A stretch of DNA of 64,000 nucleotides from a candidate division WWE3 bacterium UBA1401 (GTDB lineage: Bacteria; Patescibacteriota; WWE3; UBA101185; UBA10185). Below are positions 1 through 64,000 of this stretch, piece after piece. Where the stretch lies: NCBI GenBank assembly GCA_002305115.1, contig DBQF01000003.1:65338-129337 (forward strand). The letters run 5' to 3'. Positions within the stretch are counted from its first letter, which is position 1. Each line of letters begins with the position of its first letter. The position numbers were made by a program, and so were the translations under genes. The notes below the pieces were generated by a model. That model did not search any database. It was not told the origin of the DNA and saw only the letters and a program-made list of their open reading frames with translations.

Positions 1-1274
1 AATACTTCGGTAAAAATCGCCAGCCCAACCAGGTACGCTAACGCCTCAATGCGAAGTAAAGAAACACCCACAGCCGCAAAAAATACTAGGGGTATAACTA
101 AAAATACTAAAAAAGTAGGCACAACAGTAAGCTGATTGAAAACGGGCAACCCTAAAATAAACTCTGAAACAGGGTTGTAGGTAACTAGCACACTTCCCAA
201 AATCAGAGACACTACAGCAAAAAGTGAAAAACCAGACCAGTACTTCCTGCTAAGAAATAACCCCACTGCCCCTATACAACATATGACTATACCAATAAGC
301 CCTGGAGTAAAGATACCAAAACCAAAACTTTGCGCGCGTGGAATAAAGTAACTTAAAAATTCAGCTGGCATAATCTTCTCGGCACGCCAGCCGGACACAG
401 CACCGGAGAACCTGCTTGCTTCCAAAGTTAAGACATTAAATGCAGGAAGCAACTTTATTGCAAAAAGTGAGAAGCTTAAAAAAGCTAATAACACAAACCC
501 AGGTAGCCTTCTTAAAAATTTACGGAGAGTCATAACCAGATACACCCCAAGCAGCAGTAAAGAAACAACTGCTAAATTGCTATTCCCCTCAAATAAGAAG
601 GCTACAGGAATAGCAAGCAACACCAGGTCACGTAACTTGCCTGATTCCAAATATTTTTGCGCAAATAAAAATAGTAAAGGCAACCACTTGTATGCAAATA
701 AATACTCAACACCTACACCAGGTGAGAGCCGCATAGTAACAAAGCCATTAAAACTAAATACTATTGCACCTGCAAAGCTAGCGCCTCTGGAAAAATTTAA
801 GTTCCTAAGTAAAAGAAAGGCAAAAGCACTGCCCAGAAAGACCTGTAATAGTATAAAAATGTTAAAGGCATGATAAATAGAGGAGTCGTATAAAAAAAGC
901 CATGCGAACGGTGAGAAATAAGGGGCGAGGGGATTGGCAAAAGCGTCAAAACCCCCACCAAACCTAGAATTCCAAAAAGGAGGAAGTTGGTACTTGGTGA
1001 GTGCTTCATGGAAAAACTGCATCAAAGTAACCTGAATGTTATTGAAATCCGGTTGTGCCAATGTTTGACCCGCAAACAAAAGTTTGTTGAAAAATACCAC
1101 CGTCAATACAAATAACAACAGCATCTGCTTCCAGGAAGCTTTTAACTCAAACCACAAGTGCTTTACGATAAACAAGAAATAGAGAACCGGGGCAACCAAA
1201 AGGAAAACAGACAAGAACTTGTTAACACAAGATAAGACTGTAAACACCCGTACATAGTAACTCAAACTTTGCAA
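1..1274 (-). CDS. Polytopic membrane protein, YfhO-like / GT-C-like. It is partial (the 3' end runs off the window) and has a non-ATG start, so the ORF track misses it.
   Basis: The minus-strand frame is open from a TGA at 1296-1298 down to position 1. Candidate starts are TTG at 1274 or 1265 and GTG at 1247. The translation reads ...KHLWFELKASWKQMLLLFVLTVVFFNKLLFAGQTLAQPDFNNIQVTLMQFFHEALTKYQLPPFWNSRFGGGFDAFANPLAPYFSPFAWLF... and is followed by many hydrophobic helices. The first-loop pattern resembles the YfhO family. Confidence 0.55.
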   Translation of the reverse strand, partial: MQSLSYYVRVFTVLSCVNKFLSVFLLVAPVLYFLFIVKHLWFELKASWKQMLLLFVLTVVFFNKLLFAGQTLAQPDFNNIQVTLMQFFHEALTKYQLPPFWNSRFGGGFDAFANPLAPYFSPFAWLFLYDSSIYHAFNIFILLQVFLGSAFAFLLLRNLNFSRGASFAGAIVFSFNGFVTMRLSPGVGVEYLFAYKWLPLLFLFAQKYLESGKLRDLVLLAIPVAFLFEGNSNLAVVSLLLLGVYLVMTLRKFLRRLPGFVLLAFLSFSLFAIKLLPAFNVLTLEASRFSGAVSGWRAEKIMPAEFLSYFIPRAQSFGFGIFTPGLIGIVICCIGAVGLFLSRKYWSGFSLFAVVSLILGSVLVTYNPVSEFILGLPVFNQLTVVPTFLVFLVIPLVFFAAVGVSLLRIEALAYLVGLAIFTEV

Positions 1275-1284
1275 TAAGAAAACC

Positions 1285-1650
1285 CTACGGGCTAGTCATA
1301 AACCGCTCAAGAAACAAGTCTCTTTCTTGCTCAGCCAGCTCATCTAGCGCGTCGCGCTTTATAAATCTATAAGCCTTATAGACTGACTCGGGATCTTTTA
1401 AATCCACATCATCTCTGTAGATGAATGCTAGCTGTTCTTGTTCAAAACGAGCAAAAAATACTTCCCAAGTTACATCCCGCAGCATAGATTCTGATAAAAA
1501 CGAGTCATCAATCCTAACCGGAAAGTCTATACGTACGCTTGGGATATCTCCAGTAAAACTTGGATCATCAATTAATTGAGGAGTGCCGTTATTTTTTTCA
1601 GCCCACTCTTGTATGGCTGTATGATCTGTTGTCATTTTAATAGTGGACAT
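1285..1650 (-). CDS. Hypothetical cytosolic protein (121 aa)
   Basis: Complete ORF with no motif I recognise. Confidence 0.5.
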   Translation of the reverse strand: MSTIKMTTDHTAIQEWAEKNNGTPQLIDDPSFTGDIPSVRIDFPVRIDDSFLSESMLRDVTWEVFFARFEQEQLAFIYRDDVDLKDPESVYKAYRFIKRDALDELAEQERDLFLERFMTSP

Positions 1651-1727
1651 GGTCTTATTTTCTCAAGGGAGTGTGCGCATTACGTGTGATAACTGTAAGA
1701 AAGAAAAAAACAGTGTATACTTATGCT

Positions 1728-2597
1728 ATGAGCTGGTTTGCTTTTAGTATTATCTCAATTACTGCTCTGGCCGTTGCAGAATTAACACAGCAAAGGTTAC
1801 TTAATTCGGAAGAATCACCAATTGATGAGGGTACCACTACTGTAGTAACTTTCTTAATTCAGTCCTTGCTTACACTTCCAATTATCTTTTTATTAGGGCT
1901 AAACACTCAAATGGCAAGCATTTTTCAGCCCGGTGTGTTTCCATATGTACTTATTACAACTATTCTGGCAACTGCAGGAACCTACTTTTATTTTAAGAGT
2001 TTCAAAGTCAAAAATATTAGCATCTCAACAATCTTCATCTCATCGTCTATGGTGATTTCAACTGCTTTGGGTATTATTCTATTTAGCGAATCCGTATACT
2101 TTTTAAAGTTTTTAGGCTTGGCATGCATACTCCTGGCTATTATTAGCTTGAATATAAAAAATCTTAGTTTAGAGAAAAATCATTTCTACGGATTACTGGC
2201 AGGATTATTTTACGGCGGCACCTTTACTTTTGATAAGATGGTGGTTTTGGAAGATATCCATCCACTGGTCTATTTATTTTGGTCTTTTTTGCTGGTTTCT
2301 TTAACAATGTTAGCAACCAGACCTAGATTTATAGCAGACGCACTAAAAGGTGCAAAGTTTAGCTTTTACGTACCTGTGTTAGTTTCAGGCCTCGGTTATT
2401 TTGCTTACAATTTCTGTACATTCTCAGCATATGCCGCAGGGGGAGAAGTGGGTAGGGTTGACGCCATCAATAATTCGCAAGTGTTTCTAATTATATTGGC
2501 TGAATACTTTATTTTGAAACAAAAAGACGGAGTTATAAGAAAGATAGCCACAGCACTGATTGCTTTTTCCGGAGTCATGATTCTAGGCTTTCTATAA
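1728..2597 (+). CDS. EamA/DMT-family transporter
   Basis: About 10 hydrophobic helices arranged as two EamA-like halves. I prefer the internal ATG at 1728 (MSWFAFSIISITALAV...) over the GTG at 1671. Confidence 0.7.
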   Translation: MSWFAFSIISITALAVAELTQQRLLNSEESPIDEGTTTVVTFLIQSLLTLPIIFLLGLNTQMASIFQPGVFPYVLITTILATAGTYFYFKSFKVKNISISTIFISSSMVISTALGIILFSESVYFLKFLGLACILLAIISLNIKNLSLEKNHFYGLLAGLFYGGTFTFDKMVVLEDIHPLVYLFWSFLLVSLTMLATRPRFIADALKGAKFSFYVPVLVSGLGYFAYNFCTFSAYAAGGEVGRVDAINNSQVFLIILAEYFILKQKDGVIRKIATALIAFSGVMILGFL

Positions 2598-2601
2598 CAT
2601 A

Positions 2602-2632
2602 AAAACCACGAGCTAAATAAGCCCGTGGTTTT
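2602..2632. terminator. Bidirectional hairpin terminator between convergent genes
   Basis: The arms aaaaccacg and cgtggtttt pair, and T-runs follow on both strands. Confidence 0.55.
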
Positions 2633-2656
2633 GATGGTAAAACTGTGGTAACACTT

Positions 2657-3280
2657 TTACAGGGTCTGATTCTGTTGTAAAGAACTAGGTTGAGTTCCAT
2701 CCTGTTGATTACTTCCCTGCAATTTTTCTACTCTGGTAGCAATTACTGCCGGGTTGTTTTCAAGCCCTTGGAACGTAGCATCATCAAGATCTGTACCAAT
2801 TTGATTTTCTATATCTGTTAAGTTAAACCTCCTTACAGTTCCGGTAACTCTAACTCTATCTCCCTGCTGAAAAATGTAGTCATCCTGTACCTGATCCATT
2901 TCGTTGATTTGGGGAATAGGGTTTTGCGTAACTACAATCAGGCTTTCTCCAAATAGACCAGGCTCATCTATAGTCATCGCATTGGCACTTAGTACTTCGC
3001 TTACTTCGCCCGTAACAGTAACTTGCTGACCAATGTAATTATCCGTGTTATTAACAATCTCGTCTAGCGTGGGAGGCTGCGCAGGGGTCTGGTCACCCTG
3101 AGGTTCACCGGTTATACCACCCCTGCCTTCCTCCAGTATCTCATTTGCACCCCCAAGAGGTGAAAACTGGCCACCCGTTAGCGCAGGAATAAGTACAAAT
3201 ATTGCTAGCAAAGCGATAGCACCGATTACTATCCACCCTGTGGCTGTGATACCGCTTTGTCGCAGTGTAATTTTGTTCAT
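2657..3280 (-). CDS. N-terminally membrane-anchored exported protein, unknown function
   Basis: It has one N-terminal TM (WIVIGAIALLAIFVLIPAL) and a strong SD (aaaggagac) upstream. Confidence 0.6.
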   Translation of the reverse strand: MNKITLRQSGITATGWIVIGAIALLAIFVLIPALTGGQFSPLGGANEILEEGRGGITGEPQGDQTPAQPPTLDEIVNNTDNYIGQQVTVTGEVSEVLSANAMTIDEPGLFGESLIVVTQNPIPQINEMDQVQDDYIFQQGDRVRVTGTVRRFNLTDIENQIGTDLDDATFQGLENNPAVIATRVEKLQGSNQQDGTQPSSLQQNQTL

Positions 3281-3443
3281 AGTAAGTCTCCTTTAATTTT
3301 TTAATTGAGGCTAATTTAAGATTAAGTCCATTAAAGTAGGGTTAGTTTGTTGTAAATATGCTGTAAGAAAGCATTCTTACAAAGTTCTAACAGGGGATTA
3401 ACCACATTTATAAACCCTCCCCGTAGGCTCTCCTTATCAAGCT

Positions 3444-4910
3444 ATGCGTCATATCATACGTACAAACTTAGTTCCCCTAATACTAGTAGCACTTGGCGTT
3501 AGCGTAGCAAGCATAAACCTGTACAACTTTCCATACTTCGAGGGAGATGAAGGCATATATACTTCCAGAGCCTGGACCTTTTTAAAAAACGGAACCCTTT
3601 CAACAGATACTTATTGGTATGACCATCCACCCGCAGGCTGGTTACTCTTAAGCATGTGGCTCTTTATTTCCAGAAGTGAAACCGCCTTCAGCTCACTATT
3701 AACTTCGGGCAGAACTTTTATCTTTGCAATCTTTGGACTAAACACGCTAATGACATATCTTATAGGCCTAAAACTAACCAACAGCAGGCTCTTTGCACTA
3801 ATATCACCCTTATTGGTTGTCTTTTCTTCCATACAACTATATTTTGGTAGAAGAATTCTGCTTGATAATCTTATGCTTTTTTGGGTGCTGCTTACCTTCA
3901 CCAGCTTGTTATATATACAGAGACCCGCGTTAAGAACAGGCCTAAGCGCAATGTTTTTTGCTGTAGCTGTACTCACAAAAGAAAACGCTATCTTGTTCGC
4001 TATTCCTTTTATTTGGCTGCAACTAACCACAGGCCAACAGAAAAAGACTACCCTAAGGTGGCTGGGTATTGCACTACTTATAGTCAGTTTGTATCCACTT
4101 TATGCCATAAGTCGGGGAGAATTTTTGCCAAATAATTATTTTGAGAATGGAGGTAAACCAAGTTTGTTATCAACATTAATGTATCAGGCAAGTAGGGGGA
4201 AAACATCAATTTTTGATACACAAAACAGTTCTTTTTTAAAAAATTTTTCCCGGTGGGCTATCGAAGACCCAATACTAATAATTGGCGGACTAACTGCCAC
4301 CATTTTGAACCTAATTCTAGTAAAGCCAAAGAAGCTTGGTAGTGTATTGGCGTTGTTCGTAATAGTACAGTTTGCGTTTTTAATGCGGGGAGGCATAGTT
4401 TTTGAGTTCTACATATTACCACTATTACCGTTTTTAGCAATAAATATCGCTTTCTTTCTACATACAGCAAGTTCACGACTGCGGTTGCCCGCTTTCACAA
4501 TTGCAGTAATTCTGGTAGCAGTTACAATTGTGACTTCACTTACAGTTAAGGGTTTTAATCCTTTTACAGAAAAACAGGCATCGGCACAACTGGCAGCAAT
4601 AGAATGGATTATGCAAAACACAGATAGTGGAGGAATAGTTATCACAGATAGTTATGCCAAGGCAGACTTGTACAAAAGAGATAATTTGGAAATAAGATCT
4701 CACTTTGATGCTCAGTATGACTGGGATTTCAAACAAGATGTGTTAACTAACAAGAAAGAAATAACCTACCTGCTTATTACGGAACAGGTGGAAAAGGATG
4801 TAAAAAACGCGAATCTTGATTTTGTGAAAAATATCTTGAGCAGCGCACATCTGGTAAAAGAGTTTAGCGATAAAGACTGGCAAGTGAAAATCTACAAACC
4901 AGACAAATAG
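3444..4910 (+). CDS. GT-C fold glycosyltransferase (PMT_2/ArnT-like, GT39/83-type)
   Basis: The 488-aa protein is polytopic. It carries FPYFEGDEGIYTSRAW just after TM1 and YWYDHPPAGW, both as in the ArnT/PMT family. Confidence 0.75.
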   Translation: MRHIIRTNLVPLILVALGVSVASINLYNFPYFEGDEGIYTSRAWTFLKNGTLSTDTYWYDHPPAGWLLLSMWLFISRSETAFSSLLTSGRTFIFAIFGLNTLMTYLIGLKLTNSRLFALISPLLVVFSSIQLYFGRRILLDNLMLFWVLLTFTSLLYIQRPALRTGLSAMFFAVAVLTKENAILFAIPFIWLQLTTGQQKKTTLRWLGIALLIVSLYPLYAISRGEFLPNNYFENGGKPSLLSTLMYQASRGKTSIFDTQNSSFLKNFSRWAIEDPILIIGGLTATILNLILVKPKKLGSVLALFVIVQFAFLMRGGIVFEFYILPLLPFLAINIAFFLHTASSRLRLPAFTIAVILVAVTIVTSLTVKGFNPFTEKQASAQLAAIEWIMQNTDSGGIVITDSYAKADLYKRDNLEIRSHFDAQYDWDFKQDVLTNKKEITYLLITEQVEKDVKNANLDFVKNILSSAHLVKEFSDKDWQVKIYKPDK

Positions 4911-4913
4911 CTG

Positions 4914-5738
4914 TTATTTAAGATTAATGTTGCCTTCTTCTCTTATTGGATTGTTTGATGAGTACTTAACAACCTGACCTACCATATCTTTTTGCTTGGC
5001 TCTGTTTATAACATCGTTACTAATCAGGTCACCACGTTTGGCAATAATCTCATCGGAAGAAGTAATAATGTTTTTAATTAAGTACTTTCCCACAACTTCT
5101 TTAACATCACTGTCACTGTATCCTTGTTTAACTTTCTGTTCTGCTTCTTTGCCGGTTTCAGAAGCCTTTTCCTTTACGTCTTGAGCAGCTTCCTCAACTT
5201 TGCCCTTTACATCTTCATAAGTGGAGCTAACTGAGCTTCCACCAGACTGCTTTGCCGCTTGATCACTAACAATAGTCCTGTCCTTCCCAATTGTCTTAAC
5301 ATTTTCCATACTTATATGCTTTCTTCCTGCAACAATATCTTTGAGACCTTTTGAAACTATGAAATGCTCAACGTGGCCTGTTTCTGTGTCAAATGCAAAG
5401 TCACGTATTAACCCAAGTTCTTTACCACTCTCAGTAATAACACGTGATTGAGAAATATAGGCAGTATCTACCTGATCCTCTATTACTTTTTTCTGCTCTT
5501 CAGATAATTGGTCTTCCTGCCTCAGTCTATCTTTCGAGCTAAGCATCACTACATCTTCACCCATAGAACCCAAATCTGATACTGTTACATAACGCTTACC
5601 CTGTTTAGTCGCCACTCCAATTACACTAACTTTTTTTTCTCTGGGGTCCACAATGAAATCCTCAAGATGTCCCACCTTTGAGCCATCTGATTTATCAATT
5701 ACTTCTTTGTCTAGAATATTCAATGCTTGTACGATCAT
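4914..5738 (-). CDS. PRC-barrel domain protein (two PRC-barrel-like repeats)
   Basis: The stretches VIDKSDGSKVGHLEDFIVDPREKKV and VITESGKELGLIRDFAFDTETGHVEHFIV are PRC-barrel-like. An AGGAGG SD lies upstream. Confidence 0.65.
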   Translation of the reverse strand: MIVQALNILDKEVIDKSDGSKVGHLEDFIVDPREKKVSVIGVATKQGKRYVTVSDLGSMGEDVVMLSSKDRLRQEDQLSEEQKKVIEDQVDTAYISQSRVITESGKELGLIRDFAFDTETGHVEHFIVSKGLKDIVAGRKHISMENVKTIGKDRTIVSDQAAKQSGGSSVSSTYEDVKGKVEEAAQDVKEKASETGKEAEQKVKQGYSDSDVKEVVGKYLIKNIITSSDEIIAKRGDLISNDVINRAKQKDMVGQVVKYSSNNPIREEGNINLK

Positions 5739-5740
5739 GG

Positions 5741-6046
5741 TTAATCCTCCTTTTTATTAACTCTTGATTTAATAAATTTGCTTCTGCTAAATAAAATCCT
5801 GTAAAAAATTGCAAACAATGCAGCTAATAAAACAGCAGCTACAATACCGATAGGGGAAGTGTATGTCTGCAGAATGGGTATGTTCGTAACAAGTTCTAGT
5901 ATGAAAATTGTCAAAGACCCTATCAAACCCCCAAACCCGCCAATAAGAACTGTGGCCTTACCATTGCCTTTGGCAATACCTGGATCAGCTTCATATACAA
6001 CCCAACCAATGATAAGCCCAAGTACCGCACCAATAACTATAAGCAT
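5741..6046 (-). CDS. Small membrane protein, GlsB/YeaQ/YmgE-like
   Basis: The 101-aa protein has 3 glycine-rich TM segments (GGFGGLIGS). Confidence 0.45.
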   Translation of the reverse strand: MLIVIGAVLGLIIGWVVYEADPGIAKGNGKATVLIGGFGGLIGSLTIFILELVTNIPILQTYTSPIGIVAAVLLAALFAIFYRILFSRSKFIKSRVNKKED

Positions 6047-6111
6047 TGTTTAGTTTTATCAAGGGGCTATTAATTTTAATTAAGGGGTATGTGTGGAATA
6101 AGTAAGAAAAC

Positions 6112-6136
6112 CCCACCCTCGCTAATCGAGGGCGGG
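6112..6136 (-). terminator. Rho-independent terminator after the RRM gene
   Basis: On the minus strand the hairpin is cccgccctcg-atta-gcgagggtggg, followed by gttttctt. Confidence 0.6.
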
Positions 6137-6151
6137 TCTTCTTAATAGATC

Positions 6152-6436
6152 TTAGTATCTATTTTGGCCGAATTCTCGAGGTCGAGATTCTTTCATAGGT
6201 CTGGCTACTGATACAACAATAGCTCTGCCTTCAAATTCTTTACCGTTCATTTCTGCAATAGCAGTAGTGGCTGCAGAATCGTCTTCAAATTCAACGAAAC
6301 CAAAGCCTTTACTTCTACCACTATTTCTATCCATGATAACGGTTGCGGAAGCAATATCTCCATAAGAGGCAAACATGTCTCTTAAAGAGTCATCTGTAAC
6401 TGAATAGGGTAAGTTACCAACATATAACTTAGTCAT
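6152..6436 (-). CDS. RNA-binding protein, RRM/RNP-1 type
   Basis: It carries RNP-2 (LYVGNL) and RNP-1 (KGFGFVEF) motifs. Confidence 0.92.
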   Translation of the reverse strand: MTKLYVGNLPYSVTDDSLRDMFASYGDIASATVIMDRNSGRSKGFGFVEFEDDSAATTAIAEMNGKEFEGRAIVVSVARPMKESRPREFGQNRY

Positions 6437-6698
6437 TTAATTTTTAACACCACCTTCCTTGTTTCTCATAAGAGAACGAACATTTACACACTCTAAGACA
6501 AACAAGGAAATACGCATGAGGTAACTCACCGACACTCCTCTATCCATAGAGCTAGTAGTAATCTAACACAGGTTGGTATTTCTGTCCAGCCTATAACAAA
6601 TAACGACATTTAACATGAAAGGTCTTAGGGCAGAAATTGATCGAAAATCCCTGCCCTAGTCATCAAACAGGGAGGAACTGCAGAAAGCATTAGAAAAT

Positions 6699-7817
6699 CT
6701 AGTCAATGGGGTGCCAGATGTGGAAACCATCTTTCCACTGCCGTAAATACCAACATACAAACACCCAGTATCCAAAATTCAAAACATAAAACAAAAACCT
6801 ATACTTTCCTGTAAACAGCCGGTAAGTCCCAACTAAAAATATGGGCATACCCCAAATAGGATAAGTTCTGTTTAAGACCGGGGTAAACAAGTAAAAAGTC
6901 AAAAAAGGAAACACGGCAAGCGCAAACTTATCCTTGATCCATCCTAACTTTTCCAAAACAATAGCAACAAGCCAGCCGGATACAATCGATGCAATTGAAT
7001 AAAATTCAAAAGAAATAATCCTAAACAATTCCACATGATAAAAATAACTAATGTAATAAAGATAAGGTCTGCCTTGCACAAATCTATTACCGTGAACAAA
7101 CACCGAGCCCTTTAAAAAAGTTTCCAAATCAGTATAAAAAGGCACACTCACCAACAAAAAAATATAAGCGGCAGCCAAAATAAACCTGATTCTATCTTTT
7201 GTTCTCAGCAAAAAAATAAACCCCAAAATTACAGGAAAAGTCTTAAAAATCACAGACAAAGCATATAAAACACCACTCGTCACTTCATCTTTAGCTAGGT
7301 AAAAAAGCGACCACACCATTAGGGCGATAGTTACAGCGTCATATCCAAGCAAAGACTCCTTTATATAAAAATAGGGGTTAAATAGCCATAAAACAGTACT
7401 AAATAAAAGCGCCCAATGATCTTTCTTATAAAAAATAACAACAAAAAAACCCACCACTGAAAGAGTAGCCAGAATTCCAGGAAACTTCATGAGGAAAGGT
7501 AGGGCTAAATTTATACCTAACGAATAGCTAAAAAATAAACTTGCTATCTTTAAAACCGAGTTCATATACATAATACCTGGCAAATAAGCATAACCTTTAT
7601 TGCCAGGGTCAGCGTCTAGCGTAGCATAAGAGGCAACAGTCCAGGCGTAAGGGTTTTTACCAAGCAATAACTCATCAACGGCTCGTATATGCGTAGAGTA
7701 GTCTCCACCGGCGCCACCATCTAAAGCAATAACCAAACGTTTATATGTACCAACTACCACTACAACAATGGTTAAAAACAGCAATAATTTATCTAGCAGT
7801 CTGGAATAACGACCCAT
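6699..7817 (-). CDS. Polytopic glycosyltransferase, GT87 (ex-DUF2029)-like. It is a paralogue of 20484..21590.
   Basis: The 372-aa protein is polytopic. It shares KGYAY[LM]P..[ML]Y and LFTPVLNRTY with 20484..21590. Confidence 0.6.
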   Translation of the reverse strand: MGRYSRLLDKLLLFLTIVVVVVGTYKRLVIALDGGAGGDYSTHIRAVDELLLGKNPYAWTVASYATLDADPGNKGYAYLPGIMYMNSVLKIASLFFSYSLGINLALPFLMKFPGILATLSVVGFFVVIFYKKDHWALLFSTVLWLFNPYFYIKESLLGYDAVTIALMVWSLFYLAKDEVTSGVLYALSVIFKTFPVILGFIFLLRTKDRIRFILAAAYIFLLVSVPFYTDLETFLKGSVFVHGNRFVQGRPYLYYISYFYHVELFRIISFEFYSIASIVSGWLVAIVLEKLGWIKDKFALAVFPFLTFYLFTPVLNRTYPIWGMPIFLVGTYRLFTGKYRFLFYVLNFGYWVFVCWYLRQWKDGFHIWHPID

Positions 7818-7848
7818 AGGTGCATTGTAAATCGCTAAGGAATTTATA

Positions 7849-8655
7849 TCAATCAGCAGTATCTTTTAAAACAGCGGGCAGCCGGTACCTGCCTTTAGTA
7901 TAAATACCAAGAATCTTATAGGCATCCTCCGGCACATCTGATGACACATTAAGCCCAAGTTTTTGCGCCTGACCGAATGTAACAGGAAAGTCGTGTGTTA
8001 GTTCAGACATCAAAAACACATCAATAATACTTGAAACAGTCTCATCAGAATAACCAGATGTCTTTAGCAACTCCCTAGTAAACTCTTCTACTTGCCTTAG
8101 TGCTTTTTGGGAAATGTCTGCCAATACAACCGTTTTATCATCTACCGATACCATTGTTTTTTCCTGCATAACCCTAGTAATAGAAACAGCCGGGATGCCA
8201 AATATCTGAGGATCAACCCTACCTAACACTGCATTCTTATCCATAAGAATTTCGTCACAAGCAAATGCCAACGAAGTACCTGCGGACATAGCGTAATGTG
8301 GAATAATGGCAGTAACTTTTGCCGGGTGACCGGCTAACGCAGCAGCTATTTGCCTGGAAGCTAAAACTAATCCACCAGAGGTATGCAATATCAAATCAAT
8401 TGGTTTGTTTTTTGGCGTCTCTCTTATAATGCGGACAATTTCCTCGGCGTTATCAATGTTAATATAGTCACTTGAAATCAGGCCAAACAAACCAGCGGCA
8501 CCTTTGGTGTGAATAAGAGTAATCACTCTACTATTTCTTTTCTGGGATAATTTTTTAATTAGTCCTGTGATACTTTGTTTTACGAAAAAATCTCTAGCTA
8601 GCGGATAAAGAATAAACAAAAAAAATAAAATTGTAATTAAATCAATAGTACCCAT
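7849..8655 (-). CDS. ClpP-fold serine protease, SDH (serine dehydrogenase proteinase)/SppA-like
   Basis: It has an N-terminal TM, then LILHTSGGLVLASRQIA...HYAMSAGTSLAFACDEI. Confidence 0.7.
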   Translation of the reverse strand: MGTIDLITILFFLFILYPLARDFFVKQSITGLIKKLSQKRNSRVITLIHTKGAAGLFGLISSDYINIDNAEEIVRIIRETPKNKPIDLILHTSGGLVLASRQIAAALAGHPAKVTAIIPHYAMSAGTSLAFACDEILMDKNAVLGRVDPQIFGIPAVSITRVMQEKTMVSVDDKTVVLADISQKALRQVEEFTRELLKTSGYSDETVSSIIDVFLMSELTHDFPVTFGQAQKLGLNVSSDVPEDAYKILGIYTKGRYRLPAVLKDTAD

Positions 8656-9107
8656 TAGTATAATAAGTTCTTACTTGAAAAACTCCCTATAAGCACTGCC
8701 TCATCAACTTTCTTAGCATCCAGTTCTTCTTTTACTCGCTCTATAGAAGTCTGTGAATTAAGCCCAAGCTTCTCGGAAAGCGCATAAACTTTAAAGAAAT
8801 ATCTATGAGTGCCCGATGGGGGACAAGGCCCTGTGTAACCTACGCTACCTGAACTATTTTTACCCTCTACAGCACCCTTGAACTTGGCAGACTCGGGAAT
8901 TCTTGTTTGAGAAACCTCGATGTTCCAAATCAGCCAATGAGTAAAAATGCCCGCCGGGGCATCAGGGTCATCAAGCACTATCGCAAGGGCTTCTGTGTCA
9001 TCGGGTATGTCTTTGATAACAAGAGGCGGGTTTATGTTCTGGCCTTTGCAGGTATACTTTTTTGGAATTGTAGAGCTGTTGCTGAAAACAGGGCTTTCAA
9101 CAATCAT
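8655..9107 (-). CDS. YbhB/YbcL-family PEBP (Raf kinase inhibitor-like) protein
   Basis: Motifs DDPDAP..FTHW and GPCPPSGTHRYFFKVYAL are present. Confidence 0.88.
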   Translation of the reverse strand: MIVESPVFSNSSTIPKKYTCKGQNINPPLVIKDIPDDTEALAIVLDDPDAPAGIFTHWLIWNIEVSQTRIPESAKFKGAVEGKNSSGSVGYTGPCPPSGTHRYFFKVYALSEKLGLNSQTSIERVKEELDAKKVDEAVLIGSFSSKNLLY

Positions 9108-9162
9108 GGCTATAACTTAGCAGTGTTATGTGAGTTTTTTGTTAGGAGGGTGTAAGAAAGAA

Positions 9163-9187
9163 CCACTGGCGGTAGGACTACCAGTGG
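9163..9187 (-). terminator. Hairpin terminator after the zinc-ribbon ORF
   Basis: The arms ccactgg and ccagtgg pair, followed on the minus strand by ttctttctt. Confidence 0.45.
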
Positions 9188-9212
9188 ATAATAACTAACA
9201 GCTACTGCCCTC

Positions 9213-9416
9213 TTACTTCTTCTGCTTACTAGGCCTAGGTAAGTCTGTCTTTGAGCAGCCACAATGCACAGAGATAGTACCATCCGGGTTCCTTTCTACA
9301 ATGAATCTCTGTTTGCAAGTTGGACAATACCCTTCTGAACCCGATTCGCCATACTGTACCTCACCATCTCCAGGGAGCAAACCAAACAGACGCTGCATCC
9401 ACTTTGATTTCGACAT
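9213..9416 (-). CDS. Small zinc-ribbon-like protein
   Basis: Cysteines are arranged CPTC...18 aa...CGC. An internal ATG is preceded by aaaggag, so I start at MSKSKW (67 aa) rather than at 9491. Confidence 0.5.
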   Translation of the reverse strand: MSKSKWMQRLFGLLPGDGEVQYGESGSEGYCPTCKQRFIVERNPDGTISVHCGCSKTDLPRPSKQKK

Positions 9417-9525
9417 TGGAGACTCCTTTGTCATGTATGAGGAGCGAATAAGATAACCGGAATTATAGCAAAAAAATGAAAAAACCTGCAAGGGGTTTAG
9501 CCCCAGATGCCGCCAAAAAAACCGC

Positions 9526-9553
9526 TTGACATAAACCCTAAAAAGTATATGAT
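9526..9553 (+). promoter_or_regulatory. Sigma-70-like promoter, TTGACA-N16-TATGAT
   Basis: ttgaca lies at 9526-9531 and tatgat at 9548-9553. Confidence 0.5.
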
Positions 9554-9710
9554 TTTTCTAGAAAACAAAGTTTTTTCTTTACCAAATTTGCGGTAATGAA
9601 CCAAAAAATACTAAATACACTACAAAACTTTTTACAAGGTCTGTTACAGGCCCCTTTTTTATTGCCCATTTTTAGTAAATTCCATGGAACTTTGAGGAGG
9701 TGATTTTTCC

Positions 9711-9953
9711 ATGATGACAAAAGATCAAATCAAAGAAAAGTTACAAGAAAATCCAGAATGGACCCCGGCAATGGATGCAAGCGACGAAGAATGGGAACTT
9801 TACGATGAGGTTAGAGCCGAACTAGGCTTAACCAACAAGCCAAAAAAGGGTACCGACGAAAGTTTAGATGATGAAGATTTTGACAACGAAGAATGGGAAG
9901 ACGATGAAGATTGGGACGATGATGATTTAGAGCTAGATGAGGAAGAAATGTAG
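9711..9953 (+). CDS. Highly acidic small protein (D/E/W-rich tail)
   Basis: SD gaggaggtga lies upstream. The C-terminus reads DDEDFDNEEWEDDEDWDDDDLELDEEEM. Confidence 0.6.
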   Translation: MMTKDQIKEKLQENPEWTPAMDASDEEWELYDEVRAELGLTNKPKKGTDESLDDEDFDNEEWEDDEDWDDDDLELDEEEM

Positions 9954-9989
9954 TACTAAATTGCTCGCCTAAAAGAGGTGATCCTGCCC

Positions 9990-10031
9990 ATGGCAAAGAA
10001 AAAAACAGCAAAGAAAAAAGCAAAGAAGTAA
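9990..10031 (+). CDS. 13-aa polylysine micro-ORF, MAKKKTAKKKAKK
   Basis: SD agaggtga lies 8 nt upstream, and a terminator begins 26 nt after the stop. The ORF is below the track size cut-off. Confidence 0.4.
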   Translation: MAKKKTAKKKAKK

Positions 10032-10056
10032 ATTTACTTTGTGTTGCAAAAACTAG

Positions 10057-10085
10057 AAAGCACCCTTAAAAACCGGGTGCTTTTT
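10057..10085 (+). terminator. Rho-independent terminator
   Basis: The arms aaagcaccc and gggtgcttt pair and are followed by a T-run. The hairpin lies inside the track's over-extended tsaC ORF. Confidence 0.65.
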
Positions 10086-10088
10086 AGT

Positions 10089-10094
10089 TATAAT
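10089..10094 (+). promoter_or_regulatory. -10 box TATAAT, 6 nt upstream of the tsaC ATG (leaderless-type)
   Basis: The sequence reads tataat + gatttg + ATG (10101). Confidence 0.45.
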
Positions 10095-10100
10095 GATTTG

Positions 10101-10658
10101 ATGTTTACTAAAAGACTAACTCAAAACGAGTACGATGTAGCAGCAAAACTGCTGCTTAAGGGTAAGGTTGGGGTATTACCTACAGATACTATCTATGGCA
10201 TTCATGCGCTAACACAAAATATACGTGCGGTGGAAAAAATCTACAAATTAAAGCAACGAAACGAAACTAAACCTTTTATAGTTCTTATCCCTTCAGTTAC
10301 CAGCCTGCGCCAGTTTGGCATCATTCCGGACATTGATCTGGAAAAGTACTGGCCGGGTCCGGTAAGTATTATTTTTCCGTGTAAAAAAGAAGAGTTTGCG
10401 TATCTGCATAGAGGTACTAATCAGTTATCATTCCGTGTGCCTGATAAGGAACAGTTAAGGATGCTGCTGCAAGAAACAGGCCCGCTGGTTTCAACAAGCG
10501 CAAACAAAGCTGATTTACCTGCTGCAAGAAATGTTGAAGAAGCAAAGAAGTATTTCGGAAATAAAATAAACTTTTATTTGGATGAGGGAGAACTTGTAGG
10601 AAAGCCCTCAAAGATTGTAAAGATTACCGGTAACGTGGAATTTGTACTTAGGGAATAA
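10101..10658 (+). CDS. tsaC: L-threonylcarbamoyladenylate synthase (YrdC/TsaC domain)
   Basis: Motifs KGKVGVLPTDTIYGIHA and LVSTSAN are present. I moved the start to the ATG after the terminator and -10 box. Confidence 0.8.
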   Translation: MFTKRLTQNEYDVAAKLLLKGKVGVLPTDTIYGIHALTQNIRAVEKIYKLKQRNETKPFIVLIPSVTSLRQFGIIPDIDLEKYWPGPVSIIFPCKKEEFAYLHRGTNQLSFRVPDKEQLRMLLQETGPLVSTSANKADLPAARNVEEAKKYFGNKINFYLDEGELVGKPSKIVKITGNVEFVLRE

Positions 10659-10666
10659 CACTTAGA

Positions 10667-10690
10667 CCCGAGGCTAAAGCCTCGGGTTAA
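10667..10690 (+). repeat. Conserved hairpin element CCCGAGGCTAAAGCCTCGGGTTAA (copy 1)
   Basis: An 8-bp stem with a TAAA-centred loop and a GTTAA tail sits between convergent gene ends. Confidence 0.8.
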
Positions 10691-10709
10691 TCGTACTGCG
10701 TTTATTACC

Positions 10710-11426
10710 TTAACCGCTGGCTTTAGCCTGCGGTAAGAACATACCATCATATGCAGGGGTAACAGAAATACCGTATTCATCACCAAGACTAGCAATCTGC
10801 GCTTTAGATTCATCAATATTCTTATAAAACCATGACCCGAAGTGCGTAATTACAACATGCTTTGTTACTTCCCCAAACAACTTCACTAAATTTGGTATAC
10901 CTGTATGCCCATAAATATACCCGGAACACTTGTCCCTAAACACCCTGCCACCTTTTTTCAGGTAGCTGCCCTCGGTAAGTACCAAATCAAACTTCCCCAG
11001 ACTTTCGATAATATCCTTCTTAAGCCAAGCCACGTCTCCAGTATAAAAGATACGTTTACTACCATTTTCCACTACATAACCTTGCGATAAAACCTTCTTG
11101 CTATGCGCGGTAGGAACACTAGTAACAGTCAAACCCGCAACCTCAGTAATTCCGGTGAATTTAGTAACCGTTATACCCTTCAGTTTTGCTGACTCTGGGG
11201 CAAAAAGGGAAACACTAATTGCAGGCGGATGCTTTACAGATTCATACATAAAAAACGCATGATCGGGATGCAGATGAGTAACAAAAATTGTCTGAGGGGC
11301 ATACTTCAAAAATGAAGGCTCTCCCAAATCAAACAAAACATTATCAATTAGAACACCGCTGTGATTATGGTAGTTAGGATGGCTGGGTTTTATTTGGCCG
11401 CGGGTACCTAAGATTCTAATATCCAT
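10710..11426 (-). CDS. MBL-fold metallo-hydrolase
   Basis: It carries the HxHxDH motif (THLHPDHAF). Confidence 0.8.
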   Translation of the reverse strand: MDIRILGTRGQIKPSHPNYHNHSGVLIDNVLFDLGEPSFLKYAPQTIFVTHLHPDHAFFMYESVKHPPAISVSLFAPESAKLKGITVTKFTGITEVAGLTVTSVPTAHSKKVLSQGYVVENGSKRIFYTGDVAWLKKDIIESLGKFDLVLTEGSYLKKGGRVFRDKCSGYIYGHTGIPNLVKLFGEVTKHVVITHFGSWFYKNIDESKAQIASLGDEYGISVTPAYDGMFLPQAKASG

Positions 11427-11455
11427 ATATAAATTGTGATAGTATTCACTAAGAA

Positions 11456-12343
11456 ATGCAAAATTTCCTAAAGTTCATCTTAAGCATTTTGCTATTAACA
11501 AGCGAAGAACAGGCAAAACCAATCGAGCTGCTATTTACCGGAGACCTGATGTTCGACCGGTATATCAGAGAACATGCCATCAAATACGGTAATGACTACA
11601 TCTTAGAAGATGTTAAGAGTCTGCTGCTCACTAATGATTTGGTTATTGCAGATTTGGAAGGACCCATAACAACTTACGACTCTATCAGCATGGGATCTGT
11701 TATCGGATCGCCACCTAACTTTGTATTCACTTTTGACCCTAGCGTAGCTCAAACACTATATGAACACAACATCAGGTTGGTAAATATCGGAAATAATCAC
11801 ATACTGAATTTTGGATATGAAGGGTTGGCTCAGACGAAGAAATTCCTAACTGCCGCAAATATCGGTTATTTTGGTAACGTGGGGATACCAGAGGACAGAA
11901 CAAAAATTATAACCCTAAAAAACATGACATTGGGTTTTGTAAACTATAACGAATTTGTGCAAGACGGTAAACAGACAGCACTTGAGGACATAGCCAAACT
12001 AAAAAACAAGGTGGATCTGCTCATACTAATGGCACATTGGGGACCGGAATATATAACCGAAGCACCACCATACATTCAGGAGTTAGCCCATACATTTATT
12101 GATAATGGAGTAGATCTGATAATTGGAGGACACCCGCATGTAGTTCAACAAAAAGAAGTTTATAACGGCAAGACCATATATTATTCACTAGGTAATTTTG
12201 TAATGGACCAGTATTTTGAACCAGCTGTTATGCAGGGACTATTAGTAAAAACAAGTATAGATCCTGTTTCCAAGGAACTAACCTTTAAGGAGTTTACTGT
12301 AAAAATGGATTTAACCGCCAAAACCAGCCTAGTAACAAAGTGA
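11456..12343 (+). CDS. CapA-family (PGA_cap) metallophosphatase-like protein
   Basis: Motifs FTGDLMFDR, GNNHILNFG, HWGPEY and GGHPHVVQ are present. Confidence 0.8.
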   Translation: MQNFLKFILSILLLTSEEQAKPIELLFTGDLMFDRYIREHAIKYGNDYILEDVKSLLLTNDLVIADLEGPITTYDSISMGSVIGSPPNFVFTFDPSVAQTLYEHNIRLVNIGNNHILNFGYEGLAQTKKFLTAANIGYFGNVGIPEDRTKIITLKNMTLGFVNYNEFVQDGKQTALEDIAKLKNKVDLLILMAHWGPEYITEAPPYIQELAHTFIDNGVDLIIGGHPHVVQQKEVYNGKTIYYSLGNFVMDQYFEPAVMQGLLVKTSIDPVSKELTFKEFTVKMDLTAKTSLVTK

Positions 12344-12442
12344 TTTACTTTTGAATCAGTGTTCCCAAACCCGAAAACAGTTTGCAACAAAACCAGGATC
12401 ATGTATAAAGAATAAAAGTTAGTAAAGGAGGTGACTGCTACT

Positions 12443-12673
12443 ATGCCTACAAAGAAAGCTAAAGATAGGAATAAACAAGAACAACCTGAAGAACTAGACC
12501 AGAAGGACACAGACACGGCTGAGGAAACTGCACAAGCAACCGCAGTAAATGAGGCTTTGGAAGAATATGCAGCCATAGAAGAAGAAAGACTTAGAGAGGA
12601 ATTAGAACAAGACCCTGATCTACTTGAACAGCTCGATCAGACAGATGAGCTGAATGATTCAGACCTTCTATGA
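12443..12673 (+). CDS. Acidic small protein with a basic N-terminus
   Basis: SD aaaggaggtg lies 9 nt before ATG 12443. The protein starts MPTKKAKDRNK and continues with an E/D-rich helix. Confidence 0.5.
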   Translation: MPTKKAKDRNKQEQPEELDQKDTDTAEETAQATAVNEALEEYAAIEEERLREELEQDPDLLEQLDQTDELNDSDLL

Positions 12674-12735
12674 GACCAGTAAACATATAGCCGGATTTTT
12701 GGTATTATAGTTTGAATGAGATTTCTATCTAGAGG

Positions 12736-13731
12736 ATGGAAAATATTCTAGAGCTTAAGATTAAGGAAAACGTAAGACTTGCCCCACTTACCACTTTTAA
12801 CATAGGTGGCAAAGCAAAATTTTTCATAAACATCCAAACCAATGACAAGTTAATACAAGCAATAGAGTGGGCAAAACAACAAAAAGTCCCACACTATATT
12901 TTAGGGGGCGGCAGTAACACCCTTTTTGCAGATTCCGGCATTGATGGCTTGGTTATTCATGTAAACACCCACGGCATAGAACGCAGCGGTGAATGGATTA
13001 AAGTACAGGCAGGAGAAGACCTGGATAATCTTGTGGCATTTGCAGTAGCCCAGAATCTGGCAGGAATTGAATGTCTGTCCGGCATACCCGGCAAAGTAGG
13101 ATCCGCTATAGTACAGAACAGCGGCGCATTTGGCCAGGAAACATACGAACACATAGATAGTGTAGAGGTTTTAGATACTATGACTTTAGAAAAAAGTATA
13201 CTTAAGAAGACAGACTGCGAATTTGGGTATAGAACAAGCAGGTTTAAAAATAATCCGTCAAAGATAGTATTAAGTGCAACATTTAAGCTAGAAGATGGCT
13301 TTGCAGCTGAATCGGAAAATATATGGGAAACCAGACAAAGAGTACTCGCTACACGCAAAGAAAGATCCTCTTACTATGACAGTAAGGATCCCAACACAAT
13401 TAGTGCTGGATGTTTTTTTAAGAACCCTGTTGTAGACAAAAAATTAATTGACAAACTTGGAGCTATACCTCACTGGCCGCAAGAGAATAAAGTAAAGCTC
13501 GCGGCAGGTTGGCTAGTGGAACAGGCCGGATTTCCGAAAGGGTACACCTATAAAAACGTGGGACTTTCCCAAAAGCACAGCCTGATTATTATCAACAGAG
13601 GAAAAGGTACAGCACAACAAGTTTTAGAACTGGCAGATATGATAAAAAAGAAAGTCTTACAGCAATTTGGCGTGCAACTTGAAGAAGAACCGGTTCTTGT
13701 AGGCTTTACTCAACCTTCATTAAAACAATAG
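12736..13731 (+). CDS. murB: UDP-N-acetylmuramate dehydrogenase
   Basis: Motifs LAPLTTFNIGGKAKFF and GGGSN are present. The length is typical of type-II MurB. Confidence 0.88.
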   Translation: MENILELKIKENVRLAPLTTFNIGGKAKFFINIQTNDKLIQAIEWAKQQKVPHYILGGGSNTLFADSGIDGLVIHVNTHGIERSGEWIKVQAGEDLDNLVAFAVAQNLAGIECLSGIPGKVGSAIVQNSGAFGQETYEHIDSVEVLDTMTLEKSILKKTDCEFGYRTSRFKNNPSKIVLSATFKLEDGFAAESENIWETRQRVLATRKERSSYYDSKDPNTISAGCFFKNPVVDKKLIDKLGAIPHWPQENKVKLAAGWLVEQAGFPKGYTYKNVGLSQKHSLIIINRGKGTAQQVLELADMIKKKVLQQFGVQLEEEPVLVGFTQPSLKQ

Positions 13732-15130
13732 CATTAGTCTGCCCGGGTGTTCGCCAATGCTGACCATGAATTAGCAGAACATTTTCACCTTTTTTCACAA
13801 ATTTCTTAGACTTTAGTTGCTTTAAAATAATTTCAGGTGAACCGATCTTACCGGAAGAAGGAAAAGATACTTTGGTTGGAAAAACACCATAAGATATGGT
13901 TAAAGTTTCGACTGTCTTATCATTAGGGGTTGTTACCACAACAGGCACGTTCGAACGGTAACTTGCTAAGACCCTTGCTGTGTAACCGGTTTCTGTAAAT
14001 ACAACTACATGGTTTATCTCAATATTCCAAGAAACTCTTGCCATTTTGTAAGCAGCCTGAACTACAAGCTCTGTGGGGCTTTGGGGCATAATATCAAATT
14101 CCGGAACTACTGCCTTCTTCTCGTTAAAGGCCAAGATCCGTGCCATGGCTTCCACAGACCTAATAGGATACTTGCCTGTAGCTGTTTCACCTGAAAGCAT
14201 TACTGCATCTGTGCCATCAAATACCGCATTTGCTACATCGGTAGCTTCGGCTCTGGTAGGTAGTGGGTGATCGATCATAGATTGAAGCATTTGTGTAGCG
14301 ACAATTACGGGTTTATAAGCTAATCTACATTTATTGATCATTTGCTTTTGGTGATATGTAATTTCCTCAATAGGCACTTCAATACCCAAATCACCTCTAG
14401 CTACCATAATCACATCAGCCGCCGCAATAAGTTCGTCAAGATTATCCAGCGCTTTCTGGCTTTCAATCTTAGCTACAATTTGCGCTTCTATCTTGCGTTT
14501 CTGCATTTCAGCCCTCAACGTTTGAATGTCTTCTTTGGTGCGGCTGAAAGAAAGAGCCACAAAATCTACCCGTTCTTTCGTGGCAAGACTAAGTCTTTCT
14601 AGATCTTCTTCAATAAGGGAAGGTAAATTTATATCTTTACCCACGAGATTTAGGCTTTTTCTATCTTTTAACACTCCATCATCAAGTGATTTCGCAACCA
14701 AACCGTGCTTACCATTGCACTTTACAACTTCGAAATTCAGAAACCCATCTTCAATAGAAAATTTATCTTTAGGTTCTAGCGCTTCAAAAAAAGCCTCGTG
14801 CGGAACACATACCTGATCTTCAGGGTCTTTAAAAGCCTGACAAAAATGAAGTTTCTGGCCTTTTTTTAATGGGATACTTTCGGAATTTTTAGTGTTGATT
14901 CGAATCTCAGGCCCCTGTAGATCTATTAAAATACCAACCGGCGTGTCTAGTTCATCTGCAACCTTCTGCACCCTTCTAATAGTCTGCTGATGCCAATCCA
15001 ACGTACCATGTTTCATATTAAAGCGGAATACGTTAACACCCAGTTTTATCATCTGGGCAATCGAGACTTCACATTCGGCTGCGGGACCAATAGTTGCAAT
15101 GATTTTCGTTTTTTTATTTGCTAATATCAC
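13706..15130 (-). CDS. pyk: Pyruvate kinase
   Basis: Motifs KIIATIGPA, FRFNMKHG, MVARGDLGIE and MLSGETA are present. The start codon is GTG. Confidence 0.95.
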   Translation of the reverse strand: MILANKKTKIIATIGPAAECEVSIAQMIKLGVNVFRFNMKHGTLDWHQQTIRRVQKVADELDTPVGILIDLQGPEIRINTKNSESIPLKKGQKLHFCQAFKDPEDQVCVPHEAFFEALEPKDKFSIEDGFLNFEVVKCNGKHGLVAKSLDDGVLKDRKSLNLVGKDINLPSLIEEDLERLSLATKERVDFVALSFSRTKEDIQTLRAEMQKRKIEAQIVAKIESQKALDNLDELIAAADVIMVARGDLGIEVPIEEITYHQKQMINKCRLAYKPVIVATQMLQSMIDHPLPTRAEATDVANAVFDGTDAVMLSGETATGKYPIRSVEAMARILAFNEKKAVVPEFDIMPQSPTELVVQAAYKMARVSWNIEINHVVVFTETGYTARVLASYRSNVPVVVTTPNDKTVETLTISYGVFPTKVSFPSSGKIGSPEIILKQLKSKKFVKKGENVLLIHGQHWRTPGQTNAIVLMKVE

Positions 15131-15202
15131 AAAATTAATGATAACAGACTTTATGAAAAATTTGTTATACTTTAACTAAGTTATAAGTTTAAAGGACACT
15201 CT

Positions 15203-15721
15203 ATGATACCACTATTTTTAATATTGTTAACTACTTTACTTTTCTCTCCAACCGCACTCGCTGAAGGAAATCAAGAACAAAAAAATATGCCCGATTCTGT
15301 ACATATTCAGATACAAGAGGCCACAAGAAATGTACAAAGAGTAATGCGGGAAGCGGGCGTAGATAATGGGTTGGGTGAACAGGTACGGGAAGTTGCAAGA
15401 GTTCAACAGGAAGCTCAGCAAGCAATTCAACAAAGCGTACAGGTATTGAATCAAAGAAGAGGATTAGCAAGATTTATTCTGGGACCAAATTACCAAGAAC
15501 TTGAACAGTTAGAACAAAAGGTAGAGGAGGCCAAACAAACCATAGAACAAGTAAAAGAACTAAAGGAGCAGGCAGAAACACTTAGAAACTCGGAAGCCGT
15601 GCGTAACCTAGAACAATTACAGACAGCACTGCAGGAACAAAACCAAACACTAAAAGAACAGATAGCTGAATACACCGGGCACTTTAGTCTATTTGGTTGG
15701 TTAATGAAACTTTTTAACTAA
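15203..15721 (+). CDS. Secreted coiled-coil protein, unknown function
   Basis: It has a signal peptide (...SPTALAEG) followed by Q/E-rich heptads. Confidence 0.55.
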   Translation: MIPLFLILLTTLLFSPTALAEGNQEQKNMPDSVHIQIQEATRNVQRVMREAGVDNGLGEQVREVARVQQEAQQAIQQSVQVLNQRRGLARFILGPNYQELEQLEQKVEEAKQTIEQVKELKEQAETLRNSEAVRNLEQLQTALQEQNQTLKEQIAEYTGHFSLFGWLMKLFN

Positions 15722-16590
15722 TGGAAAAACTACTAATACTTCCATTTGACCACAGATCTTCTTTTGTGGAAAAAATACTTGGCATAAAAAAAGAGGTGGA
15801 TGAACAAACGTTTGACCAGGTTAAACAGTTAAAGCAGTTAATTTTCGAAGGGTTTTTGCAGGTGTGGCAAAATTCGCCTGCAAAGGATAATCTGGCAATT
15901 TTAGTTGACGATGAATACGGCTTAGATGTTATTACAGAAGCCAAGAATAAGGGTATTAAATTCGCTCTGGCAGTAGAGAAAAGCGGAGAAGAGGAGTTTT
16001 CCTTTGAACACGGAGACGATTTTGGTGAACAAATAAAAAATCTGCAACCCGATTTTGTAAAAGCACTTGTCAGATATAATCCCGAACACATAGAGAAAAA
16101 CAAAAGACAGCTGGAAAAACTTCGTATATTAAGTAACTGGTGTAAAGATAACAATTTTCCGTTAATTTTTGAGCTACTTGTACCTGCTACAGAAGCCGAT
16201 TTAAGGACTTATCCTGATTACGACAGTCACGGGAGAGATATAAAAACTATTCAGGCCATAAAAGAAATTTCCAAAGAAGTGCAGGTATCAGTCTGGAAAT
16301 TAGAGGGCTTTTCGCGGGAGCAGTGGAAGCCAATACTAGAAACAATAAACCCCGAATCGCAAGTAATCCTGTTGGGCAGGGGAGAAAATGAGCACAAGAT
16401 TGAAAAATGGCTGGAGGCTGCAGCTCCTTACGAAAGAGTAATCGGTTTTGCGATCGGTAGAACTATATTTGCTGAAGCCATTAAAGATCATTTTGACGGG
16501 TTAATAACATATGGTCACGCTGTAGAAGAAATTGCAGAAAACTATAAAAAATTTATTAGAACGTGGAATATCTACAAAAATATCAGCTAG
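15721..16590 (+). CDS. Class I aldolase-like TIM-barrel protein (DUF2090 / LacD-IolC C-terminal-like)
   Basis: The N-terminal LILPFDHRSSF and the internal VWKLEGF are consistent with a Schiff-base lysine strand. Confidence 0.45.
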   Translation: MEKLLILPFDHRSSFVEKILGIKKEVDEQTFDQVKQLKQLIFEGFLQVWQNSPAKDNLAILVDDEYGLDVITEAKNKGIKFALAVEKSGEEEFSFEHGDDFGEQIKNLQPDFVKALVRYNPEHIEKNKRQLEKLRILSNWCKDNNFPLIFELLVPATEADLRTYPDYDSHGRDIKTIQAIKEISKEVQVSVWKLEGFSREQWKPILETINPESQVILLGRGENEHKIEKWLEAAAPYERVIGFAIGRTIFAEAIKDHFDGLITYGHAVEEIAENYKKFIRTWNIYKNIS

Positions 16591-17135
16591 TCTTTAACAA
16601 CAGCTTCTTCGAAAACCTGTTTGGGTGATCTTTGTTCATAAAAATACCAACCTAACAACGCAGTTAAAAGGGATAGTGATAAAACCAGCATGCCTGAGGA
16701 ACCTGTATCCGGAACACTAACAGTGCTTTGAAGAGTTGTTGATGTAGTAGTTGTGGTACTGATAAATGTATCGGGCAAGTTTGGGCCTAAATGCAAGTTA
16801 AAGGAAAGTGTTTCGCCACCCGAAGATATACTCACCGCATGGTCACCTTCTGCGAGACTAGAGCCATAAGACCAATCACCAGACGCGTCTGCTGTCACGT
16901 TGCTGATCTGGCCATTTGTGTTAACAGCAACCTGGCTATTGGCAGTAGCCTTACCTTTCAATGTTGGATTACTTTGGGTATACCACCAATCTGAATAAAC
17001 TTTGCCATCCGTTGAAAACGCTCCAATATAATCAAGAGTTAAATTTGCAGCAAAGGCTTTAGTCAGAAACAAAGTACTAATAATAAGTGTAATTGCGAAA
17101 AGACATACTTTCGTAGATAGGCAGATCTTTTTCAT
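16587..17135 (-). CDS. Surface protein with an Ig-like domain and a C-terminal LPXTG-like (VPDTG) sorting signal
   Basis: The signal peptide is MKKICLSTKVCLFAITLIISTLFLTKAFA. The protein ends VPDTG + hydrophobic helix + charged tail. I moved the start to ATG 17135. Confidence 0.6.
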   Translation of the reverse strand: MKKICLSTKVCLFAITLIISTLFLTKAFAANLTLDYIGAFSTDGKVYSDWWYTQSNPTLKGKATANSQVAVNTNGQISNVTADASGDWSYGSSLAEGDHAVSISSGGETLSFNLHLGPNLPDTFISTTTTTSTTLQSTVSVPDTGSSGMLVLSLSLLTALLGWYFYEQRSPKQVFEEAVVKD

Positions 17136-17196
17136 ACAATAAAAGTGTATAAGAAATGTATCCAGTATGTCAATTACCAGGTGATAGAATAAGCAT

Positions 17197-18012
17197 GTGA
17201 ACAATAGAAGCAAAGCTTTCCTGATAAGCGTGGCTGTACTTATCTTTGGCGGGATGGTGTTAGCTGCATTATATAGGCCAACTAAAATACAGCCAGAAAA
17301 AGAAGCACACCAAGACTACAGCCCTCAAACTGTCGTTCAAATGTTTGTAAATACTTTAGCTGAACACAAAGACCTTGAAGCTATAGCATATCTATCAAAA
17401 CAGTTGCAAAATCAAGTCAATTCATACGAATCCGTTTATACAGGGCTTGAATATATATTAGGTACAACACAGCCAGTTACAGGCATCGTAGAGATCCGGG
17501 AAACAACATTTAATAGCACTAAAGCAAAAGTTATCGCTATATTAAGTATTGGCAACGCCACCAGTCATAGAAATTTTCGTTTGATTAAAGAAAATACTGA
17601 CTGGAAGATTGACACTATTGAAAAAACGTCTGATAAATTATCATATGCTAATGCAAGAATTACGCTAGACTATCCAGATACGTGGAAACTGCAACAGGCT
17701 CAAGGCTTGGATAACGCGGCAATGATAAGCTCACCTACCGACGAAACGTTAGTACTTGTGGTAGTTTCTACAGATAACATGCCTCAAGAATTAATGGCTA
17801 CTATTAAGTGCCAAACATCTTCACTGGAATGCGCCACACTACAAAAAAGCAACATAAGCTTCAGCAAAACCATAAATAAATCCACAGAGGAAACTATACT
17901 GGGCTACTATGGTGAACATGATGTTTTTAAGTACCTTATTATGAGTGTTAGTAAAAAAGAACAGGAGCTGGAGCTAGTTGAGGCGATTTTCGCGAGCTTA
18001 GCTATTAACTAA
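17197..18012 (+). CDS. Membrane-anchored hypothetical protein
   Basis: It has a GTG start and one N-terminal TM. Confidence 0.5.
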   Translation: MNNRSKAFLISVAVLIFGGMVLAALYRPTKIQPEKEAHQDYSPQTVVQMFVNTLAEHKDLEAIAYLSKQLQNQVNSYESVYTGLEYILGTTQPVTGIVEIRETTFNSTKAKVIAILSIGNATSHRNFRLIKENTDWKIDTIEKTSDKLSYANARITLDYPDTWKLQQAQGLDNAAMISSPTDETLVLVVVSTDNMPQELMATIKCQTSSLECATLQKSNISFSKTINKSTEETILGYYGEHDVFKYLIMSVSKKEQELELVEAIFASLAIN

Positions 18013-18881
18013 GACCTAATGAACCGCATTAAGTCAATACCTGCTAAGACAAAATTGGTGACAATGGCAGGGTATTTGCCTTGATAGTGCTTTTTATAGA
18101 ATAGTTTCATAGCATCTGTAGTCGTTTTTTTGATGCGTTCTCTGGTTTCTGTACTTGCGGAAGTTATGTCTTGTGTTTCTTTACGTATACCAACGCTGAC
18201 ACCTTTATAGTGAACAGCGGTACAAAATGGCAGGTACATTATCTGCCAACCTGCTTGTTTAGCTCTGTAGCAAAAATCTACATCTTCGCCATACAAGAAA
18301 TAGTGTTCATCCCATTTACCAATTTGTTCAATAACTTCTTTTTTCACCAGCATAAAGTGGGATATGCATAAATCAATTTCATGTGGTTTGTTCATATCTT
18401 CCCAACCTAAAAAGTACCGGTTGAATATGCGTGAGTGAGGAAAAAGTTTATTTAGCTTTGTGAAGTGTGTTAGCGCAGCCCAAGGAGTAGGAAAACCGCG
18501 ATGCGCATCCCAATCTAGCTCGCCATTGCGTAGTACTAGTTTGCAGGTAGCTATACCAACGTAGGGCGCTTGATCCATGTAGTTTACAAGTTGGCTAATA
18601 GCATCACCAGCAGGGAAAGCATCTGAACCCATGAATAGATAGTAGTCTCCGGTAGCTTTAGTTAAACCCAAATTGCTACCTGCTGCTAAGCCGTTGTTCT
18701 CATTCTCGATTAATACAACGTTTGGAAAGCTGGCTTTAACCATTTCTGCCGAACCGTCTGCAGATGCGTTGTCTACCACGATTATTTCTAAATTAGGGTA
18801 ACTGCCTTCTAGGTTATGTAGGCAGTCTTGGAGTATTGGTTTTGTGTTGTAGTTAACAATAATAACTGAAACTTTTTTCAT
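18009..18881 (-). CDS. GT2 glycosyltransferase (WbbL-like)
   Basis: Motifs VSVIIVNYN, VDNASADGS and YGEDVDFCYRA are present. The start at MKKVS is preceded by ggtgagg. Confidence 0.85.
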   Translation of the reverse strand: MKKVSVIIVNYNTKPILQDCLHNLEGSYPNLEIIVVDNASADGSAEMVKASFPNVVLIENENNGLAAGSNLGLTKATGDYYLFMGSDAFPAGDAISQLVNYMDQAPYVGIATCKLVLRNGELDWDAHRGFPTPWAALTHFTKLNKLFPHSRIFNRYFLGWEDMNKPHEIDLCISHFMLVKKEVIEQIGKWDEHYFLYGEDVDFCYRAKQAGWQIMYLPFCTAVHYKGVSVGIRKETQDITSASTETRERIKKTTTDAMKLFYKKHYQGKYPAIVTNFVLAGIDLMRFIRS

Positions 18882-18898
18882 GCAAACCTCACCCCCTA

Positions 18899-18932
18899 AC
18901 CCCCTCTCCATAAAGCACTCTATGGAGAGGGG
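18899..18932. repeat. Perfect 13-bp inverted repeat (ccccctctccata / tatggagaggggg)
   Basis: I read it directly. It lies between the stop of the upstream minus-strand gene and the GT2 start. Confidence 0.7.
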
Positions 18933-19032
18933 GTACTATGTATGCGAGGCCATGAGGCTTCTACGGAGCGCAGCGTGCTTTAGCTCCGCGAGCACCGGAA
19001 AGTCTCTGGCCGAGCAAGTACACTAATTATAA

Positions 19033-20484
19033 CTATCTACACCGATAGACGGCAACAACCGGCACATCTGCGCCAAAAGACCTTTCCAAAACACAACTTC
19101 CATACCCTGTAAACATCGGCCTCGTCGTATCAATCGACTGCACTACAAAACTAGTCTTTCCATCACAATCCATCTGAGCATTACCCTCATAAAAAGGAAA
19201 AAAAGAATCAAAATTATTCGGAACACAAGTATAAGCATCTCTGCCCTTATCATTCAGATAAAGGGCCGCGGGGGCGAAGTATTCTCCGCTATTATCATAA
19301 ATTCCTAACTTAATAGCAGAGCCAGTACCACCAAAAACAGGTGAATAGTAGGCAGAAAAAACATTCTTTGTGGTTATAAACACCGACACTAAGAACAAAA
19401 CACCTGCAAACTTTAGCAAAAGACCTTTATTAGAGCTTAAATTGGCCAAAGAAATAGCGGCCACTAAAAGCAACGGAGGAAACAAAGATATAACGTAACG
19501 ATCAATTTTCTTGGACGCCAAAGTTAAAAATACCAGATATACCAAAAAGTAGCCGAAGATATAAAACCCGTGTTTTACTTTGGTACCATTTAGCCAGCAC
19601 AGCACGATCACAAGCAACGTAAAGGGGGACATCTTGAATAAAAGCGTCATCAAATAAAAAGAGTTTTGTAAACTATCAGAAGTAATAGTTACATCTGAGC
19701 CAACTGCATTAAAGATGGCGTCATAAAGCTTTTGGACAACAAGAACAGGGGATACCCACATGGCAGGAAATAAAATTATAAATGTAGCTAAAGAAACACC
19801 GGCAAATACGAAAAATGGTTTAACCTGTTTTGTTCTAAAATAATTGTTAATAAAAATAAGTAAAAACAATGGAGTCAGAATTAACGACGTCAGCTTACTC
19901 AGTACGGACAACGCAAAAAAGCCGGCAGAAATGGGAATTAATTTAGGTTTTTGCACTTTCGTCCAATACAATAGAGTTAAAAAAGTAACAAATGCCAGAT
20001 ATGTCTCCAAAGAAGTTAAGTGAAACCATCTATCAATTCCCACAAGGTAAGGCTCAATAGCTACAAGAAAGACATAGACTAAGGCCGTCTGGTCACTAAA
20101 CAACTGCCGGATTAAAACAGCTTGAAACACCAATAAAATGCCAAGTACTCCTAGCAGACTAAGCTTAGATATAGCGTGTAATATAGGGAAAAAGTCTGCA
20201 TTTTCTAGAGTTTGAGGATTACCTGTAGTAAACAGCTGGTAACTAAATACTGCTTGTTTAACAACAGCATTTAGCCACATTAGCGTAATACCCGGCTGAT
20301 AATGCTGGTAGGTTGATTTTAAATCACCGGCTTTAAGTGCTTCCAAAAAGTACTGCGATCGCCTATGCCAGCGTAGGGCATCGGAATTGGAAATATCAGC
20401 CCCAAGACCAACAACTCTTGGAATAAAAAACAGCAACAAGGTTAAAATCAGGAGCTTAGTAAAATTACTATTTGGCTTAGGCAT
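19033..20484 (-). CDS. GT-C fold glycosyltransferase (PMT_2/ArnT-like)
   Basis: The 483-aa protein is polytopic. ISNSDALRWHRRSQYF follows TM1. Confidence 0.65.
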   Translation of the reverse strand: MPKPNSNFTKLLILTLLLFFIPRVVGLGADISNSDALRWHRRSQYFLEALKAGDLKSTYQHYQPGITLMWLNAVVKQAVFSYQLFTTGNPQTLENADFFPILHAISKLSLLGVLGILLVFQAVLIRQLFSDQTALVYVFLVAIEPYLVGIDRWFHLTSLETYLAFVTFLTLLYWTKVQKPKLIPISAGFFALSVLSKLTSLILTPLFLLIFINNYFRTKQVKPFFVFAGVSLATFIILFPAMWVSPVLVVQKLYDAIFNAVGSDVTITSDSLQNSFYLMTLLFKMSPFTLLVIVLCWLNGTKVKHGFYIFGYFLVYLVFLTLASKKIDRYVISLFPPLLLVAAISLANLSSNKGLLLKFAGVLFLVSVFITTKNVFSAYYSPVFGGTGSAIKLGIYDNSGEYFAPAALYLNDKGRDAYTCVPNNFDSFFPFYEGNAQMDCDGKTSFVVQSIDTTRPMFTGYGSCVLERSFGADVPVVAVYRCR

Positions 20485-21590
20485 TACAAGAAGACAGTTC
20501 CATCAAATACCCGTACACCTCTAACCCACAGGCTTAAGTACCAGGCATAAAATAAATAAAAAGCCATAACGGTAATATAATACATAACTTTGTACTTATA
20601 GCTAAATAGTTCAATTGCTCCCAAAATCAATATTGGTATAAACCAAATTAAGTAAGTTCTGTTTAGGACAGGGGTGAAAAGATAAAAAGGTACAAAAGAA
20701 AGCATCGCTAAAATATATTTGTTTGTAAGCTTTTTTGTTAAATATAACAACGGTGTCATAATCCAGCCGGAAAATGTTGCCAAATAAACATATATTTTTA
20801 AGTAAGCAATATCAAATACATTAAGCCCTGTAACCCATTTTATGAAAAAAAGAATTGGCCTGCCTTGAGGCTCCCTGGTACTATGCACCAGAAACACAGA
20901 ATTAATATACGAAAGCAAATCTTCCCTAGAAAGAATAAACGGAACACTAATTGCCAGCGCGAAAACAAAGCCACCTGTCAAGAACCTCAGCTTTCTTTTG
21001 CTACCCAAGAAAAAGAGCGGAAACAACACAATAGGAAAAGCCTTAAACGAAACTGCTGCTGCATACACCATTCCTGTTAAGAAATCTTTCTTTCCTAGCA
21101 GGTGCAATGCCAAGACCATAAAGAAAATACCAAGAGGCTCTGTATATGAGTAAGTTCTATTAACCACAAAATAAGGGTTAAGTAACCAGACGAGTAACCC
21201 TACCAAAAGAGCCCAGTAGTTTTTCTTATATAAGAAAATAATTAAAACCAAGGCAGTTCCAACATCTGCAACCAGAACCGGGGCTTTCCACAGCCTCTGC
21301 AAAGGTAAGTCACTAACACGAGCCAACAAGTACAAAGGCGTCTGGATATAAAGCAAACTTGGCATATAGGCATAACCCTTATCTCTATACTGATCAGGAT
21401 ACCTATAGGTGTTCCATGTATGAATGTATGGGTTTTCAGCGTGTGTAAACCTATAAACTGTGTCCACAAAAGTTGTCAGTTCACCACCCGATTCATCAAA
21501 CACTTTATACTTCTGGAAAGAAGAAAACAAGATAATGACAAGTACAAGTGCAGGTTTTATCAGGTCTTGTTTTGCAAAATCCCTCAACAT
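20484..21590 (-). CDS. Polytopic glycosyltransferase, GT87 (ex-DUF2029)-like. It is a paralogue of 6699..7817.
   Basis: It shares KGYAYMPSLLY and LFTPVLNRTY with 6699..7817. Its stop overlaps the next gene by 1 nt. Confidence 0.6.
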   Translation of the reverse strand: MLRDFAKQDLIKPALVLVIILFSSFQKYKVFDESGGELTTFVDTVYRFTHAENPYIHTWNTYRYPDQYRDKGYAYMPSLLYIQTPLYLLARVSDLPLQRLWKAPVLVADVGTALVLIIFLYKKNYWALLVGLLVWLLNPYFVVNRTYSYTEPLGIFFMVLALHLLGKKDFLTGMVYAAAVSFKAFPIVLFPLFFLGSKRKLRFLTGGFVFALAISVPFILSREDLLSYINSVFLVHSTREPQGRPILFFIKWVTGLNVFDIAYLKIYVYLATFSGWIMTPLLYLTKKLTNKYILAMLSFVPFYLFTPVLNRTYLIWFIPILILGAIELFSYKYKVMYYITVMAFYLFYAWYLSLWVRGVRVFDGTVFL

Positions 21591-21611
21591 AGGGTAATTT
21601 AAACATAAATT

Positions 21612-22154
21612 ATGGATAATATCGATTTACAACTTTTACCTGATAACCCCGTACTCAGAAGCGCAATCGAAAGCTTAGTGCTAATCTTCGGCGGTCTTGT
21701 TGTTAAAACCTTATCCAACTCAGTAGTAAAAACCATGGCTGCTAAGGTTCTCAACAGGCTTAACAGAGATGCTTTGGCAAGACAGCGTGCAGATACATTA
21801 GCCAATTTAGCCAGAAGTGCCTTTAGTATAGTAATCTTCGGCATTATTACCCTCATGGTATTGGATATCTGGGGAATAGACATAAGGCCCATATTAACAG
21901 GTGTCGGTATAGTTGGATTAGCTGCAGGTATTGGCGCACAGACTTTAGTAAAGGATACAGTTACAGGGTTGTTTATTTCTGTTGAAAACCAGTTTAATGT
22001 GGGAGACAAAGTAAAAGTTGCCAACATTGAGGGTAAAGTTTTAGAGATGAATATTAGAACTACCGTTATACAGGATGATAACGGCACAATGTATATCATT
22101 CCAAACTCCCAGATTTCCACAGTTGCAAACTATTCCAAAAAAGATTTACAATAA
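21612..22154 (+). CDS. Short MscS-family mechanosensitive channel
   Basis: It contains GIVGLAAGIGAQTLVKDTVTGLFISVENQFNVGDKV...IIPNSQI. At 180 aa it lacks the usual C-terminal domain. Confidence 0.8.
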   Translation: MDNIDLQLLPDNPVLRSAIESLVLIFGGLVVKTLSNSVVKTMAAKVLNRLNRDALARQRADTLANLARSAFSIVIFGIITLMVLDIWGIDIRPILTGVGIVGLAAGIGAQTLVKDTVTGLFISVENQFNVGDKVKVANIEGKVLEMNIRTTVIQDDNGTMYIIPNSQISTVANYSKKDLQ

Positions 22155-22159
22155 CCTAG

Positions 22160-23101
22160 ATGAGTAAAGTTTTTGAATGGATAAAGCAAAACAAAGTAAC
22201 CACAGTGCTCATCATACTTGTCCTCTGGCTAGTCTTCTTCAGAAACAGAAACCATACCATCACATTTAACGGATTTGGAAGCAAAACCTTTGAAGCGCCA
22301 GATATGGCGTATGAAGCATCTCCTATGTCAGACAGCTTTTCCAGCAGTGGCATGAGCAGGAGTACAAACTATTATTACCCAAAACCACAAGCACCGCTCC
22401 AAACAGAGGTTACAGATAGAAAAATCGTAACCACCACAAATATATCACTGTTAGTTAAGGATGTTTCGGAAACTACTGGCAAAATTTTAACGGAAGCATC
22501 AGCCTTAGGCGGTTTCATGGTATCCCGAGCTAATAACAGCCCGATTGAGGGTGCTACAGGTCAAATAACAGTAAGAGTACCTTCTGACAAAGTAGAAACA
22601 TTTATGGACAAATTAAGAGGGCTGGCTATACGAGTTGTTTCGGAAAATGTTGATGGCTACGATATAACAGACCAGTATGTTGACACCGAGGCAAGGCTAG
22701 CTACGTTAACTAAGACTAAAACTATGTTTGAAGGTATTTTGGAAAAAACTACAGATGTAGATGAAATCTTACGAGTTCAGGAACGTATTTTGAATGTACA
22801 GTCTCAGATTGAAAGTCTCCAAGGCCAATTACAACATATGAAGGGAACTAGTGAGTTTTCGCTTGTCACTGTTTATCTAGCCACAGATGACTTAGCCTTG
22901 CCATACGCTCCAGGCAATCCCTGGAGGCCTAATGTGGTCTTTAAGTACGCGGTAAGGTCTTTGGTGAAAGATCTTAGGGGTGTTGGCAATACAGGTATCT
23001 GGCTTGGAGTTTACGCTGTTTTTTGGTTACCTGTTTTAATACTAGCTATCGTAATTATTAAAGTCCTCAAAAAGAGGAGACAGACAAAAACACTACAATA
23101 A
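22160..23101 (+). CDS. DUF4349-domain protein
   Basis: It contains ITVRVPSDKVETFMDKLRGL...DITDQYVDTEARLATL plus a C-terminal TM. Confidence 0.7.
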   Translation: MSKVFEWIKQNKVTTVLIILVLWLVFFRNRNHTITFNGFGSKTFEAPDMAYEASPMSDSFSSSGMSRSTNYYYPKPQAPLQTEVTDRKIVTTTNISLLVKDVSETTGKILTEASALGGFMVSRANNSPIEGATGQITVRVPSDKVETFMDKLRGLAIRVVSENVDGYDITDQYVDTEARLATLTKTKTMFEGILEKTTDVDEILRVQERILNVQSQIESLQGQLQHMKGTSEFSLVTVYLATDDLALPYAPGNPWRPNVVFKYAVRSLVKDLRGVGNTGIWLGVYAVFWLPVLILAIVIIKVLKKRRQTKTLQ

Positions 23102-23142
23102 AAATACCTACCATCTATTCTTTCATAACAGAAAGGGGAATC

Positions 23143-23331
23143 ATGGAAATCCGGAAGGCGGAAGCACCCTATGAAGGTCCGTGTGAATGTAAGTGTGGAT
23201 GCACAAACCCAGCTGATCCAAACAATTTGGATCATTTGTGCAGAGACTGTAAAGAAAACAGGCATGCCTGGAAAAAGGGCAAAGAACCTATACACACGGA
23301 GTTCCAACGTCTACGAGAGGGGGCGGCGTGA
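23143..23331 (+). CDS. Small Cys-rich (CxCxCxC...CxxC) protein
   Basis: SD aaagggga lies upstream and its own terminator lies at 23343-23380. Confidence 0.45.
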   Translation: MEIRKAEAPYEGPCECKCGCTNPADPNNLDHLCRDCKENRHAWKKGKEPIHTEFQRLREGAA

Positions 23332-23342
23332 GAGAGCCAGCA

Positions 23343-23380
23343 AGAGCCAACGTAGAACTATCGCGCTTGGCTCTGTTTTT
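23343..23380 (+). terminator. Rho-independent terminator
   Basis: The arms agagccaa and ttggctct pair, followed by gttttt. Confidence 0.55.
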
Positions 23381-23442
23381 ATAAATGAAACCTTACCCCT
23401 ACACTCCCCATCTTCCTTGGCTGGCTAAATACTATAATGCCA

Positions 23443-23466
23443 CCGGAGGCTAAAGCCTCCGGTTAA
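23443..23466 (+). repeat. Conserved hairpin element (copy 2), CCGGAGGCTAAAGCCTCCGGTTAA
   Basis: I read it directly. Confidence 0.8.
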
Positions 23467-23480
23467 TCTGGTCAATAACG

Positions 23481-23503
23481 TAACCCGAGGCTTTAGCCTC
23501 GGG
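23481..23503 (-). repeat. Conserved hairpin element (copy 3, inverted), TAACCCGAGGCTTTAGCCTCGGG
   Basis: It is the reverse complement of the copy 1 consensus. Confidence 0.8.
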
Positions 23504-23510
23504 GTAACAG

Positions 23511-24917
23511 TTAATCTGCAGAAACCCTGCGAAACACCATCGCCACCGGGGCGTCATTGTGATAGAACTCCTTCTCCAACGTATAATTCATCAAAAACCC
23601 ATAATCCATCGGCCGAAATTCCTGCGATTCATAAATAAACACATAATACTGCGGCAAAAAATTTGAACCGGGTGGCGTGACATCAAACTTCTGCAAATAA
23701 TACTCAGCAATCGTCGCGTTATCATTCGTATACACATTCCTAACACCCCTCTTTGCATACAAATAATCCTGCACCTTATCCCACGCTCTATAATACGGAA
23801 ACCCATATAAAAACAAATGCCTGTTCTTCTCTATGGGCGCGTTCCAGGGATAACCCTTATTAAACGAAGGTAAATACACCTGCAACGAATAAATCAGCTG
23901 TAGGGCAATGACAAAAGTTAGTACATACAACAAGACATTACCAAAAAACTTAGGAGCCGTTTTCGCTAACTCGTCAAGCTGGATGCCAGCCAACACAAAT
24001 AGAGGTATTAAATAGTTATATATATGCGTTCCGGGATTTAAAAACACAAACTGGAAAGTTAAGAAGGCTAAAACAAACCACAAAAGGAACACACTCTTCT
24101 GCCAACTTATTTCCTTAAAGAATACAAAAAATGCGGCAGCTAAGGGCAATAGCCCAAAAATGAAGGGATTATAAACAAAAATAGTATATGGACTGAAATT
24201 CTGATCAAAATTACTGCCGGTAACACGTCTTTCAATATAGCCAAGGGTGTTTGTACTAAAATATCCCGAAACAATATATGGAACATAAAATGCAGCAAGA
24301 AGAATAACCACTGGAACACAAAAAAGCGCAAAGTTTTTTAATTTCACATTATTCTTAACTAACACATAAATAACCGGAATAACAAAGAAGACAGCGTCAT
24401 AGTGAGCCAAGCAAGCAAGTGCCATACTCGCTGATCCTGCAATCAGTAACCAGGGTCGTGAGTTTCTCACATAACGAATAACAAGATATAAGGCCAGAAA
24501 TCCGAAAAACAGCAAGATACTTTGATACTGAATAGTTCTGGCAAAAGCAATAAAAAAACCATTCACCGATAGCAAAATTGCAGCAATAAAAGCAGCTCGA
24601 TAATTAAACAGATCTTTTATGATCAAATAAAGTATAATTACTGCGGCGATACCGGCCAGGGCAAACGGCAGCCGAGTTACAAATTCATCATAGCCACCGG
24701 AAAGTTTTTCCATAGTCCAGGAAACTAAAAACTGTGTGGGTCCTTTTCGTTGATCTAACAAGAATTGTTTAGCAGGAATAGTTTTATCCAGATAAAATGT
24801 CTTGGTTTCGTCACCATAAAAATGGGAATAACCAAGCCCCGGTAATCTAAGAATAGCCGTTACCACAAAAAGCACCACTAGTAAAAACATTTCTGCTCTA
24901 TTCAGTTTGCGAAGCAT
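23511..24917 (-). CDS. GT-C fold glycosyltransferase (PMT_2/ArnT-like). It is a paralogue of 38621..40102.
   Basis: It carries FYGDETKTFY...QRKGPTQF after TM1. The start could instead be ATG 24890. Confidence 0.7.
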   Translation of the reverse strand: MLRKLNRAEMFLLVVLFVVTAILRLPGLGYSHFYGDETKTFYLDKTIPAKQFLLDQRKGPTQFLVSWTMEKLSGGYDEFVTRLPFALAGIAAVIILYLIIKDLFNYRAAFIAAILLSVNGFFIAFARTIQYQSILLFFGFLALYLVIRYVRNSRPWLLIAGSASMALACLAHYDAVFFVIPVIYVLVKNNVKLKNFALFCVPVVILLAAFYVPYIVSGYFSTNTLGYIERRVTGSNFDQNFSPYTIFVYNPFIFGLLPLAAAFFVFFKEISWQKSVFLLWFVLAFLTFQFVFLNPGTHIYNYLIPLFVLAGIQLDELAKTAPKFFGNVLLYVLTFVIALQLIYSLQVYLPSFNKGYPWNAPIEKNRHLFLYGFPYYRAWDKVQDYLYAKRGVRNVYTNDNATIAEYYLQKFDVTPPGSNFLPQYYVFIYESQEFRPMDYGFLMNYTLEKEFYHNDAPVAMVFRRVSAD

Positions 24918-25848
24918 TAGCTAAGTAGCTCTCGGCATCTATGGCCGCCATTGCCCCAAATCCCGCAGCCGTAATAGCCTGACGATATCTGGGGTCTGAA
25001 ACATCTCCGGCTACAAATACACCCGGTTTTGAAGTTTGAGTGTTATTAGTTATTTTCACATGGCCACGCTCATCCAGTTCAATAAAATCCATTAAAAAGG
25101 TAGTATTGGGCATACTACCAATAGCCACAAACATACCCGATATATCAAGAGTTTCAGTGTCGTCAGTTTTTAAATTATGAATTTTTATACCTTCTACACT
25201 CTTTTCACCCAAAATTTCCTGCACCTCTATATTAAACATAGGAATAATTTTGTCGTTGGCAAATGCTAAGTCTTGCATGTATTTACTCGCACGCAATTCA
25301 GACTTGTCTTCCCGAACTACTAAGTATACTTTAGATGCAAACTTGGTTAGAAAAGTAGCTTCTTCCATAGCAGTATCACCCCCGCCAATAACTGCCACAG
25401 TCTGGTCTTTAAAGAAAGCAGCATCACAGGTAGCACACACACAAACGCCTCTGCCACGCAGTTTTTGTTCGTTTGGAAGCCCAAGCCATCTGGGAGACAC
25501 TCCGGTAGCAATGATTAAAGTACGGCCTGTATAAGTGTTATTACTATCAGTAGTAACTGTAAAGTTTTCTTTTGCGGTACCAGATAGGGAAGAAACGTTT
25601 TCAAAGACAAAACTCGCACCGAAATTTTTTGCCTGATCCATGGTACGGTTCATAAGTTCCGGGCCGTAAATGCCTTCGGGAAAACCGGGAAAGTTTTCTA
25701 CTTTAGTTGTGGTGGTAAGCTGACCGCCAGGTGTAAAGCCAGAAATCACGAGGGTTTTCAGTTTTGCGCGTGCAGTATAAATTGCTGCAGTAAGCCCCGC
25801 AGGCCCACTGCCTAGTATGATCACGTCGTATAAATCGGTTTGAGTCAT
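24898..25848 (-). CDS. trxB: Thioredoxin-disulfide reductase
   Basis: It has GSGPAG, the redox CATCD and GGGDTAMEEA. Confidence 0.95.
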   Translation of the reverse strand: MTQTDLYDVIILGSGPAGLTAAIYTARAKLKTLVISGFTPGGQLTTTTKVENFPGFPEGIYGPELMNRTMDQAKNFGASFVFENVSSLSGTAKENFTVTTDSNNTYTGRTLIIATGVSPRWLGLPNEQKLRGRGVCVCATCDAAFFKDQTVAVIGGGDTAMEEATFLTKFASKVYLVVREDKSELRASKYMQDLAFANDKIIPMFNIEVQEILGEKSVEGIKIHNLKTDDTETLDISGMFVAIGSMPNTTFLMDFIELDERGHVKITNNTQTSKPGVFVAGDVSDPRYRQAITAAGFGAMAAIDAESYLANASQTE

Positions 25849-25881
25849 GAAGTTAGTATAGCACTCTTCCTACCATCTGCT

Positions 25882-26811
25882 CTAGGAAGGAAACCATCCA
25901 GTAGCAGCATCTTCATATGAATTATAACTAACAAAAAGCGACGTATCCATGCGAAATAATATTTCATTGTCATCTTCATCAAGCCAACAACCTTTACCAA
26001 CATCAAAATGAACACCAAACTGAGCACGCACAAACTTCTGGTTTAAATCAACAATAAAACTAGGGGGTGGGGGAAACTCTACCGCACTAGGGTCAAGCAA
26101 ACCAAAATCAACCGCAGATCTTGCGGCATCAAACCAGTCCATCACTACAAATTCGCCAATGAAATCTTTATTCGTGTTAAGGTCTCTGATTCCTAAATAA
26201 ATAGTATCTCCCATATGATCGTATGAAATATTACCTAATCCTATATCTTCGTTAAGTTCTTCTGCTATTTGAGCATCACTTTTACCTGCTTTCTTACCCT
26301 CCGATACACAATATTCAACTCTAGCTCGAAATCTTTCAGATAACCGCATCATATTAACAGCAGCTACCCTACCTTCTTGCGTAATCAACTCAAACTCATG
26401 ATCATCAACGTGATCGTGCATAGTTTGACTGAGTCTAAAGGCAAGTACTCTATCCCACAAGTCAACACCGTTATCACTAGCTTCTCGATAGACCGAAGCT
26501 ACGCCCATGCCCATACGTGTAAAGCCCTTAGGTATTTCATGACGTAGTATGTTCTCGTACCAGTCTATTGACCTTAGTTCTATTTGTTTCTCCATATCTA
26601 TTTTTCTAAGATTTGCCATAGTCTCTGCTTTTGCAGGCTTACCAAGTACAAGATTTGCAGCCATGGCACCTAAACCAGCCAGGAAAGCTCTACGGTGCAT
26701 TAAGCTAGATGGAATACTAGTGGGTTCTTCCGGATCTGTTGATATCTCTTGCGAAGTGTGTTCAGAGTTTGGAGGAATTGGATTAATTAGACTTTCTTCA
26801 CCATTGGACAT
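25882..26811 (-). CDS. Hypothetical exported protein with a twin-arginine-like signal
   Basis: HRRAFLAGLGAMAANLVLGKPAKA follows a roughly 38-aa polar N-region. Confidence 0.5.
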   Translation of the reverse strand: MSNGEESLINPIPPNSEHTSQEISTDPEEPTSIPSSLMHRRAFLAGLGAMAANLVLGKPAKAETMANLRKIDMEKQIELRSIDWYENILRHEIPKGFTRMGMGVASVYREASDNGVDLWDRVLAFRLSQTMHDHVDDHEFELITQEGRVAAVNMMRLSERFRARVEYCVSEGKKAGKSDAQIAEELNEDIGLGNISYDHMGDTIYLGIRDLNTNKDFIGEFVVMDWFDAARSAVDFGLLDPSAVEFPPPPSFIVDLNQKFVRAQFGVHFDVGKGCWLDEDDNEILFRMDTSLFVSYNSYEDAATGWFPS

Positions 26812-26861
26812 ATAAACATCTTATCTTACATATGAAAAATGGTAAAATAGCTGTGTGTTTT

Positions 26862-26935
26862 GCGGGTGTAGTTCAATGGTAGAACGTCAGTTTTCCAAAC
26901 TGAGAACGGGAGTTCGATTCTCCTCACCCGCTCCA
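26862..26935 (+). tRNA. tRNA-Gly(UCC), CCA encoded
   Basis: It folds as a cloverleaf: acceptor gcgggtg/cacccgc and anticodon loop ttTCCaa. Confidence 0.92.
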
Positions 26936-26943
26936 GGTATTAC

Positions 26944-27558
26944 ATGAACATAGAATTAGTACATACTAACAATCCAATCTTGAGACAAACATGCCTACCC
27001 ATCAGCCCTGCTGAACTCAGAACAAGAGAATGCCAAGACCTAATAGAACTAATGCTAGACGAGGTTTATGGCAAGAATAACAAAGACCAAAATAGAAATA
27101 CAAACCAACCAACGGTGGTAGGGCTGTCAGCTAATCAGATGGGTGTCAACAAGAGGATTTCAATTGTTGATTTAGCCATCAGTTTGAAAGGCTATAGTAA
27201 TATACAAGTTTTAGTCAACCCCGAGATAACATGGAAATCCAAAACGATTATAGAAAGACTTGAGGGTTGTGTAAGTATCCCATCTGTCTGGGGCTACGTA
27301 AAGCGATCTGGCCGAGTAAAAGTTAATGCTCTAGACAGAGCAGGAAACAAATTACAGCTGGATGTAAAGGGCTGGACAGCAGTGCTGCTACAACATGAGC
27401 TTGAGCATTTAAACGGCATACTATTCATCGATCACCTGGAAGATCCCACAAAGGCACATTTAGTTCAACCAGATGAGTATAGAGTACATAAACTCGCAAA
27501 GAAAAACTGGAATAAGTTTGTAGATATTTCCAAACTAGTTAAATTACAAAACAAATAG
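26944..27558 (+). CDS. def: Peptide deformylase
   Basis: Motifs GLSANQMG, EGCVSIP and HELEHLNG are present. Confidence 0.9.
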   Translation: MNIELVHTNNPILRQTCLPISPAELRTRECQDLIELMLDEVYGKNNKDQNRNTNQPTVVGLSANQMGVNKRISIVDLAISLKGYSNIQVLVNPEITWKSKTIIERLEGCVSIPSVWGYVKRSGRVKVNALDRAGNKLQLDVKGWTAVLLQHELEHLNGILFIDHLEDPTKAHLVQPDEYRVHKLAKKNWNKFVDISKLVKLQNK

Positions 27559-27562
27559 AAAA

Positions 27563-27598
27563 CCCCTCCTAACCATCCCAAAAGACAATTAGAAGGGG
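27563..27598. terminator. Hairpin between convergent def and the SpoVS-like gene
   Basis: The arms cccctcctaa and ttagaagggg pair with 1 mismatch. Confidence 0.4.
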
Positions 27599-27605
27599 AT
27601 TAGCA

Positions 27606-28157
27606 CTAGCTATAAATTCTCGTAAACGTCCATACATCAAATCTAACAGCCACTACATCGGTACTATCGGGAAGATCAAGAAATGAACACGTGAAAGAAG
27701 ATAACAAACCGCTTCTTGCAATCTCTTCCTGAGCATAACCGATACCTCTGACAGCCTGACCAATCGCACCTGCACCTACTGCCTGAACCTCTATGTATCC
27801 AAATTGTTGTAATTTATCAACAATAGTGGCGCGCAATTTGATAGGAGAAGTAAGCCTGCTAACTCTCAAGGGGGGAGCTGGAACAAAGCTTATGGATAAA
27901 ATAACAACTTTCCTCGCATCAGCACTCTCCGTCACACCAAGCGAGGTAGATAGATCGGCACGGACTCTATGTAAAGCCAGAACTTGCCTTAATGACCTCA
28001 TAGCCAAAGCTCTAACAGCTATAGTTACAGCCTCTGCCCCCACTGCCTGCAATACAACAGATATCTGAAAGTGTTCGTTTAAGGCAACCTGAAGGATAGA
28101 CTGAGCTAAGTCGACAACGTGCGTGGACCTACTTACCCGCATCTCAACTATAGTCAT
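27606..28157 (-). CDS. Tandem SpoVS-domain protein
   Basis: It has two SpoVS-like halves. The second contains IEVQAVGAGAIGQAVRGIGYA and the first contains VVLQAVGAEAVTIAVRALAM. Confidence 0.6.
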   Translation of the reverse strand: MTIVEMRVSRSTHVVDLAQSILQVALNEHFQISVVLQAVGAEAVTIAVRALAMRSLRQVLALHRVRADLSTSLGVTESADARKVVILSISFVPAPPLRVSRLTSPIKLRATIVDKLQQFGYIEVQAVGAGAIGQAVRGIGYAQEEIARSGLLSSFTCSFLDLPDSTDVVAVRFDVWTFTRIYS

Positions 28158-28262
28158 ATTGTCTCTCCAAATAACACTACCAATACTATGAAATGTGTAT
28201 CAGAAGTGTGTGTAATTTATTTCCAAATGCCGTAAGAATGTTGTAAAATGCACTCAAACTGT

Positions 28263-28338
28263 GCCCTTGTAGCTCAGCGGATAGAGCAGTTCCCTTCTAA
28301 GGAAAAGGTCGGGGGTTCAATTCCCTCCAAGGGCGCCA
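28263..28338 (+). tRNA. tRNA-Arg(UCU), CCA encoded
   Basis: Acceptor gcccttg/caagggc and anticodon loop ctTCTaa. Confidence 0.9.
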
Positions 28339-28345
28339 GAAACTT

Positions 28346-28726
28346 ATGGAAAATTGTATTTTCTGTAAAATTGCCAATAAAGAAATTCCCGCTTATATCA
28401 TATATGAAGATGAAAATTACATGGCTTTTTTGTCTATAGCCAAAGAGGTTGAAGGCGCAACAGTATTAATTCCCAAAAAGCATTACACAAGCTATTTTGC
28501 TGAAGTAGAAACACAAGTGTTATGCGATTTAATGGAAAGAGCAAAGAAAGTAGCAAGATTATTGGATAGCAAGCTGAAAAATGTTAAGAGAACGATTTTG
28601 AGTATAGAAGGGTTTGAGGTTGATCATTTGCACATTAAGCTTTGGCCCGCGTTTGAAGGGGATAGAAAGGGGAATAGGGCCAGAGATATCGAGGATGTGT
28701 ATAGGCAAATCACACTTGACTGTTAA
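28346..28726 (+). CDS. HIT-family protein
   Basis: It has CIFCKI, IPAYIIYEDE and the histidine triad remnant VDHLHIKLWP. Confidence 0.8.
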   Translation: MENCIFCKIANKEIPAYIIYEDENYMAFLSIAKEVEGATVLIPKKHYTSYFAEVETQVLCDLMERAKKVARLLDSKLKNVKRTILSIEGFEVDHLHIKLWPAFEGDRKGNRARDIEDVYRQITLDC

Positions 28727-28794
28727 GTCAATGGCTTAAGAAGGGTGATCCATAACTATAACAGCTGTATACTATCGGTGTTGTAGGGCACATT

Positions 28795-29490
28795 GTGATA
28801 ATGTATCATGTACCAATGGCCACAAATTCGGAATCTGACCAAGTAAATACTCCAGAAGCTAAGCGGCCTGAAAAACTTTACAGGGCATTCACCATTCACC
28901 CATCGAATCTTACTTTAGAACTTTTCAAAAAACCTCTTCAACAAGGGTCTGGTTTAGATCCAGAAACTAAAACAAGAAGTGATGGAAATGAATCTGGTAT
29001 ATACATGACTACAAATAAATCGATGGCTGATCGCGCGTATGCACATTCTAGCCACTTAATGAAATGTCCTAGATATAACAGCGGACGAGGTATTATGGAC
29101 TTTATCGAACTTCCAAACTGCGGAGTTACAGTAGAAATTGATACAGCAAAACTAGCTATAAGAAAGCCTAAAATAACTCCTGCGTTAACGGGAGTTTACA
29201 ATAACGGTTTTAGCGGGGAGGAGTGGATTGCTGATGATATTCCACCCTCCTCTTATAAGGTTAGCAGATTAACTCTTTCCACACATTCTAACGATCGTGA
29301 CAGACTCGTTGTGGATGTAGAACACCCTGACGAATTGGAACCAGCAATCTCCAAAATTAAGACTGCGTATGAAGAAAAACTGGCAGCTGCTAATAAATTC
29401 GTGGCGTTTTTAAACACTCTGGATGAAAGTCCCAGATTAAACCAATTTTGCATTGAAAAGGCCTGGGAAGCTTACCAAAAAGAAAACTAA
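28795..29490 (+). CDS. Hypothetical protein. A weak ADP-ribosyltransferase-like R / S-T / E pattern is noted in the findings.
   Basis: Complete ORF. In-frame ATGs also occur at 28801 and 28816. Confidence 0.5.
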   Translation: MIMYHVPMATNSESDQVNTPEAKRPEKLYRAFTIHPSNLTLELFKKPLQQGSGLDPETKTRSDGNESGIYMTTNKSMADRAYAHSSHLMKCPRYNSGRGIMDFIELPNCGVTVEIDTAKLAIRKPKITPALTGVYNNGFSGEEWIADDIPPSSYKVSRLTLSTHSNDRDRLVVDVEHPDELEPAISKIKTAYEEKLAAANKFVAFLNTLDESPRLNQFCIEKAWEAYQKEN

Positions 29491-29523
29491 GTAAGTTAAG
29501 TATGGAAACTAAAAAAGGGTTTT

Positions 29524-29611
29524 TGGTGGGCGAGGAGGGACTTGAACCCTCACGGGATTATCTCCCAACGGATTTTAAGTCCGTCGCGTATGCCAATTCC
29601 GCCACTCGCCC
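29524..29611 (-). tRNA. tRNA-Leu(UAA), long variable arm, CCA encoded
   Basis: The reverse complement reads gggcgag...acgga-ctTAAaa-tccgt...ctcgcccacca. Confidence 0.9.
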
Positions 29612-29665
29612 ATGTATTTAAGCATTATATCAACTATTAGATCTCTTACAAGCAATTTTTTACAA

Positions 29666-29680
29666 GAGGGTCGGACCTTT
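29666..29680. promoter_or_regulatory. GGTCNGACC palindrome copy 1 (gagGGTCGGACCttt)
   Basis: I read it directly. Confidence 0.6.
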
Positions 29681-29779
29681 ACTTAACCTAAGCACCACGG
29701 GAAAAACATAGAATGAAGCGGAAAAATAATCACACAATGTTGAAACTAGAAGGGTAAAAACACCGCAGCTACAGTGTTT

Positions 29780-29798
29780 GGAAAGGTCTGACCCTTCC
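29780..29798. promoter_or_regulatory. GGTCNGACC palindrome copy 2 (ggaaaGGTCTGACCcttcc)
   Basis: I read it directly. Confidence 0.6.
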
Positions 29799-29893
29799 AA
29801 ATACTTGCACTAAAGCAAAAACAGCTAACAATCATTCTAAAAATATGAAATTTTCAAGATAACGCAGCAAGAATCGGGCAACTACAATCAAAA

Positions 29894-29910
29894 GAAAGGT
29901 CTGACCCTCC
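29894..29910. promoter_or_regulatory. GGTCNGACC palindrome copy 3 (gaaaGGTCTGACCctcc)
   Basis: I read it directly. Confidence 0.6.
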
Positions 29911-29958
29911 ATCCTCGCCAGCATTCCGTTTTTTTCAACATACCTTTATAATAGACCC

Positions 29959-30966
29959 GTGCCAAAAACAGTCTCACAAGAACAACTTCAAACAGTCATC
30001 AGCAAATTCAATGCAGATATCACCGAGTACGAAATCATTGAAATGGACAAATACCAAGGCTGGAGCTCTACCCACCTATACCTTGTTGTATCAGCGGATA
30101 ACAACTATATACTAAAAGCCAAAACCGAAAACCAGATAGCGGGCTATGATAACGAAGTCAAAATCTGTAACGCCTTAAGACAAATTCACATTCAAACCCG
30201 CTGTCCAATCCTAACCACAGATGGGAAAATCTTTTATAAAGATAAAGACTTTTACTGGTGCCTAATGACCTATATTGCTGGAGGAACTTCACACGTAAAT
30301 GAATACACTGAGACCACTGTTAGCTCCTTGGCCAAATGCATAGAAGAATATATTCGTATATCAAACACTGAAAGCAAGTTAGCTATGCTAGACTTAAAAA
30401 CCCGAGCAGCACAAAAAGACATTCAGGCACTGGATCAATTTATTAAGGAACAGCAAACACTGGAAAAACTAAAAATAGTAAAAGGAGATACCATCAAAGA
30501 AATATATACAGTACTCAAGGGCGGTTTTAAACAAGAACTTGAGCAGATTAAACAAACCTCCTTAATTCACAATGACATAAACCCAAGAAACATATTAATT
30601 GACCACGCTTCCAAGGAAGTAATTAGCTTAATCGACTGGGATCACGGCTGTTATGGGAGAACTCTTAAGGATATCAGTGATGCCGTTGCTATTTTTTATG
30701 ACTACCTTCCCATAACTAAAGCTAACACTTATAAAAAGCAGTTTTATGCCAACTTAACAGCACCTTGGTTTACAACCATGGACCCAGAAACTGTTGAACT
30801 CGCGTTTTTGTTTTATTACACCGTAAGTAAGTGGCGAACCATACTTTTTTATCTGGATTTATTAAAAAAGTATGACAATAAGTATGGGGAAGAAAAACGG
30901 TTTATAAATGAAATGAAGCAAACTTATACAAAATGGGCTGATATTATCATTTCATTTTATAGTTAG
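29959..30966 (+). CDS. APH/choline-kinase-family phosphotransferase (protein-kinase-like fold)
   Basis: It has the Brenner motif LIHNDINPRNILI followed by LIDWDHG. The start is GTG, 6 nt after TATAAT. Confidence 0.8.
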   Translation: MPKTVSQEQLQTVISKFNADITEYEIIEMDKYQGWSSTHLYLVVSADNNYILKAKTENQIAGYDNEVKICNALRQIHIQTRCPILTTDGKIFYKDKDFYWCLMTYIAGGTSHVNEYTETTVSSLAKCIEEYIRISNTESKLAMLDLKTRAAQKDIQALDQFIKEQQTLEKLKIVKGDTIKEIYTVLKGGFKQELEQIKQTSLIHNDINPRNILIDHASKEVISLIDWDHGCYGRTLKDISDAVAIFYDYLPITKANTYKKQFYANLTAPWFTTMDPETVELAFLFYYTVSKWRTILFYLDLLKKYDNKYGEEKRFINEMKQTYTKWADIIISFYS

Positions 30967-31026
30967 TTTTAACTTTTATATCAGTTAGTTATAATTTAAT
31001 AGGAGAGTATATAGAGAGGAGATATT

Positions 31027-31191
31027 GTGGAATTGCTAGAGGCAATTAAAATGGGGTGCCTGGTGGGCGTCCTGTGCCTTACAGCAACATTTCGCTCTAT
31101 TGAACTAACCAAGTGTCTGATCGTTGCATTAATAGTAACAGTACTTACTGCAGCAGTGACATACAGACACTTCAAAATTAGTTCGAAATAA
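31027..31191 (+). CDS. Possible 54-aa two-TM membrane peptide
   Basis: It has a GTG start after gagaggaga. The sequence is VELLEAIKMGCLVGVLCLTATFRSIELTKCLIVALIVTVLTAAVTYRHFKISSK. I prefer it to the antisense 80-aa track ORF. Confidence 0.3.
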   Translation: MELLEAIKMGCLVGVLCLTATFRSIELTKCLIVALIVTVLTAAVTYRHFKISSK

Positions 31192-31262
31192 TTCTTCTTA
31201 ATAGGGCATCTGGGAATTACATTCTTAGATGCTCTCACTTTTACAGTGTTAAAATAGTACTA

Positions 31263-31943
31263 ATGGATAAACCGACTAAACTACTTATTGCTTGCTTATT
31301 CAGCTTGATAGCCTTTGGCGTTTTCTTAAATGTAAGGCAAGAATCAGCGATAGATAATTCCAAAATCCCTGAAAAAGTTGAGACTAATCGCGGCTTTCAA
31401 AGATGGATTACTAACCTAAAAAATAAAGGCTTTGAAGTAGAAGCAGACGAGTTTAGGCTAGTTGAAGAAAACGAGATTTATAACACCAAGTGGATGACTA
31501 TCTATTCTATTGATGAAAAAGGGAAAAAAGAAGAGTTTGACCAAACTTTGGCCGCACATAAAGACATTGAGAGAGTAACATTTTCACCTAGTGAAAGGAT
31601 TTTTATAGACTATAGAAACATCGAAAGAGAGAATTATGCCTACAATGAAGTGCACTTATATGGTCTGAAAGATGACAAGATAATCGATGCAAGAATTTTG
31701 GAATGTTCCATGCGCGCAAATTGCTACTTTGATAGAGCTTATTTTTTGGATAATGATGTGTTTGTTATCTCGGAATTTTCTGAAACACTTGAAAAGAACG
31801 GTGAGGATCCGATTTGTAACGTAGATGAGTTGTGTGAATATTCAATAAAGTTACATGTGATTGATTTGATAAACAATAGCAGGTTAGTGTACGAATCCAA
31901 GCCGTTTGAGATTGTGCTGCAGGATGTTATTCCGGAATTATAA
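31263..31943 (+). CDS. Membrane-anchored hypothetical protein
   Basis: It has an N-terminal TM and several Cys in the C-terminal half. Confidence 0.5.
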   Translation: MDKPTKLLIACLFSLIAFGVFLNVRQESAIDNSKIPEKVETNRGFQRWITNLKNKGFEVEADEFRLVEENEIYNTKWMTIYSIDEKGKKEEFDQTLAAHKDIERVTFSPSERIFIDYRNIERENYAYNEVHLYGLKDDKIIDARILECSMRANCYFDRAYFLDNDVFVISEFSETLEKNGEDPICNVDELCEYSIKLHVIDLINNSRLVYESKPFEIVLQDVIPEL

Positions 31944-31972
31944 AGTGAATAGTGTTAAAATAACGGAGATTT

Positions 31973-32049
31973 CGGGGTGTAGCTCAGTTGGCTAGAGTGC
32001 GCGGTTTGGGACCGTGAGGTCGCAGGTTCGAGTCCTGTCACCCCGACCA
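31973..32049 (+). tRNA. tRNA-Pro(UGG), CCA encoded
   Basis: Acceptor cggggtg/caccccg and anticodon loop ttTGGga. Confidence 0.9.
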
Positions 32050-32132
32050 CTCTTCTTCACTTGACAAGCTTAGGAAAGTTTACATACATTCGCATATTGC
32101 AACAGAAATTGCTGTGTGCTAAGTTATATTAG

Positions 32133-32480
32133 ATGGCCCAAATCAACCCTTCAAAAATCCCATTCCAAGATATAGTTACTAAACTAGATAAACATGAGAA
32201 ATATATAAAGTTAATTCCTGAAATGGCAGTGAAGCTAGATAAGGCTATAGCACAGATAGAAAAGAACAACCAATTGATAATTAGCAACTATCAAAGAACA
32301 GCTAAGCTGGAGATCAAGGTAGACGAAATTGATAAGAGAACTAAGTTTCTTCCTAAACTGTACGATGCAATAGACCTCTTTATGGGAGAGATTAGGGAAA
32401 ATCGGCAGGAAAGGGTTTTTTTGGAAAGACGAGTGGAAAGGTTGGAAGAATCAGTTGGCCTAGACAATCAACCTGTATAG
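32133..32480 (+). CDS. Hypothetical coiled-coil protein
   Basis: Complete ORF with no recognised motif. Confidence 0.45.
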   Translation: MAQINPSKIPFQDIVTKLDKHEKYIKLIPEMAVKLDKAIAQIEKNNQLIISNYQRTAKLEIKVDEIDKRTKFLPKLYDAIDLFMGEIRENRQERVFLERRVERLEESVGLDNQPV

Positions 32481-32527
32481 ACTCTAAAATTATTGCCTGG
32501 AATGTCAACATCCTGTAACATCCACAT

Positions 32528-33166
32528 GTGGATCAGACAGACAAAAACCTCGTTTTTCTATTCGACCTAGACAACACTCTAATTAACAGCGAACAAATTC
32601 TTATCAATCTTAAGGAGGCTCTTCTGATTACAATCGGAAAAGACCAAACCAGGTACTTCTGGAGCGACATTGCACGTATAGGGAATCCGGACAAAGGCAA
32701 GAACATAAACGAAGCTATAACGCAATATTTCCAAAATGACCCCGAAAAGATAGAAAACTTATGGCGGATACTTGCTTTCAGAGCATGTCTTTTTCCAAAC
32801 GTTATTGAAGTACTGGAAAAATTGGGTGCCCTTGGGAAAGTATGTTTATTTACGCAAGGTAATGTAGAATGGCAAAAAGTAAAAGTGAAGTATTCTGGCA
32901 TAAAAAATTCTTTTATAGCGCAGTATATCTACGAAGATAAGTTGGCACATCTTGAGAAAATTGCTAGCACGTACAAAAATCACCGTTTGTACTTTTTTGA
33001 TGATAAGCCAAAGTACTTGCAAAAGATAAAAGCCACACTCCCGCAGACAACTACAGTTTGGGTCAAGCAAGGCAAGCACGCAGAAAATATAACAAAAGTA
33101 ACAGATATTGATTATGCAGTAGACAGAATTGGAGACTTACTAACACTTGAAACTATTCTCAGCTAA
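32528..33166 (+). CDS. HAD-superfamily hydrolase
   Basis: It has motif I FLFDLDNTL and FFDDK near the C-terminus. The start codon is GTG. Confidence 0.7.
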   Translation: MDQTDKNLVFLFDLDNTLINSEQILINLKEALLITIGKDQTRYFWSDIARIGNPDKGKNINEAITQYFQNDPEKIENLWRILAFRACLFPNVIEVLEKLGALGKVCLFTQGNVEWQKVKVKYSGIKNSFIAQYIYEDKLAHLEKIASTYKNHRLYFFDDKPKYLQKIKATLPQTTTVWVKQGKHAENITKVTDIDYAVDRIGDLLTLETILS

Positions 33167-33197
33167 AATTCAGAAAACCTACTATAATGCACCATAG

Positions 33198-33881
33198 ATG
33201 CGCATACTCATAGTAGAAGACGAGCACAAAATTGCCAATTCCATTAAACAAGGCCTGCAACAAGAAGGGTACATTTCAGATGTTGCTTATACAGGAACAG
33301 AAGGTTATGACCTAGCCTCTTCAGAACCGTACGATCTTATCATTCTAGATCTCATGTTGCCGGGGCTGACAGGTTTAGAAATAACAACAAAATTAAGACA
33401 AGCGGAAAATCACATACCCATCCTAATACTGACAGCAAAAAACGAACTGGAAGACAAACTACGTGGCTTTGATTACGGTGCAGATGATTATCTTACAAAA
33501 CCCTTTGCCTTCACCGAACTACTTGCCAGAACTAGAGCCCTACTTAGAAGACCCAAAAATCTATCCTCGGAAGAACTAACATGTTCAGACCTGACAATGA
33601 ATATAAAGACATTTACCGTAACGAGAAATGGCCAAACTATAGACTTATCAAAAACGGAATTTTCGCTCCTAGAGTATCTACTAAGAAACAAGAATACAGT
33701 AATAACAAAGGAAAGATTAATTGAACACGTTTGGAACTATGATGCAGACATTCTTCCAAATACTGTAGAAGTTTATATTGGATATTTACGCTCAAAAATA
33801 GATAAACCCTTCAGACACCAGCCAAGATTAATCAAAACCATAAGGGGTTTTGGTTACAAATTAGAGGAACCTAATGTTTAG
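33198..33881 (+). CDS. OmpR-family response regulator
   Basis: It has a receiver domain (DLIILDLMLPG, LTAK) and a winged-helix domain (IRGFGYKL). Confidence 0.93.
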   Translation: MRILIVEDEHKIANSIKQGLQQEGYISDVAYTGTEGYDLASSEPYDLIILDLMLPGLTGLEITTKLRQAENHIPILILTAKNELEDKLRGFDYGADDYLTKPFAFTELLARTRALLRRPKNLSSEELTCSDLTMNIKTFTVTRNGQTIDLSKTEFSLLEYLLRNKNTVITKERLIEHVWNYDADILPNTVEVYIGYLRSKIDKPFRHQPRLIKTIRGFGYKLEEPNV

Positions 33882-34911
33882 ACAAGCAAGACTTAAACTA
33901 ACCGCTTGGTACGTATTAATTCTGATGGCTGTAACACTCACCTTAAGCAGCATTTTTTATGCAGGCGTTATGCGATCCACAAAACAAGCACTACTGCAGC
34001 ATAATAGGCGAGTAGAACTTAGATTGCGGGAAGTACGCGATATACCGCAACCACTGGCAAAATTCCAAGATGTAATTAACCAGGAAGCTATGCAAGCTGT
34101 ACGTATTTCTACATTAACACTATTAGGTACAATCAACCTTATCATACTGGCATTTGCTAGCAGTCTTAGCTACTTGCTTGCAGGAGTAACACTACAACCT
34201 ATCCAAGCAATGGTGGAAAAGCAAAAGCAGTTTGTAGCAGATGCATCACATGAATTAAAAACACCACTAACAGCAATCAAAACCAATTTGGAAGTTAATC
34301 TTCGCAACAAAACTTTGTCGATAGATCAAGTAAAGGCTATTCTAGCAGATACAGTTAAAGATATAGACGCATTAACCAGTCTTACAAATACCTTGTTAAA
34401 AGAGAGCAGATATAATAGTAGTGTGAAAACAGAGATAGTAAACCTGAAACAATTAACAGAAACCGTAGTAAAAAAATACAAAGTGCTTGCTAAAGAACAC
34501 AATATAAAATTGGAAACAGATGTGCAGGATATAACGGCTAAAGCAGATAAGGCTTCTGTTGAAGAATTGATAGCTATTTTGATTGACAATGCTATTAAAT
34601 TCAACAAAGAAAACGGAAAAGTGCAAATTAGAGTGTTTATGGAAAATAAAAATGCAGTAATAGAAGTTTCGGACACAGGAATAGGCATCGATGAGAAAAG
34701 TCTACCTTATATTTTCGACAGATTTTTTAAAGCTGATACTGCAAGAACAAAACAAAATCATGACGGGTTTGGGCTAGGGTTGTCTATTGCAAAAGAGATT
34801 GTAGAAATTAACAAAGGAAGCATTGAAGTGACAAGCAAACTTGGCGAAAGTACTACGTTTACAGTAAAACTACCCGCAGACTCTAAGCAACCTCTCAGCA
34901 AACTTCAGTAA
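33874..34911 (+). CDS. Sensor histidine kinase (HisKA + HATPase_c)
   Basis: It has the H-box FVADASHELKTPL, the N-box LIDNAIKF and the G-boxes DTGIGI / GFGLGLSI. It has 2 TM segments. Confidence 0.93.
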   Translation: MFRQARLKLTAWYVLILMAVTLTLSSIFYAGVMRSTKQALLQHNRRVELRLREVRDIPQPLAKFQDVINQEAMQAVRISTLTLLGTINLIILAFASSLSYLLAGVTLQPIQAMVEKQKQFVADASHELKTPLTAIKTNLEVNLRNKTLSIDQVKAILADTVKDIDALTSLTNTLLKESRYNSSVKTEIVNLKQLTETVVKKYKVLAKEHNIKLETDVQDITAKADKASVEELIAILIDNAIKFNKENGKVQIRVFMENKNAVIEVSDTGIGIDEKSLPYIFDRFFKADTARTKQNHDGFGLGLSIAKEIVEINKGSIEVTSKLGESTTFTVKLPADSKQPLSKLQ

Positions 34912-34952
34912 AGTAACACCATCATAAAATTTCTACCAGGAGGTGAAACCTA

Positions 34953-35381
34953 ATGTTTAAAAAGACTCTAGTAATTGTGGCAATCACAGCTTTAGCTGGC
35001 TTAAGTATTGCAAGCGTGTCAAAAGTCTATGCTCAAGAAAGCAGTACTAACGTACCTTGGGGCATGCAAGGAATTGCCAAAAAATTCAACCTTGATGAGA
35101 ACGAAGTAGCTCAATATATGCAAGAACAAAGGGCTGCAAGGCAGCAACAGATGCGCACAAACATGGAAGAAAAACTTAACGAAGCCGTTGAAAGCGGAAA
35201 ACTAACACAAGAGCAGAAAACCAAGCTCTTGGACAAAATAGAGGAACACGAGCAAGAAAGACAAAGCCACAGAACAGAGATGCAAGCATGGGCGGAGGAA
35301 AACGGAATAGATATGCAGGAACTTGGCCTGTGCAGGCAAGGGGGTGGCCGCGGATACAACAGAAATAGACTAGCAGAATAA
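34953..35381 (+). CDS. Secreted helical protein, unknown (Spy/CpxP- or DUF2680-like composition)
   Basis: It has a signal peptide ...KVYAQE, an SD aggaggtg and its own terminator. Confidence 0.5.
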   Translation: MFKKTLVIVAITALAGLSIASVSKVYAQESSTNVPWGMQGIAKKFNLDENEVAQYMQEQRAARQQQMRTNMEEKLNEAVESGKLTQEQKTKLLDKIEEHEQERQSHRTEMQAWAEENGIDMQELGLCRQGGGRGYNRNRLAE

Positions 35382-35407
35382 GAAATAACCGCACAACTAG
35401 TATAAAA

Positions 35408-35433
35408 AGGCCCTGGAAACAGGGCCTTTTTTG
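35408..35433 (+). terminator. Rho-independent terminator
   Basis: The hairpin is aggccctg-gaaa-cagggcct, followed by tttttt. Confidence 0.8.
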
Positions 35434-35485
35434 TACCTAAAGCGATTCTCAGGTACCTCTCAGGTTCATTAGTTAAGTTATAGAA

Positions 35486-36721
35486 ATGAAGAAGCTAATA
35501 CTAACCCTAACGAAACGTAAATTACCAATAATTCTTATGATCATAGCTTTGGTAGGCATGGGCATCGCATATAATGTTAAGAGTAAAACCTCTGTGGCAC
35601 AAAGCCAAACAAGGAATACCATGATAGCTACTGTTGAAAAAGGCACTATTAGGGAATCTATATCTGCTTCAGGCCAAGTTGAAACCGCTAACTATCTTCC
35701 CATAACTACTAGTGTGAACGGCATTGTGGAAGAAGTTTATGTTAGTGAAGGAGACGAAGTAACTAAAGGCCAAAATATAATGAGAATAAAATTAAACTCT
35801 GATGGTGAAGAAAGCCTGGCACAAGCATGGAGTTCATATCTATCGGCACAAGCTGGTGTAACAAAAGCCAAAAATGATTTACTAGCAAAAGAATCAGCAA
35901 AACTACAAGCAGAAGAGGATTTCCAAGCAGAAAAAGAACGTAATAGCTACCAAACCCACGATGAGAGACTCGCCTATAAACTAGCCGAAAATGAGTATAA
36001 ACAAGCTGTTGCAGCCTACGATGACCAGCAAAATACGATAAAACAAGCAGAAGCAGCTGTGAGCAAAGCCTGGTACGCTTATCAGGCACAATCACCAATA
36101 GTAGTAGCACCGGATAGCGGCACCATAGCAAATATTCTAGTAGTAGAAGGCATGGACATCTCCAATTCGCTTTCGGAAAAAACTTCGGCGTCTGTTGCTT
36201 CTATAAAAAAAGAGGGTACACCAATAGCGTCACTTAATGTTAATGAACTAGACATAAATAGCGTTAAAGTGGGCCAGAAAGTTTATGTTAGTTTAAGCAG
36301 TGTGGAGAATACTATGTTTATTGGAACAGTTGTAGGCATAGACAAGATAGGCACCAGCCAAAGTGGCGTTGCTAACTACCCGGTAATAGTAAAATTCGAT
36401 GACGATTCAGAACAAGTGTTGCCAAACATGGGAGTGGAAGCGGAAATAATTGTGCAGGAAAAAGCCGACATATTATACATACCAACCGCTGCGTTACAAA
36501 CCAGGAACAGGAAAACACTTGTGACCACAAGCGACAATAGACAAGTAGAAGTGACAACAGGCATATCAGATGGCCAAAACACTGAAGTGCTTTCAGGGCT
36601 TGCCGAAGGCGATAGCGTAATGGTTGAAGCATTGCCTACAACAGGGTTTACTGAAGCACAAAACCAAACCCAACAAAGAAGACCGGACTTTGGTGGCCCA
36701 GGGGGCATGATAGTAAGATAA
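35486..36721 (+). CDS. Efflux periplasmic adaptor (HlyD/MacA-like)
   Basis: It has an N-terminal TM, a lipoyl-like GDEVTKGQNIMRI and a long coiled-coil hairpin. Confidence 0.8.
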   Translation: MKKLILTLTKRKLPIILMIIALVGMGIAYNVKSKTSVAQSQTRNTMIATVEKGTIRESISASGQVETANYLPITTSVNGIVEEVYVSEGDEVTKGQNIMRIKLNSDGEESLAQAWSSYLSAQAGVTKAKNDLLAKESAKLQAEEDFQAEKERNSYQTHDERLAYKLAENEYKQAVAAYDDQQNTIKQAEAAVSKAWYAYQAQSPIVVAPDSGTIANILVVEGMDISNSLSEKTSASVASIKKEGTPIASLNVNELDINSVKVGQKVYVSLSSVENTMFIGTVVGIDKIGTSQSGVANYPVIVKFDDDSEQVLPNMGVEAEIIVQEKADILYIPTAALQTRNRKTLVTTSDNRQVEVTTGISDGQNTEVLSGLAEGDSVMVEALPTTGFTEAQNQTQQRRPDFGGPGGMIVR

Positions 36722-37399
36722 ATGCTTGAACTCACTAATATCTCAAAAACATACGTTAATGGAAGCATAGTAACAACGGCATTGGACAATGTCTCTTTTA
36801 AAATACACCAGGGTGAGTTTGTTTCAATAGTAGGCCCTTCCGGATCAGGTAAATCTACACTAATGCACATATTAGGTGCGCTAGACATACCAACCTCAGG
36901 CAGTTATAGCATTAACGGAACAAACACAGAAAAGATGAAAGATGATCAACTGGCGGAAATTCGCAATAAAGAAATCGGCTTTATTTTCCAAGCATATAAT
37001 CTGCTACCAAGAACTTCGGCACTTAAAAACGTTATGCTGCCAATGGCTTATGCGGGGGTATCAAAAACAAAAAGAGAGCAAAGAGCTAAGGAGTTGCTAG
37101 AAGCTGTTGGGCTAGGAGATAAACTCACAAATACCCCAAATCAACTCTCAGGCGGCCAGAAACAAAGGGTTGCTATTGCCAGAGCGCTTGCCATGAACCC
37201 AACGCTATTGCTGGCAGATGAACCTACAGGTAACTTACCAACAAATCAAAGCGTTGAAATAATGGATATTTTCCAACAATTAAATAATGAGGGCCACACT
37301 GTAGTTGTTATCACACACGAAGAAGCAATCGCAGCAAGAACAAAGAGAATGATCACACTAGTTGACGGTAAGATTATTTCGGATGAGGATTTAATATGA
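36722..37399 (+). CDS. ABC transporter ATP-binding protein (MacB/LolD-type)
   Basis: It has Walker [10 protein letters not shown], the signature LSGGQKQR and Walker B LLLADEPT. Confidence 0.93.
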
Positions 37400-38619
37400 A
37401 ATTACAAGAGTTGGTTGGAGAAAGCTTAACAGTCTTGAAGGTAAATAAAATGCGCACCGGTTTGTCTATTTTAGGCATAATTATCGGTATTGGATCAGTT
37501 ATTGCACTTATGACTCTGGGCGAAGCCAGTCAACAAAGCGTAAAGCAAAGAATTGAAGCCTTGGGCTCCAACTTACTAGTTATAAGGCCTGGCTCCAGCA
37601 GTTCAGGCTTTTTACGAGGAGGCGGGGGAGATGTAAGTACACTTAAACTTGCCGACGCACAGGCCATTGCGGATTCCAACAGAATTAACACCGTGGAAAA
37701 CGTTGCGGCCGAATATACTTCAGCAGTTCAGGCTGCCTATGGCAAAAACAATACTAGGGTAACAGTAGCCGGTGTAACACCTAACTATTTTTCCATCAGA
37801 AACATAGAACTCACACTAGGTAGATCTATCAGCCAATCAGATATAGACCTGTTAACTAAAGTGGCAGTTATAAGCCCCACAACAGCGGAAGAGTTATTCG
37901 GACAAACAACAAGATATCTTGGCCAAACTATCAAACTAGACGGCAATACCTTCACTATTGTAGGTGTAACAGAAGCAACTGGTTCAACAGGGAGGTCTAG
38001 TGGCAGTGAAACAGTTTACGTACCACTTAGCACAGCACAACGCATTTTGTTTGGAGTATCACACATAAGTTCTATATATGTGCAGGCAAGAAATGAAGAT
38101 GTAATGGCAGCAGCACATAACCAAATAGGCTATTTACTATTGGAAAGGCACAAACTAAAGACACCGGCAGATGCAGATTTCTCCATAACCTCACAGGCAG
38201 ATCTTTTGGAGACTGTAACAGAAGTAACAGAAACATTTACTATGCTCCTAACCGGCATAGCAGCAATTTCCCTAATTGTTGGGGGTATTGGCATTATGAA
38301 CATCATGCTTATTACTGTCACAGAACGTACACGCGAAATTGGCATCAGGAAAGCCTTAGGAGCTAAGAAAAAAACCATTATTTTGCAATTTTTAATAGAG
38401 TCTATAATTCTAACCGTTATGGGAGGCATCATGGGCGTAGGGCTAGGATTAGGGGTGTCTGTCTTGCTAACTCACTTAATGAGTCTGCCAACAATCATCG
38501 CCTACAACTCCATTATGTTAGCTGTAGTTGTAGCATGCTGTATCGGGCTGGTTTTTGGCTGGTACCCGGCACAAAAAGCTGCAAAACTCCAGCCAATCGA
38601 GGCATTAAGATACGAATAA
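37396..38619 (+). CDS. ABC transporter permease (MacB_PCD + FtsX)
   Basis: It has 4 TM segments, a large periplasmic domain and REIGIRKALGA. Confidence 0.88.
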   Translation: MKLQELVGESLTVLKVNKMRTGLSILGIIIGIGSVIALMTLGEASQQSVKQRIEALGSNLLVIRPGSSSSGFLRGGGGDVSTLKLADAQAIADSNRINTVENVAAEYTSAVQAAYGKNNTRVTVAGVTPNYFSIRNIELTLGRSISQSDIDLLTKVAVISPTTAEELFGQTTRYLGQTIKLDGNTFTIVGVTEATGSTGRSSGSETVYVPLSTAQRILFGVSHISSIYVQARNEDVMAAAHNQIGYLLLERHKLKTPADADFSITSQADLLETVTEVTETFTMLLTGIAAISLIVGGIGIMNIMLITVTERTREIGIRKALGAKKKTIILQFLIESIILTVMGGIMGVGLGLGVSVLLTHLMSLPTIIAYNSIMLAVVVACCIGLVFGWYPAQKAAKLQPIEALRYE

Positions 38620-38620
38620 G

Positions 38621-40102
38621 CTATTTTAGTTTCTCTACTACATACACACTTGAAACCGTATCGCCTTTAGCATTTTTAAATCTCTGTAAAAGCTCTTTAT
38701 CCTCTATATAAGAAAACCTGGTATCATTAACAAAATTGTACGGATGCTTCACTGCAATAACGAATGCATGCTCAGAAAGTTCCGGCTCTAGCCCTACATA
38801 ATAATTGGCAATACTTGTAACTTCGTTAGTGTGATAGCCGAACGCTGTACCCTCAGGGATACTGTAGTTACGCACAAGCTCACCAACTTCCCGCCATCGT
38901 CTGTTTATGGGAAACCCTAAGATATTGTTTTTTAGGTTTTCGTGAGAATACTTTACTGTTTCATATCTTTCCAGACCAAACAGCTTTTCTCTTTCCCATG
39001 GATATTCCCGGGAAACATCTACAAACAACACATAAGACTGATACCATAAAACCCCAATTCCCGTAACGAGAAATGCCGTGAGCACAGCAGAAACAACTTT
39101 TGGTAGCTTGGCAAGAACTTGCGCTAACACTAAGGCAACAACTACAGCAAAAGGCAGCAGCACATTGTATAAATGTGTACCAGACCGCTTTACAAAAAAT
39201 AGAAATACTCCAAGCGTACCAACATACCAAAGAAAGTACACTAGGCGCTTCCTTATCACTAGAACTGATAGAACAGTAAAAACCATAAAAGTCGCAGTAA
39301 AGAAAAACGGATTATGTAATTCCGAATAAAAACGATAATACTCAACGCGCTCAAACGGCTGCAAATTAGTAAAACCCACGCGGGAAGAAATATAAGCCAC
39401 AAAATCCGGCCGATTTACTAAGTTTGCCACAAAGGGCATTATAAAAGGCAGTAACACAACAAGAGCTAACCCAAAAATAAGTACAAGGCGCTTAATACTT
39501 GTACCTTTAACAAGATAAAAGCCCACTAGCGGCAGAAATAACAAAGCGTCCCAATGAGCCAAGAAAGAAAAACAATAAGCCAAAGTGCCAAATAAAGCAA
39601 ACTTTAGCACTTTTTTGCGGGCATACAATTCCAAAAAGAACAGTGCACTAATTGTAAAAAGTAGGTTTAGGCTTTGATACTGCACGATTCGGCCAAAAGC
39701 TACTATAAAGCCATTAACCCCAAAAAGAGCCGCACCTAACAGGCTGGCCAACTTATTGCCGGAAACATTTACTAAGTAAAAGTACAGCATAACTACAGCC
39801 ATAACATTAAAAATCGCAAAAGGAATTCTAAAAGGCAGTTCGTAGTATGGATCAGAAATAAATGGGCTTACAGCGGCAGCTAACCAAAACTGCAAAGGCC
39901 CTTTATTTTGTGCCAGTACAAACTCTTTGGCAAATACGTTAACCTTATCTCTAATAGGGGACATAACGGTGGTTTCATCAATAATAAAATTAGAGTGGCC
40001 TAGGTTGCCAAAGCGTAGATAGCTAACACTCAGTAAAGAAACTATAACTAAACTATAAAAAAGAAAGGACTTTGCAGACATACAAAAATTATATACGAAC
40101 AA
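38621..40102 (-). CDS. GT-C fold glycosyltransferase (PMT_2/ArnT-like). It is a paralogue of 23511..24917.
   Basis: It carries FIIDETTVMSP...AQNKGPLQFW after TM1. Confidence 0.7.
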   Translation of the reverse strand: MFVYNFCMSAKSFLFYSLVIVSLLSVSYLRFGNLGHSNFIIDETTVMSPIRDKVNVFAKEFVLAQNKGPLQFWLAAAVSPFISDPYYELPFRIPFAIFNVMAVVMLYFYLVNVSGNKLASLLGAALFGVNGFIVAFGRIVQYQSLNLLFTISALFFLELYARKKVLKFALFGTLAYCFSFLAHWDALLFLPLVGFYLVKGTSIKRLVLIFGLALVVLLPFIMPFVANLVNRPDFVAYISSRVGFTNLQPFERVEYYRFYSELHNPFFFTATFMVFTVLSVLVIRKRLVYFLWYVGTLGVFLFFVKRSGTHLYNVLLPFAVVVALVLAQVLAKLPKVVSAVLTAFLVTGIGVLWYQSYVLFVDVSREYPWEREKLFGLERYETVKYSHENLKNNILGFPINRRWREVGELVRNYSIPEGTAFGYHTNEVTSIANYYVGLEPELSEHAFVIAVKHPYNFVNDTRFSYIEDKELLQRFKNAKGDTVSSVYVVEKLK

Positions 40103-40142
40103 AGTGCGGGAGGCACTGACAGAATCAATACCTCCCTAATAG

Positions 40143-41099
40143 CTACTTGTTAAGCCGGAGTAGGTTTGCTCGCACAACCTCACCAACCGAAGTGGGGTTT
40201 CCGTGCCAATCCTCAACAAGAGAAGGGAAACCAGGACCATCTGGGTAATATGCCCAGCTAATCCAAGGAATACTGTGCTTCTCCGCGAAATCGATAACTT
40301 TCTGATAGAACTCTGGGTGATAGGCGACTTCATCTACATAACCAAATTCGGTGATAATAACAGGCTTACCTTGATCTAGTAGATGCCCAAAAGCTTCTTG
40401 CCATTCATGTTCTTCATCTCTGTGATCAGAATTGCCATAGATGTGCACTCCATATATCAAATTGGAACCTTCAAGACTAGGTAAATTCCTGTGATCAAAA
40501 CTCCAATCTAGACCACTTATAACAATATAGTTTTTCGCACCGGTTTCACGAATGGTATCTACTAAATCTTGCATGCCAACCGCTACAAAATCTGATACTT
40601 CTACAGGGCCACCATACGCCCATACTTCTGGCGAGACGTTGTGAGGCTCATTGTAGAGTTCAAACCAAATGTTCATATTGTTACCATAGGTCTGGGCAAT
40701 TTCCCGCCAAAATTCCAAAGACCTTTTGTCTGGCATTTCGTGCTGCCTAACGTCATCTGCCGGGCCGATTGGGTCACCTCCCTCAGACCAGTGTAAGTCT
40801 AGGACTACAGCCATGCCAAATTCCTGGCACCAGCCAACTACCGCTTCTACAGTTCTACGGTAATGAGTATTGTCAAGCCAGTATCGTTGATTCAGAGGTA
40901 GTCTTACAATGTTCACGCCCCAACTACGCATTATTCTAAAGCTGTTTTTATTGATTTCTTCAAAGCCCCATTCCGGACGCCACCATTCCATCGAAGGGCG
41001 TGATACGCCTCGAAAGCCGTAGATGTCTTGTTGCTTAAGTGCAGATTTGCAACTAACCAAAAGTACTAGAACACAAGCTGCAGCTAGTAGCTTTTTCAC
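40143..41099 (-). CDS. GH5 glycoside hydrolase (endoglucanase/mannanase-type) lipoprotein
   Basis: It has the lipobox LLVSC, FELYNEPH (acid/base Glu), VIITEFG (nucleophile Glu) and DLHW. Confidence 0.85.
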   Translation of the reverse strand: MKKLLAAACVLVLLVSCKSALKQQDIYGFRGVSRPSMEWWRPEWGFEEINKNSFRIMRSWGVNIVRLPLNQRYWLDNTHYRRTVEAVVGWCQEFGMAVVLDLHWSEGGDPIGPADDVRQHEMPDKRSLEFWREIAQTYGNNMNIWFELYNEPHNVSPEVWAYGGPVEVSDFVAVGMQDLVDTIRETGAKNYIVISGLDWSFDHRNLPSLEGSNLIYGVHIYGNSDHRDEEHEWQEAFGHLLDQGKPVIITEFGYVDEVAYHPEFYQKVIDFAEKHSIPWISWAYYPDGPGFPSLVEDWHGNPTSVGEVVRANLLRLNK

Positions 41100-41278
41100 A
41101 GCTCCCCTTTCTTAGGGTACACAGGTTATCAAGGTACAAGATATATTGGAATTTTAGGGTTTTTGTGTTTTAGGGGGGTTGGAAAGGGGTAAGAAAATTT
41201 TATGAGCAGAAAAAGTTGTGGGGATGCTCCGTGCGGTACTGTATCGATAGTACGATAGGCACGTTCACCCCCAAACGA

Positions 41279-41440
41279 TCAGAGTGAACAGAGTTCTTTG
41301 ACCAACTCCAAAACCATCCACCCCATGGAAACAGCACTAAGACCTCCATAAATGGACATTAGTACAATTTCCAGAGGCGTCAGCTCCTGGGGGGTATAAT
41401 GCCAACCCTCCGCAGGCACATCATCAGTAGTTGCAGCCAT
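41279..41440 (-). CDS. Possible 53-aa single-TM peptide
   Basis: It has a strong SD, ggaaaggagatcc-ATG. The sequence is MAATTDDVPAEGWHYTPQELTPLEIVLMSIYGGLSAVSMGWMVLELVKELCSL. Confidence 0.4.
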   Translation of the reverse strand: MAATTDDVPAEGWHYTPQELTPLEIVLMSIYGGLSAVSMGWMVLELVKELCSL

Positions 41441-41562
41441 GGATCTCCTTTCCTATCTTCCTAGAAGTACGCCTCTATCCAATGCAATGTACATTGTAGC
41501 ATCTATGCTATGACAAGAAAACAGGGGAGATGAACCAGGCGGCAGCCCACCTCCCCACTAAT

Positions 41563-41895
41563 CTATACGTGAAGTTTATACAGCCTAGATTCTTTGTCCT
41601 GCCATTCGAACAGCATAAAGCCGTCTCCTGACACAACAGGCTGCAAGGCGCTCTTGTGACAAATGCGTTTCATATGCCCAGACTGAAGTAAAACAAAGTC
41701 ACCACGATAGTCATGGATGACTGTGAATAGGGTATTCTCGTCGTTAAAACGCACTTTGTCTCCTACCCAAGGCTCTCTAACCTGCTCCTTCGATAACGGG
41801 ATCCTCATAAAAGGACTGTGGGAGCTAAACAACCCTCTAAGAGGATAAACCTCCATACCAAGCAAAGTCATCGCTCGTCTCCTTTCAATGCACAA
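41563..41895 (-). CDS. Hypothetical protein
   Basis: Complete ORF. The start could instead be ATG 41871. Confidence 0.4.
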   Translation of the reverse strand: MCIERRRAMTLLGMEVYPLRGLFSSHSPFMRIPLSKEQVREPWVGDKVRFNDENTLFTVIHDYRGDFVLLQSGHMKRICHKSALQPVVSGDGFMLFEWQDKESRLYKLHV

Positions 41896-42124
41896 AGCCG
41901 AACCAATGCCCCAAACACGAATCCAAACGAAGCTTTATGTTAAAAGTTGTGCCTGATTTGGGCGCAACTTTGACAGTGTAAATTCTCAAAGAACTTACTA
42001 AATCTGATTCTAGCATTTTGAAATTAAAAAGTTTAATATCATAATCTTTTCCGCACCACAGAAACCTTTCGCATCCCAAGCATACAATTTATTACAACTT
42101 TCTTACACACGTATTAACATTATT

Positions 42125-42589
42125 ATGTATAATTTGAATTTGTCATTGGAATCCGATACATACAAAGGAGGGAGCAAGGTGACAGCATTCAATATAGTCT
42201 TTAATGAATTAACAGCTCAGGGTAAGGTACAGCTACCGCTACGTAGAGGAGACAATATTACAACGCTCTGGACATACCCAAGTAATGGAGTAGTCCTGCG
42301 AGGCAACATAGTAGATCGGATCGAACTACCACTATTTGGCTGGGTAACAGCACGGGGTATATATAACATAGCTGCTCCTTATGCAGATGGCTATATATGG
42401 TTCAAGCATTACTATAGCCATAAACCCCTCTGCGAATACGTGAATTTTTGTGGCAGGATAGCCAAAGTAACCATAGACGAAGGATTTCACGTAAACATAA
42501 TGGACCCAGATGCTATTACAGCGGAGATTGCCGAGCTAAAGAAACAAATAGCTGCTATAGACCAGCAGCTTCTAAAGTACTGTAACTAG
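42125..42589 (+). CDS. Hypothetical protein
   Basis: Complete ORF. An SD (aaaggaggg) precedes an internal GTG at 42179, so the true start may be there. Confidence 0.45.
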   Translation: MYNLNLSLESDTYKGGSKVTAFNIVFNELTAQGKVQLPLRRGDNITTLWTYPSNGVVLRGNIVDRIELPLFGWVTARGIYNIAAPYADGYIWFKHYYSHKPLCEYVNFCGRIAKVTIDEGFHVNIMDPDAITAEIAELKKQIAAIDQQLLKYCN

Positions 42590-42697
42590 TGAGTGAGGGG
42601 GGACCGATTGACTTACAAGCCCGTCGGCCTCCCACCCGTCCCTGCCAGACCATGCCACTTGCCCGCCAAAGCCTTCCTATGCTACGCTTAACACAAC

Positions 42698-43537
42698 ATG
42701 CGAAAGACCGCCAAAAACCTATTCACCAAAAACGGCAGGGTACTCAAAAAACAACAAGACATTGAAGCCATTACCACACTTGGCTTTCAAACAACTCAGA
42801 AAGTAGAATCCATAACTACAATAGAATATGCAACTCCTGATAAATCAGCTAGCAAAAAACCAAAATTCAACTTCATAAACTACATAAATCCCGCCCAGTT
42901 TTTTCAAACAGCTAAAAATGAATTTGCCACACTTAAAAAATCCAGGGTGTCTCTACTACCATCACTCTGGCTTACCTCTAACTTAGGCCTAACAGCATTA
43001 ATCTTATTTCTGCTGTTTTCAGGATTCTCATCAAAACGAGTTACAGTCAGTAACAGATACTCAATCTTCTCTTCAAAGCCACTGAAAGTGCACTCTATGG
43101 TGGCAAGACTATTTGGGGATAAATCAGAAGGCGTACTCATTGATAAAGTTTTCGAGAGCTACAACTGTCCGCTAACAGGGACGGGTGAAACTATTGCCAG
43201 AGAAGCCAAGAAAAACAATATTCCATATTGGATAGTAGCAGCTATTTCATTCCAGGAATCAAACTGCGGTAAAAAGACACCAAGGGTAGATGGTGAAGAG
43301 AGCTACAATGCCTGGGGCTGGGGTGTTTGGGGAACTAACGTTAAAACTTTCGATAGTTGGGAAGACGGTATTGCCGCTGTATCAAGATATCTGAGCACTA
43401 GATTTTATTCACAAGGAATTACAGATCCCTGTGACATAATGAAAATTTACACACCTCCATCAGACGGCTCCTGGTGTGAAGGGGTAAAATATTTCGGAAA
43501 TATCATCCAAAACTATCAATCTCCTGATAATTACTAG
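42698..43537 (+). CDS. Membrane-anchored lysozyme-like peptidoglycan hydrolase (glucosaminidase/GH73-like)
   Basis: AAISFQESNCGKK...YNAWGWG matches the pattern of the glucosaminidase catalytic region. It is a paralogue of the next gene. Confidence 0.5.
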   Translation: MRKTAKNLFTKNGRVLKKQQDIEAITTLGFQTTQKVESITTIEYATPDKSASKKPKFNFINYINPAQFFQTAKNEFATLKKSRVSLLPSLWLTSNLGLTALILFLLFSGFSSKRVTVSNRYSIFSSKPLKVHSMVARLFGDKSEGVLIDKVFESYNCPLTGTGETIAREAKKNNIPYWIVAAISFQESNCGKKTPRVDGEESYNAWGWGVWGTNVKTFDSWEDGIAAVSRYLSTRFYSQGITDPCDIMKIYTPPSDGSWCEGVKYFGNIIQNYQSPDNY

Positions 43538-43560
43538 AATTATTGTTATAATATCCACCC

Positions 43561-44091
43561 ATGGGAACTATATTAAGTGCCCTCATATCAACCGTTTTGC
43601 CAATAAGCTTATCACTTAGAAACCCCAGTGCATATTATGTGGCAATTCCAAAAGCCGAACCAATGGAGGAACAGAGTGCTATTTCATTCAAACAAGTAAA
43701 TAGAGCAAGAGTGCTGGAACAGTTTTTTGCACAATTTGAGTCACCGCTGCAATCGAATGCCCAAACTTTTGTGGGAGTTGCGGATAAATATGGGCTAGAC
43801 TATAGAATTTTACCCGCAATTTCATGCATTGAATCAACGTGTGGCAAATACATTGTTCCAGGGTCATATAACCCATTTGGTTGGGGCATTTATGGTGGAA
43901 AGGTGACAACTTTTGAAAGTTTTGACCAAGCTATTGAAAGGGTTGGAAGGGGCATTAGCGAGAATTATGTTGCTAGAGGATATGATACGTTACAAGAAAT
44001 GGCGCCAATTTATACGCCGTCAAATCACGTGAAGTGGCTAGCGAGCGTGACTTTTTTCATGAATGAGATGGATGAGATAGCTTTGTACTAA
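43561..44091 (+). CDS. Lysozyme-like peptidoglycan hydrolase (glucosaminidase/GH73-like)
   Basis: It contains PAISCIESTCGKY...YNPFGWG and shares IYTP with the upstream gene. Confidence 0.5.
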   Translation: MGTILSALISTVLPISLSLRNPSAYYVAIPKAEPMEEQSAISFKQVNRARVLEQFFAQFESPLQSNAQTFVGVADKYGLDYRILPAISCIESTCGKYIVPGSYNPFGWGIYGGKVTTFESFDQAIERVGRGISENYVARGYDTLQEMAPIYTPSNHVKWLASVTFFMNEMDEIALY

Positions 44092-44165
44092 ACAATACGC
44101 CCCCCTAAGCCAAAATTTGATATACTACAGGGCAGATGACTTCTGAGTAACAAAGGAGGCGAGAC

Positions 44166-44681
44166 ATGAGTGGTGCAACAAGCGTTGCAAAACCCTCTTC
44201 GGTCAGTGGAGTACTAGTGAAAGCTATGGTGTGTATAATAATCCTGTTTCTGTTAGCGGCTATGTGCAGTACCGCAGTGACCGTGCCAGACACAGCAGGA
44301 CCGGGTGATAGTGGGAAGTCACAATTCCCGCGCAACTACTGTGGACAGGATACCCAGAAATACTATGCCCTCAGACTTCTAGACGAGACATTAGCTAATC
44401 TCGAACAAGCAGGTGTGATAGAACTGTTTGGAAGCAGTACAATCCTGGATGGCTGGGACAATGGGGGCTATGCCTCTCAAACAAGACAGATTGTTGAGGA
44501 GTGGCACAATAGAAACTGTTGGGATATCCAAGGGACTTCACCATTCGACGAGTACAAAAGATTGAGGGAAGTACATAACAGCAACTCCGTAAGAAAGGAA
44601 TGGCTGAAACAGTTCAGTGCGGACATGAGCATTGAGGACGCCTACCAGATATGCCAGAGAGTCGTCCAAAATTGGTTCTGA
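44166..44681 (+). CDS. Membrane-anchored hypothetical protein
   Basis: It has the SD aaaggagg, one TM and its own terminator. Confidence 0.5.
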   Translation: MSGATSVAKPSSVSGVLVKAMVCIIILFLLAAMCSTAVTVPDTAGPGDSGKSQFPRNYCGQDTQKYYALRLLDETLANLEQAGVIELFGSSTILDGWDNGGYASQTRQIVEEWHNRNCWDIQGTSPFDEYKRLREVHNSNSVRKEWLKQFSADMSIEDAYQICQRVVQNWF

Positions 44682-44691
44682 GTATTCAAGG

Positions 44692-44725
44692 GGTTAGGAA
44701 AAGTCATCATTCCTAGCCTCTTTTT
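44692..44725 (+). terminator. Rho-independent terminator
   Basis: The arms ggttaggaa and ttcctagcc pair, followed by tcttttt. Confidence 0.6.
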
Positions 44726-44766
44726 CGTTTTTTCGGCAAAAAAACCTGATATACTACAGTAACTTA

Positions 44767-44851
44767 GGGCGAGTGGCGGAATTGGTATACGCGTACGGCT
44801 TAGAACCGTATTCCTTACGGATTGAGGGTTCGAGTCCCTCCTCGCCCACCA
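44767..44851 (+). tRNA. tRNA-Leu(UAG), CCA encoded
   Basis: Acceptor gggcgag/ctcgccc and anticodon loop ctTAGaa. It has a long variable arm. Confidence 0.9.
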
Positions 44852-44904
44852 AACAACACCTTGCAAACATAAGCAAATAATCCGGAACTGCTATACTAAC
44901 TATT

Positions 44905-45573
44905 ATGGAAAAACCTAGCCTTAGGAAAATACTTGTGCCCTTTCTAGCTCTGATCATATTTGTTTCAATCCTAAAATACTTGGGAACAGGAGTCACTACA
45001 GACAGAATAGAGAACCTCATTAAGCCCTTTGGCATCTATGCGCCAATAGTCTTTGTAATCTTCATGATGACAACTAACATACTCCCACCCATTCCTGTAG
45101 TACCATTCTGGATTGTGGCCATAGTATCCTTTCCAAAACCTATTGCCTGCGCAGCAATCATTATTGCTAACATTTTAGGTAATACTATGAATTTTCTGAT
45201 AGCCAGATATCTTGGGGAACCTGCAGTAAAAAGATTAGCCGGCAAAGACAGCTTAACGAAAATTCAGAAATTTGTAGGCATTTCAGATTTCAAAACCTTC
45301 GCATTAATACGATTTTTTGGCACAGCACTAACCGATTACATTTCATACGCTGCAGGCTTCTCTAGGTTATCATTAGGAAAATATGTTTTAGCTACAGTAC
45401 TTGCACTAACACCATTAACACTGCTTGCATTCGTAATAATTTCCAATGGCCTTACCGGGAATTTTGCTGAAACTGCCACAGCATTTGGCACAGTGTATGC
45501 GATCAATTATGGCGTAACACTGTTACTTCCCTACATATATATTAAAAATAAGCATAAATTCAAAAACAGTTAG
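44905..45573 (+). CDS. TVP38/TMEM64 (SNARE-associated, DedA-like) membrane protein
   Basis: It is polytopic. Its PIPVVPFW and NFLIARYLG stretches resemble this family. Confidence 0.55.
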   Translation: MEKPSLRKILVPFLALIIFVSILKYLGTGVTTDRIENLIKPFGIYAPIVFVIFMMTTNILPPIPVVPFWIVAIVSFPKPIACAAIIIANILGNTMNFLIARYLGEPAVKRLAGKDSLTKIQKFVGISDFKTFALIRFFGTALTDYISYAAGFSRLSLGKYVLATVLALTPLTLLAFVIISNGLTGNFAETATAFGTVYAINYGVTLLLPYIYIKNKHKFKNS

Positions 45574-45613
45574 TTTATCACTAAATGATTTTATGTGATA
45601 AAATGTCCCAGTT

Positions 45614-46510
45614 ATGCAAACTAAACTAAACAAATTGCCTAAGGCAACAATAGAACTTGAAGTAACAGTACCTGTTTCCGATGTTAAAAATCTCTACGAA
45701 GAGGTAATTAAAGAAAAAATAAGCACAACCGAACTTAAGGGCTTTCGTAAAGGAACAGCCCCTAGAAACCTGGTAGAAGAAAGCTTAGATACATCGGAAC
45801 TATACGGGGAAATCATCAATAAGCTGTTACAAAAATACTATCCTCAAGCAATTAAGGAAAACCATATAGAAGTTATTGCTAACCCTAAGGTTGAGGTAAA
45901 AGAATTTGCCCTAGACAAAGACTTTGTTTTCACTGCAACAGTTGCCACCAGACCGGAAGTAAAAGTAGGGGACTTTAGAAAAGGCATTAAAGAACAGTAC
46001 GAAAAACAAAAGGAAACTGCAAAAGCACAGAATGCTGAGAAGCTAAAAGCGGGAGAAAAAATAGAATCTGATCACATACACTTAAACCCAAACACAGTAG
46101 TTGAAGAAATTATTAAGGTGACTCAGGTTGAGGTACCAGATCTACTAATTGACGAAGAAGCAGACAGAATAACCTCAAGATTAGTTGATCAGGCACAGGC
46201 TGTGGGCATTTCACTAGATCAATACTTGAAGGCAAATAATAAGACTGCGGAAGATTTACGAAAAGAGCATAAAGCATTAGCAGAAAGAAATTTAATAGCA
46301 GAATTTGCTTTAAATCACTTGTTGAAACAGGAAAAAATTGAAGCCACAGAGCAAGAAATTGAAGAAACCGCAAAAGCAACAGGTGACCCGGAAGCAATAG
46401 AAAGCATTAAAGATCCGCTTCAGAAGTGGTACATAAAAAATATTTTGGAAAAGAATATGCTCATTAATAAGTTAATTGAAGAGGTTGAAGGAGAACACAC
46501 ACATGAATAA
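45614..46510 (+). CDS. tig: Trigger factor, short form without a PPIase domain
   Basis: It has the ribosome-binding signature GFRKGTAP. At 298 aa it is far shorter than the 430-aa canonical form. Confidence 0.8.
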   Translation: MQTKLNKLPKATIELEVTVPVSDVKNLYEEVIKEKISTTELKGFRKGTAPRNLVEESLDTSELYGEIINKLLQKYYPQAIKENHIEVIANPKVEVKEFALDKDFVFTATVATRPEVKVGDFRKGIKEQYEKQKETAKAQNAEKLKAGEKIESDHIHLNPNTVVEEIIKVTQVEVPDLLIDEEADRITSRLVDQAQAVGISLDQYLKANNKTAEDLRKEHKALAERNLIAEFALNHLLKQEKIEATEQEIEETAKATGDPEAIESIKDPLQKWYIKNILEKNMLINKLIEEVEGEHTHE

Positions 46511-47105
46511 TGTATTAGTGCCGGTTGTTATTGAAAAAGAACCCGGTGGCTACGAAAGATCTTACGATATCTACTCCAGACTTCTTAAAGATAATATTGT
46601 ATTTGTAACCGGCCCAATTGATATGGCCATGGCAAATACATTTGTCGCACAACTCTTATTCCTGGAAAACCAGGATGAAAACAAAGACATCAATATCTAT
46701 ATAAACTCACCCGGTGGGGAAGTTTATGCAGGTAGAGCAATGTTCGATACCATGCAGCACGTTAAAAACGACGTGGTAACTATTAACGTCGGCTTGGCGG
46801 CATCTGCCGCAGCTATGATCCTTGCAGGTGGAACAAAAGGGAAGAGGTTTACACTTCCCGGGGCATATTCTTTAATTCACCAGGTTCTTGGTGGTGTGGA
46901 AGGTCAGGCAACAGATGTTGAAATTACCGCCCGCCATATGATAGAACTTAAAAATCAGTATGCAAAGATTTTAGCTGAACGAACAGGACAAGAGCTTGAA
47001 ACTGTAAAGAAGGATATTGAAAGGGATAAGTGGATGAGCGCACAAGAGTCTCTGGATTATGGTATTGTAGACAAGATTATGGAACCTAAGGCTAAACAAG
47101 CCTAA
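46503..47105 (+). CDS. clpP: ATP-dependent Clp protease proteolytic subunit
   Basis: It contains YINSPGG, GLAASAAAMIL (Ser) and LIHQ (His). The start at MNNVLVP overlaps tig by 8 nt. Confidence 0.93.
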   Translation: MNNVLVPVVIEKEPGGYERSYDIYSRLLKDNIVFVTGPIDMAMANTFVAQLLFLENQDENKDINIYINSPGGEVYAGRAMFDTMQHVKNDVVTINVGLAASAAAMILAGGTKGKRFTLPGAYSLIHQVLGGVEGQATDVEITARHMIELKNQYAKILAERTGQELETVKKDIERDKWMSAQESLDYGIVDKIMEPKAKQA

Positions 47106-47115
47106 GGTATAACTT

Positions 47116-47137
47116 CCATGGCCCTTTTGGGCCATGG
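47116..47137 (+). terminator. GC-rich hairpin after clpP
   Basis: The hairpin is ccatggccc-tttt-gggccatgg. No trailing T-run follows. Confidence 0.45.
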
Positions 47138-47146
47138 GAGACTTAG

Positions 47147-47221
47147 GGGCTCCTAGCTCCCTTCTGCGTCCGCCTACGCCAAAAGGCTTCGGCGGACTAC
47201 GCAGGGCAAGCAGTTGGTTAG
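47147..47221 (+). pseudogene. tRNA-Val 5'-fragment (13 + 11 nt identical to the real gene) split by a 51-nt GC-rich hairpin
   Basis: gggctcctagctc (47147-47159) and cagttggttag (47211-47221) match tRNA-Val positions 1-13 and 13-23. Confidence 0.5.
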
Positions 47222-47264
47222 TGACTTAAAAAGCTGTACAAAAGTGTGCTTTGAAGATAATTTT

Positions 47265-47341
47265 GGGCTCCTAGCTCAGTTGGTTAGAGCGTCGCAGTGA
47301 CATTGCGGAGGTCACAGGTTCGAGACCTGTGGAGCCCACCA
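47265..47341 (+). tRNA. tRNA-Val(GAC), CCA encoded
   Basis: Acceptor gggctcc/ggagccc and anticodon loop gtGACat. Confidence 0.9.
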
Positions 47342-47405
47342 CGCTAAGCGTGGTGGAGGCTCGCTAAGCGAGCCCACCAGAAAAGTTCCCTGCAGGCAGA
47401 TGCCC

Positions 47406-48866
47406 TTACCTCCCCCGCAGCACCACATTCAGCGGGACACCAAAACGGGTCACCTCAAACACAGTCTTACCAGAAAACCCTTCCTTCCTTAAATTATCCC
47501 AATCACACACCACAAAATCCGCCTCACTAGAGGATCCTACCATCTCAAATTTGCCTTCCGAATAATACTGCATAGCAGCAGGTACATTGCAGGCATATAC
47601 CTTAGAAAAAGGCTGAGTCCTCAACCATTCGGCTGCTTCTTTATAACTTGCTCCCCAATAATCCAGCTCATAAACATCACTTGCACCCTTAAGCCCCCCA
47701 ACCAACTCGTTAAAGTACACATACTGATACGGATGCAGCCGGATTACTGCACAGCAAACCAACACAAAGTTAAGAAGCGCAAAAGCAAGAACAGGCAGCC
47801 GAAACTTGCTCTTTATACTAAAAAGTTCTGCAAAAAAAAGCGTTGCGGCAAAAACAATAACAGGTAGTAGATACAAAAAATGTCTTAACCCATTATAAAT
47901 AACGGGATCTAGCGCAAAATAGAGCCCAAAATTCACAACAACACATAACCAAAGCAATTGCAAAAATCTAGATACTTTAGCGTAGTAACTACTTAGCAAA
48001 AAGCCCACCAAAACATAAAGAGGTGTAGTAATAATAAGCCATAACGGTAAATAACTTAACGGCCGGTCATACTTCGTGAGAAAACTACCCATAAACAAAA
48101 TTGTATTATCCCAAGCACCAAACCTTTGGGCATTGTAAATTAATTCCAATGCATTTCTAACCACATTCGCTCCCACATATGGAAAAGTCAACACAGTAGC
48201 AAACCCGGAAACACAAGCCACAATAATAACATCCACCAACTTCTGGCCTAAATTTTTATTTTGCAATAGTTCAAAAAGCAAAAAGATAAGTAGTAAAGAC
48301 GCGCCAATAATGCGCAAGCTTTGGGTAAGCCCAAACAATACACCTAATACCAAATACTTGGCAGGAGTTTTTTTAGTGGAAAAAAGATAAATCGCTGCCA
48401 AGGAGATGAAGTATAAAACCGCAAATGGCATATCTTTAGGATTAGCCGGCACATGCCCCAGCCAGCGAGGCGTGGTAAATAGCATAACTACAGCCAAGAT
48501 CGCAAAGCATACTTTCCCTGATAAATGGTAAGCGAGATAGTAAAAACAAGCAAAAAGAATAAATCCAAAGGCCATATTAAGCAGGTGATACCATTCGTAA
48601 TAATTCTTACCATTCACTACTGAAAGCGCTGCACTATAAATTCTATTGTGTTTATCCAGTAGGGGAGAGTCTTGGGCAGCTGTAACTTCCCGTTCCAAAA
48701 CATCTTCATAGAAGGGAGTTCTGAAATAAGTAGCCCAAATACAACCTTTTCGATAATTCAATTCTTCGTCTGCCGTAATACCGTAATCTTTGTAAGTACT
48801 AAGCGCAAATAAGGTATACAGACTTGCAATAAGCAGGAAAACAAGATGCACATAGTGTTTTCTCAT
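47406..48866 (-). CDS. GT-C fold glycosyltransferase. It is a paralogue of 50392..51909.
   Basis: It contains YGITADEELNY after TM1, NPKDMPFA, VIYNGLRHFLYL and LHPYQYVYFNEL..LDYWGASYKEAAEWLR. I prefer the start at MRKHYV (48866). Confidence 0.7.
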   Translation of the reverse strand: MRKHYVHLVFLLIASLYTLFALSTYKDYGITADEELNYRKGCIWATYFRTPFYEDVLEREVTAAQDSPLLDKHNRIYSAALSVVNGKNYYEWYHLLNMAFGFILFACFYYLAYHLSGKVCFAILAVVMLFTTPRWLGHVPANPKDMPFAVLYFISLAAIYLFSTKKTPAKYLVLGVLFGLTQSLRIIGASLLLIFLLFELLQNKNLGQKLVDVIIVACVSGFATVLTFPYVGANVVRNALELIYNAQRFGAWDNTILFMGSFLTKYDRPLSYLPLWLIITTPLYVLVGFLLSSYYAKVSRFLQLLWLCVVVNFGLYFALDPVIYNGLRHFLYLLPVIVFAATLFFAELFSIKSKFRLPVLAFALLNFVLVCCAVIRLHPYQYVYFNELVGGLKGASDVYELDYWGASYKEAAEWLRTQPFSKVYACNVPAAMQYYSEGKFEMVGSSSEADFVVCDWDNLRKEGFSGKTVFEVTRFGVPLNVVLRGR

Positions 48867-48867
48867 A

Positions 48868-48880
48868 TATAATGATTGTA
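48868..48880. promoter_or_regulatory. Back-to-back -10 boxes (TATAAT on plus at 48868-73, TACAAT on minus at 48875-80)
   Basis: Each box lies 8 nt upstream of the ATG of its divergent gene. Confidence 0.5.
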
Positions 48881-48881
48881 C

Positions 48882-50408
48882 ATGCAAAAAATCAAGAAAA
48901 AAACCTGGGGCATACTTACTGCACTTTGCTTGTTCGCACTAATGCTTCAGCTAACTAAACACGTTACATTCATGCAAAACGATGATTGGTACTACTACAG
49001 GGAAGTTACAAAGTTTCTAGCCGGAGACTTTGTTCTAGACAAAGATATAGCACCCACCTTTTACTTACAGGGAATAATGGCAATGCCTTTCGCTAAAGCT
49101 CTTGGTATAAGCAAACTTCCGGTGCTAACTCTGGCAGTGGCAGTATTGAATTTTTATTTACTCTACATAATCTTAGTGGAACCCTACAAAAAAGGGGTTG
49201 TTCAAGCGCTTTTGGTTGCATTACTGTTCTTTGTTACACCTCTGAATATTTATACGGTACTGGGGTTTATGACCGAACAATATTTTTTACTTTTTATGCT
49301 TTTGGCCATCTACTGCTTTAGGCAATATGATCAAACGCAAAGTACCAAGTGGCTGGGCGGGTTTCTGCTGGCTGTAATAGCCAGTTTTTTTGTTAGGCAA
49401 ATTGGCTTGTTACTACCAATAACTGCCGGCATGTACTGGCTGATTAAGAAGCAATATACGCACGCACTTAAAGCGCTTGCAGTAACACTAGTTTTGGGGC
49501 TATTCTATGCATTTATCTTCCCCAAAACTCCAGAAATGCAAGGCAAAACTTTGGACTTTACTAACCTTACAAAGTTTGATTACAGCTATGCGATTATTTA
49601 TGGCTCGTTAGTCTATCTTGCTGCGGTTACTTTGCCGCTAGTAGCCATCTTTATGTCCAAAAGCCTAAACCGGAAACTTTTGGTAACTATTGCGGTGGCT
49701 GTTGGTCTATACTTTGCACTCCAACAACCGTTTAAACCTATGACAGTTTCGTGGGGGGAATTTCCGTATTTCGAAAACACCTGGGAAAGAACGGGCTTTA
49801 TGGCCAGGGAAATTCACGGTACAAAGTATCAATTTAAGGGCATTTATGACTTGTATTTGCACTGGGATACTTTGGCGAAAATTGGCGTTGCACTTCTTCT
49901 GGCAAGCTTACTGTTTTCCGGAAAGCTAAAACATAACCTATTTTGTATACTATTTAGCACAGGTTATCTGGGCATTATGCTTTTAACACACACTTTTTAC
50001 GATAGATATGTGTTAATTCTAGTCCCCATCTTCTTGATGCTACTAGCAGGCTCTATCAACTTGGGACTATTCGGAAAACTCACACTGATGGCATTCACCG
50101 GCTTTATTGCTTTTTATTCATATACACTGGCAACTGACTATGTACTTGCAGAAGCCTACGTATGGAACAAAGCTACACAATTAACAAACCAGCAAGCATT
50201 AGCTCCAAAAACGATTTTTGCCACCGGTGCCTGGCAAGAACAACATGGCACAGCAGGACCGGAAACAAAGTTTATTTTTAGCTATGATTCACCTCACATC
50301 AATCAGGACCAATTGGCTAACTACAAACTAAAAGAACAAAAGGCTATCGACTATCCATTTAATATCCATATTAATCCGGCTATCTATTTATATGAAAAAA
50401 CTAATTAG
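48882..50408 (+). CDS. GT-C fold glycosyltransferase (ArnT-like)
   Basis: It is polytopic, with MQNDDWYYYRE after TM1. I prefer ATG 48882 to TTG 48876. Confidence 0.6.
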   Translation: MQKIKKKTWGILTALCLFALMLQLTKHVTFMQNDDWYYYREVTKFLAGDFVLDKDIAPTFYLQGIMAMPFAKALGISKLPVLTLAVAVLNFYLLYIILVEPYKKGVVQALLVALLFFVTPLNIYTVLGFMTEQYFLLFMLLAIYCFRQYDQTQSTKWLGGFLLAVIASFFVRQIGLLLPITAGMYWLIKKQYTHALKALAVTLVLGLFYAFIFPKTPEMQGKTLDFTNLTKFDYSYAIIYGSLVYLAAVTLPLVAIFMSKSLNRKLLVTIAVAVGLYFALQQPFKPMTVSWGEFPYFENTWERTGFMAREIHGTKYQFKGIYDLYLHWDTLAKIGVALLLASLLFSGKLKHNLFCILFSTGYLGIMLLTHTFYDRYVLILVPIFLMLLAGSINLGLFGKLTLMAFTGFIAFYSYTLATDYVLAEAYVWNKATQLTNQQALAPKTIFATGAWQEQHGTAGPETKFIFSYDSPHINQDQLANYKLKEQKAIDYPFNIHINPAIYLYEKTN

Positions 50409-51909
50409 CAACCACAGGCTATTTATTTTCTTTGCAGTTAGCTATTTGGTAGTTGGCTTACTAACATATAAAGACTTTGGCCCCACATTCGACGAAGTCA
50501 CCGAGTACACAGCCGGATCTTACCTATATAAATATTACGTAACACCTACCAGCCAAGCCTCAGTACAAGCTTTATTTACCGAAAAACCGGAAGATGTTGA
50601 AACAAGGCATCTGCCCTTATTCAGCGTTTACTCCAGGATCTACCCAATGCTGCTTAGTCTGGCTAATCCCCAAGGCTATTTCGAGTGGTATCACTTAAGT
50701 AATATATTCTTTGGCTTTGGGCTATTTGTATTCGCGTACCTTTTGTTATTGGAAGCAACAGGTAATCCGAAAAAGGCTATTCTGGGACCAATAGCTTTAG
50801 TGCTTACGCCATACCTAACGGGACATATTCCAGGAAATCCAAAAGACATTCCTTTTGCTACTGCTTATCTGGCAAGTATGTATATAATCTACTTACTATG
50901 CAAGCGAAATAGTGACACAAGGGCTAGAGTACTAGCTTTGGGCATAACGTTTGGTGTTACGATGGCACTAAGGGCAGTAGGAATTACTTTACTGGGTATT
51001 TACACAATCTACGCTCTGGCACAACACAAACTTAAACTAAAGGACTGTGTACTGGAAACTATACTTATTGCTATAGTAGCTATTTTAGTCTGGGCAATAT
51101 TACTGCCTTTTATTGGTGCAAATCTGCCAACTAATCTGGTTGAAGTTATATTTAACGCGGCCAATTACAGTGAATGGAACGGCATTATTTACTATTTGGG
51201 AGAATATTTGAGCAAAGAACAAAGGCCCTGGCACTACTTGTTTATATTGATGGCAGTAAAATTACCTATAGCTACTTTAGCTTTATTCGCAGGAAAAATA
51301 GCCAGCGTATTTAAAAAGCCAAAAGTACGAGACATAAATCTACTCCTATTGCTGGCAATCTCCACAAATCTAGCACTCTACTTGGTGACTAAACCTGTGA
51401 TTTACAACGGAGCTAGACATTTCTTATATTTGATTGTACTGATTACGCTAGTTGCGACACTACAGCTAGTGGCTCTCCAGCACAAAGCTTTGGTAGGAAT
51501 TATTATTGTTTATGGCATTTTTACTATGTACAGAATGGTAAAGTTGCACCCATACGAATACGTGTACTTCAATGAACTTACTTTTGGATTGAGCAATGCG
51601 CAACACTTGTTTCAATTGGATTACTGGGGAGCTTCATATAAAGAGGCAGCTGAGTATATTAGAGATTATGCAAGAACTAATAAGCTAGAACACCTAAAAA
51701 TATTTACCTGCGATAACCCATTTGCTGTTGTTTATTACTCCGAATTTGCATTTGACTTAGTTGGCAGTCCAAAAGAGGCTAATCTGCTAATCTGCGATAC
51801 TTTCAGAGACGCTATAAGAAACTTTGACAATAGGTATCCGATTTTTCACACTATTAACCGTGAACATACACCTTTAACATACATCAGGCTTAGACAAGCA
51901 TGGGATTAG
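50392..51909 (+). CDS. GT-C fold glycosyltransferase. It is a paralogue of 47406..48866.
   Basis: It contains FGPTFDEVTEY, NPKDIPFA, VIYNGARHFLYL and LHPYEYVYFNEL..LDYWGASYKEAAEYIR. Confidence 0.7.
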   Translation: MKKLISNHRLFIFFAVSYLVVGLLTYKDFGPTFDEVTEYTAGSYLYKYYVTPTSQASVQALFTEKPEDVETRHLPLFSVYSRIYPMLLSLANPQGYFEWYHLSNIFFGFGLFVFAYLLLLEATGNPKKAILGPIALVLTPYLTGHIPGNPKDIPFATAYLASMYIIYLLCKRNSDTRARVLALGITFGVTMALRAVGITLLGIYTIYALAQHKLKLKDCVLETILIAIVAILVWAILLPFIGANLPTNLVEVIFNAANYSEWNGIIYYLGEYLSKEQRPWHYLFILMAVKLPIATLALFAGKIASVFKKPKVRDINLLLLLAISTNLALYLVTKPVIYNGARHFLYLIVLITLVATLQLVALQHKALVGIIIVYGIFTMYRMVKLHPYEYVYFNELTFGLSNAQHLFQLDYWGASYKEAAEYIRDYARTNKLEHLKIFTCDNPFAVVYYSEFAFDLVGSPKEANLLICDTFRDAIRNFDNRYPIFHTINREHTPLTYIRLRQAWD

Positions 51910-51927
51910 CTGTGCTAGAATAAAGTA

Positions 51928-52734
51928 GTGAGGAGTACAGCCCATATCATCAAATACACCATAATTAGTGCATTCCTGGTATTACTTTCTACATTACTAT
52001 CCTTGAACCTCGTAAATTATGTATTGGCACAGGATTATTTCACCCCACCTGCTACAGTAGTTGCAAAGATAACAGCCCTTTTACTCGGGATTGCTTATGC
52101 TAATGCTTTAACAGTAGGTGCTTGGGGTAAATGGGAACACTATGTATTCTTTCCGGGAAGTATTGCTGCTGGTGTTTATCTAGTATTAGTAAATGTTAAC
52201 CAAACACACGCAGTAAATTTTGCCGCGTTAACATTATGCATTTTGTTATACCAAACTATAAAGGCTACTGCCCTAAAAGGGCTGTTTGTCAAATTCCAGC
52301 CGCGCTTTGTTTACAAATCATCAACCAAAGGTATCTTTTTGGTGTTCTCACTATTAGCAGCCTCTACTATCTTGATTAGCCCACAAGCAGAAGCCCCGAT
52401 AGACTTGGGTCAGAAAATCGCAGAAACTACTGTTAAACAGGCCATAAATTTAACCGAAGCAGATATTTCGCTAAAAACACTCTTGCAAGATAGTATTATT
52501 GGGCTTAACATGCAGAATCAGATCAGAGACCAAGTAAATTCCTTATTACAACCCTACAGAAGTTTCTTAACCCCATTAATTGCGGTAGCAGTGTTTTCTC
52601 TAGTTCAAGCGTTAGGAGTACTGGTCTACCTGGTGTTTAGTATTACAATTAGTGCCTTTTTATGGATAATGCGCAAATCAGGAATATTAAAAGTGGAATA
52701 CCAAACTACTCAACAAGAGATTCTATCGTTCTAG
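51928..52734 (+). CDS. Polytopic membrane protein, unknown function
   Basis: It has a GTG start 6 nt after TGcTAGAAT and about 6 TM segments. Confidence 0.5.
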   Translation: MRSTAHIIKYTIISAFLVLLSTLLSLNLVNYVLAQDYFTPPATVVAKITALLLGIAYANALTVGAWGKWEHYVFFPGSIAAGVYLVLVNVNQTHAVNFAALTLCILLYQTIKATALKGLFVKFQPRFVYKSSTKGIFLVFSLLAASTILISPQAEAPIDLGQKIAETTVKQAINLTEADISLKTLLQDSIIGLNMQNQIRDQVNSLLQPYRSFLTPLIAVAVFSLVQALGVLVYLVFSITISAFLWIMRKSGILKVEYQTTQQEILSF

Positions 52735-53371
52735 CATCTTCTATCTTAAAGTCACCAATTCTAGTGCGCACTAAATGCAAAAGAACTCCCCCCACACCAA
52801 GCTTTTCACCTAAATCGTAAGCAATAGATCTTATGTAAGTACCACTGCTGCACGTTATAGTACAATCTAAAACCAGCAAATTGTGACCGGAGACGGGTTT
52901 CTCGTCAAGGGAATTCACCTGAATATTTTTAACTGTGACCTTCTTGGTGGGTAGCTTATCTAAATTCAGTTTCCCCTTACGGGAAAGTTTATACATTCGC
53001 TTGCCATCGATTTTTTTGGCAGAGTAGGGGGGAACTGTTTGCTCAATCTCACCAACAAAAAAAGGTAACGCATTTTCTACTTGTTGTTTTAGCTCAGTTA
53101 CTGACGATAGTGGATTGAATGAGAGTGAACCTTCTAGATCATAGGTGGGAGAAGTAGCACCAAAACCAATTTCCGCCCTGTATTCTTTTTCCAGTTGCAT
53201 AAAGTCTTGTTGCTTTTTTGTGTCCTGATCAGTAAGAATTATGAGTACGCCTTCAGCCAAAGGGTCTAAGGTACCGGCATGACCAACTTTTTTGGTGTGC
53301 AAGAGGTTGCGCACTTTTGCCACTACGTCAAAACTCGTCCAATCCTTGGGTTTATAAATGTTTATGATCAT
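52706..53371 (-). CDS. truB: tRNA pseudouridine(55) synthase
   Basis: It contains GHAGTLDPLAEGVL. Confidence 0.9.
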   Translation of the reverse strand: MIINIYKPKDWTSFDVVAKVRNLLHTKKVGHAGTLDPLAEGVLIILTDQDTKKQQDFMQLEKEYRAEIGFGATSPTYDLEGSLSFNPLSSVTELKQQVENALPFFVGEIEQTVPPYSAKKIDGKRMYKLSRKGKLNLDKLPTKKVTVKNIQVNSLDEKPVSGHNLLVLDCTITCSSGTYIRSIAYDLGEKLGVGGVLLHLVRTRIGDFKIEDARTIESLVE

Positions 53372-53394
53372 TAAGCCAATGATAGCATAGGATC

Positions 53395-53426
53395 GGAGGT
53401 CGGACCCGGCACCGGGTCCGACCTCC
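53395..53426. promoter_or_regulatory. Two GGTCNGACC cores forming a perfect 15-bp inverted repeat
   Basis: The sequence is ggaggtcggacccgg-ca-ccgggtccgacctcc. Confidence 0.65.
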
Positions 53427-53469
53427 CAACATTGTTAATTGTCAATAAATGCTTTACAATAGGAAAAAC

Positions 53470-55242
53470 ATGTATACAAACGAGGACTTAATAAAACTCA
53501 GGCACTCTACCGAACATGTGGCGCAAACAGCCATCAGAAAAATATTTCCTGATATTAAAAATGTGGTAGGGCCAGCAATAGAGAATGGCTTTTTCTTTGA
53601 CTTTGCAACAAGCGAAAAAATCACACCAGAGTTATTTCCAAGAATAGAAACAGAAATGCAGAAAATAATAGATGCGGATCTACCAATAACCTGCAAAGAA
53701 ATAAGCTATGAAGAAGCTAAACAACTCTTCGTGGATAATCCATACAAGCAAGAAAAAATTGAAGAAATAAAAACCTCTGCAGAACCATTTATAGTTTATG
53801 AAATTGGCACTGCGGAAAGTGAATACTACAACGTAGACTTATGTGCGGGGCCACATCTTGAGAGTACTGGCCAGATAAAGGCATTTAAACTGCTGAGCGT
53901 GGCAGGAGCTTATTACAAAGGCAGCGAAGAAAATGAAATGTTGACCAGAATTTACGGCACCGCTTTTTATTCCAAGGAAGAACTTGATAACTATTTAAGA
54001 CTTTTGGAAGAAGCAAAAGCCAGGGATCACAGAAAATTAGGCGCCGAACTAGACTTATTTGTGTTTTCGGAACTTGTAGGTCCCGGATTACCATTATTTA
54101 CCCCGAAAGGTACAGTTATAAAAGAGGAGCTACAAAAATACGTAGAAAAAATCTGCAGAACTTACGGCTTTGACAAAGTTATCACACCACATTTGGCAAA
54201 AATAGAATTATATGAGCTTTCGGGGCATGCCAAAAAATTCGCAGATGAATTATTCCATGTAACTTCCATCAAAGGCCACGAATTTGTCATGAAACCAGTA
54301 CAATGCCCGCATCAGACTCAAATTTATGCGTCTAGACCAAGATCATATAGAGAATTGCCAATAAGATACATGGAATCGGAAAAACAGTATAGGGCCGAAA
54401 AACCAGGGGAAGTAAGTGGACTTTCCAGAGTTTACGCCATTACAGTAGAAGACGGTCACTCTTTCTGCACTGTTGACCAGGTAAGGGATGAAGTTAAAGG
54501 CATGGTTAACATCATTAAAGAGTTCTACAGCGTACTGGGGTTATGGGGTAACCACTGGGTATCCTTGTCTGTAAGAGATTATAAACACCCGGAAAAATAT
54601 ATTGGTGAACCGGAGGACTGGAATGTATGTGAAAAAATGCTGCAAGAAGTTTCCGACGAAATGGGATTAGATGCCATCAGAAAAGAAGGCGAAGCGGCAC
54701 TCTACGGACCAAAACTAGATTTCATGTTTAAAGACGCATTAGGTAAAGAAATTCAAATTCCCACTGTGCAACTAGACTTTGCAACACCAAAAAGATTTGA
54801 GCTAAACTATATTGACAGTAGCGGTGAGAAACAGTACCCGGTTATGGTGCATCGCGCAATTTTAGGCTCATACGAACGCTTCATGGCACTGATTATTGAA
54901 CACTTTGCCGGGGCATTTCCCGTATGGCTGGCGCCAGTACAAGTGGAAATAATTCCCATTAGCGAAACCCAGATGGAATATGCGCAAGAAGTGAAAAAGA
55001 TTCTTCTAGCAAGTGACCTAAGGGCAGAAATTGACACTAAAGACGCCACCATGCAGTCTAAGATTAGAGATGCACAACTTTTAAAAATTCCTTATATGGT
55101 TATAGTAGGGGATAAAGAAAAGCAAAATAACACTGTAAGTGTAAGATTAAGAGACGGTACGCAGCAAAATAATGTAACTCTTGCTGAATTTGTGGATAGA
55201 ATCAACAATATCTATTTGACCAAAAGCCTAGGTTTATGGTAA
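53470..55242 (+). CDS. thrS: Threonine--tRNA ligase (no N-terminal TGS domain)
   Basis: It contains RHSTEHV, GPAIENGFFFDF, RDHRKLG and a class II core. I start at ATG 53470, downstream of TTGTTA-N17-TACAAT (the track starts at 53449). Confidence 0.92.
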   Translation: MYTNEDLIKLRHSTEHVAQTAIRKIFPDIKNVVGPAIENGFFFDFATSEKITPELFPRIETEMQKIIDADLPITCKEISYEEAKQLFVDNPYKQEKIEEIKTSAEPFIVYEIGTAESEYYNVDLCAGPHLESTGQIKAFKLLSVAGAYYKGSEENEMLTRIYGTAFYSKEELDNYLRLLEEAKARDHRKLGAELDLFVFSELVGPGLPLFTPKGTVIKEELQKYVEKICRTYGFDKVITPHLAKIELYELSGHAKKFADELFHVTSIKGHEFVMKPVQCPHQTQIYASRPRSYRELPIRYMESEKQYRAEKPGEVSGLSRVYAITVEDGHSFCTVDQVRDEVKGMVNIIKEFYSVLGLWGNHWVSLSVRDYKHPEKYIGEPEDWNVCEKMLQEVSDEMGLDAIRKEGEAALYGPKLDFMFKDALGKEIQIPTVQLDFATPKRFELNYIDSSGEKQYPVMVHRAILGSYERFMALIIEHFAGAFPVWLAPVQVEIIPISETQMEYAQEVKKILLASDLRAEIDTKDATMQSKIRDAQLLKIPYMVIVGDKEKQNNTVSVRLRDGTQQNNVTLAEFVDRINNIYLTKSLGLW

Positions 55243-55270
55243 CTTAGTTGAGTTTCGGAGGATAACAGTT

Positions 55271-55777
55271 ATACCAAAGTATTACAAAACAAATTACAGT
55301 ATAAAAGAACCACAAGTTAGGGTAATTAAAGCAAACGGGGAGAACTTAGGAGTTTTAGACACGCGACAAGCTATAAGGCTTGCAGAGAATGAAGGTAAAG
55401 ATCTGGTTTTAATCGCAGAAGAAGCAAATCCGCCGGTAGCCAAAATCTTAGAGTTTAACAAGTTTTTATACGATGAACGTAAAAAGGAATCACAGGCGAA
55501 AGCCAGATCTAAAAAGAGTGAACTGAAGGAATTAAGATTAGGCCCATCCATTGGCGAGGGTGATCTGCAGATTAGAATCAAAAGGGCAAGAGAGTTCTTG
55601 GAAGAAGGAAATACTGTAAGGTTGACGGTAGAATTACGCGGCAGAGAAAAAGCCTACCCTGAAATCGGCAGGGAGAAACTTGAGAGAATAACGCGAGAAC
55701 TTGAAGATATAGCTAAACCGGATAAAGATATTGAGCTAAAGGGCAATAGAATGATGGTAGTTTTAATAAGAAAGTAA
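55271..55777 (+). CDS. infC: Translation initiation factor IF-3, ATA start (absent from the ORF track)
   Basis: GGAGG lies 9 nt upstream. The translation reads (M)PKYYKTNYSIKEPQVRVIKANGENLGVLDTRQAIRLAENEGKDLVLIAEEANPPVAKILEFNKFLYDERKK.... Confidence 0.88.
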   Translation: MPKYYKTNYSIKEPQVRVIKANGENLGVLDTRQAIRLAENEGKDLVLIAEEANPPVAKILEFNKFLYDERKKESQAKARSKKSELKELRLGPSIGEGDLQIRIKRAREFLEEGNTVRLTVELRGREKAYPEIGREKLERITRELEDIAKPDKDIELKGNRMMVVLIRK

Positions 55778-55780
55778 TAT

Positions 55781-55993
55781 ATGCCAAAATTAAAAACTAA
55801 AAAGACATTATTAAAAAGAGTAAAAATAACCAAGTCAGGTAAAATCTTGAAAAAACAGATTAGAATTGGACATTTGCGTAGAAAGTGGAGTGCCAATAAA
55901 AAAAGTAGAAAGTTACGAATAGAAGAACAAGATAATACAGGGCACAAAAAGATGTTTAGAGCCTTGCTTGCTAAGCATGGAAAGGGAATATAA
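55781..55993 (+). CDS. rpmI: 50S ribosomal protein L35
   Basis: It begins [22 protein letters not shown]. Confidence 0.92.
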
Positions 55994-56346
55994 TGCCAAG
56001 AGTTAAAGGCGGGCCTAGGGCTCATGCTAAACACAAGAAAATATTAAAACTTGCTAAGGGGTATAGAGGAACCAGAAGTAAGTTGTTTAAGCGTGCTAAC
56101 GAAGCAGTGCTTAGAGCAGGGGAACATGCCTTTGCCGGCAGAAAACAGCGCAGAAGAGATTTAAGAAGACTGTGGATTACCAGGATTAGTGCTGCGTTGA
56201 CTAATAATAAGCTTAATTACAGCAGGTTTGTTGCAGGACTTAAAAAGGCAAATATTAGTTTGAATAGAAAAATGTTAAGTGAATTAGCAATTGCTGACCC
56301 TAAAGCTTTTGAGGAAGTAGTAAACAAAGTTAATTCTACAAAATAG
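55993..56346 (+). CDS. rplT: 50S ribosomal protein L20
   Basis: It begins [26 protein letters not shown]. Confidence 0.95.
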
Positions 56347-56354
56347 CGATATCT

Positions 56355-56379
56355 CCCGAAGGCTAAAGCATTCGGTTAA
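56355..56379 (+). repeat. Conserved hairpin element (copy 4, degenerate), CCCGAAGGCTAAAGCATTCGGTTAA
   Basis: I read it directly. Confidence 0.7.
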
Positions 56380-56388
56380 TAGAAATTG

Positions 56389-56417
56389 TTAACCCGAGAC
56401 TTTAGTCTCGGGTTTTT
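56389..56417 (+). terminator. Conserved hairpin element (copy 5, inverted) acting as the rplT terminator
   Basis: The sequence is TTAACCCGAGACTTTAGTCTCGGG followed by ttttt. Confidence 0.7.
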
Positions 56418-56418
56418 A

Positions 56419-58287
56419 TCACAGCGTAATTCCAAACCTCTCACCTAAAACCCTAACAATCTCACCCCTAATACCTTTAGTATCCTCGGAGGTGATTTGG
56501 CGGGAAGTATCCAAAAACTCCAGACTAACAGTTAACTTGTTTTCATAAAAATCTTTGTACAATACATTAACTACTCTTGGGTCAACGGCACAAATAACCT
56601 CTTCAATCAAAGGATAAGGCACCCCTTGAGGTAAAACCAGTGTAAGATCCTCCTTAATAGCATTAAATCCGGTAATTGGTGTATAACTTTTAACTTTAGA
56701 TGCCTTGATCACAAGCTCATCAAAGTTCAGCTCCGCATACACCACATTTGTCTTAGTTACTTCAACACTAAAAGGGGGATAATCTTTTATGCCAAAATCT
56801 TCAAATAAACCCTCAATAAAGCCTTTAAACTTCAAATAATCTTCTCCGGCAGCAGCTACAGCCAAATGCAACGGTTGATCAGGAAGCCCGGATTTTGTAG
56901 GTAGGTAGACAACAGCCAATTCAAACACTTTGAGATGCTCTCTTAGGCCTCTATTCCGTTCAACTACGTCTATTAACTGCGACGTTAGCGTAGTTCGTAA
57001 AAACCTGAAGTCTTCAGACAACGGGTTGGAAAGTTCTATTGCGTTGTTTCCTGCGAGTTCCTTGGAAGTAGCAGATGTAGTATAAACTTCGTAAAAGCCC
57101 ATGTACTTTAGATAATCTTTCGTCCTATCTTCCCAATAAAATGTCTTATCTTCACAGACATTTGGGATTTCACCAGTAGGAATGTTGTCTGGAATATTGT
57201 AGTAGCCATAAATTCTAATAACTTCTTCTGCTATGTCTTCAATAAGTGCGATATCGCCTTTTCGCCAGGAAGGAACCTTTACAGTGGCGTCTTCCAACTC
57301 AAAACCTAAATCTACTAATGTTCTATCAACTATTTCTTTTGGAATATCCACACCGGCTACAGCACTAATCTTGGCATAATCTAGTTCAACAGTATCAGTT
57401 GTATAGGGAATATTGACTATATCAATAAGCGCAGAAGAGGGAACAACTCCCAAACTTTCCTGCAACATCTGTACACCCGCATAAAGCCCCGGAATAACCC
57501 CTTCAAAATCAATGCCTTTTTCAAAACGTAACGCAGCATCCGTTCTGTGCCCTAGGGTCATAGAGGCTTTGCGAATTTTCACCGGGTCATAAACTTGCAC
57601 AAAAAACAGCACTTTCTGGGTAGTTTCGTCTACATCACTATTTTCTGCACCCATAATGCCGCATAAATCTATTAGCCTGCCACTTCCGTCTTCGATTACA
57701 ATTACGCCTTCGGGAAGTTTGCGCTCTACACCATCTAGTGTAGTTAGAACCTCCCCTTCTTTAGATTCCCGCACAATCATTTTGGCACCTTCAATCTTGT
57801 CGTAATCAAAAACGTGCATGGGCTGGCCAAGCTCAATCATCAAGTAATTGGTCATGTCTACCACAGCATTTATTGGTCTAATGCCAACTTTTTGTAGTCT
57901 TGATTGAATTAGTTCTGAAGAAGGCACTATTTTGATATTTTCCAGCACAACCGCACTAAATCTGGGAACTAAGGCTTTATTCGCAATTACTACTTCAAGA
58001 CTATCTTGAATGCCAGGGGAAAATACAGGAAATGTTTTTGGCTGCCATGCTACACTAAAACCACTCCTAGGCAAGATAGCACGCAATTCTCTGGCAATAC
58101 CTACAACCGACAGTGCGTCTCCGCGGTTGGGCGTAGTTTCTATTTCGTAAATCACATCACCGTCCTTAGTAGTTTCCATTTTTTCCACACTAAACGCATG
58201 CAAAGATAAAGCTTTGGCAATATCTTTAGGTGTCGCATCGGTTTTTATGTAGTCTCTAAGCCAGGAATCCGGAAGTAGTATGTTCAT
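56419..58287 (-). CDS. pheT: Phenylalanine--tRNA ligase beta subunit (short form, no OB tRNA-binding domain)
   Basis: It has an N-terminal B1-like segment, TTPNRGDALS, and B3/4 and B5 domains through the C-terminal anticodon-binding domain. It is 622 aa. Confidence 0.88.
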   Translation of the reverse strand: MNILLPDSWLRDYIKTDATPKDIAKALSLHAFSVEKMETTKDGDVIYEIETTPNRGDALSVVGIARELRAILPRSGFSVAWQPKTFPVFSPGIQDSLEVVIANKALVPRFSAVVLENIKIVPSSELIQSRLQKVGIRPINAVVDMTNYLMIELGQPMHVFDYDKIEGAKMIVRESKEGEVLTTLDGVERKLPEGVIVIEDGSGRLIDLCGIMGAENSDVDETTQKVLFFVQVYDPVKIRKASMTLGHRTDAALRFEKGIDFEGVIPGLYAGVQMLQESLGVVPSSALIDIVNIPYTTDTVELDYAKISAVAGVDIPKEIVDRTLVDLGFELEDATVKVPSWRKGDIALIEDIAEEVIRIYGYYNIPDNIPTGEIPNVCEDKTFYWEDRTKDYLKYMGFYEVYTTSATSKELAGNNAIELSNPLSEDFRFLRTTLTSQLIDVVERNRGLREHLKVFELAVVYLPTKSGLPDQPLHLAVAAAGEDYLKFKGFIEGLFEDFGIKDYPPFSVEVTKTNVVYAELNFDELVIKASKVKSYTPITGFNAIKEDLTLVLPQGVPYPLIEEVICAVDPRVVNVLYKDFYENKLTVSLEFLDTSRQITSEDTKGIRGEIVRVLGERFGITL

Positions 58288-58288
58288 A

Positions 58289-59323
58289 TTAAAATTGCTC
58301 CAAGAACCTCACATCATTGGCAAATAAGTGTCTGATATCATCAATTTGCGTACCAGATTTCATCATATACGTGCGTTCAACACCCCAGCCAAACGCAAAG
58401 CCGGAATATTCTTTAGAGTCAATACCGCCATACTCCAAAACTTTAGGATGTACAACCCCGGCGCCCCCAAGTTCCATCCAACCTTCTTTACACAAAGAAC
58501 ACCCCGCACCTAAGCAGTTGCTGCATAACACATCAACTTCAAAACTAGGTTCGGTAAATCTAAAGTCATATGGCCTAAGTCTTATTTCACGTTCGGGGCC
58601 ATAGAAGTTTTTCACAAAATAGTTTAAGACCCCTTTCAAGTGAGAAATATTTATACCCTTATCTACCACTAAACCTTCAAACTGGTAAAAAGTAGGCAAG
58701 TGCCTAACATCAGCCTGTCGTCTACCACAGCGTGAAATATTTAGCATTCTAATGGGCAAGTTGCCTTTTAGCATCTCGCGAACCTGACCACTGGAGGTAT
58801 GAGGAGTAATTACTGTCCTACCGTATTTCTCATCACGGGAAATATCTACAAAGAAGGTTTCCCACTCATCCCTAGCGGGATGCTCTTCTGGAATATTTAA
58901 TGCTTCAAAGACAAAATATTCCCAATCAATTTCCGGATACCTAACACGCGTAAACCCAAGGGGTTTAAAAATATCTACAATTTCTCTTATGGCCTGCGTA
59001 ATAACATGTAAATGACCTATCTCTGGTCTTGTACCAGGCAGTGACTTATAAAACTCTGGAAGTTGCGAGGGGATGGACTTTTCAAGTTCAAGCTTTTTAC
59101 TTTCCATAGATCCCTGGATAACAGATTTAACTTCATTTAATGCTCTACCTAACGCTTTTTTCTCATCGGCACCAAGGCTGACAATGTCTTTCGTAACAAC
59201 CGTAACCAAGCCCTTTTTTCCAAAGTATTTGACACGAAATTCTTCTAATTTAGTTAATGAATCTACCAGATCAAGATCGGTTAAGGCTTGGGTTTTAAGT
59301 TTTTCTACTTCCAAAAGATCCAT
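58289..59323 (-). CDS. pheS: Phenylalanine--tRNA ligase alpha subunit
   Basis: It carries class II motifs, including FRFTEPSFE and GFAFGWGVER. Confidence 0.93.
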   Translation of the reverse strand: MDLLEVEKLKTQALTDLDLVDSLTKLEEFRVKYFGKKGLVTVVTKDIVSLGADEKKALGRALNEVKSVIQGSMESKKLELEKSIPSQLPEFYKSLPGTRPEIGHLHVITQAIREIVDIFKPLGFTRVRYPEIDWEYFVFEALNIPEEHPARDEWETFFVDISRDEKYGRTVITPHTSSGQVREMLKGNLPIRMLNISRCGRRQADVRHLPTFYQFEGLVVDKGINISHLKGVLNYFVKNFYGPEREIRLRPYDFRFTEPSFEVDVLCSNCLGAGCSLCKEGWMELGGAGVVHPKVLEYGGIDSKEYSGFAFGWGVERTYMMKSGTQIDDIRHLFANDVRFLEQF

Positions 59324-59360
59324 AAATTAAGGTAGACTATCTCAGCTTTTGGTTACTGCG

Positions 59361-62009
59361 TCAAGACTCCGTATTGCCAATAGTTACTTTAATGGTTTTA
59401 GTTCCATCTCTGCCGTCTTCATCCACAGCTTTGGCAGAGAACTCTACTGTTTTGCCAACATCACCAGGGCTAAATTCGAAAGTATAGCCGTAGGGAGCAG
59501 ACTTGTCTTCAGTTACGCGCTCACCATTTTTATAAATCGAAACCTTTTCTATGTCATCAACAGCCGATATTTCCACCTGTAACCTGTACTTAAGAGGAAT
59601 AGTATCACCATTGTCCAAACCAGTAAATTCCAGCTTGGGATCCATGTCTTTTGGATCATCACCATCAAATTCCACTCGCGAAGTCATAGTAGGCGGAAAA
59701 TACTTGGAATCTTTGTAATTGTCTTTTACCCACTGATCAACCGCATTTTGCCACTCGGGCTTTTCGGCAGTAATCTTCACAAAGGTTTTTTCTGCAGTCT
59801 TATCAGCATCTCTACACGCCTTACTGGCAAGCCGTCCATCAACCTTACAGATTTCCAACTTTTGATACCAACTGCTTCGGGCTGTTGGCTCTGTGCCTTT
59901 GATAAACCACTCGGCGCGGGTAGGGAAGTCTTCAAACGGGAGCATTCCGGTGAGCTCGTCTATAGTAACTTTATGCACTGTTGAGGGCACCGGAAAATCT
60001 TGCGGCTCTTTGTCTTCCAAATAGGCCATCATAAAATCCCGCCAAATAGGCGTAGCACCTGTAATACCTGAAGCAATATACGGGTTCATCTCGTCATTGT
60101 TGTTATTACCAACCCATACACCTGCCACTAACGATGGGGTGTAGCCAATGGCATAGTTATCACGCTTATCGTCTGTAGTTCCGGTTTTTACTGCCACCCT
60201 GTGCCCAGGTATATTAAGCAAGCTATTGGCACCAAAAGCCGCGGAACGGGCACCGTCGTCGGACAAAATGTCATTAATTAAAAAGGCTACTTCTGGTTCC
60301 AATGCAGACTTGCCACCTGTGTCTCGATATTTATAAAGAACGTTGCCATGCGCATCTCTTACTTCCAAAAAGGGTGTAGGCTGCCTAAACCTGCCTTGCG
60401 CTGGAAACACGCTATAAGCACCGGTTAACTCCAGTAGACTTACCTCACCACCCCCTAAAGTTAACGCCAGTCCAAAGCGAGATCTATCACCAAATGAAGT
60501 AATTCCCATCTTTTCAGCCTGATCAATCATGCTATCGATACCTACAATACTTAAGGCCTTAACGGCAGGAATATTAAGTGAGTTACCTAAAGATTTGCGC
60601 AAAGACATGGGTCCTCGGAAAATACCATCATAGTTTTCTGGTATATATGGTTTATCTGGGCGGGAACCGGGGAATTCTGTTTCCACATCTAAAAATGGAA
60701 AAGCTGCAGTATAACCCTGAGAAAGCATGGTAGCGTAAGTAATAGGCTTAATTGATGATCCTGGCTGCCTGTGAGCCATTGTAACGTTTAAATGAGGTTC
60801 AAACGTACAACTGTTTTCACCAGTAATACCCGATATACATCCGGTGGGTTCAGACTCTAGAAAGTAACCTTTAGAACCAACCATTGCTAAAATCTGGCCG
60901 GTTTGCGGATCTAACGCCACTAATGAACCGTTGCCCACATTATAGCTTTTGCTAGCTTCCACATTGTCATAAACAATTTCCTGTGCTTGCATTTGTAAAT
61001 CTAAATCCAACGTAGTGGTCACCTGTAAGCCGCGTTGTTCAACCACATCTTCACCAAACATATCTGCTAACAAACGCTTTACGTAAAATACAAAATGAGG
61101 TGCTTCAAACGAGATGGCTGCCGACTGAAAGTCTAGGGGAGCTTCTTTGGCTACTTCATACTCCTCGTCACTGATATATCTGCGAACTCCGTTACTGTCA
61201 AGCCAACCACGCTCATTCATTAAATATAATATATAGTTTTTACGCTCTATACCTGCTTCAGGATTTGAACCAAATTGTGAATAATAACTTGGGCTTTGAG
61301 GCAAGCCTGCCAAATAAGCAGCTTCTTCTAAATTTAACTCAGAGGGTAATTTATTGAAATAAGCCTTCGATGCGGTGTAAATACCATAGTTTTGGCCACC
61401 ATAGGGTGTTTCATTAAGATACATTTGTAGAATTTGGTCTTTGGTGTACTTGTTCTCAAGCTGCAGTGATAAAATCATTTCTTTAATTTTTCTGGAAATG
61501 GTACGATCTTGCGTTAGCAAAGCATTTTTAACTGACTGCTGTGTGATTGTAGAGCCACCCTGTAAACCTTCTCCTGTGGCAGTATTTCTAATAGCCCTAA
61601 GCATACCCCTAATAGAAAAGCCGCTATGATGATAAAAATCTGCATCCTCCGCAGCTAAAGTAGCGTGAATAATGTGTGACGAAACATCATCTATAGAAAC
61701 AAGAACACGGTTTTTTTCGCCGTATACTTCGAGAATTGGAGTGCCTTTACGGTCATAAATTTTGGTAGAAAGTTCTTCGCTACGCTCCAGTAAGCGGTTG
61801 GGGTTGGGAAGGTCGCGTGAGTAGCTGACAAAGACTATTACTACACCTACTGCGGCCACAATAATGAAGAATAATGCCAGGTAGGCGAGTGTGACTAGGA
61901 CTTTTAGTTTGGCAGGACTAAGTTTTAACTTTAATTTTGGGTTGGGAAGTTTTATGTTTGGTTTTGACGGGAAGCTTTTCCCAAAGCTTTTTTTCCACTT
62001 TTTTACCAT
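59361..62009 (-). CDS. Class A penicillin-binding protein (GT51 transglycosylase + transpeptidase) with a C-terminal Ig-like extension
   Basis: It contains EDADFYHHSGF, RQPGSSIKP (SxxK) and KTGTT. Confidence 0.93.
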   Translation of the reverse strand: MVKKWKKSFGKSFPSKPNIKLPNPKLKLKLSPAKLKVLVTLAYLALFFIIVAAVGVVIVFVSYSRDLPNPNRLLERSEELSTKIYDRKGTPILEVYGEKNRVLVSIDDVSSHIIHATLAAEDADFYHHSGFSIRGMLRAIRNTATGEGLQGGSTITQQSVKNALLTQDRTISRKIKEMILSLQLENKYTKDQILQMYLNETPYGGQNYGIYTASKAYFNKLPSELNLEEAAYLAGLPQSPSYYSQFGSNPEAGIERKNYILYLMNERGWLDSNGVRRYISDEEYEVAKEAPLDFQSAAISFEAPHFVFYVKRLLADMFGEDVVEQRGLQVTTTLDLDLQMQAQEIVYDNVEASKSYNVGNGSLVALDPQTGQILAMVGSKGYFLESEPTGCISGITGENSCTFEPHLNVTMAHRQPGSSIKPITYATMLSQGYTAAFPFLDVETEFPGSRPDKPYIPENYDGIFRGPMSLRKSLGNSLNIPAVKALSIVGIDSMIDQAEKMGITSFGDRSRFGLALTLGGGEVSLLELTGAYSVFPAQGRFRQPTPFLEVRDAHGNVLYKYRDTGGKSALEPEVAFLINDILSDDGARSAAFGANSLLNIPGHRVAVKTGTTDDKRDNYAIGYTPSLVAGVWVGNNNNDEMNPYIASGITGATPIWRDFMMAYLEDKEPQDFPVPSTVHKVTIDELTGMLPFEDFPTRAEWFIKGTEPTARSSWYQKLEICKVDGRLASKACRDADKTAEKTFVKITAEKPEWQNAVDQWVKDNYKDSKYFPPTMTSRVEFDGDDPKDMDPKLEFTGLDNGDTIPLKYRLQVEISAVDDIEKVSIYKNGERVTEDKSAPYGYTFEFSPGDVGKTVEFSAKAVDEDGRDGTKTIKVTIGNTES

Positions 62010-62035
62010 AGAGAGATTATAGCAGATATGTTAGG

Positions 62036-62052
62036 GGAGGGTCCGACCCTCC
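62036..62052. promoter_or_regulatory. GGTCNGACC palindrome copy 6 (ggagGGTCCGACCctcc)
   Basis: It is a 17-bp palindrome lying 14 nt upstream of the minus-strand TATAAT for the PBP gene. Confidence 0.65.
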
Positions 62053-62091
62053 GGATAAAGTTTTGACTGATAGTTGCCACTAGACAAACCA

Positions 62092-62132
62092 GAAAGGTCC
62101 GACCTTCCAAAAAATTGTTATCGTGATAAAAT
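62092..62132 (+). promoter_or_regulatory. GGTCNGACC copy 7 (gaaaGGTCCGACCttcc) abutting the tyrS promoter TTCCAA-N16-TGaTAAAAT
   Basis: The -10 box at 62127-62132 lies 6 nt before ATG 62139. Confidence 0.55.
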
Positions 62133-62138
62133 CATCTT

Positions 62139-63329
62139 ATGCCAGAAATCATTACAGACGAGCAGAAAATCGACGAAATTCTCACCCGGGGAGTGCACGA
62201 GATCTTTGTTAAAGAAGAACTCAAAAAGAAACTCATGAGCGGCAAACAACTGCATCTGAAACTAGGTGTAGACGTAACAGGCCCAAACTTACACTTAGGC
62301 CACACAGTAATCCAAAGAAAAATCCGAGACTTCCAGGAGCTGGGACACAGAGTTACACTCATCATAGGTGATTTTACAACCTTAGTAGGCGACCATTCCG
62401 ATAAAGTCGATATGCGAGGAGAGATAACACAAGAACAAATAAAACATAATGAAGAACACTTTCAAGACCAATTCTTCAAAACCGTTATAAAGGATCAGGC
62501 TGAAGTTCGCCACAACTCGGAATGGCTAAGCAAACTAAGCTTTGCAGATGTAATAGAACTGGCTAAACAATTCACTGTAGCCCAAATGCTAGACAGGGAA
62601 ACTTTCCTTTTAAGATACCAAGCTAAAAAGCCAATTGGCCTAGATGAATTTCTGTATCCCCTTATGCAAGGCTACGATTCTGTGGCGCTAACTAGCGACG
62701 TGGAATTTGGCGGTACAGATCAAACCTTTAATTTACTGGCCGGCAGAAAACTCATGGAGTATTTTGGCAAACCGCCGCAAGACGCCGTTGTCATGAAACT
62801 GCTTACTGGCAGTGATGGCAGACCTATGGGTAAAAGCCTCATGAACTTTATTCCGGTATTAGATACTGCAGAAGATATGTATGGAAAGATTATGGCAATT
62901 GTAGATGAGGTGATTTTTGAGTATTTTGAACTGGTGACACGAGTACCCGTGCCGGAAATTGAGGAAATGCGGAAAGCGGTAACCGAAGGTGCCAACCCAA
63001 TGGAATTTAAGAAACGTTTAGCAAATGAAATTGTGGAATTTTACCACGGCAAAGAGGCAGCAACAGAAGCACAAGAATACTTTGAACAAACAGTACAACA
63101 AGGTATGACCCCACAAAATATTCCAGAAATAGCTTTGCCCGAAAACACCCAAACTCTTGAGGTAGCGTCACTAATTTCTAAAACGTCAAGATCTGAAACC
63201 AGAAGAGTTATTGAGCAAGGCGGGTTTAGTGTAAACAACACAAAAATAACAGATCCACAACAACTACTGGAGTTAAAGACAGGCGATATTATAAAGTTCG
63301 GTAAGCGAGAATTTGCAAAAGTAAAATGA
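62139..63329 (+). CDS. tyrS: Tyrosine--tRNA ligase
   Basis: It has the HIGH motif (NLHLGH), a KMSKS-like motif (PMGKSL) and a C-terminal S4 domain. Confidence 0.9.
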   Translation: MPEIITDEQKIDEILTRGVHEIFVKEELKKKLMSGKQLHLKLGVDVTGPNLHLGHTVIQRKIRDFQELGHRVTLIIGDFTTLVGDHSDKVDMRGEITQEQIKHNEEHFQDQFFKTVIKDQAEVRHNSEWLSKLSFADVIELAKQFTVAQMLDRETFLLRYQAKKPIGLDEFLYPLMQGYDSVALTSDVEFGGTDQTFNLLAGRKLMEYFGKPPQDAVVMKLLTGSDGRPMGKSLMNFIPVLDTAEDMYGKIMAIVDEVIFEYFELVTRVPVPEIEEMRKAVTEGANPMEFKKRLANEIVEFYHGKEAATEAQEYFEQTVQQGMTPQNIPEIALPENTQTLEVASLISKTSRSETRRVIEQGGFSVNNTKITDPQQLLELKTGDIIKFGKREFAKVK

Positions 63330-63499
63330 AACTTAAACTACCGTGGCAGAAACAATGCCCTATAACAAACAAGCTAGGCAAAGTATTTAGAAAACTGAAA
63401 AAACCCTTTAAAAAGAAAGATTTTATGCTTAAACTTTTTACTATACTGATGGCACTAGCTTTTCTGGCAAGTTCTATTTTGCCTTATATTTTGCGCTAA
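63326..63499 (+). CDS. 57-aa basic peptide with a C-terminal TM
   Basis: It overlaps the tyrS stop in an ATGA junction. The sequence is MKLKLPWQKQCPITNKLGKVFRKLKKPFKKKDFMLKLFTILMALAFLASSILPYILR. Its stop abuts the recG ATG (TAAATG). Confidence 0.4.
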   Translation: MKLKLPWQKQCPITNKLGKVFRKLKKPFKKKDFMLKLFTILMALAFLASSILPYILR

Positions 63500-64000
63500 A
63501 TGCTGGAACTATCATCACCGGTAAATGCTATTCCAAAAATAGGTTCACGCTATAAATTCCTGCTGAGTAAACTAAATATCAATACAGTAGGTGATTTGCT
63601 ACACCATTTTCCATCTAGATACGAAGACTTTTCACAAACCAAAAAAATAAAAGATATACAGCCAGGGGAAACAATTACACTAGAAGTAACATTACTAGAT
63701 GCGCAAAACATTTTCACCCGAAATCACAAAAAACTTACTGTGGCTAAAGTAGAAGACAAAACAGGAAGCATGAAGCTAGTGTGGTTTAACCAGCACTACA
63801 TTAAAGCTCAACTACTGCCGGGGTTAACATACAGATTTTCCGGTAAGGTGACTACATATCAGAACAAACTTTCTATGTATAACCCTAGATATGAAATAGA
63901 AGACAAAGAAGCTACAAAAACCGGCAAGCTTATACCTGTATACCCGGAAACAGAGGGAATAGCGTCAACATGGCTGGCATCCAGAATTAACGACGTTTTA
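63500..64000 (+). CDS. recG: ATP-dependent DNA helicase RecG, N-terminal wedge domain (partial, runs off the window)
   Basis: It contains IPKIGSRYKFLLSKLNINTVGDLLHHFPSRYEDFS and KLVWFNQ. Confidence 0.8.
   Translation, partial: MLELSSPVNAIPKIGSRYKFLLSKLNINTVGDLLHHFPSRYEDFSQTKKIKDIQPGETITLEVTLLDAQNIFTRNHKKLTVAKVEDKTGSMKLVWFNQHYIKAQLLPGLTYRFSGKVTTYQNKLSMYNPRYEIEDKEATKTGKLIPVYPETEGIASTWLASRINDVL

What the first reader, a model, noticed from the sequence alone, without database searches (positions are those of the whole stretch)
29612..29958. 347-nt non-coding spacer with three copies of a GRAAGGTCNGACCYTCC palindrome
The spacer between tRNA-Leu(UAA) (minus) and the kinase-like gene (plus) is unusually long for this compact genome. 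It contains three copies of a motif with core GGTC-N-GACC, at 29669-29677, 29785-29793 and 29898-29906. Two copies are extended to gaaaGGTCTGACCcttcc/ctcc. By eye I found the core only 7 times in the window, and every copy lies in a promoter-bearing spacer (see 53395 and 62036). Two explanations fit. It could be the operator of an unidentified dimeric DNA-binding protein. Alternatively it could be a 7-bp-stem, 3-nt-loop RNA hairpin family.
Basis: seen in the sequence. Interest (0 to 1): 0.65.

Follow-up and report, generated by a model that had tools for sequence, protein, structure and literature searches.

The report
Repeated 17-bp palindrome at divergent promoters
A 17-base palindromic DNA word (GRARGGTC-N-GACCYTYC) recurs only between back-to-back promoters in this small uncultured (CPR/WWE3-like) bacterial genome, mostly next to protein-synthesis genes; it is most likely the docking site of a still-unidentified dimeric regulator, not an RNA hairpin.

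Summary
GGTCNGACC occurs 7 times in the window against 0.28 expected, with 0 of 100 shuffles reaching 7. An 8th copy lies 2.2 kb past the window end. All 8 copies sit in four divergent spacers; such spacers make up 1.7% of the window.

The unit is a 17-bp dyad built from two G-R-A-R-GGTC half-sites. Half-sites on their own are not enriched.

Three results argue against a hairpin:
- Within a copy, the flanks are no more complementary than flanks paired between different copies (17/32 against 16.2±2.5).
- The predicted hairpins are weak.
- The flanking genes look leaderless, with a -10 box 6-9 nt before the start codon, so the spacers are probably not transcribed.

Each of the eight flanking promoters has a site centred about 30-57 bp upstream of its predicted start. 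Seven of the eight transcription units encode translation machinery.

The 347-nt spacer is long because a ~114-nt unit carrying one site was duplicated in tandem.

The closest known sites are GntR/FadR-type operators, for example the E. coli LldR box AAnTGGTCnGACCAnTT. I found no such regulator gene in the 83 kb I could reach. The nearest relatives (ThrRS 68-70% identical, same gene order) lack the motif.

Best reading: a lineage-specific operator of an unidentified dimeric DNA-binding protein, confidence about 0.5. Interest is moderate.

The parts
29665..29681 (.). Site 1, aGAGGGTCGGACCTTTa. Its centre (29673) is about 56 bp upstream of the predicted tRNA-Leu transcription start.
29781..29797 (.). 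Site 2, GAAAGGTCTGACCCTTC, part of the 25-nt near-palindrome TTTGGAAAGGTCTGACCCTTCCAAA. It sits in the middle of the spacer, far from both promoters.
29894..29910 (.). Site 3, GAAAGGTCTGACCCTCC. Its centre (29902) is about 57 bp upstream of the predicted start of the kinase-like gene.
29678..29897 (.). Two homologous inter-site segments (29678-29784 and 29794-29897). They are an old tandem duplication of a ~114-nt unit carrying one site, and this accounts for the spacer's length.
   Evidence: repeat families D1 and D2, spacings 113 and 115; (alignment score 2 against -17.2±5.1, 0 of 2000 shuffles reach it)
29624..29651 (-). Predicted tRNA-Leu promoter, TTGTAA-16-TG-n-TATAAT.
29947..29952 (+). 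TATAAT -10 box 6 nt before the GTG start of the kinase-like gene (leaderless type).
53394..53427 (.). Sites 4 and 5, two abutting 17-bp sites with centres at 53402 and 53419, 17 bp apart. Together they form a 32-bp palindrome, GGAGGTCGGACCCGGcaCCGGGTCCGACCTCC. Site 4 lies over the -35 position of TruB; site 5 ends 8 bp before the ThrRS -35 box.
53379..53384 (-). TruB -10 box, TG-n-TATCAT on the minus strand, 7 nt before the ATG.
53432..53460 (+). ThrRS promoter, TTGTTA-17-TACAAT. The ATG at 53470 follows 9 nt later.
62036..62052 (.). Site 6, GGAGGGTCCGACCCTCC, a perfect 17-bp palindrome. Its centre (62044) is about 35 bp upstream of the start of the PBP1A(-pheS-pheT) unit.
62092..62108 (.). 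Site 7, GAAAGGTCCGACCTTCC. Its centre (62100) is about 39 bp upstream of the TyrRS start and it overlaps the -35 position.
62016..62021 (-). PBP1A -10 box, TG-n-TATAAT on the minus strand, 6 nt before the ATG.
62127..62132 (+). TyrRS -10 box, TG-n-TAAAAT, 6 nt before the ATG.

Best explanation
The motif is a DNA-level element: a 17-bp dyad-symmetric site, GRARGGTC-N-GACCYTYC.

It most likely serves as the operator of an unidentified dimeric DNA-binding protein. Each monomer would read one G-R-A-R-G-G-T-C half-site, and the close half-site spacing resembles winged-helix GntR/FadR-type regulators.

One to three sites sit in the shared upstream region of divergent, mostly leaderless promoters. 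Their centres lie 30-57 bp upstream of the predicted starts. A bound dimer would therefore cover or abut the -35 region of one or both promoters and could regulate both genes of a pair.

The flanking units are mostly translation machinery: tRNA-Leu, TruB, ThrRS-IF3-L20, PBP1A-PheST, TyrRS, RsmD and L32-NusB-RNaseIII-S16-TrmD. A small regulon tied to the translation apparatus is therefore plausible.

Shown: the existence, enrichment, anatomy and placement of the sites. Inferred: protein binding, the identity of the protein, the direction of regulation, and the operon structures.
For: 1. Enrichment and placement. There are 7 copies against 0.28 expected and 8 copies in 82.8 kb. All lie in 4 divergent spacers, and none in coding, convergent or tandem spacers.
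2. The dyad is the unit. The 16 half-sites give G(12) R(14) A(12) R(16) GGTC. Isolated RARGGTC half-sites are not enriched: 25 found against 22±5 expected, and 10 of the 25 belong to full sites.
3. The symmetry is at consensus level only. Within-copy flank complementarity is 17/32, against 16.2±2.5 for permuted partners (p=0.43). The A:C mismatches that look like G-U wobble follow from purine degeneracy in each half-site.
4. The spacers are probably not transcribed. 30 of 76 ORFs have a TANNNT box 4-9 nt before the start codon, and only 15 have an SD-like sequence. The flanking genes show TATAAT, TAAAAT or TATCAT 6-7 nt before the start (9 nt for ThrRS TACAAT).
5. Hairpins are weak. As single-stranded DNA, single copies fold at -0.6 to -6.9 kcal/mol. 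As RNA they fold at -1.2 to -12.4 kcal/mol, mostly not better than shuffles.
6. In the long spacer, where placement is free, the two outer sites lie at nearly the same distance from their promoters, about -56 and -57.
7. The core equals that of experimentally defined 17-bp GntR/FadR-type boxes. The E. coli LldR box is AAnTGGTCnGACCAnTT, with two boxes per target region (PMC10272880).
8. The genome's terminator hairpins are a separate family confined to convergent spacers.
Against: - No candidate regulator was found. Pfam scans of essentially all ORFs in the window, plus the precomputed Pfam marks on the extensions, show only an OmpR-type response regulator, which normally binds direct repeats. 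There is no GntR or other obvious helix-turn-helix protein.
- The motif is absent from the orthologous TruB/ThrRS and PBP/TyrRS spacers of the nearest relatives and from loci carrying the kinase homologue. There is therefore no phylogenetic footprint.
- The distance from site to promoter is not fixed. The distance from site centre to the -10 box is 18, 18, 23, 27, 33, 36, 44 and 45 bp.
- Two of the three copies in the flagged spacer owe their existence to a tandem duplication, so they are not independent evidence.
- Only 83 kb of a roughly 1-Mb genome could be examined.
- Three of the four spacers lie in a region rich in translation genes, so the functional coherence may be positional.
Confidence: 0.5

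Rival explanations
1. A lineage-specific, REP/MITE-like palindromic repeat that spread or duplicated in intergenic DNA and has no dedicated regulator. It would be selfish or structural DNA tolerated in promoter spacers.
For: - It is absent from the orthologous spacers of the nearest relatives. Their PBP/TyrRS spacer is only 41-64 nt, against 129 nt here.
- Local tandem duplication generated copies in the 347-nt spacer.
- GC-rich palindromes, some with the same GGTCNGACC core, occur as apparent in-frame insertions or at gene junctions in other CPR contigs: L037, L051, L006 and L007 and L190.
- A second stereotyped palindrome family exists in this genome.
Against: - The copies share only the 17-bp dyad; there is no longer common element.
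- There is no within-copy complementarity beyond the consensus, and several copies cannot form a stable hairpin.
- The distribution is the opposite of REP/BIME elements, which from my own knowledge sit in transcribed 3' or intercistronic regions. Here all copies are in untranscribed divergent promoter regions and none is in the 17 convergent or 47 tandem junctions.
- The core is not enriched in 1.33 Mb of other CPR loci: 8 copies against a mean of 7.3 for same-composition palindromes.
- No transposase or RAYT-like gene appears in the Pfam scans of the window.
Confidence: 0.2
2. An architectural DNA site, not a gene-specific operator. It could bind a nucleoid-associated or topology-related protein, or act as a small cruciform that insulates two back-to-back promoters from each other's negative supercoiling.
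For: - The copies are found only in divergent spacers, 4 of 4, and never in the 24 tandem spacers of at least 40 nt.
- The distance to the promoters varies.
- The TruB/ThrRS pair forms a 32-bp perfect palindrome with a 15-bp stem, -18.5 kcal/mol as DNA, z=-5.8.
- The neighbouring genes are heterogeneous in part (a kinase and PBP1A as well as translation genes).
Against: - Single copies are too short and weak to extrude, at -0.6 to -6.9 kcal/mol.
- Five other divergent spacers of at least 40 nt lack the site.
- The strict invariance of GGTC/GACC and the purine pattern of the half-sites point to sequence-specific recognition.
- The preference for divergent spacers may simply reflect that divergent spacers must carry two promoters each in a compact, operon-rich genome.
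Confidence: 0.15
3. An RNA hairpin family (7-bp stem, 3-nt loop) acting in transcripts, for example as a terminator or stabiliser of upstream-antisense or read-through RNA.
For: - In the four asymmetric copies every flank mismatch is A:C on one strand and G:U on the other. One strand therefore folds better: -4.9 against -1.4, -12.4 against -8.5, -6.3 against -1.2, and -6.6 against -2.9 kcal/mol.
- The simple scanner flags three copies as terminator-like on the strand pointing away from the nearest gene.
Against: - The G:U pattern follows automatically from R/R degeneracy of the half-sites.
- The z-scores of the folds are mostly -0.4 to -2.
- U-tracts are absent or poor.
- The spacers lie upstream of leaderless starts on both sides, so no known transcript covers them.
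- Rfam finds nothing in the spacer apart from weak, far sub-threshold matches overlying the adjacent tRNA-Leu gene.
- The genuine terminator hairpins of this genome are longer (9-12 bp stems), belong to a different family and lie in convergent spacers.
Confidence: 0.08

Closest known systems
Operators of GntR-family, FadR-subfamily regulators (E. coli LldR box AAnTGGTCnGACCAnTT; PdhR; FadR; C. glutamicum LldR)
   Same: - A 17-bp dyad with an odd, single-base centre.
- The central nine bases GGTCnGACC are identical.
- There is often more than one box per target region.
- The boxes are located in promoter regions, frequently between divergent genes (PMC10272880).
   Different: - The flanking positions differ. 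Here R precedes GGTC in 16 of 16 half-sites (consensus GRAR), where LldR, PdhR and FadR have T (AAnT).
- No GntR-family gene was found in the 83 kb examined.
- The targets here are translation-apparatus genes, not lactate, pyruvate or fatty-acid metabolism.
- The host is a CPR/WWE3-like bacterium with leaderless promoters.
REP/BIME and other short palindromic intergenic repeats
   Same: A short GC-rich palindrome, richer in GC than the 40% GC genome, repeated in intergenic DNA, sometimes as inverted pairs.
   Different: - REPs lie in transcribed intercistronic or 3' regions and keep their stems by complementarity (my own knowledge).
- These sites lie only between divergent promoters, show no within-copy compensation and are only 17 bp long.
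Intrinsic (bidirectional) terminator hairpins
   Same: An inverted repeat with G+C-rich arms. Three copies pass a lenient terminator scan.
   Different: - They are in the wrong place, upstream of promoters and not downstream of genes.
- The stems are short and the U-tracts poor.
- The genome has its own terminator family, CCCGAGGCT-WW-AGCCTCGGG, in convergent spacers.
Leader-RNA control of aminoacyl-tRNA synthetase genes (T-box and others) in related CPR genomes
   Same: The target class is the same. Several more distant CPR relatives carry what read like T-box leaders upstream of thrS (by-eye reading of the sequences; Rfam was not run on those loci). The closest WWE3-like relatives carry a conserved CAACCCCTTAGGGGG hairpin leader.
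   Different: In this genome thrS has essentially no leader: the -10 box lies 9 nt before the ATG. The repeated element lies upstream of the promoter, so any control would act at the DNA level and not in the RNA.

Membership tests
GntR/FadR-subfamily operator | Dyad symmetry around a GT-N3-AC core with a single central base (…GGTCnGACC…), total length about 15-17 bp | tested here: met
   All 8 copies carry GGTCNGACC. The conserved dyad spans 17 bp, as does the LldR box.
GntR/FadR-subfamily operator | T immediately 5' of GGT and A 3' of ACC (TGGT…ACCA), as in the LldR, PdhR and FadR boxes | tested here: not met
   Position -1 is A (9) or G (7) in the 16 half-sites and is never T.
GntR/FadR-subfamily operator | A cognate GntR-family winged-helix regulator encoded in the genome, often next to one of its sites | tested here: inconclusive
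   There is no PF00392-type hit or other helix-turn-helix regulator in the window or its extensions, apart from an OmpR-type response regulator. About 90% of the genome could not be reached.
GntR/FadR-subfamily operator | Demonstrated protein binding (EMSA, footprint or SELEX) | not testable with these tools
   This needs an experiment.
REP/BIME-like palindromic repeat | Each copy can form a stable imperfect stem-loop, with the stems kept by complementarity | tested here: not met
   As single-stranded DNA the copies at 29669 and 29898 fold at -0.7 and -0.6 kcal/mol. Within-copy flank complementarity equals that of permuted partners.
REP/BIME-like palindromic repeat | Location in transcribed extragenic regions (3' ends, intercistronic) | tested here: not met
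   All 8 copies are in divergent spacers upstream of leaderless starts.
REP/BIME-like palindromic repeat | An associated RAYT/IS200-type transposase in the genome | tested here: inconclusive
   None appears among the Pfam results for the 83 kb.
Intrinsic terminator | A G+C-rich stem followed by a U-tract, downstream of a gene | tested here: not met
   No gene ends upstream of any copy. Tails such as ACTTAACC, AAACACTG and CCCTAACA lack a U-run. Three lenient scanner hits rely on the motif's own TTTC.
Known structured RNA (Rfam) | A match to a curated covariance model | tested here: not met
   Only tRNAs reach the gathering score in the window. Nothing lies within the spacer itself at E<=10; the only sub-threshold matches overlie the adjacent tRNA-Leu gene.
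CRISPR/TIGR-like array | Regularly spaced repeats separated by unrelated spacers, with associated cas/tas genes | tested here: not met
   There are only 3 repeats at 116 and 113 nt. The two 'spacers' are homologous to each other. No cas- or tas-like domain is nearby.

The most novel reading that the evidence does not exclude
In a CPR lineage whose mRNAs are largely leaderless, and which therefore cannot host T-box or other leader riboswitches, one DNA-binding regulator has taken over coordinated control of the translation apparatus. Its targets would include aminoacyl-tRNA synthetases, a tRNA gene, tRNA/rRNA-modifying enzymes and a ribosomal-protein operon. It would act through a 17-bp operator placed between back-to-back promoters. 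Relatives that keep leader RNAs on thrS lack the operator.
Probability: 0.15. Interest if true: 0.7.

Novelty: new member of a known kind. Interest (0 to 1): 0.4.

Why it matters
Almost nothing is known about transcriptional regulation in CPR/Patescibacteria. They have very few recognisable transcription factors and cannot be cultured alone.

This is a clean, statistically solid cis-element that marks promoters of translation genes. It gives a concrete handle: a 17-mer bait for DAP-seq or EMSA, and a search pattern for the regulator's own promoter.

If the regulon reading holds, it would show how a leaderless, reduced genome replaces RNA-leader control of aminoacyl-tRNA synthetase genes with protein-DNA control. 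If it is only a proliferating palindrome, it is a minor genome-structure curiosity.

Tried and rejected
- Rfam on the whole window and, permissively, on the spacer found only tRNAs at threshold, plus weak sub-threshold matches overlying the tRNA-Leu gene.
- A search for a regulator in the window (Pfam on about 70 ORFs, including a relaxed E<=1 pass on small unknown proteins) found no GntR or other helix-turn-helix protein. It found only an OmpR-type response regulator and a sub-threshold ParB-HTH hit. The two unknown proteins of about 230 aa next to the spacer do not look like regulators.
- Conservation in relatives:
  - 80 ThrRS loci from GTDB genomes, three loci with kinase homologues and four syntenic WWE3-like loci show no motif at the orthologous spacers.
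  - The relatives are distant: at most 70% identity for ThrRS and at most 57% for the kinase.
- The idea that GGTCNGACC palindromes form a CPR-wide family was rejected. The core is not enriched in 1.33 Mb of other CPR loci, although L051 has its own triple.
- The metagenome scan with GAAAGGTCNGACCYTYC gave mostly single, chance-level hits in GC-rich contigs.
- A fixed promoter-element reading (an alternative -35 box or an ECF-type box) was rejected because the distance to the -10 box varies from 18 to 45 bp.
- G-U wobble as evidence for RNA was rejected. It follows from purine degeneracy.
- Extending the genome leftwards failed: three look-ups found no record.
- A literature search for the motif, or for GntR, in Patescibacteria found nothing relevant.

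Full report
**Observation**

The flagged region is as described. tRNA-Leu(UAA) lies on the minus strand at 29524-29611. A 347-nt spacer follows (29612-29958), and then an APH-family kinase-like ORF on the plus strand. GGTCNGACC starts at 29669, 29785 and 29898.

In the whole window the core occurs 7 times. Dinucleotide-preserving shuffles give 0.28±0.55, and none of 100 reaches 7. Among all 64 palindromes with the same arm composition, GGTC-N-GACC has 7 copies, the next best has 2, and the mean is 0.44. Allowing one core mismatch adds nothing similar.

**Source genome and how far I could look**

- The window comes from a Patescibacteria (CPR) MAG. It matches a 105.5-kb Logan contig of SRR5321237 and a 194-kb NCBI contig.
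- The nearest ThrRS sequences are 68-70% identical and include a 'candidate division WWE3' genome.
- Walking right with exact-protein look-ups gave window-equivalent coordinates up to 82,821.
- That extension holds one more copy, gaaaGGTCGGACCtttc, at window-equivalent 66207. It lies between RsmD(-) and rpmF/L32(+). The following one-strand pilus operon has none.
- Walking left failed.

**Distribution**

My crude gene map gives 81 genes. Intergenic DNA is 7.0% of the window and divergent spacers are 1.7%. All eight copies lie in four divergent spacers:
- tRNA-Leu/kinase
- TruB/ThrRS
- PBP1A/TyrRS
- RsmD/L32

None lies in the 17 convergent or 47 tandem junctions. Five other divergent spacers of at least 40 nt lack it.

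Convergent spacers carry a different stereotyped palindrome family: ACCCGAGGCTaaAGCCTCGGGT and relatives at 10666, 23442, 23484 and 56391, plus two further hairpins at 47336 and 47358. These look like the genome's terminators. The two families are segregated by spacer type.

**Anatomy**

I read each copy as two half-sites running towards the centre. The 16 half-sites give G(12/16) R(14/16) A(12/16) R(16/16) G G T C, and positions further out are random. The element is therefore a 17-bp dyad, GRARGGTC-N-GACCYTYC.
- The centre base is free (G, T, T, G, C, C, C, G).
- Isolated RARGGTC half-sites are not enriched: 25 against 22±5, and 10 of them are inside full sites.
- At TruB/ThrRS two 17-bp sites abut exactly, with centres 17 bp apart, and together make a 32-bp palindrome.

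**DNA site or hairpin?**

Three results bear on this.
- *Complementarity.* Within a copy, the four flank positions pair in 17 of 32 cases. When right halves are exchanged between copies the mean is 16.2±2.5 (p=0.43). The symmetry is a property of the consensus, not of the individual copy. That is what a dyad-symmetric protein site predicts and not what selection for a stem predicts. The A:C mismatches that become G:U on the other strand, which at first looked like an RNA signature, follow from purine degeneracy at two half-site positions.
- *Fold strength.* As single-stranded DNA the single copies fold at -0.6 to -6.9 kcal/mol. As RNA they fold at -1.2 to -12.4 kcal/mol, and most are no better than shuffles. 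Only the 32-bp double site is strong (-18.5 kcal/mol, z=-5.8).
- *Transcription.* The genome is largely leaderless. 30 of 76 ORFs have a TANNNT box ending 4-9 nt before the start codon, many of them canonical (TATAAT, TACAAT, TAGAAT), against 15 with an SD-like sequence. The genes flanking the sites follow this pattern:
  - kinase: TATAAT 6 nt before GTG
  - PBP1A: TG-n-TATAAT 6 nt before ATG
  - TyrRS: TG-n-TAAAAT 6 nt before ATG
  - TruB: TG-n-TATCAT 7 nt before ATG
  - ThrRS: TTGTTA-17-TACAAT 9 nt before ATG
  - tRNA-Leu: TTGTAA-16-TG-n-TATAAT
  - L32: TTGACA-17-TATAGT, plus a second promoter-like site

. So the spacers lie upstream of both starts and are probably not transcribed. This is an inference from sequence, with no expression data.

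Rfam finds nothing in the spacer itself; the only sub-threshold matches overlie the adjacent tRNA-Leu gene.

**Placement relative to promoters**

I took the transcription start as 7 nt after the -10 box. Every flanking promoter then has a site centre between about -30 and -57:

| Promoter | Site centre |
|---|---|
| TruB | -30 |
| RsmD | -30 |
| PBP1A | -35 |
| TyrRS | -39 |
| L32 (P1) | -44 |
| ThrRS | -48 |
| tRNA-Leu | -56 |
| kinase | -57 |

The distance is not fixed, so the motif is not a core promoter element. In short spacers this closeness is nearly unavoidable. In the 347-nt spacer, where placement is free, the two outer sites sit at almost the same distance from their respective promoters. 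That is suggestive, but it is a post hoc observation.

**Why the spacer is long**

The segments between the sites (29678-29784 and 29794-29897) are homologous. The global alignment score is 2 against -17.2±5.1 for shuffles, and 0 of 2000 shuffles reach it. Repeat families D1 and D2 have spacings of 113 and 115 nt (alignment). The spacer grew by tandem duplication of a ~114-nt unit carrying one site. Sites 2 and 3 are therefore not independent, and the length of the spacer needs no functional explanation. The small ORFs in the spacer are unconvincing.

**Relatives**

- *80 ThrRS loci from species-representative genomes (1.23 Mb).* These have GGTCNGACC palindromes only sporadically, and in other contexts:
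  - L034: an intergenic 27-nt palindrome.
  - L037: a 37-nt palindrome inside miaA.
  - L051: three copies at the hypF/hypC/hypD junctions, including a pair 17 bp apart.
- *All non-own loci.* The core is not enriched: 8 copies against a mean of 7.3 for same-composition palindromes. It is specific to this lineage.
- *Closest relatives (L086-L089).* They keep the gene order 272aa-TruB(-)-ThrRS(+)-IF3-L35-L20-PheST-PBP(-)-TyrRS(+)-RecG (PheST is on the plus strand in L086, on the minus strand in L087/L088) but have no copy. Their PBP/TyrRS spacers are 41-64 nt in L087 and L088, against 129 nt here. Their thrS carries a leader with a conserved CAACCCCTTAGGGGG hairpin, which is not in Rfam.
- *More distant CPR relatives.* They carry what read like T-box leaders on thrS (a by-eye reading, not checked with Rfam).
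- *Loci with kinase homologues (55-57% identity).* None has a copy.

But no relative closer than family or order level exists in the databases I could search.

**Function**

Seven of the eight flanking transcription units encode translation machinery:
- tRNA-Leu
- TruB
- ThrRS-IF3-L20
- PheS and PheT downstream of PBP1A
- TyrRS
- RsmD
- L32-NusB-RNase III-S16-KH-TrmD

. The operon structures are inferred from strand and spacing. Three of the four spacers lie in one region rich in translation genes, and two tRNA-bearing divergent spacers lack the site. The coherence is therefore suggestive only.

**Comparison with known systems**

A full-text search for the core retrieved the GntR/FadR-subfamily literature. 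The E. coli LldR box is the 17-bp palindrome AAnTGGTCnGACCAnTT, present twice per target region (PMC10272880). PdhR, FadR and C. glutamicum LldR use the same core. The present dyad shares the length, the odd centre and the nine central bases. It replaces the flanking T/A with R/Y in all 16 half-sites, so it is not the same specificity.

No GntR-type or other obvious helix-turn-helix regulator is encoded in the 83 kb. Membership in that family cannot be claimed. 'Works like a FadR-type operator' is the most economical reading.

The site differs from REP/BIME-type repeats in location and in lacking compensation. It differs from terminators in location and tail. It is not an array, because the 'spacers' between copies are homologous to each other.

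**Rivals**

- *A selfish or structural palindromic repeat (0.2).* This is kept alive by the lineage specificity, the local duplication, and GC-rich palindromes that look like in-frame insertions in other CPR contigs: L037, L006, L007, and L190, which has two copies bounding a ~75-nt segment inside an ORF.
- *An architectural or insulator role between divergent promoters (0.15).* This fits the divergent-only distribution.
- *An RNA hairpin (0.08).* This is the least supported.

**Verdict**

This is a real, strongly non-random, lineage-specific 17-bp dyad at divergent leaderless promoters. It is most likely the operator of an unidentified dimeric regulator (confidence about 0.5). The kind is known; the instance is new, in a group whose regulation is essentially uncharted. 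Interest is moderate.

Noticed in passing
window 10666-10687, 23442-23463, 23484-23503, 56391-56414, 47336-47374: A second stereotyped palindrome family (ACCCGAGGCTaaAGCCTCGGGT and variants, core GRCT-WW-AGYC) is confined to convergent spacers. These are probably bidirectional terminators, mostly without a clear U-tract. They are strictly separated from the GGTCNGACC family.
   Followed up: partly
window, whole (e.g. 29947-29961, 62016-62009, 62127-62141, 6699-7817 start): The genome looks largely leaderless. 30 of 76 ORFs have a TANNNT box 4-9 nt upstream of the start codon, often a canonical TATAAT, TACAAT or TAGAAT. Only 15 have an SD-like sequence.
   Followed up: partly
L086 9740-9770; L087 4855-4880; L088 3050-3075: The closest (WWE3-like) relatives share a conserved hairpin, CAACCCC(T/C)TAGGGGG, in a 180-470-nt leader upstream of thrS. 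It is not in Rfam and may be an undescribed thrS leader element. This genome lacks it.
   Followed up: partly
L002, L005, L006, L008, L009, L010, L015, L023 (about 200 nt upstream of ThrRS): More distant CPR relatives carry T-box-like leaders (…GGGTGGAACCGCG…) upstream of thrS, read by eye and not confirmed with Rfam. The window genome has a spacer of only 77-98 nt with no leader.
   Followed up: no
L037 11740-11776; L006 5273-5310; L007 5973-6011; L190 3092-3175: GC-rich perfect palindromes or double inverted hairpins sit inside ORFs (miaA, gatB, a PMT-like gene and others) in several AT-rich CPR contigs, apparently in frame. They resemble Rickettsia palindromic elements.
   Followed up: partly
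L051 18644-18669 and 18917-18925: In another CPR-like MAG (CG2_30_37_16), TTGCAAGGGTCSGACCCTAACAA units sit at the hypF/hypC and hypC/hypD junctions. One pair is 17 bp centre to centre, the same geometry as window 53398/53415.
   Followed up: partly
L095 1727-1743; L160 1129-1145; L172 about 5548: Three contigs, at least one of them from a human-gut metagenome, share a 24-nt palindrome, CGGGGAAAGGTCNGACCTTTCCCG, with a variable centre base and similar flanks.
   Followed up: no
window 27606-28157 (-): A 183-aa protein with two matched stretches to the SpoVS domain, divergent from tRNA-Arg. Its role in a non-sporulating CPR bacterium is unknown.
   Followed up: no
window 55243-55990: infC is called only as a 59-aa IF3_C fragment in the Logan annotation. 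The gene probably starts at a non-canonical codon (AUU-type), as in other bacteria, so ORF lists miss its N-terminal part.
   Followed up: no
window 874-1284: The longest 'intergenic' gap in my crude gene map (411 nt, convergent) was not examined. It may hold an unannotated small gene or RNA.
   Followed up: no

What the first reader, a model, noticed from the sequence alone, without database searches (positions are those of the whole stretch)
47406..52734. Divergent cluster of three GT-C genes, including a clear paralogue pair, plus an unknown membrane protein
47406..48866(-) and 50392..51909(+) share long near-identical blocks: NPKD[MI]PFA, VIYNG[LA]RHFLYL, LHPY[QE]YVYFNEL and LDYWGASYKEAAE[WY][LI]R. 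They flank a third, unrelated GT-C gene (48882..50408) whose stop overlaps the start of 50392. A 268-aa polytopic protein of unknown function follows at 51928. The C-terminal soluble block (DYWGASYKEAAE) is unusual for ArnT-like enzymes and may be an acceptor-recognition domain.
Basis: seen in the sequence. Interest (0 to 1): 0.6.

Follow-up and report, generated by a model that had tools for sequence, protein, structure and literature searches.

The report
Three membrane glycosyltransferase genes in WWE3
Three adjacent genes in a small candidate-phylum (WWE3-like) bacterial genome encode membrane sugar-transferring enzymes of the known GT-C type, two of them old duplicates from a large unnamed family; this is a real but fairly ordinary cluster, and the fourth gene does not belong to it.

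Summary
Genes A (47406..48866, -) and B (50392..51909, +) are true paralogues, 38% identical over 468 residues (E=4e-101). They flank gene M (48882..50408, +), which shows no sequence similarity to them and whose stop overlaps B's start by 17 nt.

A confident AlphaFold model of B (pLDDT 93.6) matches ArnT, DPY19, PglB/STT3, AftA, Emb and Pmt structures, so B has the GT-C fold. M has only family-level, sub-threshold PMT_2 support.

The DYWGASYKEAAE block is not rare. A profile of the C-terminal 123 residues finds about 5,000 cluster representatives, nearly always at the end of ~500-aa proteins. It marks a large unnamed GT-C family with a small C-terminal alpha/beta domain that matches no solved structure.

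In distant relatives this family lies beside a GtrB/ArnC/PgfS-like GT2, a sugar aminotransferase and a methyltransferase. That points to a polyprenyl-phosphate-sugar donor.

The A-M-B trio, with a nearly identical 13-17-bp A/M spacer, recurs only in the closest relatives. Most family members are solitary.

The 268-aa gene travels with truB in relatives that have no trio there, and is not part of the cluster.

Verdict: uncharacterised members of a known enzyme class, of modest interest.

The parts
47406..48866 (-). Gene A: 486-aa polytopic membrane protein, the A-type subfamily of an unnamed ArnT/PMT_2-like GT-C family
   Evidence: ORF. 38% identical to B over 468 aa, E=4e-101. Weak PMT_2 match of 17.7 bits, below the 26.1-bit cutoff. 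Keeps the family's invariant residues (ADEE after TM1, NPKD, RHFLY, HPYQYVYFNE, DYWG). A-type orthologues at 44-51% identity occur in other metagenomes.
48867..48881 (.). 15-bp divergent spacer between the A and M start codons. It carries back-to-back -10-like hexamers: TATAAT at 48868-48873 on the + strand, 8 nt before M's ATG, and TACAAT at 48875-48880 on the - strand, 8 nt before A's ATG. Inferred bidirectional promoter giving leaderless or near-leaderless mRNAs.
   Evidence: Sequence. Nearly identical spacers of 13-17 bp (CAT-ATATAAT[G/T]ATTGTAC-ATG) in L001, L002 and L004, although the flanking proteins are only 44-52% identical. The same -10-to-start geometry is seen at many other genes of the window. 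The transcription start is inferred, not shown.
48882..50408 (+). Gene M: 508-aa polytopic membrane protein of a WWE3/Patescibacteria-restricted family, a probable GT-C glycosyltransferase
   Evidence: ORF. PMT_2 at 22.5 bits, E=1.4e-4, below cutoff. 18 of 38 family members match PMT_2 (best E=1.5e-7) and one matches PMT. Invariant Q32-N33-D34-D35 just after TM1 aligns with the YGDET loop of a bona fide PMT_2 protein of the window (hhalign E=5.6e-4, probability 30%). 54 loci in GTDB genomes, nearly all WWE3 or Patescibacteria. No structure was predicted.
50392..51909 (+). Gene B: 505-aa GT-C-fold glycosyltransferase, the B-type subfamily and paralogue of A. Its start overlaps M's stop by 17 nt (50392-50408).
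   Evidence: ORF. AlphaFold2 pLDDT 93.6, pTM 0.94. Foldseek vs PDB: ArnT 5f15 at E=2e-7 and TM 0.55, then DPY19, PglB, STT3, AglB, ALG3, AftA, EmbB and Pmt4. Family profile vs PDB sequences: Pmt2 at E=0.0016. Invariant D34 and nearly invariant E35 lie after TM1. There is no -10-like hexamer or SD before its start, consistent with co-transcription and coupled translation with M.
51538..51906 (+). C-terminal block of B (residues 383-505). It comprises the LHPYEYVYFNE segment just after the last TM helix, the DYWGASYKEAAE start of a long helix, and a compact ~95-residue alpha/beta domain.
   Evidence: Domain model has a core pLDDT above 90. No significant solved-structure match: best E=0.035, and only generic Rossmann-like hits. 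A profile finds 4,983 representatives at E<=1e-3 and 2,366 at E<=1e-10, almost always at the C-terminus of 470-560-aa proteins.
51928..52734 (+). Gene U: 268-aa membrane protein of unknown function. It is an adjacent neighbour that I judge NOT to be part of the GT-C module.
   Evidence: Only 7 homologues found. In L006-L009 it is paired with truB (convergent, overlapping 3' ends) in a tig-clpP...truB-thrS-infC-rpmI-rplT backbone with no GT-C trio beside it. The trio loci L001, L002 and L004 lack it. It has its own TGnTAGAAT -10-like element ending 6 nt before its GTG start.

Best explanation
A, M and B are three integral-membrane GT-C glycosyltransferases of a WWE3-like (Patescibacteria/CPR) bacterium.

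Proposed mechanism. Each enzyme has a first transmembrane helix followed by an extracytoplasmic loop with a conserved acidic pair: D34-E35 in A/B (D34 invariant, E35 in at least 90%) and D34-D35, both invariant, in M. This is the usual GT-C catalytic or metal site. On the outer face of the cytoplasmic membrane each enzyme takes a sugar from a polyprenyl-phosphate-linked donor. That donor is made in the cytoplasm by a GtrB/ArnC-type GT2 and then flipped across the membrane. The enzyme transfers the sugar to a cell-surface acceptor, either a glycan or a protein, since the lineage is reported to lack lipid A.

The two families. A and B are ancient paralogues of a large unnamed ArnT/PMT_2-like family. 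The family is defined by the NPKD, RHFLY and HPYEYVYFNE...DYWGxSYKE motifs and a small C-terminal alpha/beta domain outside the membrane. Both copies keep all invariant residues, so both are probably active, with different acceptor or linkage specificity. M belongs to a separate family restricted to WWE3 and other Patescibacteria.

Expression. A and M appear to be transcribed divergently from a conserved 15-bp back-to-back promoter as leaderless mRNAs. B appears to be co-transcribed and translationally coupled with M.

Shown versus inferred.
- Shown: paralogy, the GT-C fold of B, motif conservation, and recurrence of the gene order in the closest relatives.
- Inferred: donor type (from the fold and from operon context in distant relatives), topology, promoter function, and joint action on one glycoconjugate.
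For: - Paralogy: E=4e-101.
- GT-C fold of B: pLDDT 93.6, with ArnT, DPY19, PglB, STT3, AftA, Emb and Pmt as top structural matches.
- Acidic pair after TM1: D34 invariant and E35 nearly invariant in 56 A/B-family sequences; D34-D35 invariant in 38 M-family sequences.
- Weak PMT_2 affinity in both families: 11 of 56 and 18 of 38 members. The A/B profile aligns full-length with a bona fide PMT_2 protein of the window at E=2e-5.
- Donor inference: in distant A/B-family members (25-28% identity) the gene is flanked by a GT2 that matches PgfS (253 bits) and ArnC (167 bits) over full length, in 21 loci. It is also flanked by a DegT/PseC/ArnB-like aminotransferase (10 loci) and a SAM methyltransferase (21 loci). 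This is the layout of three-component extracytoplasmic glycosylation systems (PMC11127046).
- Linkage of A, M and B: the same three families are adjacent in L001, L002/L003 and L004/L005. Related A1-A1-A2 arrays occur in L038 and L080.
- The A/M spacer is nearly identical across four loci, and M/B overlap in the window and in L001.
- WWE3 genomes are reported as glycosyltransferase-rich and lacking lipid A genes (PMC3812714).
Against: - No donor-synthase, flippase, aminotransferase or methyltransferase homologue lies in the 64-kb window.
- Most A/B-family genes are solitary, including B-type genes at about 40% identity. Most M loci lack a strict A/B neighbour. The trio is therefore a lineage-restricted arrangement.
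- B is inverted relative to M in L002 and L004, so the M-B coupling is not universal.
- The window is crowded with GT-C genes: seven PMT/PMT_2-like including A and M (only one scores above the Pfam cutoff), plus B and two GT87-like. Adjacency alone is therefore weak evidence of joint function.
- M's fold was not modelled, and its Pfam match is below threshold.
- No activity, donor or acceptor is known for any member of either family.
Confidence: 0.75

Rival explanations
1. The three genes are functionally independent GT-C enzymes. They are adjacent only because this lineage carries many such genes and shuffles them, and each serves a different acceptor.
For: The 64-kb window holds nine GT-C-like ORFs. 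Most A/B-family and M-family genes in other genomes lack the trio arrangement. Flanking genes differ in every trio locus. B's orientation relative to M varies.
Against: The A/M divergent pair has a nearly identical 13-17-bp spacer in four loci whose proteins are only about 45-50% identical. All three families stay adjacent while the flanks change. M and B overlap in two loci. A member of the wider A/B superfamily lies within 6 kb of M in 31 of 55 loci.
Confidence: 0.3
2. A and B form an obligate heterodimer of paralogous GT-C subunits, as Pmt1-Pmt2 and EmbA-EmbB do. M may be a third partner in a single membrane complex.
For: A-type and B-type orthologue pairs are retained together in the window, L001, L002 and L004. 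Solved GT-C paralogue heterodimers are among the structural matches: 6p25 Pmt1-Pmt2 and 7bvc EmbA-EmbB.
Against: B-type genes occur alone in many WWE3 contigs, with no A-type within 7 kb. Both paralogues keep every catalytic-type invariant residue, so neither looks like a dedicated non-catalytic partner. No complex prediction was possible with these tools.
Confidence: 0.12
3. A and B are protein glycosyltransferases (OST- or PMT-like). Their DYWG motif, about 25 residues after the last TM helix, would play the role of the WWDYG acceptor-peptide motif of PglB/STT3, and the enzymes would glycosylate S-layer, pilin or Ser/Thr-rich surface proteins.
For: PglB, STT3, AglB, DPY19 and Pmt are significant fold matches. 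DYWG is nearly invariant and sits just after the last TM helix. WWE3 B-type genes are next to a membrane-anchored protein with a Ser/Thr/Gly-rich tail in 7 loci. GT-C pairs that O-glycosylate Ser/Thr-rich regions are known in streptococci (PMC12041528).
Against: ArnT, a lipid-acceptor enzyme, is the best match (TM 0.55 against 0.45 for PglB). The resemblance between DYWG and WWDYG is from memory and is only partial. The isolated C-terminal domain matches no OST domain. In distant relatives the operon looks Arn-like, with an aminotransferase and an ArnC-like GT2.
Confidence: 0.15
4. A and B are ArnT orthologues that add aminoarabinose to lipid A.
For: ArnT is the top structural match. Distant relatives sit beside ArnB-like and ArnC-like genes.
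Against: There is no ArnT or NCBIfam match. There are no arn genes in the window. WWE3 genomes are reported to lack lipid A synthesis genes (PMC3812714). Identity to ArnT in the structural alignment is 11-12%.
Confidence: 0.03

Closest known systems
ArnT (undecaprenyl-phosphate-L-Ara4N:lipid A transferase, GT83; PDB 5EZM/5F15)
   Same: It is the best structural match to B (E=2e-7, TM 0.55). It shares the polytopic GT-C_A-type core, an acidic residue in the first outer loop, and a C-terminal soluble domain outside the membrane. Distant relatives of A/B sit beside ArnB-like and ArnC-like genes.
   Different: Identity is 11-12%. There is no Pfam or NCBIfam membership. The C-terminal domain does not match ArnT's when searched alone. 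The host lineage is reported to lack lipid A (PMC3812714). There is no arn operon in the window.
Protein O-mannosyltransferases (PMT/Pmt, GT39) and the Pfam PMT_2 family
   Same: This is the only sequence-level affinity. PMT_2 matches some members of both families. Pmt2 is the only PDB sequence hit of the A/B profile (E=0.0016). The DE pair after TM1 resembles the PMT loop-1 DE motif (my own knowledge).
   Different: Scores for A and M are below the Pfam cutoff, and B has no match. There are no MIR domains, and the proteins are much shorter than eukaryotic PMTs.
Three-component extracytoplasmic glycosylation systems (GtrA/GtrB/Gtr* and GT136 systems; Kelly et al. 2024, PMC11127046)
   Same: The proposed logic is the same: a GT2 loads a sugar on polyprenyl phosphate, a flippase exports it, and a GT-C enzyme transfers it outside the membrane. 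Distant A/B-family members have an adjacent GtrB/ArnC/PgfS-like GT2.
   Different: In the window no GT2 of that type and no flippase is adjacent. There are three GT-C genes rather than one.
Clusters with several GT-C enzymes: S. mutans pgf operon (PgfS, PgfM1, PgfE, PgfM2; PMC12041528) and mycobacterial Emb/Aft arabinosyltransferases
   Same: Two or more GT-C enzymes are encoded together and act outside the membrane on one class of acceptor. Emb and Pmt include paralogue pairs that heterodimerise.
   Different: PgfM1 and PgfM2 are YfhO-type and the Emb proteins are about 1,100 aa with CBMs, so none is homologous at sequence level to A, B or M. Joint action of A, M and B is only inferred.

Membership tests
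GT-C glycosyltransferase superfamily (GT-C_A-type fold) | Polytopic membrane core of about 11-13 helices that is structurally similar to solved GT-C enzymes | tested here: met
   For B: model pLDDT 93.6. 14 PDB matches at E<=1e-3, all of them GT-C enzymes (ArnT, DPY19, PglB, STT3, AglB, ALG3, AftA). A is inferred from 38% identity. M was not modelled.
GT-C glycosyltransferase superfamily (GT-C_A-type fold) | Conserved acidic residue(s) in the first extracytoplasmic loop after TM1 | tested here: met
   A/B family: D34 is invariant and E35 is present in at least 90% of 56 sequences. M family: D34 and D35 are invariant in 38 sequences, and hhalign aligns them to the YGDET loop of a PMT_2 protein. 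The outward orientation is inferred from the fold.
GT-C glycosyltransferase superfamily (GT-C_A-type fold) | Use of a polyprenyl-(pyro)phosphate-linked sugar donor | not testable with these tools
   Only indirect evidence: a GtrB/ArnC/PgfS-like GT2 is adjacent in 21 loci of distant relatives, and none is in the window.
GT-C membership of gene M specifically | Significant match to a curated GT-C model or to a solved GT-C structure | tested here: inconclusive
   PMT_2 scores 22.5 bits against a 26.1-bit cutoff. 18 of 38 homologues match PMT_2 at E<0.01. The family profile finds nothing among PDB sequences. hhalign to a PMT_2 protein gives probability 30%.
ArnT (GT83) | Sequence membership (an NCBIfam or Pfam model above its cutoff) | tested here: not met
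   There is no NCBIfam hit. PMT_2 is below cutoff or absent.
ArnT (GT83) | arnBCADTEF-type gene context and a lipid A acceptor | tested here: not met
   The window has no ArnB-, ArnC- or methyltransferase-like gene. The lineage is reported to lack lipid A genes (PMC3812714). I could not check the whole genome.
Oligosaccharyltransferase (STT3/PglB/AglB, GT66) | WWDYG motif in a C-terminal periplasmic domain, with that domain's fold | tested here: not met
   Only a partial look-alike, DYWG, is present. The isolated C-terminal domain gives no OST match. PglB has a lower TM-score than ArnT for the whole model.
Protein O-mannosyltransferase (GT39) | PMT domain above its cutoff, plus MIR domains in a luminal or periplasmic loop | tested here: not met
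   No PF02366 or MIR match for A, M or B.

The most novel reading that the evidence does not exclude
The A/B family, with about 5,000 cluster representatives, no Pfam or NCBIfam model and a C-terminal domain unlike any solved structure, would be a new CAZy-level GT-C family. In the window's WWE3 sub-lineage, A, B and M would form a dedicated three-enzyme assembly line, possibly an A-B heteromer, expressed from a conserved bidirectional leaderless promoter. It would build a CPR-specific surface glycan or glycoprotein that matters for the episymbiotic lifestyle.
Probability: 0.2. Interest if true: 0.55.

Novelty: new member of a known kind. Interest (0 to 1): 0.3.

Why it matters
CPR/Patescibacteria have tiny genomes yet keep many membrane glycosyltransferases. 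Their surface glycans are unknown and probably mediate attachment to host cells. This locus gives a compact, confidently modelled example. It has two conserved paralogues and a lineage-specific third enzyme, clear candidate catalytic residues, and a conserved promoter. It also links an unnamed but very large GT-C family to GtrB/ArnC-type donor synthases through the operon context of distant relatives. That makes the family a reasonable target for a first biochemical characterisation, which could found a new CAZy family, as GT136 did in 2024. The finding itself does not overturn anything: the enzyme class, the mechanism and the abundance of glycosyltransferases in WWE3 are all already known.

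Tried and rejected
- NCBIfam scan of all four proteins: nothing meaningful.
- Single-sequence and profile searches of PDB sequences: only Pmt2 at E=0.0016 for the A/B profile, and nothing for B alone, M or the M profile.
- hhalign of the A/B family against the M family: probability 14%, so I treat them as separate families.
- Name look-ups for the window proteins and ten family members returned no annotation or organism.
- I tested whether U is part of the module. The 238-aa gene after the A-type gene in L002 is unrelated to U, and U's homologues sit in a truB backbone with no GT-C trio beside them. U was rejected as a member.
- tblastn of the window for the partners found in distant relatives (GtrB/ArnC-like GT2, methyltransferase, aminotransferase, the 422-aa unknown protein): no hits. 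The same was true for neighbours of solitary WWE3 B-type genes.
- The generic sigma-70 and terminator scan of 47000-53500 showed no clear excess: 13 promoter-like sites against 15.7 expected, and 10 terminator-like sites against 5.6 +/- 2.6 expected. It missed the spacer, which has no -35 element.
- Rfam found only tRNA-Val in 46900-53500.
- Repeat search found no flanking direct repeats that would mark the trio as a mobile insertion. The 52-nt inverted repeat 48551/50677 is just the A/B paralogy seen at DNA level.
- The lipid A-modifying ArnT reading was rejected (see rival explanations).

Full report
**Observation.** Exact-sequence look-up shows that public gene calls use the same boundaries.

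BLASTP of A against B gives 38% identity over 468 residues, E=4e-101. All four quoted blocks are visible in that alignment. M has no detectable pairwise similarity to B (best E=0.34). M's stop overlaps B's start by 17 nt.

**Organism and setting.** The neighbours are housekeeping genes: trigger factor, ClpP, tRNA-Val, TruB, ThrRS and L20. G+C is about 40% throughout. The window is therefore from a WWE3-like CPR bacterium.

Kantor et al. 2013 (PMC3812714) reported three things about WWE3 genomes:
- They are especially rich in glycosyltransferases.
- They lack lipid A and LPS genes.
- They probably make polysaccharides, glycoproteins or a glycosylated S-layer.

The window fits this picture. Besides A, M and B it holds four more PMT/PMT_2-like ORFs (only one above the Pfam cutoff) and a pair of GT87-like ORFs.

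**What the proteins are.** Pfam gives only sub-threshold PMT_2 matches for A (17.7 bits) and M (22.5 bits), and nothing for B. NCBIfam and PDB sequence searches give nothing useful.

I aligned 56 A/B-family sequences and predicted B's structure from that alignment. The model has pLDDT 93.6 and pTM 0.94. Foldseek against PDB returns only GT-C enzymes at significant scores:
- ArnT is first (E=2e-7, TM 0.55).
- DPY19, PglB, STT3, AglB, ALG3 and AftA follow, all at E<=1e-3.
- EmbB (E=1.5e-3) and Pmt4 (E=3.2e-3) come just below that threshold.

The family profile also finds yeast Pmt2 among PDB sequences (E=0.0016). It aligns full-length with the one window protein that has a solid PMT_2 domain, 23511..24917 (hhalign E=2e-5). 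B, and by homology A, is therefore a GT-C-fold enzyme of the ArnT/PMT_2 type.

The invariant columns fit that assignment:
- D34 (with E35) lies nine residues after TM1, at the start of the first outer-loop helix.
- K151-D152 lie in NPKD.
- R342 lies in RHFLY; the adjacent H343 is nearly invariant.
- A cluster (H386, P387, Y390, N394, Y411, W412, G413) lies right after the last transmembrane helix.

Both A and B keep all of these residues.

M belongs to a different family. It has 66 homologues and 54 genomic loci. Its own invariant motif is Q-N-D-D-W after TM1. GT-C membership for M is probable but not proven:
- 18 of 38 members match PMT_2, best E=1.5e-7.
- hhalign aligns the QNDDW loop to the YGDET loop of the PMT_2 protein, but with only 30% probability.

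**The C-terminal block.** I modelled residues 383-505 separately (core pLDDT above 90). The region has three parts:
- a short segment hugging the membrane (LHPYEYVYFNE);
- a long helix that starts at DYWGASYKE;
- a small four- to five-stranded alpha/beta domain.

Foldseek finds no significant solved relative. The best hit has E=0.035, and the hits are generic Rossmann-like folds.

A profile of the block, searched against 1.84 billion representatives, finds 4,983 proteins at E<=1e-3 and 2,366 at E<=1e-10. The match is almost always at the C-terminus of 470-560-aa proteins; shorter hits look like fragments. The block is therefore the signature of a very large unnamed GT-C family, not a rarity.

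Diverged versions of the same domain occur in other GT-Cs of WWE3. Examples are GFPINRRWREVGELV in window 38621..40102, GFPIYRGWKEAAEFL in L018, and GFPYYRAWDKVQDYL in window 23511..24917.

By my own knowledge, a C-terminal extracytoplasmic domain is the rule in ArnT, PglB/AglB and the Emb proteins. Kelly et al. [quoted passage not shown] Having such a domain is therefore not unusual; only its fold lacks a solved counterpart. An acceptor- or donor-binding role is plausible, because the most conserved residues sit at the membrane-domain junction.

**Gene-order conservation.** The closest B-type homologues (48-52% identity) lie in contigs that carry all three families:
- L001 has the window's exact layout, <-A M-> B->, with a 14-nt M/B overlap.
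- L002/L003 and L004/L005 keep the divergent A/M pair, but B is convergent with M and overlaps its 3' end.

In each locus one paralogue is A-type (44-50% to A, 37-38% to B) and the other is B-type. The duplication therefore predates these genomes. The flanking genes differ in every case.

Beyond this sub-lineage the arrangement decays.
- Of 54 M-anchored loci from GTDB genomes, only about a dozen have a strict A/B-family neighbour. One (L038) has two A/B-family genes plus M on one strand.
- A member of the wider A/B superfamily lies within 6 kb of M in 31 of 55 loci.
- Of 80 metagenome loci anchored on the A/B family, nearly all are solitary, including WWE3 B-type genes at about 40% identity. 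Only L080 repeats the A1-A1-A2 array.

But the linkage is lineage-restricted.

**The fourth gene.** U has only seven homologues. In L006-L009 it lies in the backbone tig-clpP-...-U-truB(-)-thrS-infC-rpmI-rplT with no GT-C trio beside it. The trio loci lack it. In the window the trio sits between clpP/tRNA-Val and U. U also has its own -10-like element. U is a backbone gene paired with truB, not part of the cluster.

**Expression anatomy.** The 15 bp between the A and M start codons read ATATAATGATTGTAC. TATAAT lies on the + strand 8 nt before M's ATG, and TACAAT lies on the - strand 8 nt before A's ATG.

The spacer is nearly identical in L001, L002 and L004, even though the proteins have diverged to about 45-50% identity. 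Many other genes in the window have a TAnAAT-like hexamer ending 6-9 nt before the start codon and no Shine-Dalgarno sequence. I infer that leaderless transcription is common in this genome, and that A and M share a compact bidirectional promoter. B has neither element and overlaps M, which suggests co-transcription and coupled translation. None of this has been shown experimentally.

**Mechanism.** From the fold and the motifs, the best-supported model is the standard GT-C one. A lipid-phosphate-linked sugar is presented on the outer face of the membrane and transferred to an extracytoplasmic acceptor.

Independent support for the donor type comes from distant A/B-family members (25-28% identity, largely soil and sediment metagenomes, some with outer-membrane gene neighbours). 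There the GT-C gene lies in a recurrent operon:
- an unknown 422-aa protein;
- the GT-C gene itself;
- a class I SAM methyltransferase (21 loci);
- a GT2 that matches streptococcal PgfS (253 bits) and ArnC (167 bits) over full length (21 loci);
- a DegT/PseC/ArnB-like sugar aminotransferase (10 loci).

This is the signature of three-component extracytoplasmic glycosylation (PMC11127046), probably with an amino sugar. In WWE3, M is often followed by a similar methyltransferase or by a GT2. None of these partners is in the 64-kb window, so the donor for A, M and B remains inferred. The acceptor is unknown. Lipid A is unlikely, so a surface glycan or a surface protein is the reasonable guess.

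**Comparison and novelty.** The closest known relatives are the following.
- ArnT, which is closest in structure.
- PMT/PMT_2, which is closest in sequence.
- Gtr-type three-component systems, which share the proposed logic.
- Multi-GT-C clusters such as the pgf operon (PMC12041528) and the mycobacterial Emb/Aft genes, which share the organisation.

A, M and B are not members of GT83, GT39 or GT66 by the tests I could run. They are uncharacterised families within the known GT-C class, so I rate them a new member of a known kind.

Interest is modest, at 0.3. The paralogy and the fold are solid. The family is large and unnamed, and the conserved bidirectional leaderless promoter is neat. But nothing here is surprising to a specialist, and glycosyltransferase abundance in WWE3 was noted in 2013.

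Noticed in passing
window 3444..4910(+), 19033..20484(-), 23511..24917(-), 38621..40102(-), 6699..7817(-), 20484..21590(-): There are six more GT-C-like ORFs outside the finding. Four are PMT/PMT_2-like (only 23511..24917 scores above the Pfam cutoff, at 66.8 bits), including a paralogue pair 23511/38621 at 30% identity. Two are a GT87-like pair at 32-33% identity. That makes nine GT-C-like genes in 64 kb.
   Followed up: partly
window, upstream of many start codons (e.g. 6699..7817, 17197, 22160, 29959, 31263, 33198, 43561, 45614, 51928, 59361..62009, 62139): A TAnAAT -10-like hexamer ends 6-9 nt before the start codon, with no Shine-Dalgarno sequence, at a large share of genes. This suggests that leaderless mRNAs are common in this genome.
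   Followed up: partly
window 48867..48881; L001 5663-5675; L002 11474-11490; L004 11102-11116: The 13-17-bp spacer between the divergent A and M starts is almost identical in four loci whose proteins share only about 45-50% identity. It carries back-to-back -10-like hexamers.
   Followed up: yes
window 47138..47232, upstream of tRNA-Val (47265..47341): There is a partial duplicate of the 5' end of tRNA-Val: GGGCTCCTAGCTC, then a 52-nt hairpin-forming insert, then AGTTGGTTAG. ARAGORN and Rfam do not call it. Two short hairpins and a repeat of GAGCCCACCA follow the tRNA at 47338..47380.
   Followed up: partly
window 53395..53426: A perfect 15-nt inverted repeat (GGAGGTCGGACCCGG / CCGGGTCCGACCTCC, 2-nt loop) lies in the divergent intergenic region between truB and thrS. 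Its function is unknown.
   Followed up: no
L100-L106, L116, L121-L123, L135, L141, L142, L147 and other metagenome loci: Distant members of the A/B family sit in a recurrent operon: an unknown 422-aa protein with no Pfam match, the GT-C gene, a SAM methyltransferase, a PgfS/ArnC-like GT2, and a DegT/PseC/ArnB-like aminotransferase. It looks like an uncharacterised Arn-like amino-sugar modification system.
   Followed up: partly
L068-L076 (e.g. L069:1928-2887, - strand): Solitary WWE3 B-type genes are flanked, convergently, by a membrane-anchored ~320-aa protein with a Ser/Thr/Gly/Glu-rich C-terminal tail in 7 loci. It is a possible glycosylation substrate. It has no homologue in the window.
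   Followed up: partly
L012, L013, L015, L017, L019, L044 (M followed by cluster 10); L010, L030, L038, L045 (M followed by cluster 12): In other WWE3 genomes M is immediately followed by a class I SAM methyltransferase, or by a rhamnosyltransferase-like GT2 similar to window 18009..18911.
   Followed up: partly
window 51928..52734 / 52706..53371: U and truB are convergent with overlapping 3' ends (29 nt). The same pairing is conserved in L006-L009. U's function is unknown and it has very few homologues.
   Followed up: partly
window 40143..41099(-): A GH5 cellulase-family gene (146 bits) lies directly next to the GT-C-like gene 38621..40102.
   Followed up: no
L048 9054-10014: The A/B-family gene next to M is split into two overlapping ORFs. 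It may be a frameshifted pseudogene or an assembly error.
   Followed up: no

What the first reader, a model, noticed from the sequence alone, without database searches (positions are those of the whole stretch)
48864..48884. Two divergent GT-C genes separated by 15 bp, with interleaved -10 boxes (back-to-back leaderless promoters)
Take the ATG at 48866 (minus, MRKHYV...) and the ATG at 48882 (plus, MQKIKK...) as the starts. The whole spacer is then atataatgattgtac. It contains TATAAT (48868-48873), 8 nt before the plus ATG. It also contains TACAAT on the other strand (48875-48880), 8 nt before the minus ATG. Neither gene has a Shine-Dalgarno sequence. Both mRNAs would be leaderless or nearly so. 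The two RNA polymerase binding sites would overlap, which predicts mutually exclusive or coupled transcription of the paralogous glycosyltransferases.
Basis: partly seen in the sequence, partly recalled or inferred. Interest (0 to 1): 0.6.

Follow-up and report, generated by a model that had tools for sequence, protein, structure and literature searches.

The report
Minimal two-way leaderless promoter
Two oppositely oriented membrane glycosyltransferase genes of an uncultured CPR (WWE3-like) bacterium are separated by only 15 bases. Almost all of those bases belong to two promoter -10 boxes, one per strand, and the layout is conserved in eleven distant relatives, so it is a real but unsurprising example of a bidirectional promoter making two leaderless mRNAs.

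Summary
CAT 48864-66 is the minus-strand ATG and ATG 48882-84 is the plus-strand start. The spacer is atataatgattgtac, with TATAAT (48868-73, +) and TACAAT (48880-75, -) each 8 nt before its own ATG. No SD is present.

The motif alone is not rare (about 1.3 per 64 kb by chance). Its position and conservation are what count. In 11 independent orthologous gene pairs (proteins 44-51% identical) the spacer is 13-17 nt. The block TATA[A/C]T-n-ATT[G/T/C]TA-C-ATG is invariant at 11 of 14 positions, and the changes fall where -10 hexamers tolerate them. The flanking codons are only 35-43% identical.

The lineage uses leaderless starts widely. In the window, 25 of 58 gene starts have a TAnnnT box 5-10 nt upstream (control 8.5%, p=7e-12), and none of these has an SD.

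The longer TTG starts are not conserved. Both proteins have a GT-C fold but are not detectable paralogs of each other.

This is most likely a bidirectional promoter of the known 12-bp-type class that gives two leaderless mRNAs. The transcription start sites are unmapped, and mutual exclusion remains an inference. It is a new member of a known kind, of moderate interest.

The parts
47406..48866 (-). Gene A: 486-aa polytopic membrane protein with a GT-C glycosyltransferase fold, starting MRKHYVHLVF
   Evidence: ORF. Weak Pfam PMT_2 hit (17.7 bits, below the 26.1 cutoff). AF2 model pLDDT 84. The top 18 Foldseek PDB hits are all GT-C enzymes: PglB/STT3, DPY19, PMT, ALG3, AftB, Emb. Orthologs 44-51% identical.
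48864..48866 (-). ATG start codon of gene A (CAT on the + strand). Its T and A occupy positions -14 and -15 of the plus-strand promoter.
   Evidence: ATG is present in all 11 orthologous loci. N-termini are M-(K/R-rich)-PH[IV]VF, then TM1. The source-contig gene caller instead chose the GTG at codon 6 (P0067, 481 aa), which is not conserved in orthologs.
48867..48881 (.). The whole 15-nt intergenic spacer, atataatgattgtac. With both start codons it forms a 21-bp quasi-palindrome.
   Evidence: Orthologous spacers are 13 nt (x3), 15 nt (x6), 16 nt and 17 nt.
48868..48873 (+). -10 hexamer TATAAT, predicted promoter of gene B, 8 nt before ATG 48882
   Evidence: TATAAT in 9 of 11 orthologous loci and TATACT in 2 of 11. 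Only hexamer position 5 varies. It is always exactly 8 nt from the B ATG.
48874..48874 (.). Single base between the two hexamers, unconstrained
   Evidence: T in 5, G in 3 and A in 3 of the 11 loci.
48875..48880 (-). -10 hexamer TACAAT (ATTGTA on the + strand), predicted promoter of gene A, 8 nt before ATG 48866
   Evidence: TACAAT in 6, TAAAAT in 3 and TAGAAT in 2 of the 11 loci. Only hexamer position 3 varies. Distance to the A ATG is 6-10 nt.
48881..48881 (+). Invariant C directly before the B ATG. It gives a pyrimidine(-1)/purine(+1) context for initiating at the A of ATG.
   Evidence: C in 11 of 11 loci. The role in start-site choice is inference.
48882..50408 (+). Gene B: 508-aa GT-C-fold membrane protein, starting MQKIKKK. 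An invariant NDDW motif follows TM1.
   Evidence: AF2 pLDDT 92.8. The top 27 Foldseek PDB hits are all GT-C: STT3, ArnT, ALG9, PMT, AftD, Emb, PglB. Pfam PMT_2 scores 22.5 bits, below cutoff.
50392..51909 (+). Gene C: 505-aa paralog of gene A. It overlaps the end of B by 17 nt and is probably co-transcribed with B.
   Evidence: BLASTP A vs C: 38% identity, E=4e-101. No -10 box and no SD upstream. Co-transcription is inference.

Best explanation
The 15-bp spacer is a complete, pseudo-symmetric bidirectional promoter that depends on its -10 elements alone.

How it most likely works:
- The housekeeping sigma factor recognises TATAAT on the top strand and transcribes gene B (and probably C) rightwards. 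Alternatively it recognises TACAAT on the bottom strand and transcribes gene A leftwards.
- Each hexamer lies in the other promoter's discriminator/start region. Essentially the same ~13 bp (about 48867-48881) would therefore be melted in either orientation. The predicted start sites are 12 bp apart (A48880 and A48868) if initiation is 7 nt after the hexamer, or 16 bp apart if it is at the A of each ATG.
- Both mRNAs would begin at, or 2 nt before, their AUG. They would be translated as leaderless mRNAs without an SD, as about 40% of transcription units in this genome appear to be.
- Only one polymerase can occupy the site at a time.

What is shown: the sequence, the start codons, the conservation pattern and the lineage-wide leaderless signature. 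What is inferred: the start sites, promoter activity and any competition.
For: 1. Anatomy is confirmed.
2. There are eleven independent orthologous divergent pairs, with starts called by the databases' own gene callers and proteins 44-51% identical. They keep a 13-17-nt spacer with TATA[A/C]T-n-ATT[G/T/C]TA-C-ATG. Eleven of 14 columns are invariant. T1, A2 and T6 of both hexamers never change. Variation is confined to hexamer positions 5 and 3 and the base between the boxes. Identity is 0.88 in the block, against 0.35 and 0.43 in the adjoining codons.
3. The genome-wide signature matches. Of 58 gene starts in the window, 25 have TAnnnT 5-10 nt upstream (mode 6 nt), against 8.5% of control ATGs (p=6.6e-12). 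Ten other genes have an SD core, and none has both. The same holds for 18 of 35 B-family homologs in other WWE3/Patescibacteria genomes (p=1e-9). This matches the GeneMarkS-2 'group C' description of a Pribnow box 6-8 nt from leaderless gene starts (PMC6028130).
4. Both genes use ATG in all 11 loci, in line with the strong AUG preference of leaderless mRNAs (PMC8459731).
5. Divergent start sites 12 bp apart are one of the enriched symmetric -10 configurations in E. coli bidirectional promoters (Warman et al., bioRxiv 10.1101/2020.01.31.928960).
6. Other compact divergent pairs with paired boxes exist in the lineage, with spacers of 26-28 nt.
Against: - No TSS, RNA or protein data exist for this organism.
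- There is no -35 match.
- There is no TGn extended -10, although 11 of 17 strong leaderless-type boxes in the window have one. Those positions are taken by the partner's start codon, so both promoters may be weak.
- The 8-nt distance is longer than the modal 6 nt. With canonical start-site choice this gives a 2-nt leader, which reduces leaderless translation in model bacteria (PMC8459731).
- The composite motif is expected about 1.3 times per 64 kb by chance.
- A 13-bp palindrome is also what a dimeric regulator would bind.
Confidence: 0.75

Rival explanations
1. The conserved quasi-palindrome TATAATnATTnTA is chiefly an operator for a dimeric transcription factor that co-regulates the two glycosyltransferase genes. 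The promoters would lie elsewhere, or the factor would bind on top of them.
For: The block is an inverted repeat (5 of 6 complementary per arm) and is conserved. Palindromic motifs do occur in this genome's promoter regions, for example GGTCnGACC.
Against: The substitution pattern is asymmetric between the arms (position 5 in one, position 3 in the other). It leaves exactly T1, A2 and T6 of both hexamers invariant, as expected for -10 elements. The same hexamer types at the same distance precede many unrelated genes. The exact motif occurs nowhere else in the window. This rival could be true in addition to the promoters.
Confidence: 0.1
2. Both genes are transcribed from promoters further upstream, inside the opposite gene. 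The AT-rich spacer then serves only as an unstructured, SD-independent translation initiation region on leadered mRNAs.
For: AT-rich, unstructured initiation regions can support SD-independent initiation (general knowledge). No TSS data are available. Neither box has a -35 or a TGn.
Against: Mere AT-richness does not explain invariance of specific bases with free variation at the hexamer's tolerant positions. Nor does it explain the fixed 8-nt register. No conserved promoter-like element is seen at fixed distance inside the neighbouring genes. The sharp 6-nt peak of box-to-ATG distances across the genome is a promoter signature, not a composition effect.
Confidence: 0.1
3. Chance: two -10-like hexamers happen to lie in an AT-rich gap, and one or both annotated starts are wrong (TTG 48876, TTG 48887 or GTG at codon 6).
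For: The motif alone is expected about 1.3 times per 64 kb. The loose pattern TAnnnTnAnnnTA occurs 40 times in the window. The source-contig gene caller chose the GTG at codon 6 for gene A.
Against: The block and both ATGs are conserved in 11 loci while neighbouring codons have diverged. The alternative starts are not conserved. Spacer lengths are not multiples of three.
Confidence: 0.03

Closest known systems
Bacterial bidirectional promoters (Warman, Forrest, Wade & Grainger; E. coli and other bacteria), specifically the minor class with divergent start sites about 12 bp apart
   Same: There are -10 elements on opposite strands in a pseudo-symmetric register. The key T/A positions of one element pair with the start region of the other. 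The polymerase can bind in either orientation, and one binding event excludes the other.
   Different: The commonest E. coli class has start sites 18 bp apart with almost fully overlapping hexamers. Here the hexamers are adjacent and crossed. Both products would be leaderless mRNAs, so the two start codons sit inside the promoter and the whole intergenic region shrinks to 13-17 bp. No start sites are mapped here.
Leaderless transcription units of 'group C' bacteria (Actinobacteria, Deinococcus-Thermus; GeneMarkS-2 classification; M. tuberculosis TANNNT promoters)
   Same: A TAnnnT box lies 6-8 nt before the start codon. There is no SD and no clear -35. Roughly 25-50% of transcription units are leaderless, with SD kept for other genes. 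Closely juxtaposed divergent promoters and divergent leaderless pairs are noted in M. tuberculosis.
   Different: The lineage is a low-GC CPR/Patescibacteria (WWE3-like) organism. I found no description of leaderless usage for it in the searched library. Extended -10 (TGn) is common here (11 of 17) but rare in M. tuberculosis (7%).
Lambda PRM/cI and other classic single leaderless genes next to divergent promoters
   Same: The leaderless mRNA starts at the A of AUG and comes from a promoter paired back-to-back with a divergent one (own knowledge; PMC10491246 abstract).
   Different: In lambda the divergent promoters are tens of bp apart and only one transcript is leaderless. Control is by repressor operators.

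Membership tests
Leaderless (group C-type) bacterial transcription unit | -10-like hexamer (TAnnnT) ending about 6-10 nt upstream of the start codon | tested here: met
   TATAAT and TACAAT each lie 8 nt from their ATG. This is conserved in 11 loci.
Leaderless (group C-type) bacterial transcription unit | No Shine-Dalgarno sequence upstream | tested here: met
   The spacer has no GGAG, GAGG or AGGA. Across the window, box and SD are mutually exclusive, with 0 of 58 genes having both.
Leaderless (group C-type) bacterial transcription unit | AUG start codon (strong preference in leaderless mRNAs) | tested here: met
   ATG at both genes in 11 of 11 loci. The preference is documented in PMC8459731.
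Leaderless (group C-type) bacterial transcription unit | Genome-wide positional enrichment of the promoter box at that distance | tested here: met
   25 of 58 against 8.5% of controls, p=6.6e-12, peak at 6 nt. 18 of 35 against 9.9% in related genomes.
Leaderless (group C-type) bacterial transcription unit | Primary 5' end of the mRNA mapped at, or within a few nt of, the start codon | not testable with these tools
   No transcriptome data are accessible for this uncultured organism.
Bidirectional promoter sensu Warman et al. | -10 elements on opposite strands arranged so that divergent start sites fall 7-25 bp apart | tested here: met
   The geometry gives predicted start sites 12 bp apart (48880 and 48868), or 16 bp apart if at the ATGs. 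The 12-bp spacing is an enriched class. The start sites themselves are predicted, not measured.
Bidirectional promoter sensu Warman et al. | Pseudo-symmetry of the sequence | tested here: met
   The arms CATATATAAT and CATGTACAAT match at 8 of 10 positions around 48874. Both hexamers are conserved.
Bidirectional promoter sensu Warman et al. | Divergent transcripts detected experimentally | not testable with these tools
   Needs TSS mapping or in vitro transcription.
GT-C glycosyltransferases (both genes) | GT-C fold: polytopic N-terminal membrane module resembling STT3, ArnT or PMT | tested here: met
   AF2 models have pLDDT 92.8 (B) and 84.0 (A). The top Foldseek PDB hits are all GT-C enzymes with probability about 1.0, TM 0.4-0.5 and E-values 8e-5 to 3e-3.
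GT-C glycosyltransferases (both genes) | Pfam PMT_2 (GT39/GT83-like) match above the gathering score | tested here: not met
   17.7 and 22.5 bits against a cutoff of 26.1. There were no NCBIfam hits and no PDB sequence hits with profiles. The two genes are therefore GT-C by fold only and are not assigned to a CAZy family.
GT-C glycosyltransferases (both genes) | Conserved acidic residues in the first extracytoplasmic loop after TM1 | tested here: met
   B has invariant N35-D36-D37-W38. A has invariant D27, D33 and E34 in YKDYGITADEE. That this loop carries the catalytic acidic motif is established knowledge for GT-C enzymes; catalysis was not tested.
   BLASTP of A against B gives E=0.46. A against the third gene C gives 38% identity, E=4e-101.

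The most novel reading that the evidence does not exclude
This would be the smallest possible two-way promoter. A single ~13-bp melted bubble carries a -10 hexamer on each strand, with the two start codons as its borders, and it has been kept for a long evolutionary time in a CPR clade. With no -35, no TGn and no room for a regulator, the orientation of each initiation would be a stochastic choice. The choice would be set only by the relative strength of the two hexamers (TATAAT vs TA[C/A/G]AAT). This would hard-wire a fixed ratio, or anticorrelated bursts, of two GT-C enzymes that act in one envelope-glycan pathway. It would also mean that WWE3-type CPR bacteria rely on leaderless mRNAs for about 40% of their transcription units, a trait not yet described for them.
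Probability: 0.25. Interest if true: 0.6.

Novelty: new member of a known kind. Interest (0 to 1): 0.4.

Why it matters
1. It is a natural, evolutionarily validated minimal bidirectional promoter. It could serve as a clean substrate for studying how RNA polymerase chooses an orientation when the -10 element is the only signal.
2. It shows that a CPR/Patescibacteria lineage uses actinobacterial-style leaderless initiation. The -10 box, often extended (TGn), lies 6-9 nt before ATG at roughly 40% of gene starts.
3. This matters for gene-start calling in CPR metagenome bins. The public call for gene A in the source contig starts 5 codons too late.
4. It also bears on how reduced CPR ribosomes initiate translation.
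5. The strict linkage of the A and B genes suggests that the two GT-C enzymes work together.

Tried and rejected
- A full sigma-70 scan (-35 plus -10) over 47000-52000 found nothing at the spacer, and fewer sites overall than in shuffles.
- Aligning 36 nt upstream of each box in the 11 loci showed no conserved -35 or TGn. The only conserved upstream signal is the coding motif PH[IV]VF of gene A.
- The composite motif is not enriched over chance in the window, so the argument rests on position and conservation.
- The metagenome-contig scan with the A-ortholog alignment returned only distant family members (<=41% identity) and no additional close orthologs. The close orthologs came from exact-protein contig look-ups.
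- PDB profile searches and NCBIfam gave no hits, so fold prediction was needed to confirm GT-C.
- Literature searches for leaderless usage in CPR/Patescibacteria found no description. The library is incomplete, so this is absence of evidence only.
- The longer TTG starts and the GTG at codon 6 were considered and rejected as not conserved.
Full report
OBSERVATION.
- CAT 48864-48866 is the ATG of a 486-aa minus-strand ORF (MRKHYVHLVF...).
- ATG 48882-48884 starts a 508-aa plus-strand ORF (MQKIKKK...).
- The 15 nt between them are atataatgattgtac.
- TATAAT occupies 48868-48873 on the top strand. ATTGTA at 48875-48880 reads TACAAT on the bottom strand.
- Each hexamer ends 8 nt before its own ATG. 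One base (g48874) separates the hexamers, and one base (c48881) separates the right hexamer from the plus ATG.
- There is no purine-rich SD.
- The mechanical ORF list extends both ORFs to TTG codons at 48887 (minus) and 48876 (plus).

IS IT MORE THAN CHANCE? The motif taken alone is not. In first-order Markov simulations of the window, two >=5/6 hexamers on opposite strands with a 1-nt gap occur 1.3 times per 64 kb on average. The loose pattern TAnnnTnAnnnTA occurs 40 times. A classical -35/-10 scan finds nothing at the spacer. The case therefore rests on two other lines of evidence.

LINE 1: THE GENOME USES LEADERLESS-TYPE STARTS WIDELY.
- Listing the 50 nt upstream of 58 long ORFs shows many genes with a Pribnow-like box a few bases before the ATG and no SD. 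Others have clear AGGAGG-type SDs.
- Quantified: 25 of 58 starts have TAnnnT (>=4/6 to TATAAT) ending 5-10 nt upstream. Only 8.5% of 1832 other ATGs do (odds ratio 8.2, p=6.6e-12).
- The distance histogram peaks sharply at 6 nt (12 genes), then 7, 8 and 9 nt.
- Ten genes have an SD core, and none has both signals.
- Eleven of the 17 strong boxes are preceded by TGn, an extended -10. The background TG frequency is 6%.
- The same box position (mode 6 nt) precedes 18 of 35 homologs of the plus gene in other genomes named candidate division WWE3 or Patescibacteria, against 9.9% of control ATGs (p=1e-9).
- This is the signature GeneMarkS-2 calls group C: a Pribnow box 6-8 nt from the start of leaderless first genes, with 25-50% of operons affected. 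It is typical of Actinobacteria and Deinococcus-Thermus (PMC6028130). M. tuberculosis promoters are likewise TANNNT without a -35 (PMC3898074).
- I found no paper describing this for CPR bacteria in the searchable library.

LINE 2: THE ORTHOLOGOUS SPACERS.
- Homologs of both proteins come from WWE3/Patescibacteria, and the closest are only 44-51% identical.
- Exact-protein contig look-ups and one genome locus gave ten further independent loci in which the orthologs of the two genes are divergent neighbours: L040, L027, L041-L045, L126, L127 and L129. L128 repeats L040.
- In eight of the ten further loci (L040, L041-L045, L126, L127, L129) both starts were chosen by the databases' gene callers, not by me. 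In L027 (a genome contigs locus with no gene table) I assigned the two ATGs from the ORF translations.
- Spacers are 13 nt (3 loci), 15 nt (6 loci including the window), 16 nt and 17 nt.
- Anchored on the plus-gene ATG, the preceding 14 nt read TATA[A/C]T - n - ATT[G/T/C]TA - C. Eleven of 14 columns are invariant.
- The three variable columns are position 5 of the top-strand hexamer (TATAAT x9, TATACT x2), the base between the hexamers (T/G/A), and position 3 of the bottom-strand hexamer (TACAAT x6, TAAAAT x3, TAGAAT x2).
- T1, A2 and T6, the positions that matter most in -10 elements, never change in either hexamer.
- Mean pairwise identity is 0.88 for the block, against 0.35 and 0.43 for codons 2-15 of the two genes.
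- Indels are confined to the side next to the minus gene. In the 13-nt spacers the first T of TATAAT/TATACT is the T of the neighbour's CAT, so not one base of the gap is free.
- No conserved -35 or TGn is seen at fixed distance upstream of either box. The only conserved signal there is a coding motif.

START CODONS.
- ATG is present at both positions in 11 of 11 loci.
- The in-frame TTG at 48876 lies inside the bottom-strand hexamer and is TTT or TTC in 5 loci.
- The minus-strand TTG at 48887 is simply codon 2 (CAA) of the plus gene and exists in 3 loci.
- Spacer lengths differ by non-multiples of 3.
- N-termini of 36 homologs of the plus gene show the same short K/R-rich tail followed by TM1.
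- The paralog at 50392 aligns with the minus gene from residue 7-8.
- In the source contig (Logan SRR5321237_4) the plus gene is called at this ATG. The minus gene is called at a GTG five codons downstream (P0067, 481 aa). That GTG is not conserved in orthologs and is most likely a mis-call.
- Leaderless mRNAs strongly prefer AUG (PMC8459731).

THE GENES.
- Both give sub-threshold Pfam PMT_2 hits.
- There are no NCBIfam or PDB sequence hits.
- AF2 models built on the homolog alignments are confident (pLDDT 92.8 and 84.0).
- Their best PDB matches are exclusively GT-C enzymes: STT3/PglB, ArnT, ALG9/ALG3, PMT, DPY19 and Emb/Aft.
- Each has invariant acidic residues just after TM1: NDDW in the plus gene and D27/D33/E34 in the minus gene.
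- They are not detectable paralogs of each other (E=0.46). The minus gene's paralog is the third gene, 50392-51909 (38% identity). That gene overlaps the plus gene's end by 17 nt and has neither box nor SD, so it is probably co-transcribed.

MECHANISM (INFERRED).
- With the canonical 7-nt step from hexamer to +1, the plus start site is A48880 and the minus start site is A48868, 12 bp apart.
- The first T of each hexamer then pairs with the +1 A of the other transcript. This is one of the symmetric configurations (29, 23, 12, 10 or 7 bp, besides the dominant 18) at which divergent start sites are enriched in E. coli (Warman et al.).
- That choice gives 2-nt leaders (AC-AUG and AU-AUG).
- Alternatively, initiation occurs at the A of each ATG, 16 bp apart. 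That site is preceded by a pyrimidine in both cases, and by the invariant C on the plus side.
- Because even short leaders depress leaderless translation in model bacteria, I favour initiation at or very near the A of ATG. This is not shown.
- In either case the two open complexes would melt essentially the same 13 bp and cannot coexist.
- In E. coli, however, competition at bidirectional promoters is negligible at basal activity and appears only when one direction is strongly activated (PMC12825309).
- The geometry forbids TGn at both promoters, because positions -15/-14 are the partner's start codon. There is no -35, so both are probably modest, constitutive promoters. Their ratio would be set by hexamer quality: the top-strand box is a consensus TATAAT, while the bottom-strand box is 5/6.

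RIVALS.
- A palindromic operator is possible, perhaps in addition to the promoters. It does not explain the -10-specific substitution pattern or the genome-wide box position.
- Upstream promoters with an AT-rich, SD-independent initiation region do not explain base-specific invariance.
- Chance or wrong starts are excluded by the orthologs.

COMPARISON AND NOVELTY.
- The element works like a bidirectional promoter of the Warman/Grainger type and like group C leaderless units. It meets every sequence-level criterion of both. The experimental criteria (mapped start sites) cannot be tested here.
- Divergent leaderless pairs and closely juxtaposed divergent promoters are known in M. tuberculosis.
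- What is particular here:
  - the extreme compaction, a 13-17-bp gap with crossed hexamers and the start codons lying within the -13 to -16 region of each other's promoters;
  - its conservation across a clade;
  - the host lineage.
- More distant WWE3 genomes carry an uncrossed version with 26-28-nt spacers (L002, L018, L047). The 29-nt window pair 11426/11456 has a detected box for the plus gene only.
- I class it as a new member of a known kind, of moderate interest (0.4).

Noticed in passing
window 29669, 29785, 29898, 53398, 53415, 62040, 62096: The palindrome GGTCnGACC, usually extended to GGA(A/G)GGTCnGACC(C/T)TCC, occurs at 7 sites. All are intergenic and lie just upstream of leaderless-type promoters. 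Counting both strands there are 14 matches, against 3.1 expected, and 0 of 100 shuffles reach that number. The two copies at 53398 and 53415 form a hairpin between the truB-like and thrS-like genes. It may be an operator for a dimeric regulator or a small repeat element.
   Followed up: partly
whole window (58 gene starts): The genome has a dual initiation system. About 43% of gene starts have a -10 box 5-10 nt upstream, often extended with TGn (11 of 17 strong boxes), and no SD. About 17% have a classical SD core. No gene has both. I found no published description of this for CPR/WWE3 bacteria.
   Followed up: partly
window 48852-48866 (minus gene start); L130 3501: The public gene call for the minus gene in the source contig (Logan SRR5321237_4, protein P0067, 481 aa) starts at a GTG five codons downstream of the conserved ATG. 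Leaderless starts in this lineage are probably mis-called systematically by RBS-based gene finders.
   Followed up: partly
window 11426/11456 (29 nt); L002 2968/2995 (26 nt), L018 6086/6114 (27 nt), L047 2436/2465 (28 nt): Other very short divergent intergenic regions exist. L002, L018 and L047 carry a -10-like box for each gene in the uncrossed arrangement, with each box next to its own gene. In the window pair 11426/11456 a box was detected for the plus gene only, and for the window pairs 21590/21612 (21 nt) and 1650/1671 (20 nt) one search finds a box within 5-10 nt on one side only. Compact two-way promoters seem to recur in these small genomes.
   Followed up: partly
window 50392-51909 vs L040 5491-7065 and L041 1-971: The third GT-C gene (paralog of the minus gene) is co-directional with the plus gene in the window and overlaps it by 17 nt. 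In relatives L040, L041 and L045, the gene overlapping the plus-gene ortholog's 3' end (by about 25 nt) is of similar size but convergent; its homology to gene C was not tested. The downstream arrangement may therefore have been rearranged while the 15-bp head-to-head junction was kept.
   Followed up: no
window 48882-50408 and homologs (alignment A1): The plus-gene family has a strikingly conserved set of motifs: FMQNDDW after TM1, SWGEFPYFENT-ERTG, GTKYQF and YDRY. It has no Pfam, NCBIfam or PDB sequence match above threshold. It looks like an undescribed GT-C family largely restricted to WWE3/Patescibacteria.
   Followed up: partly
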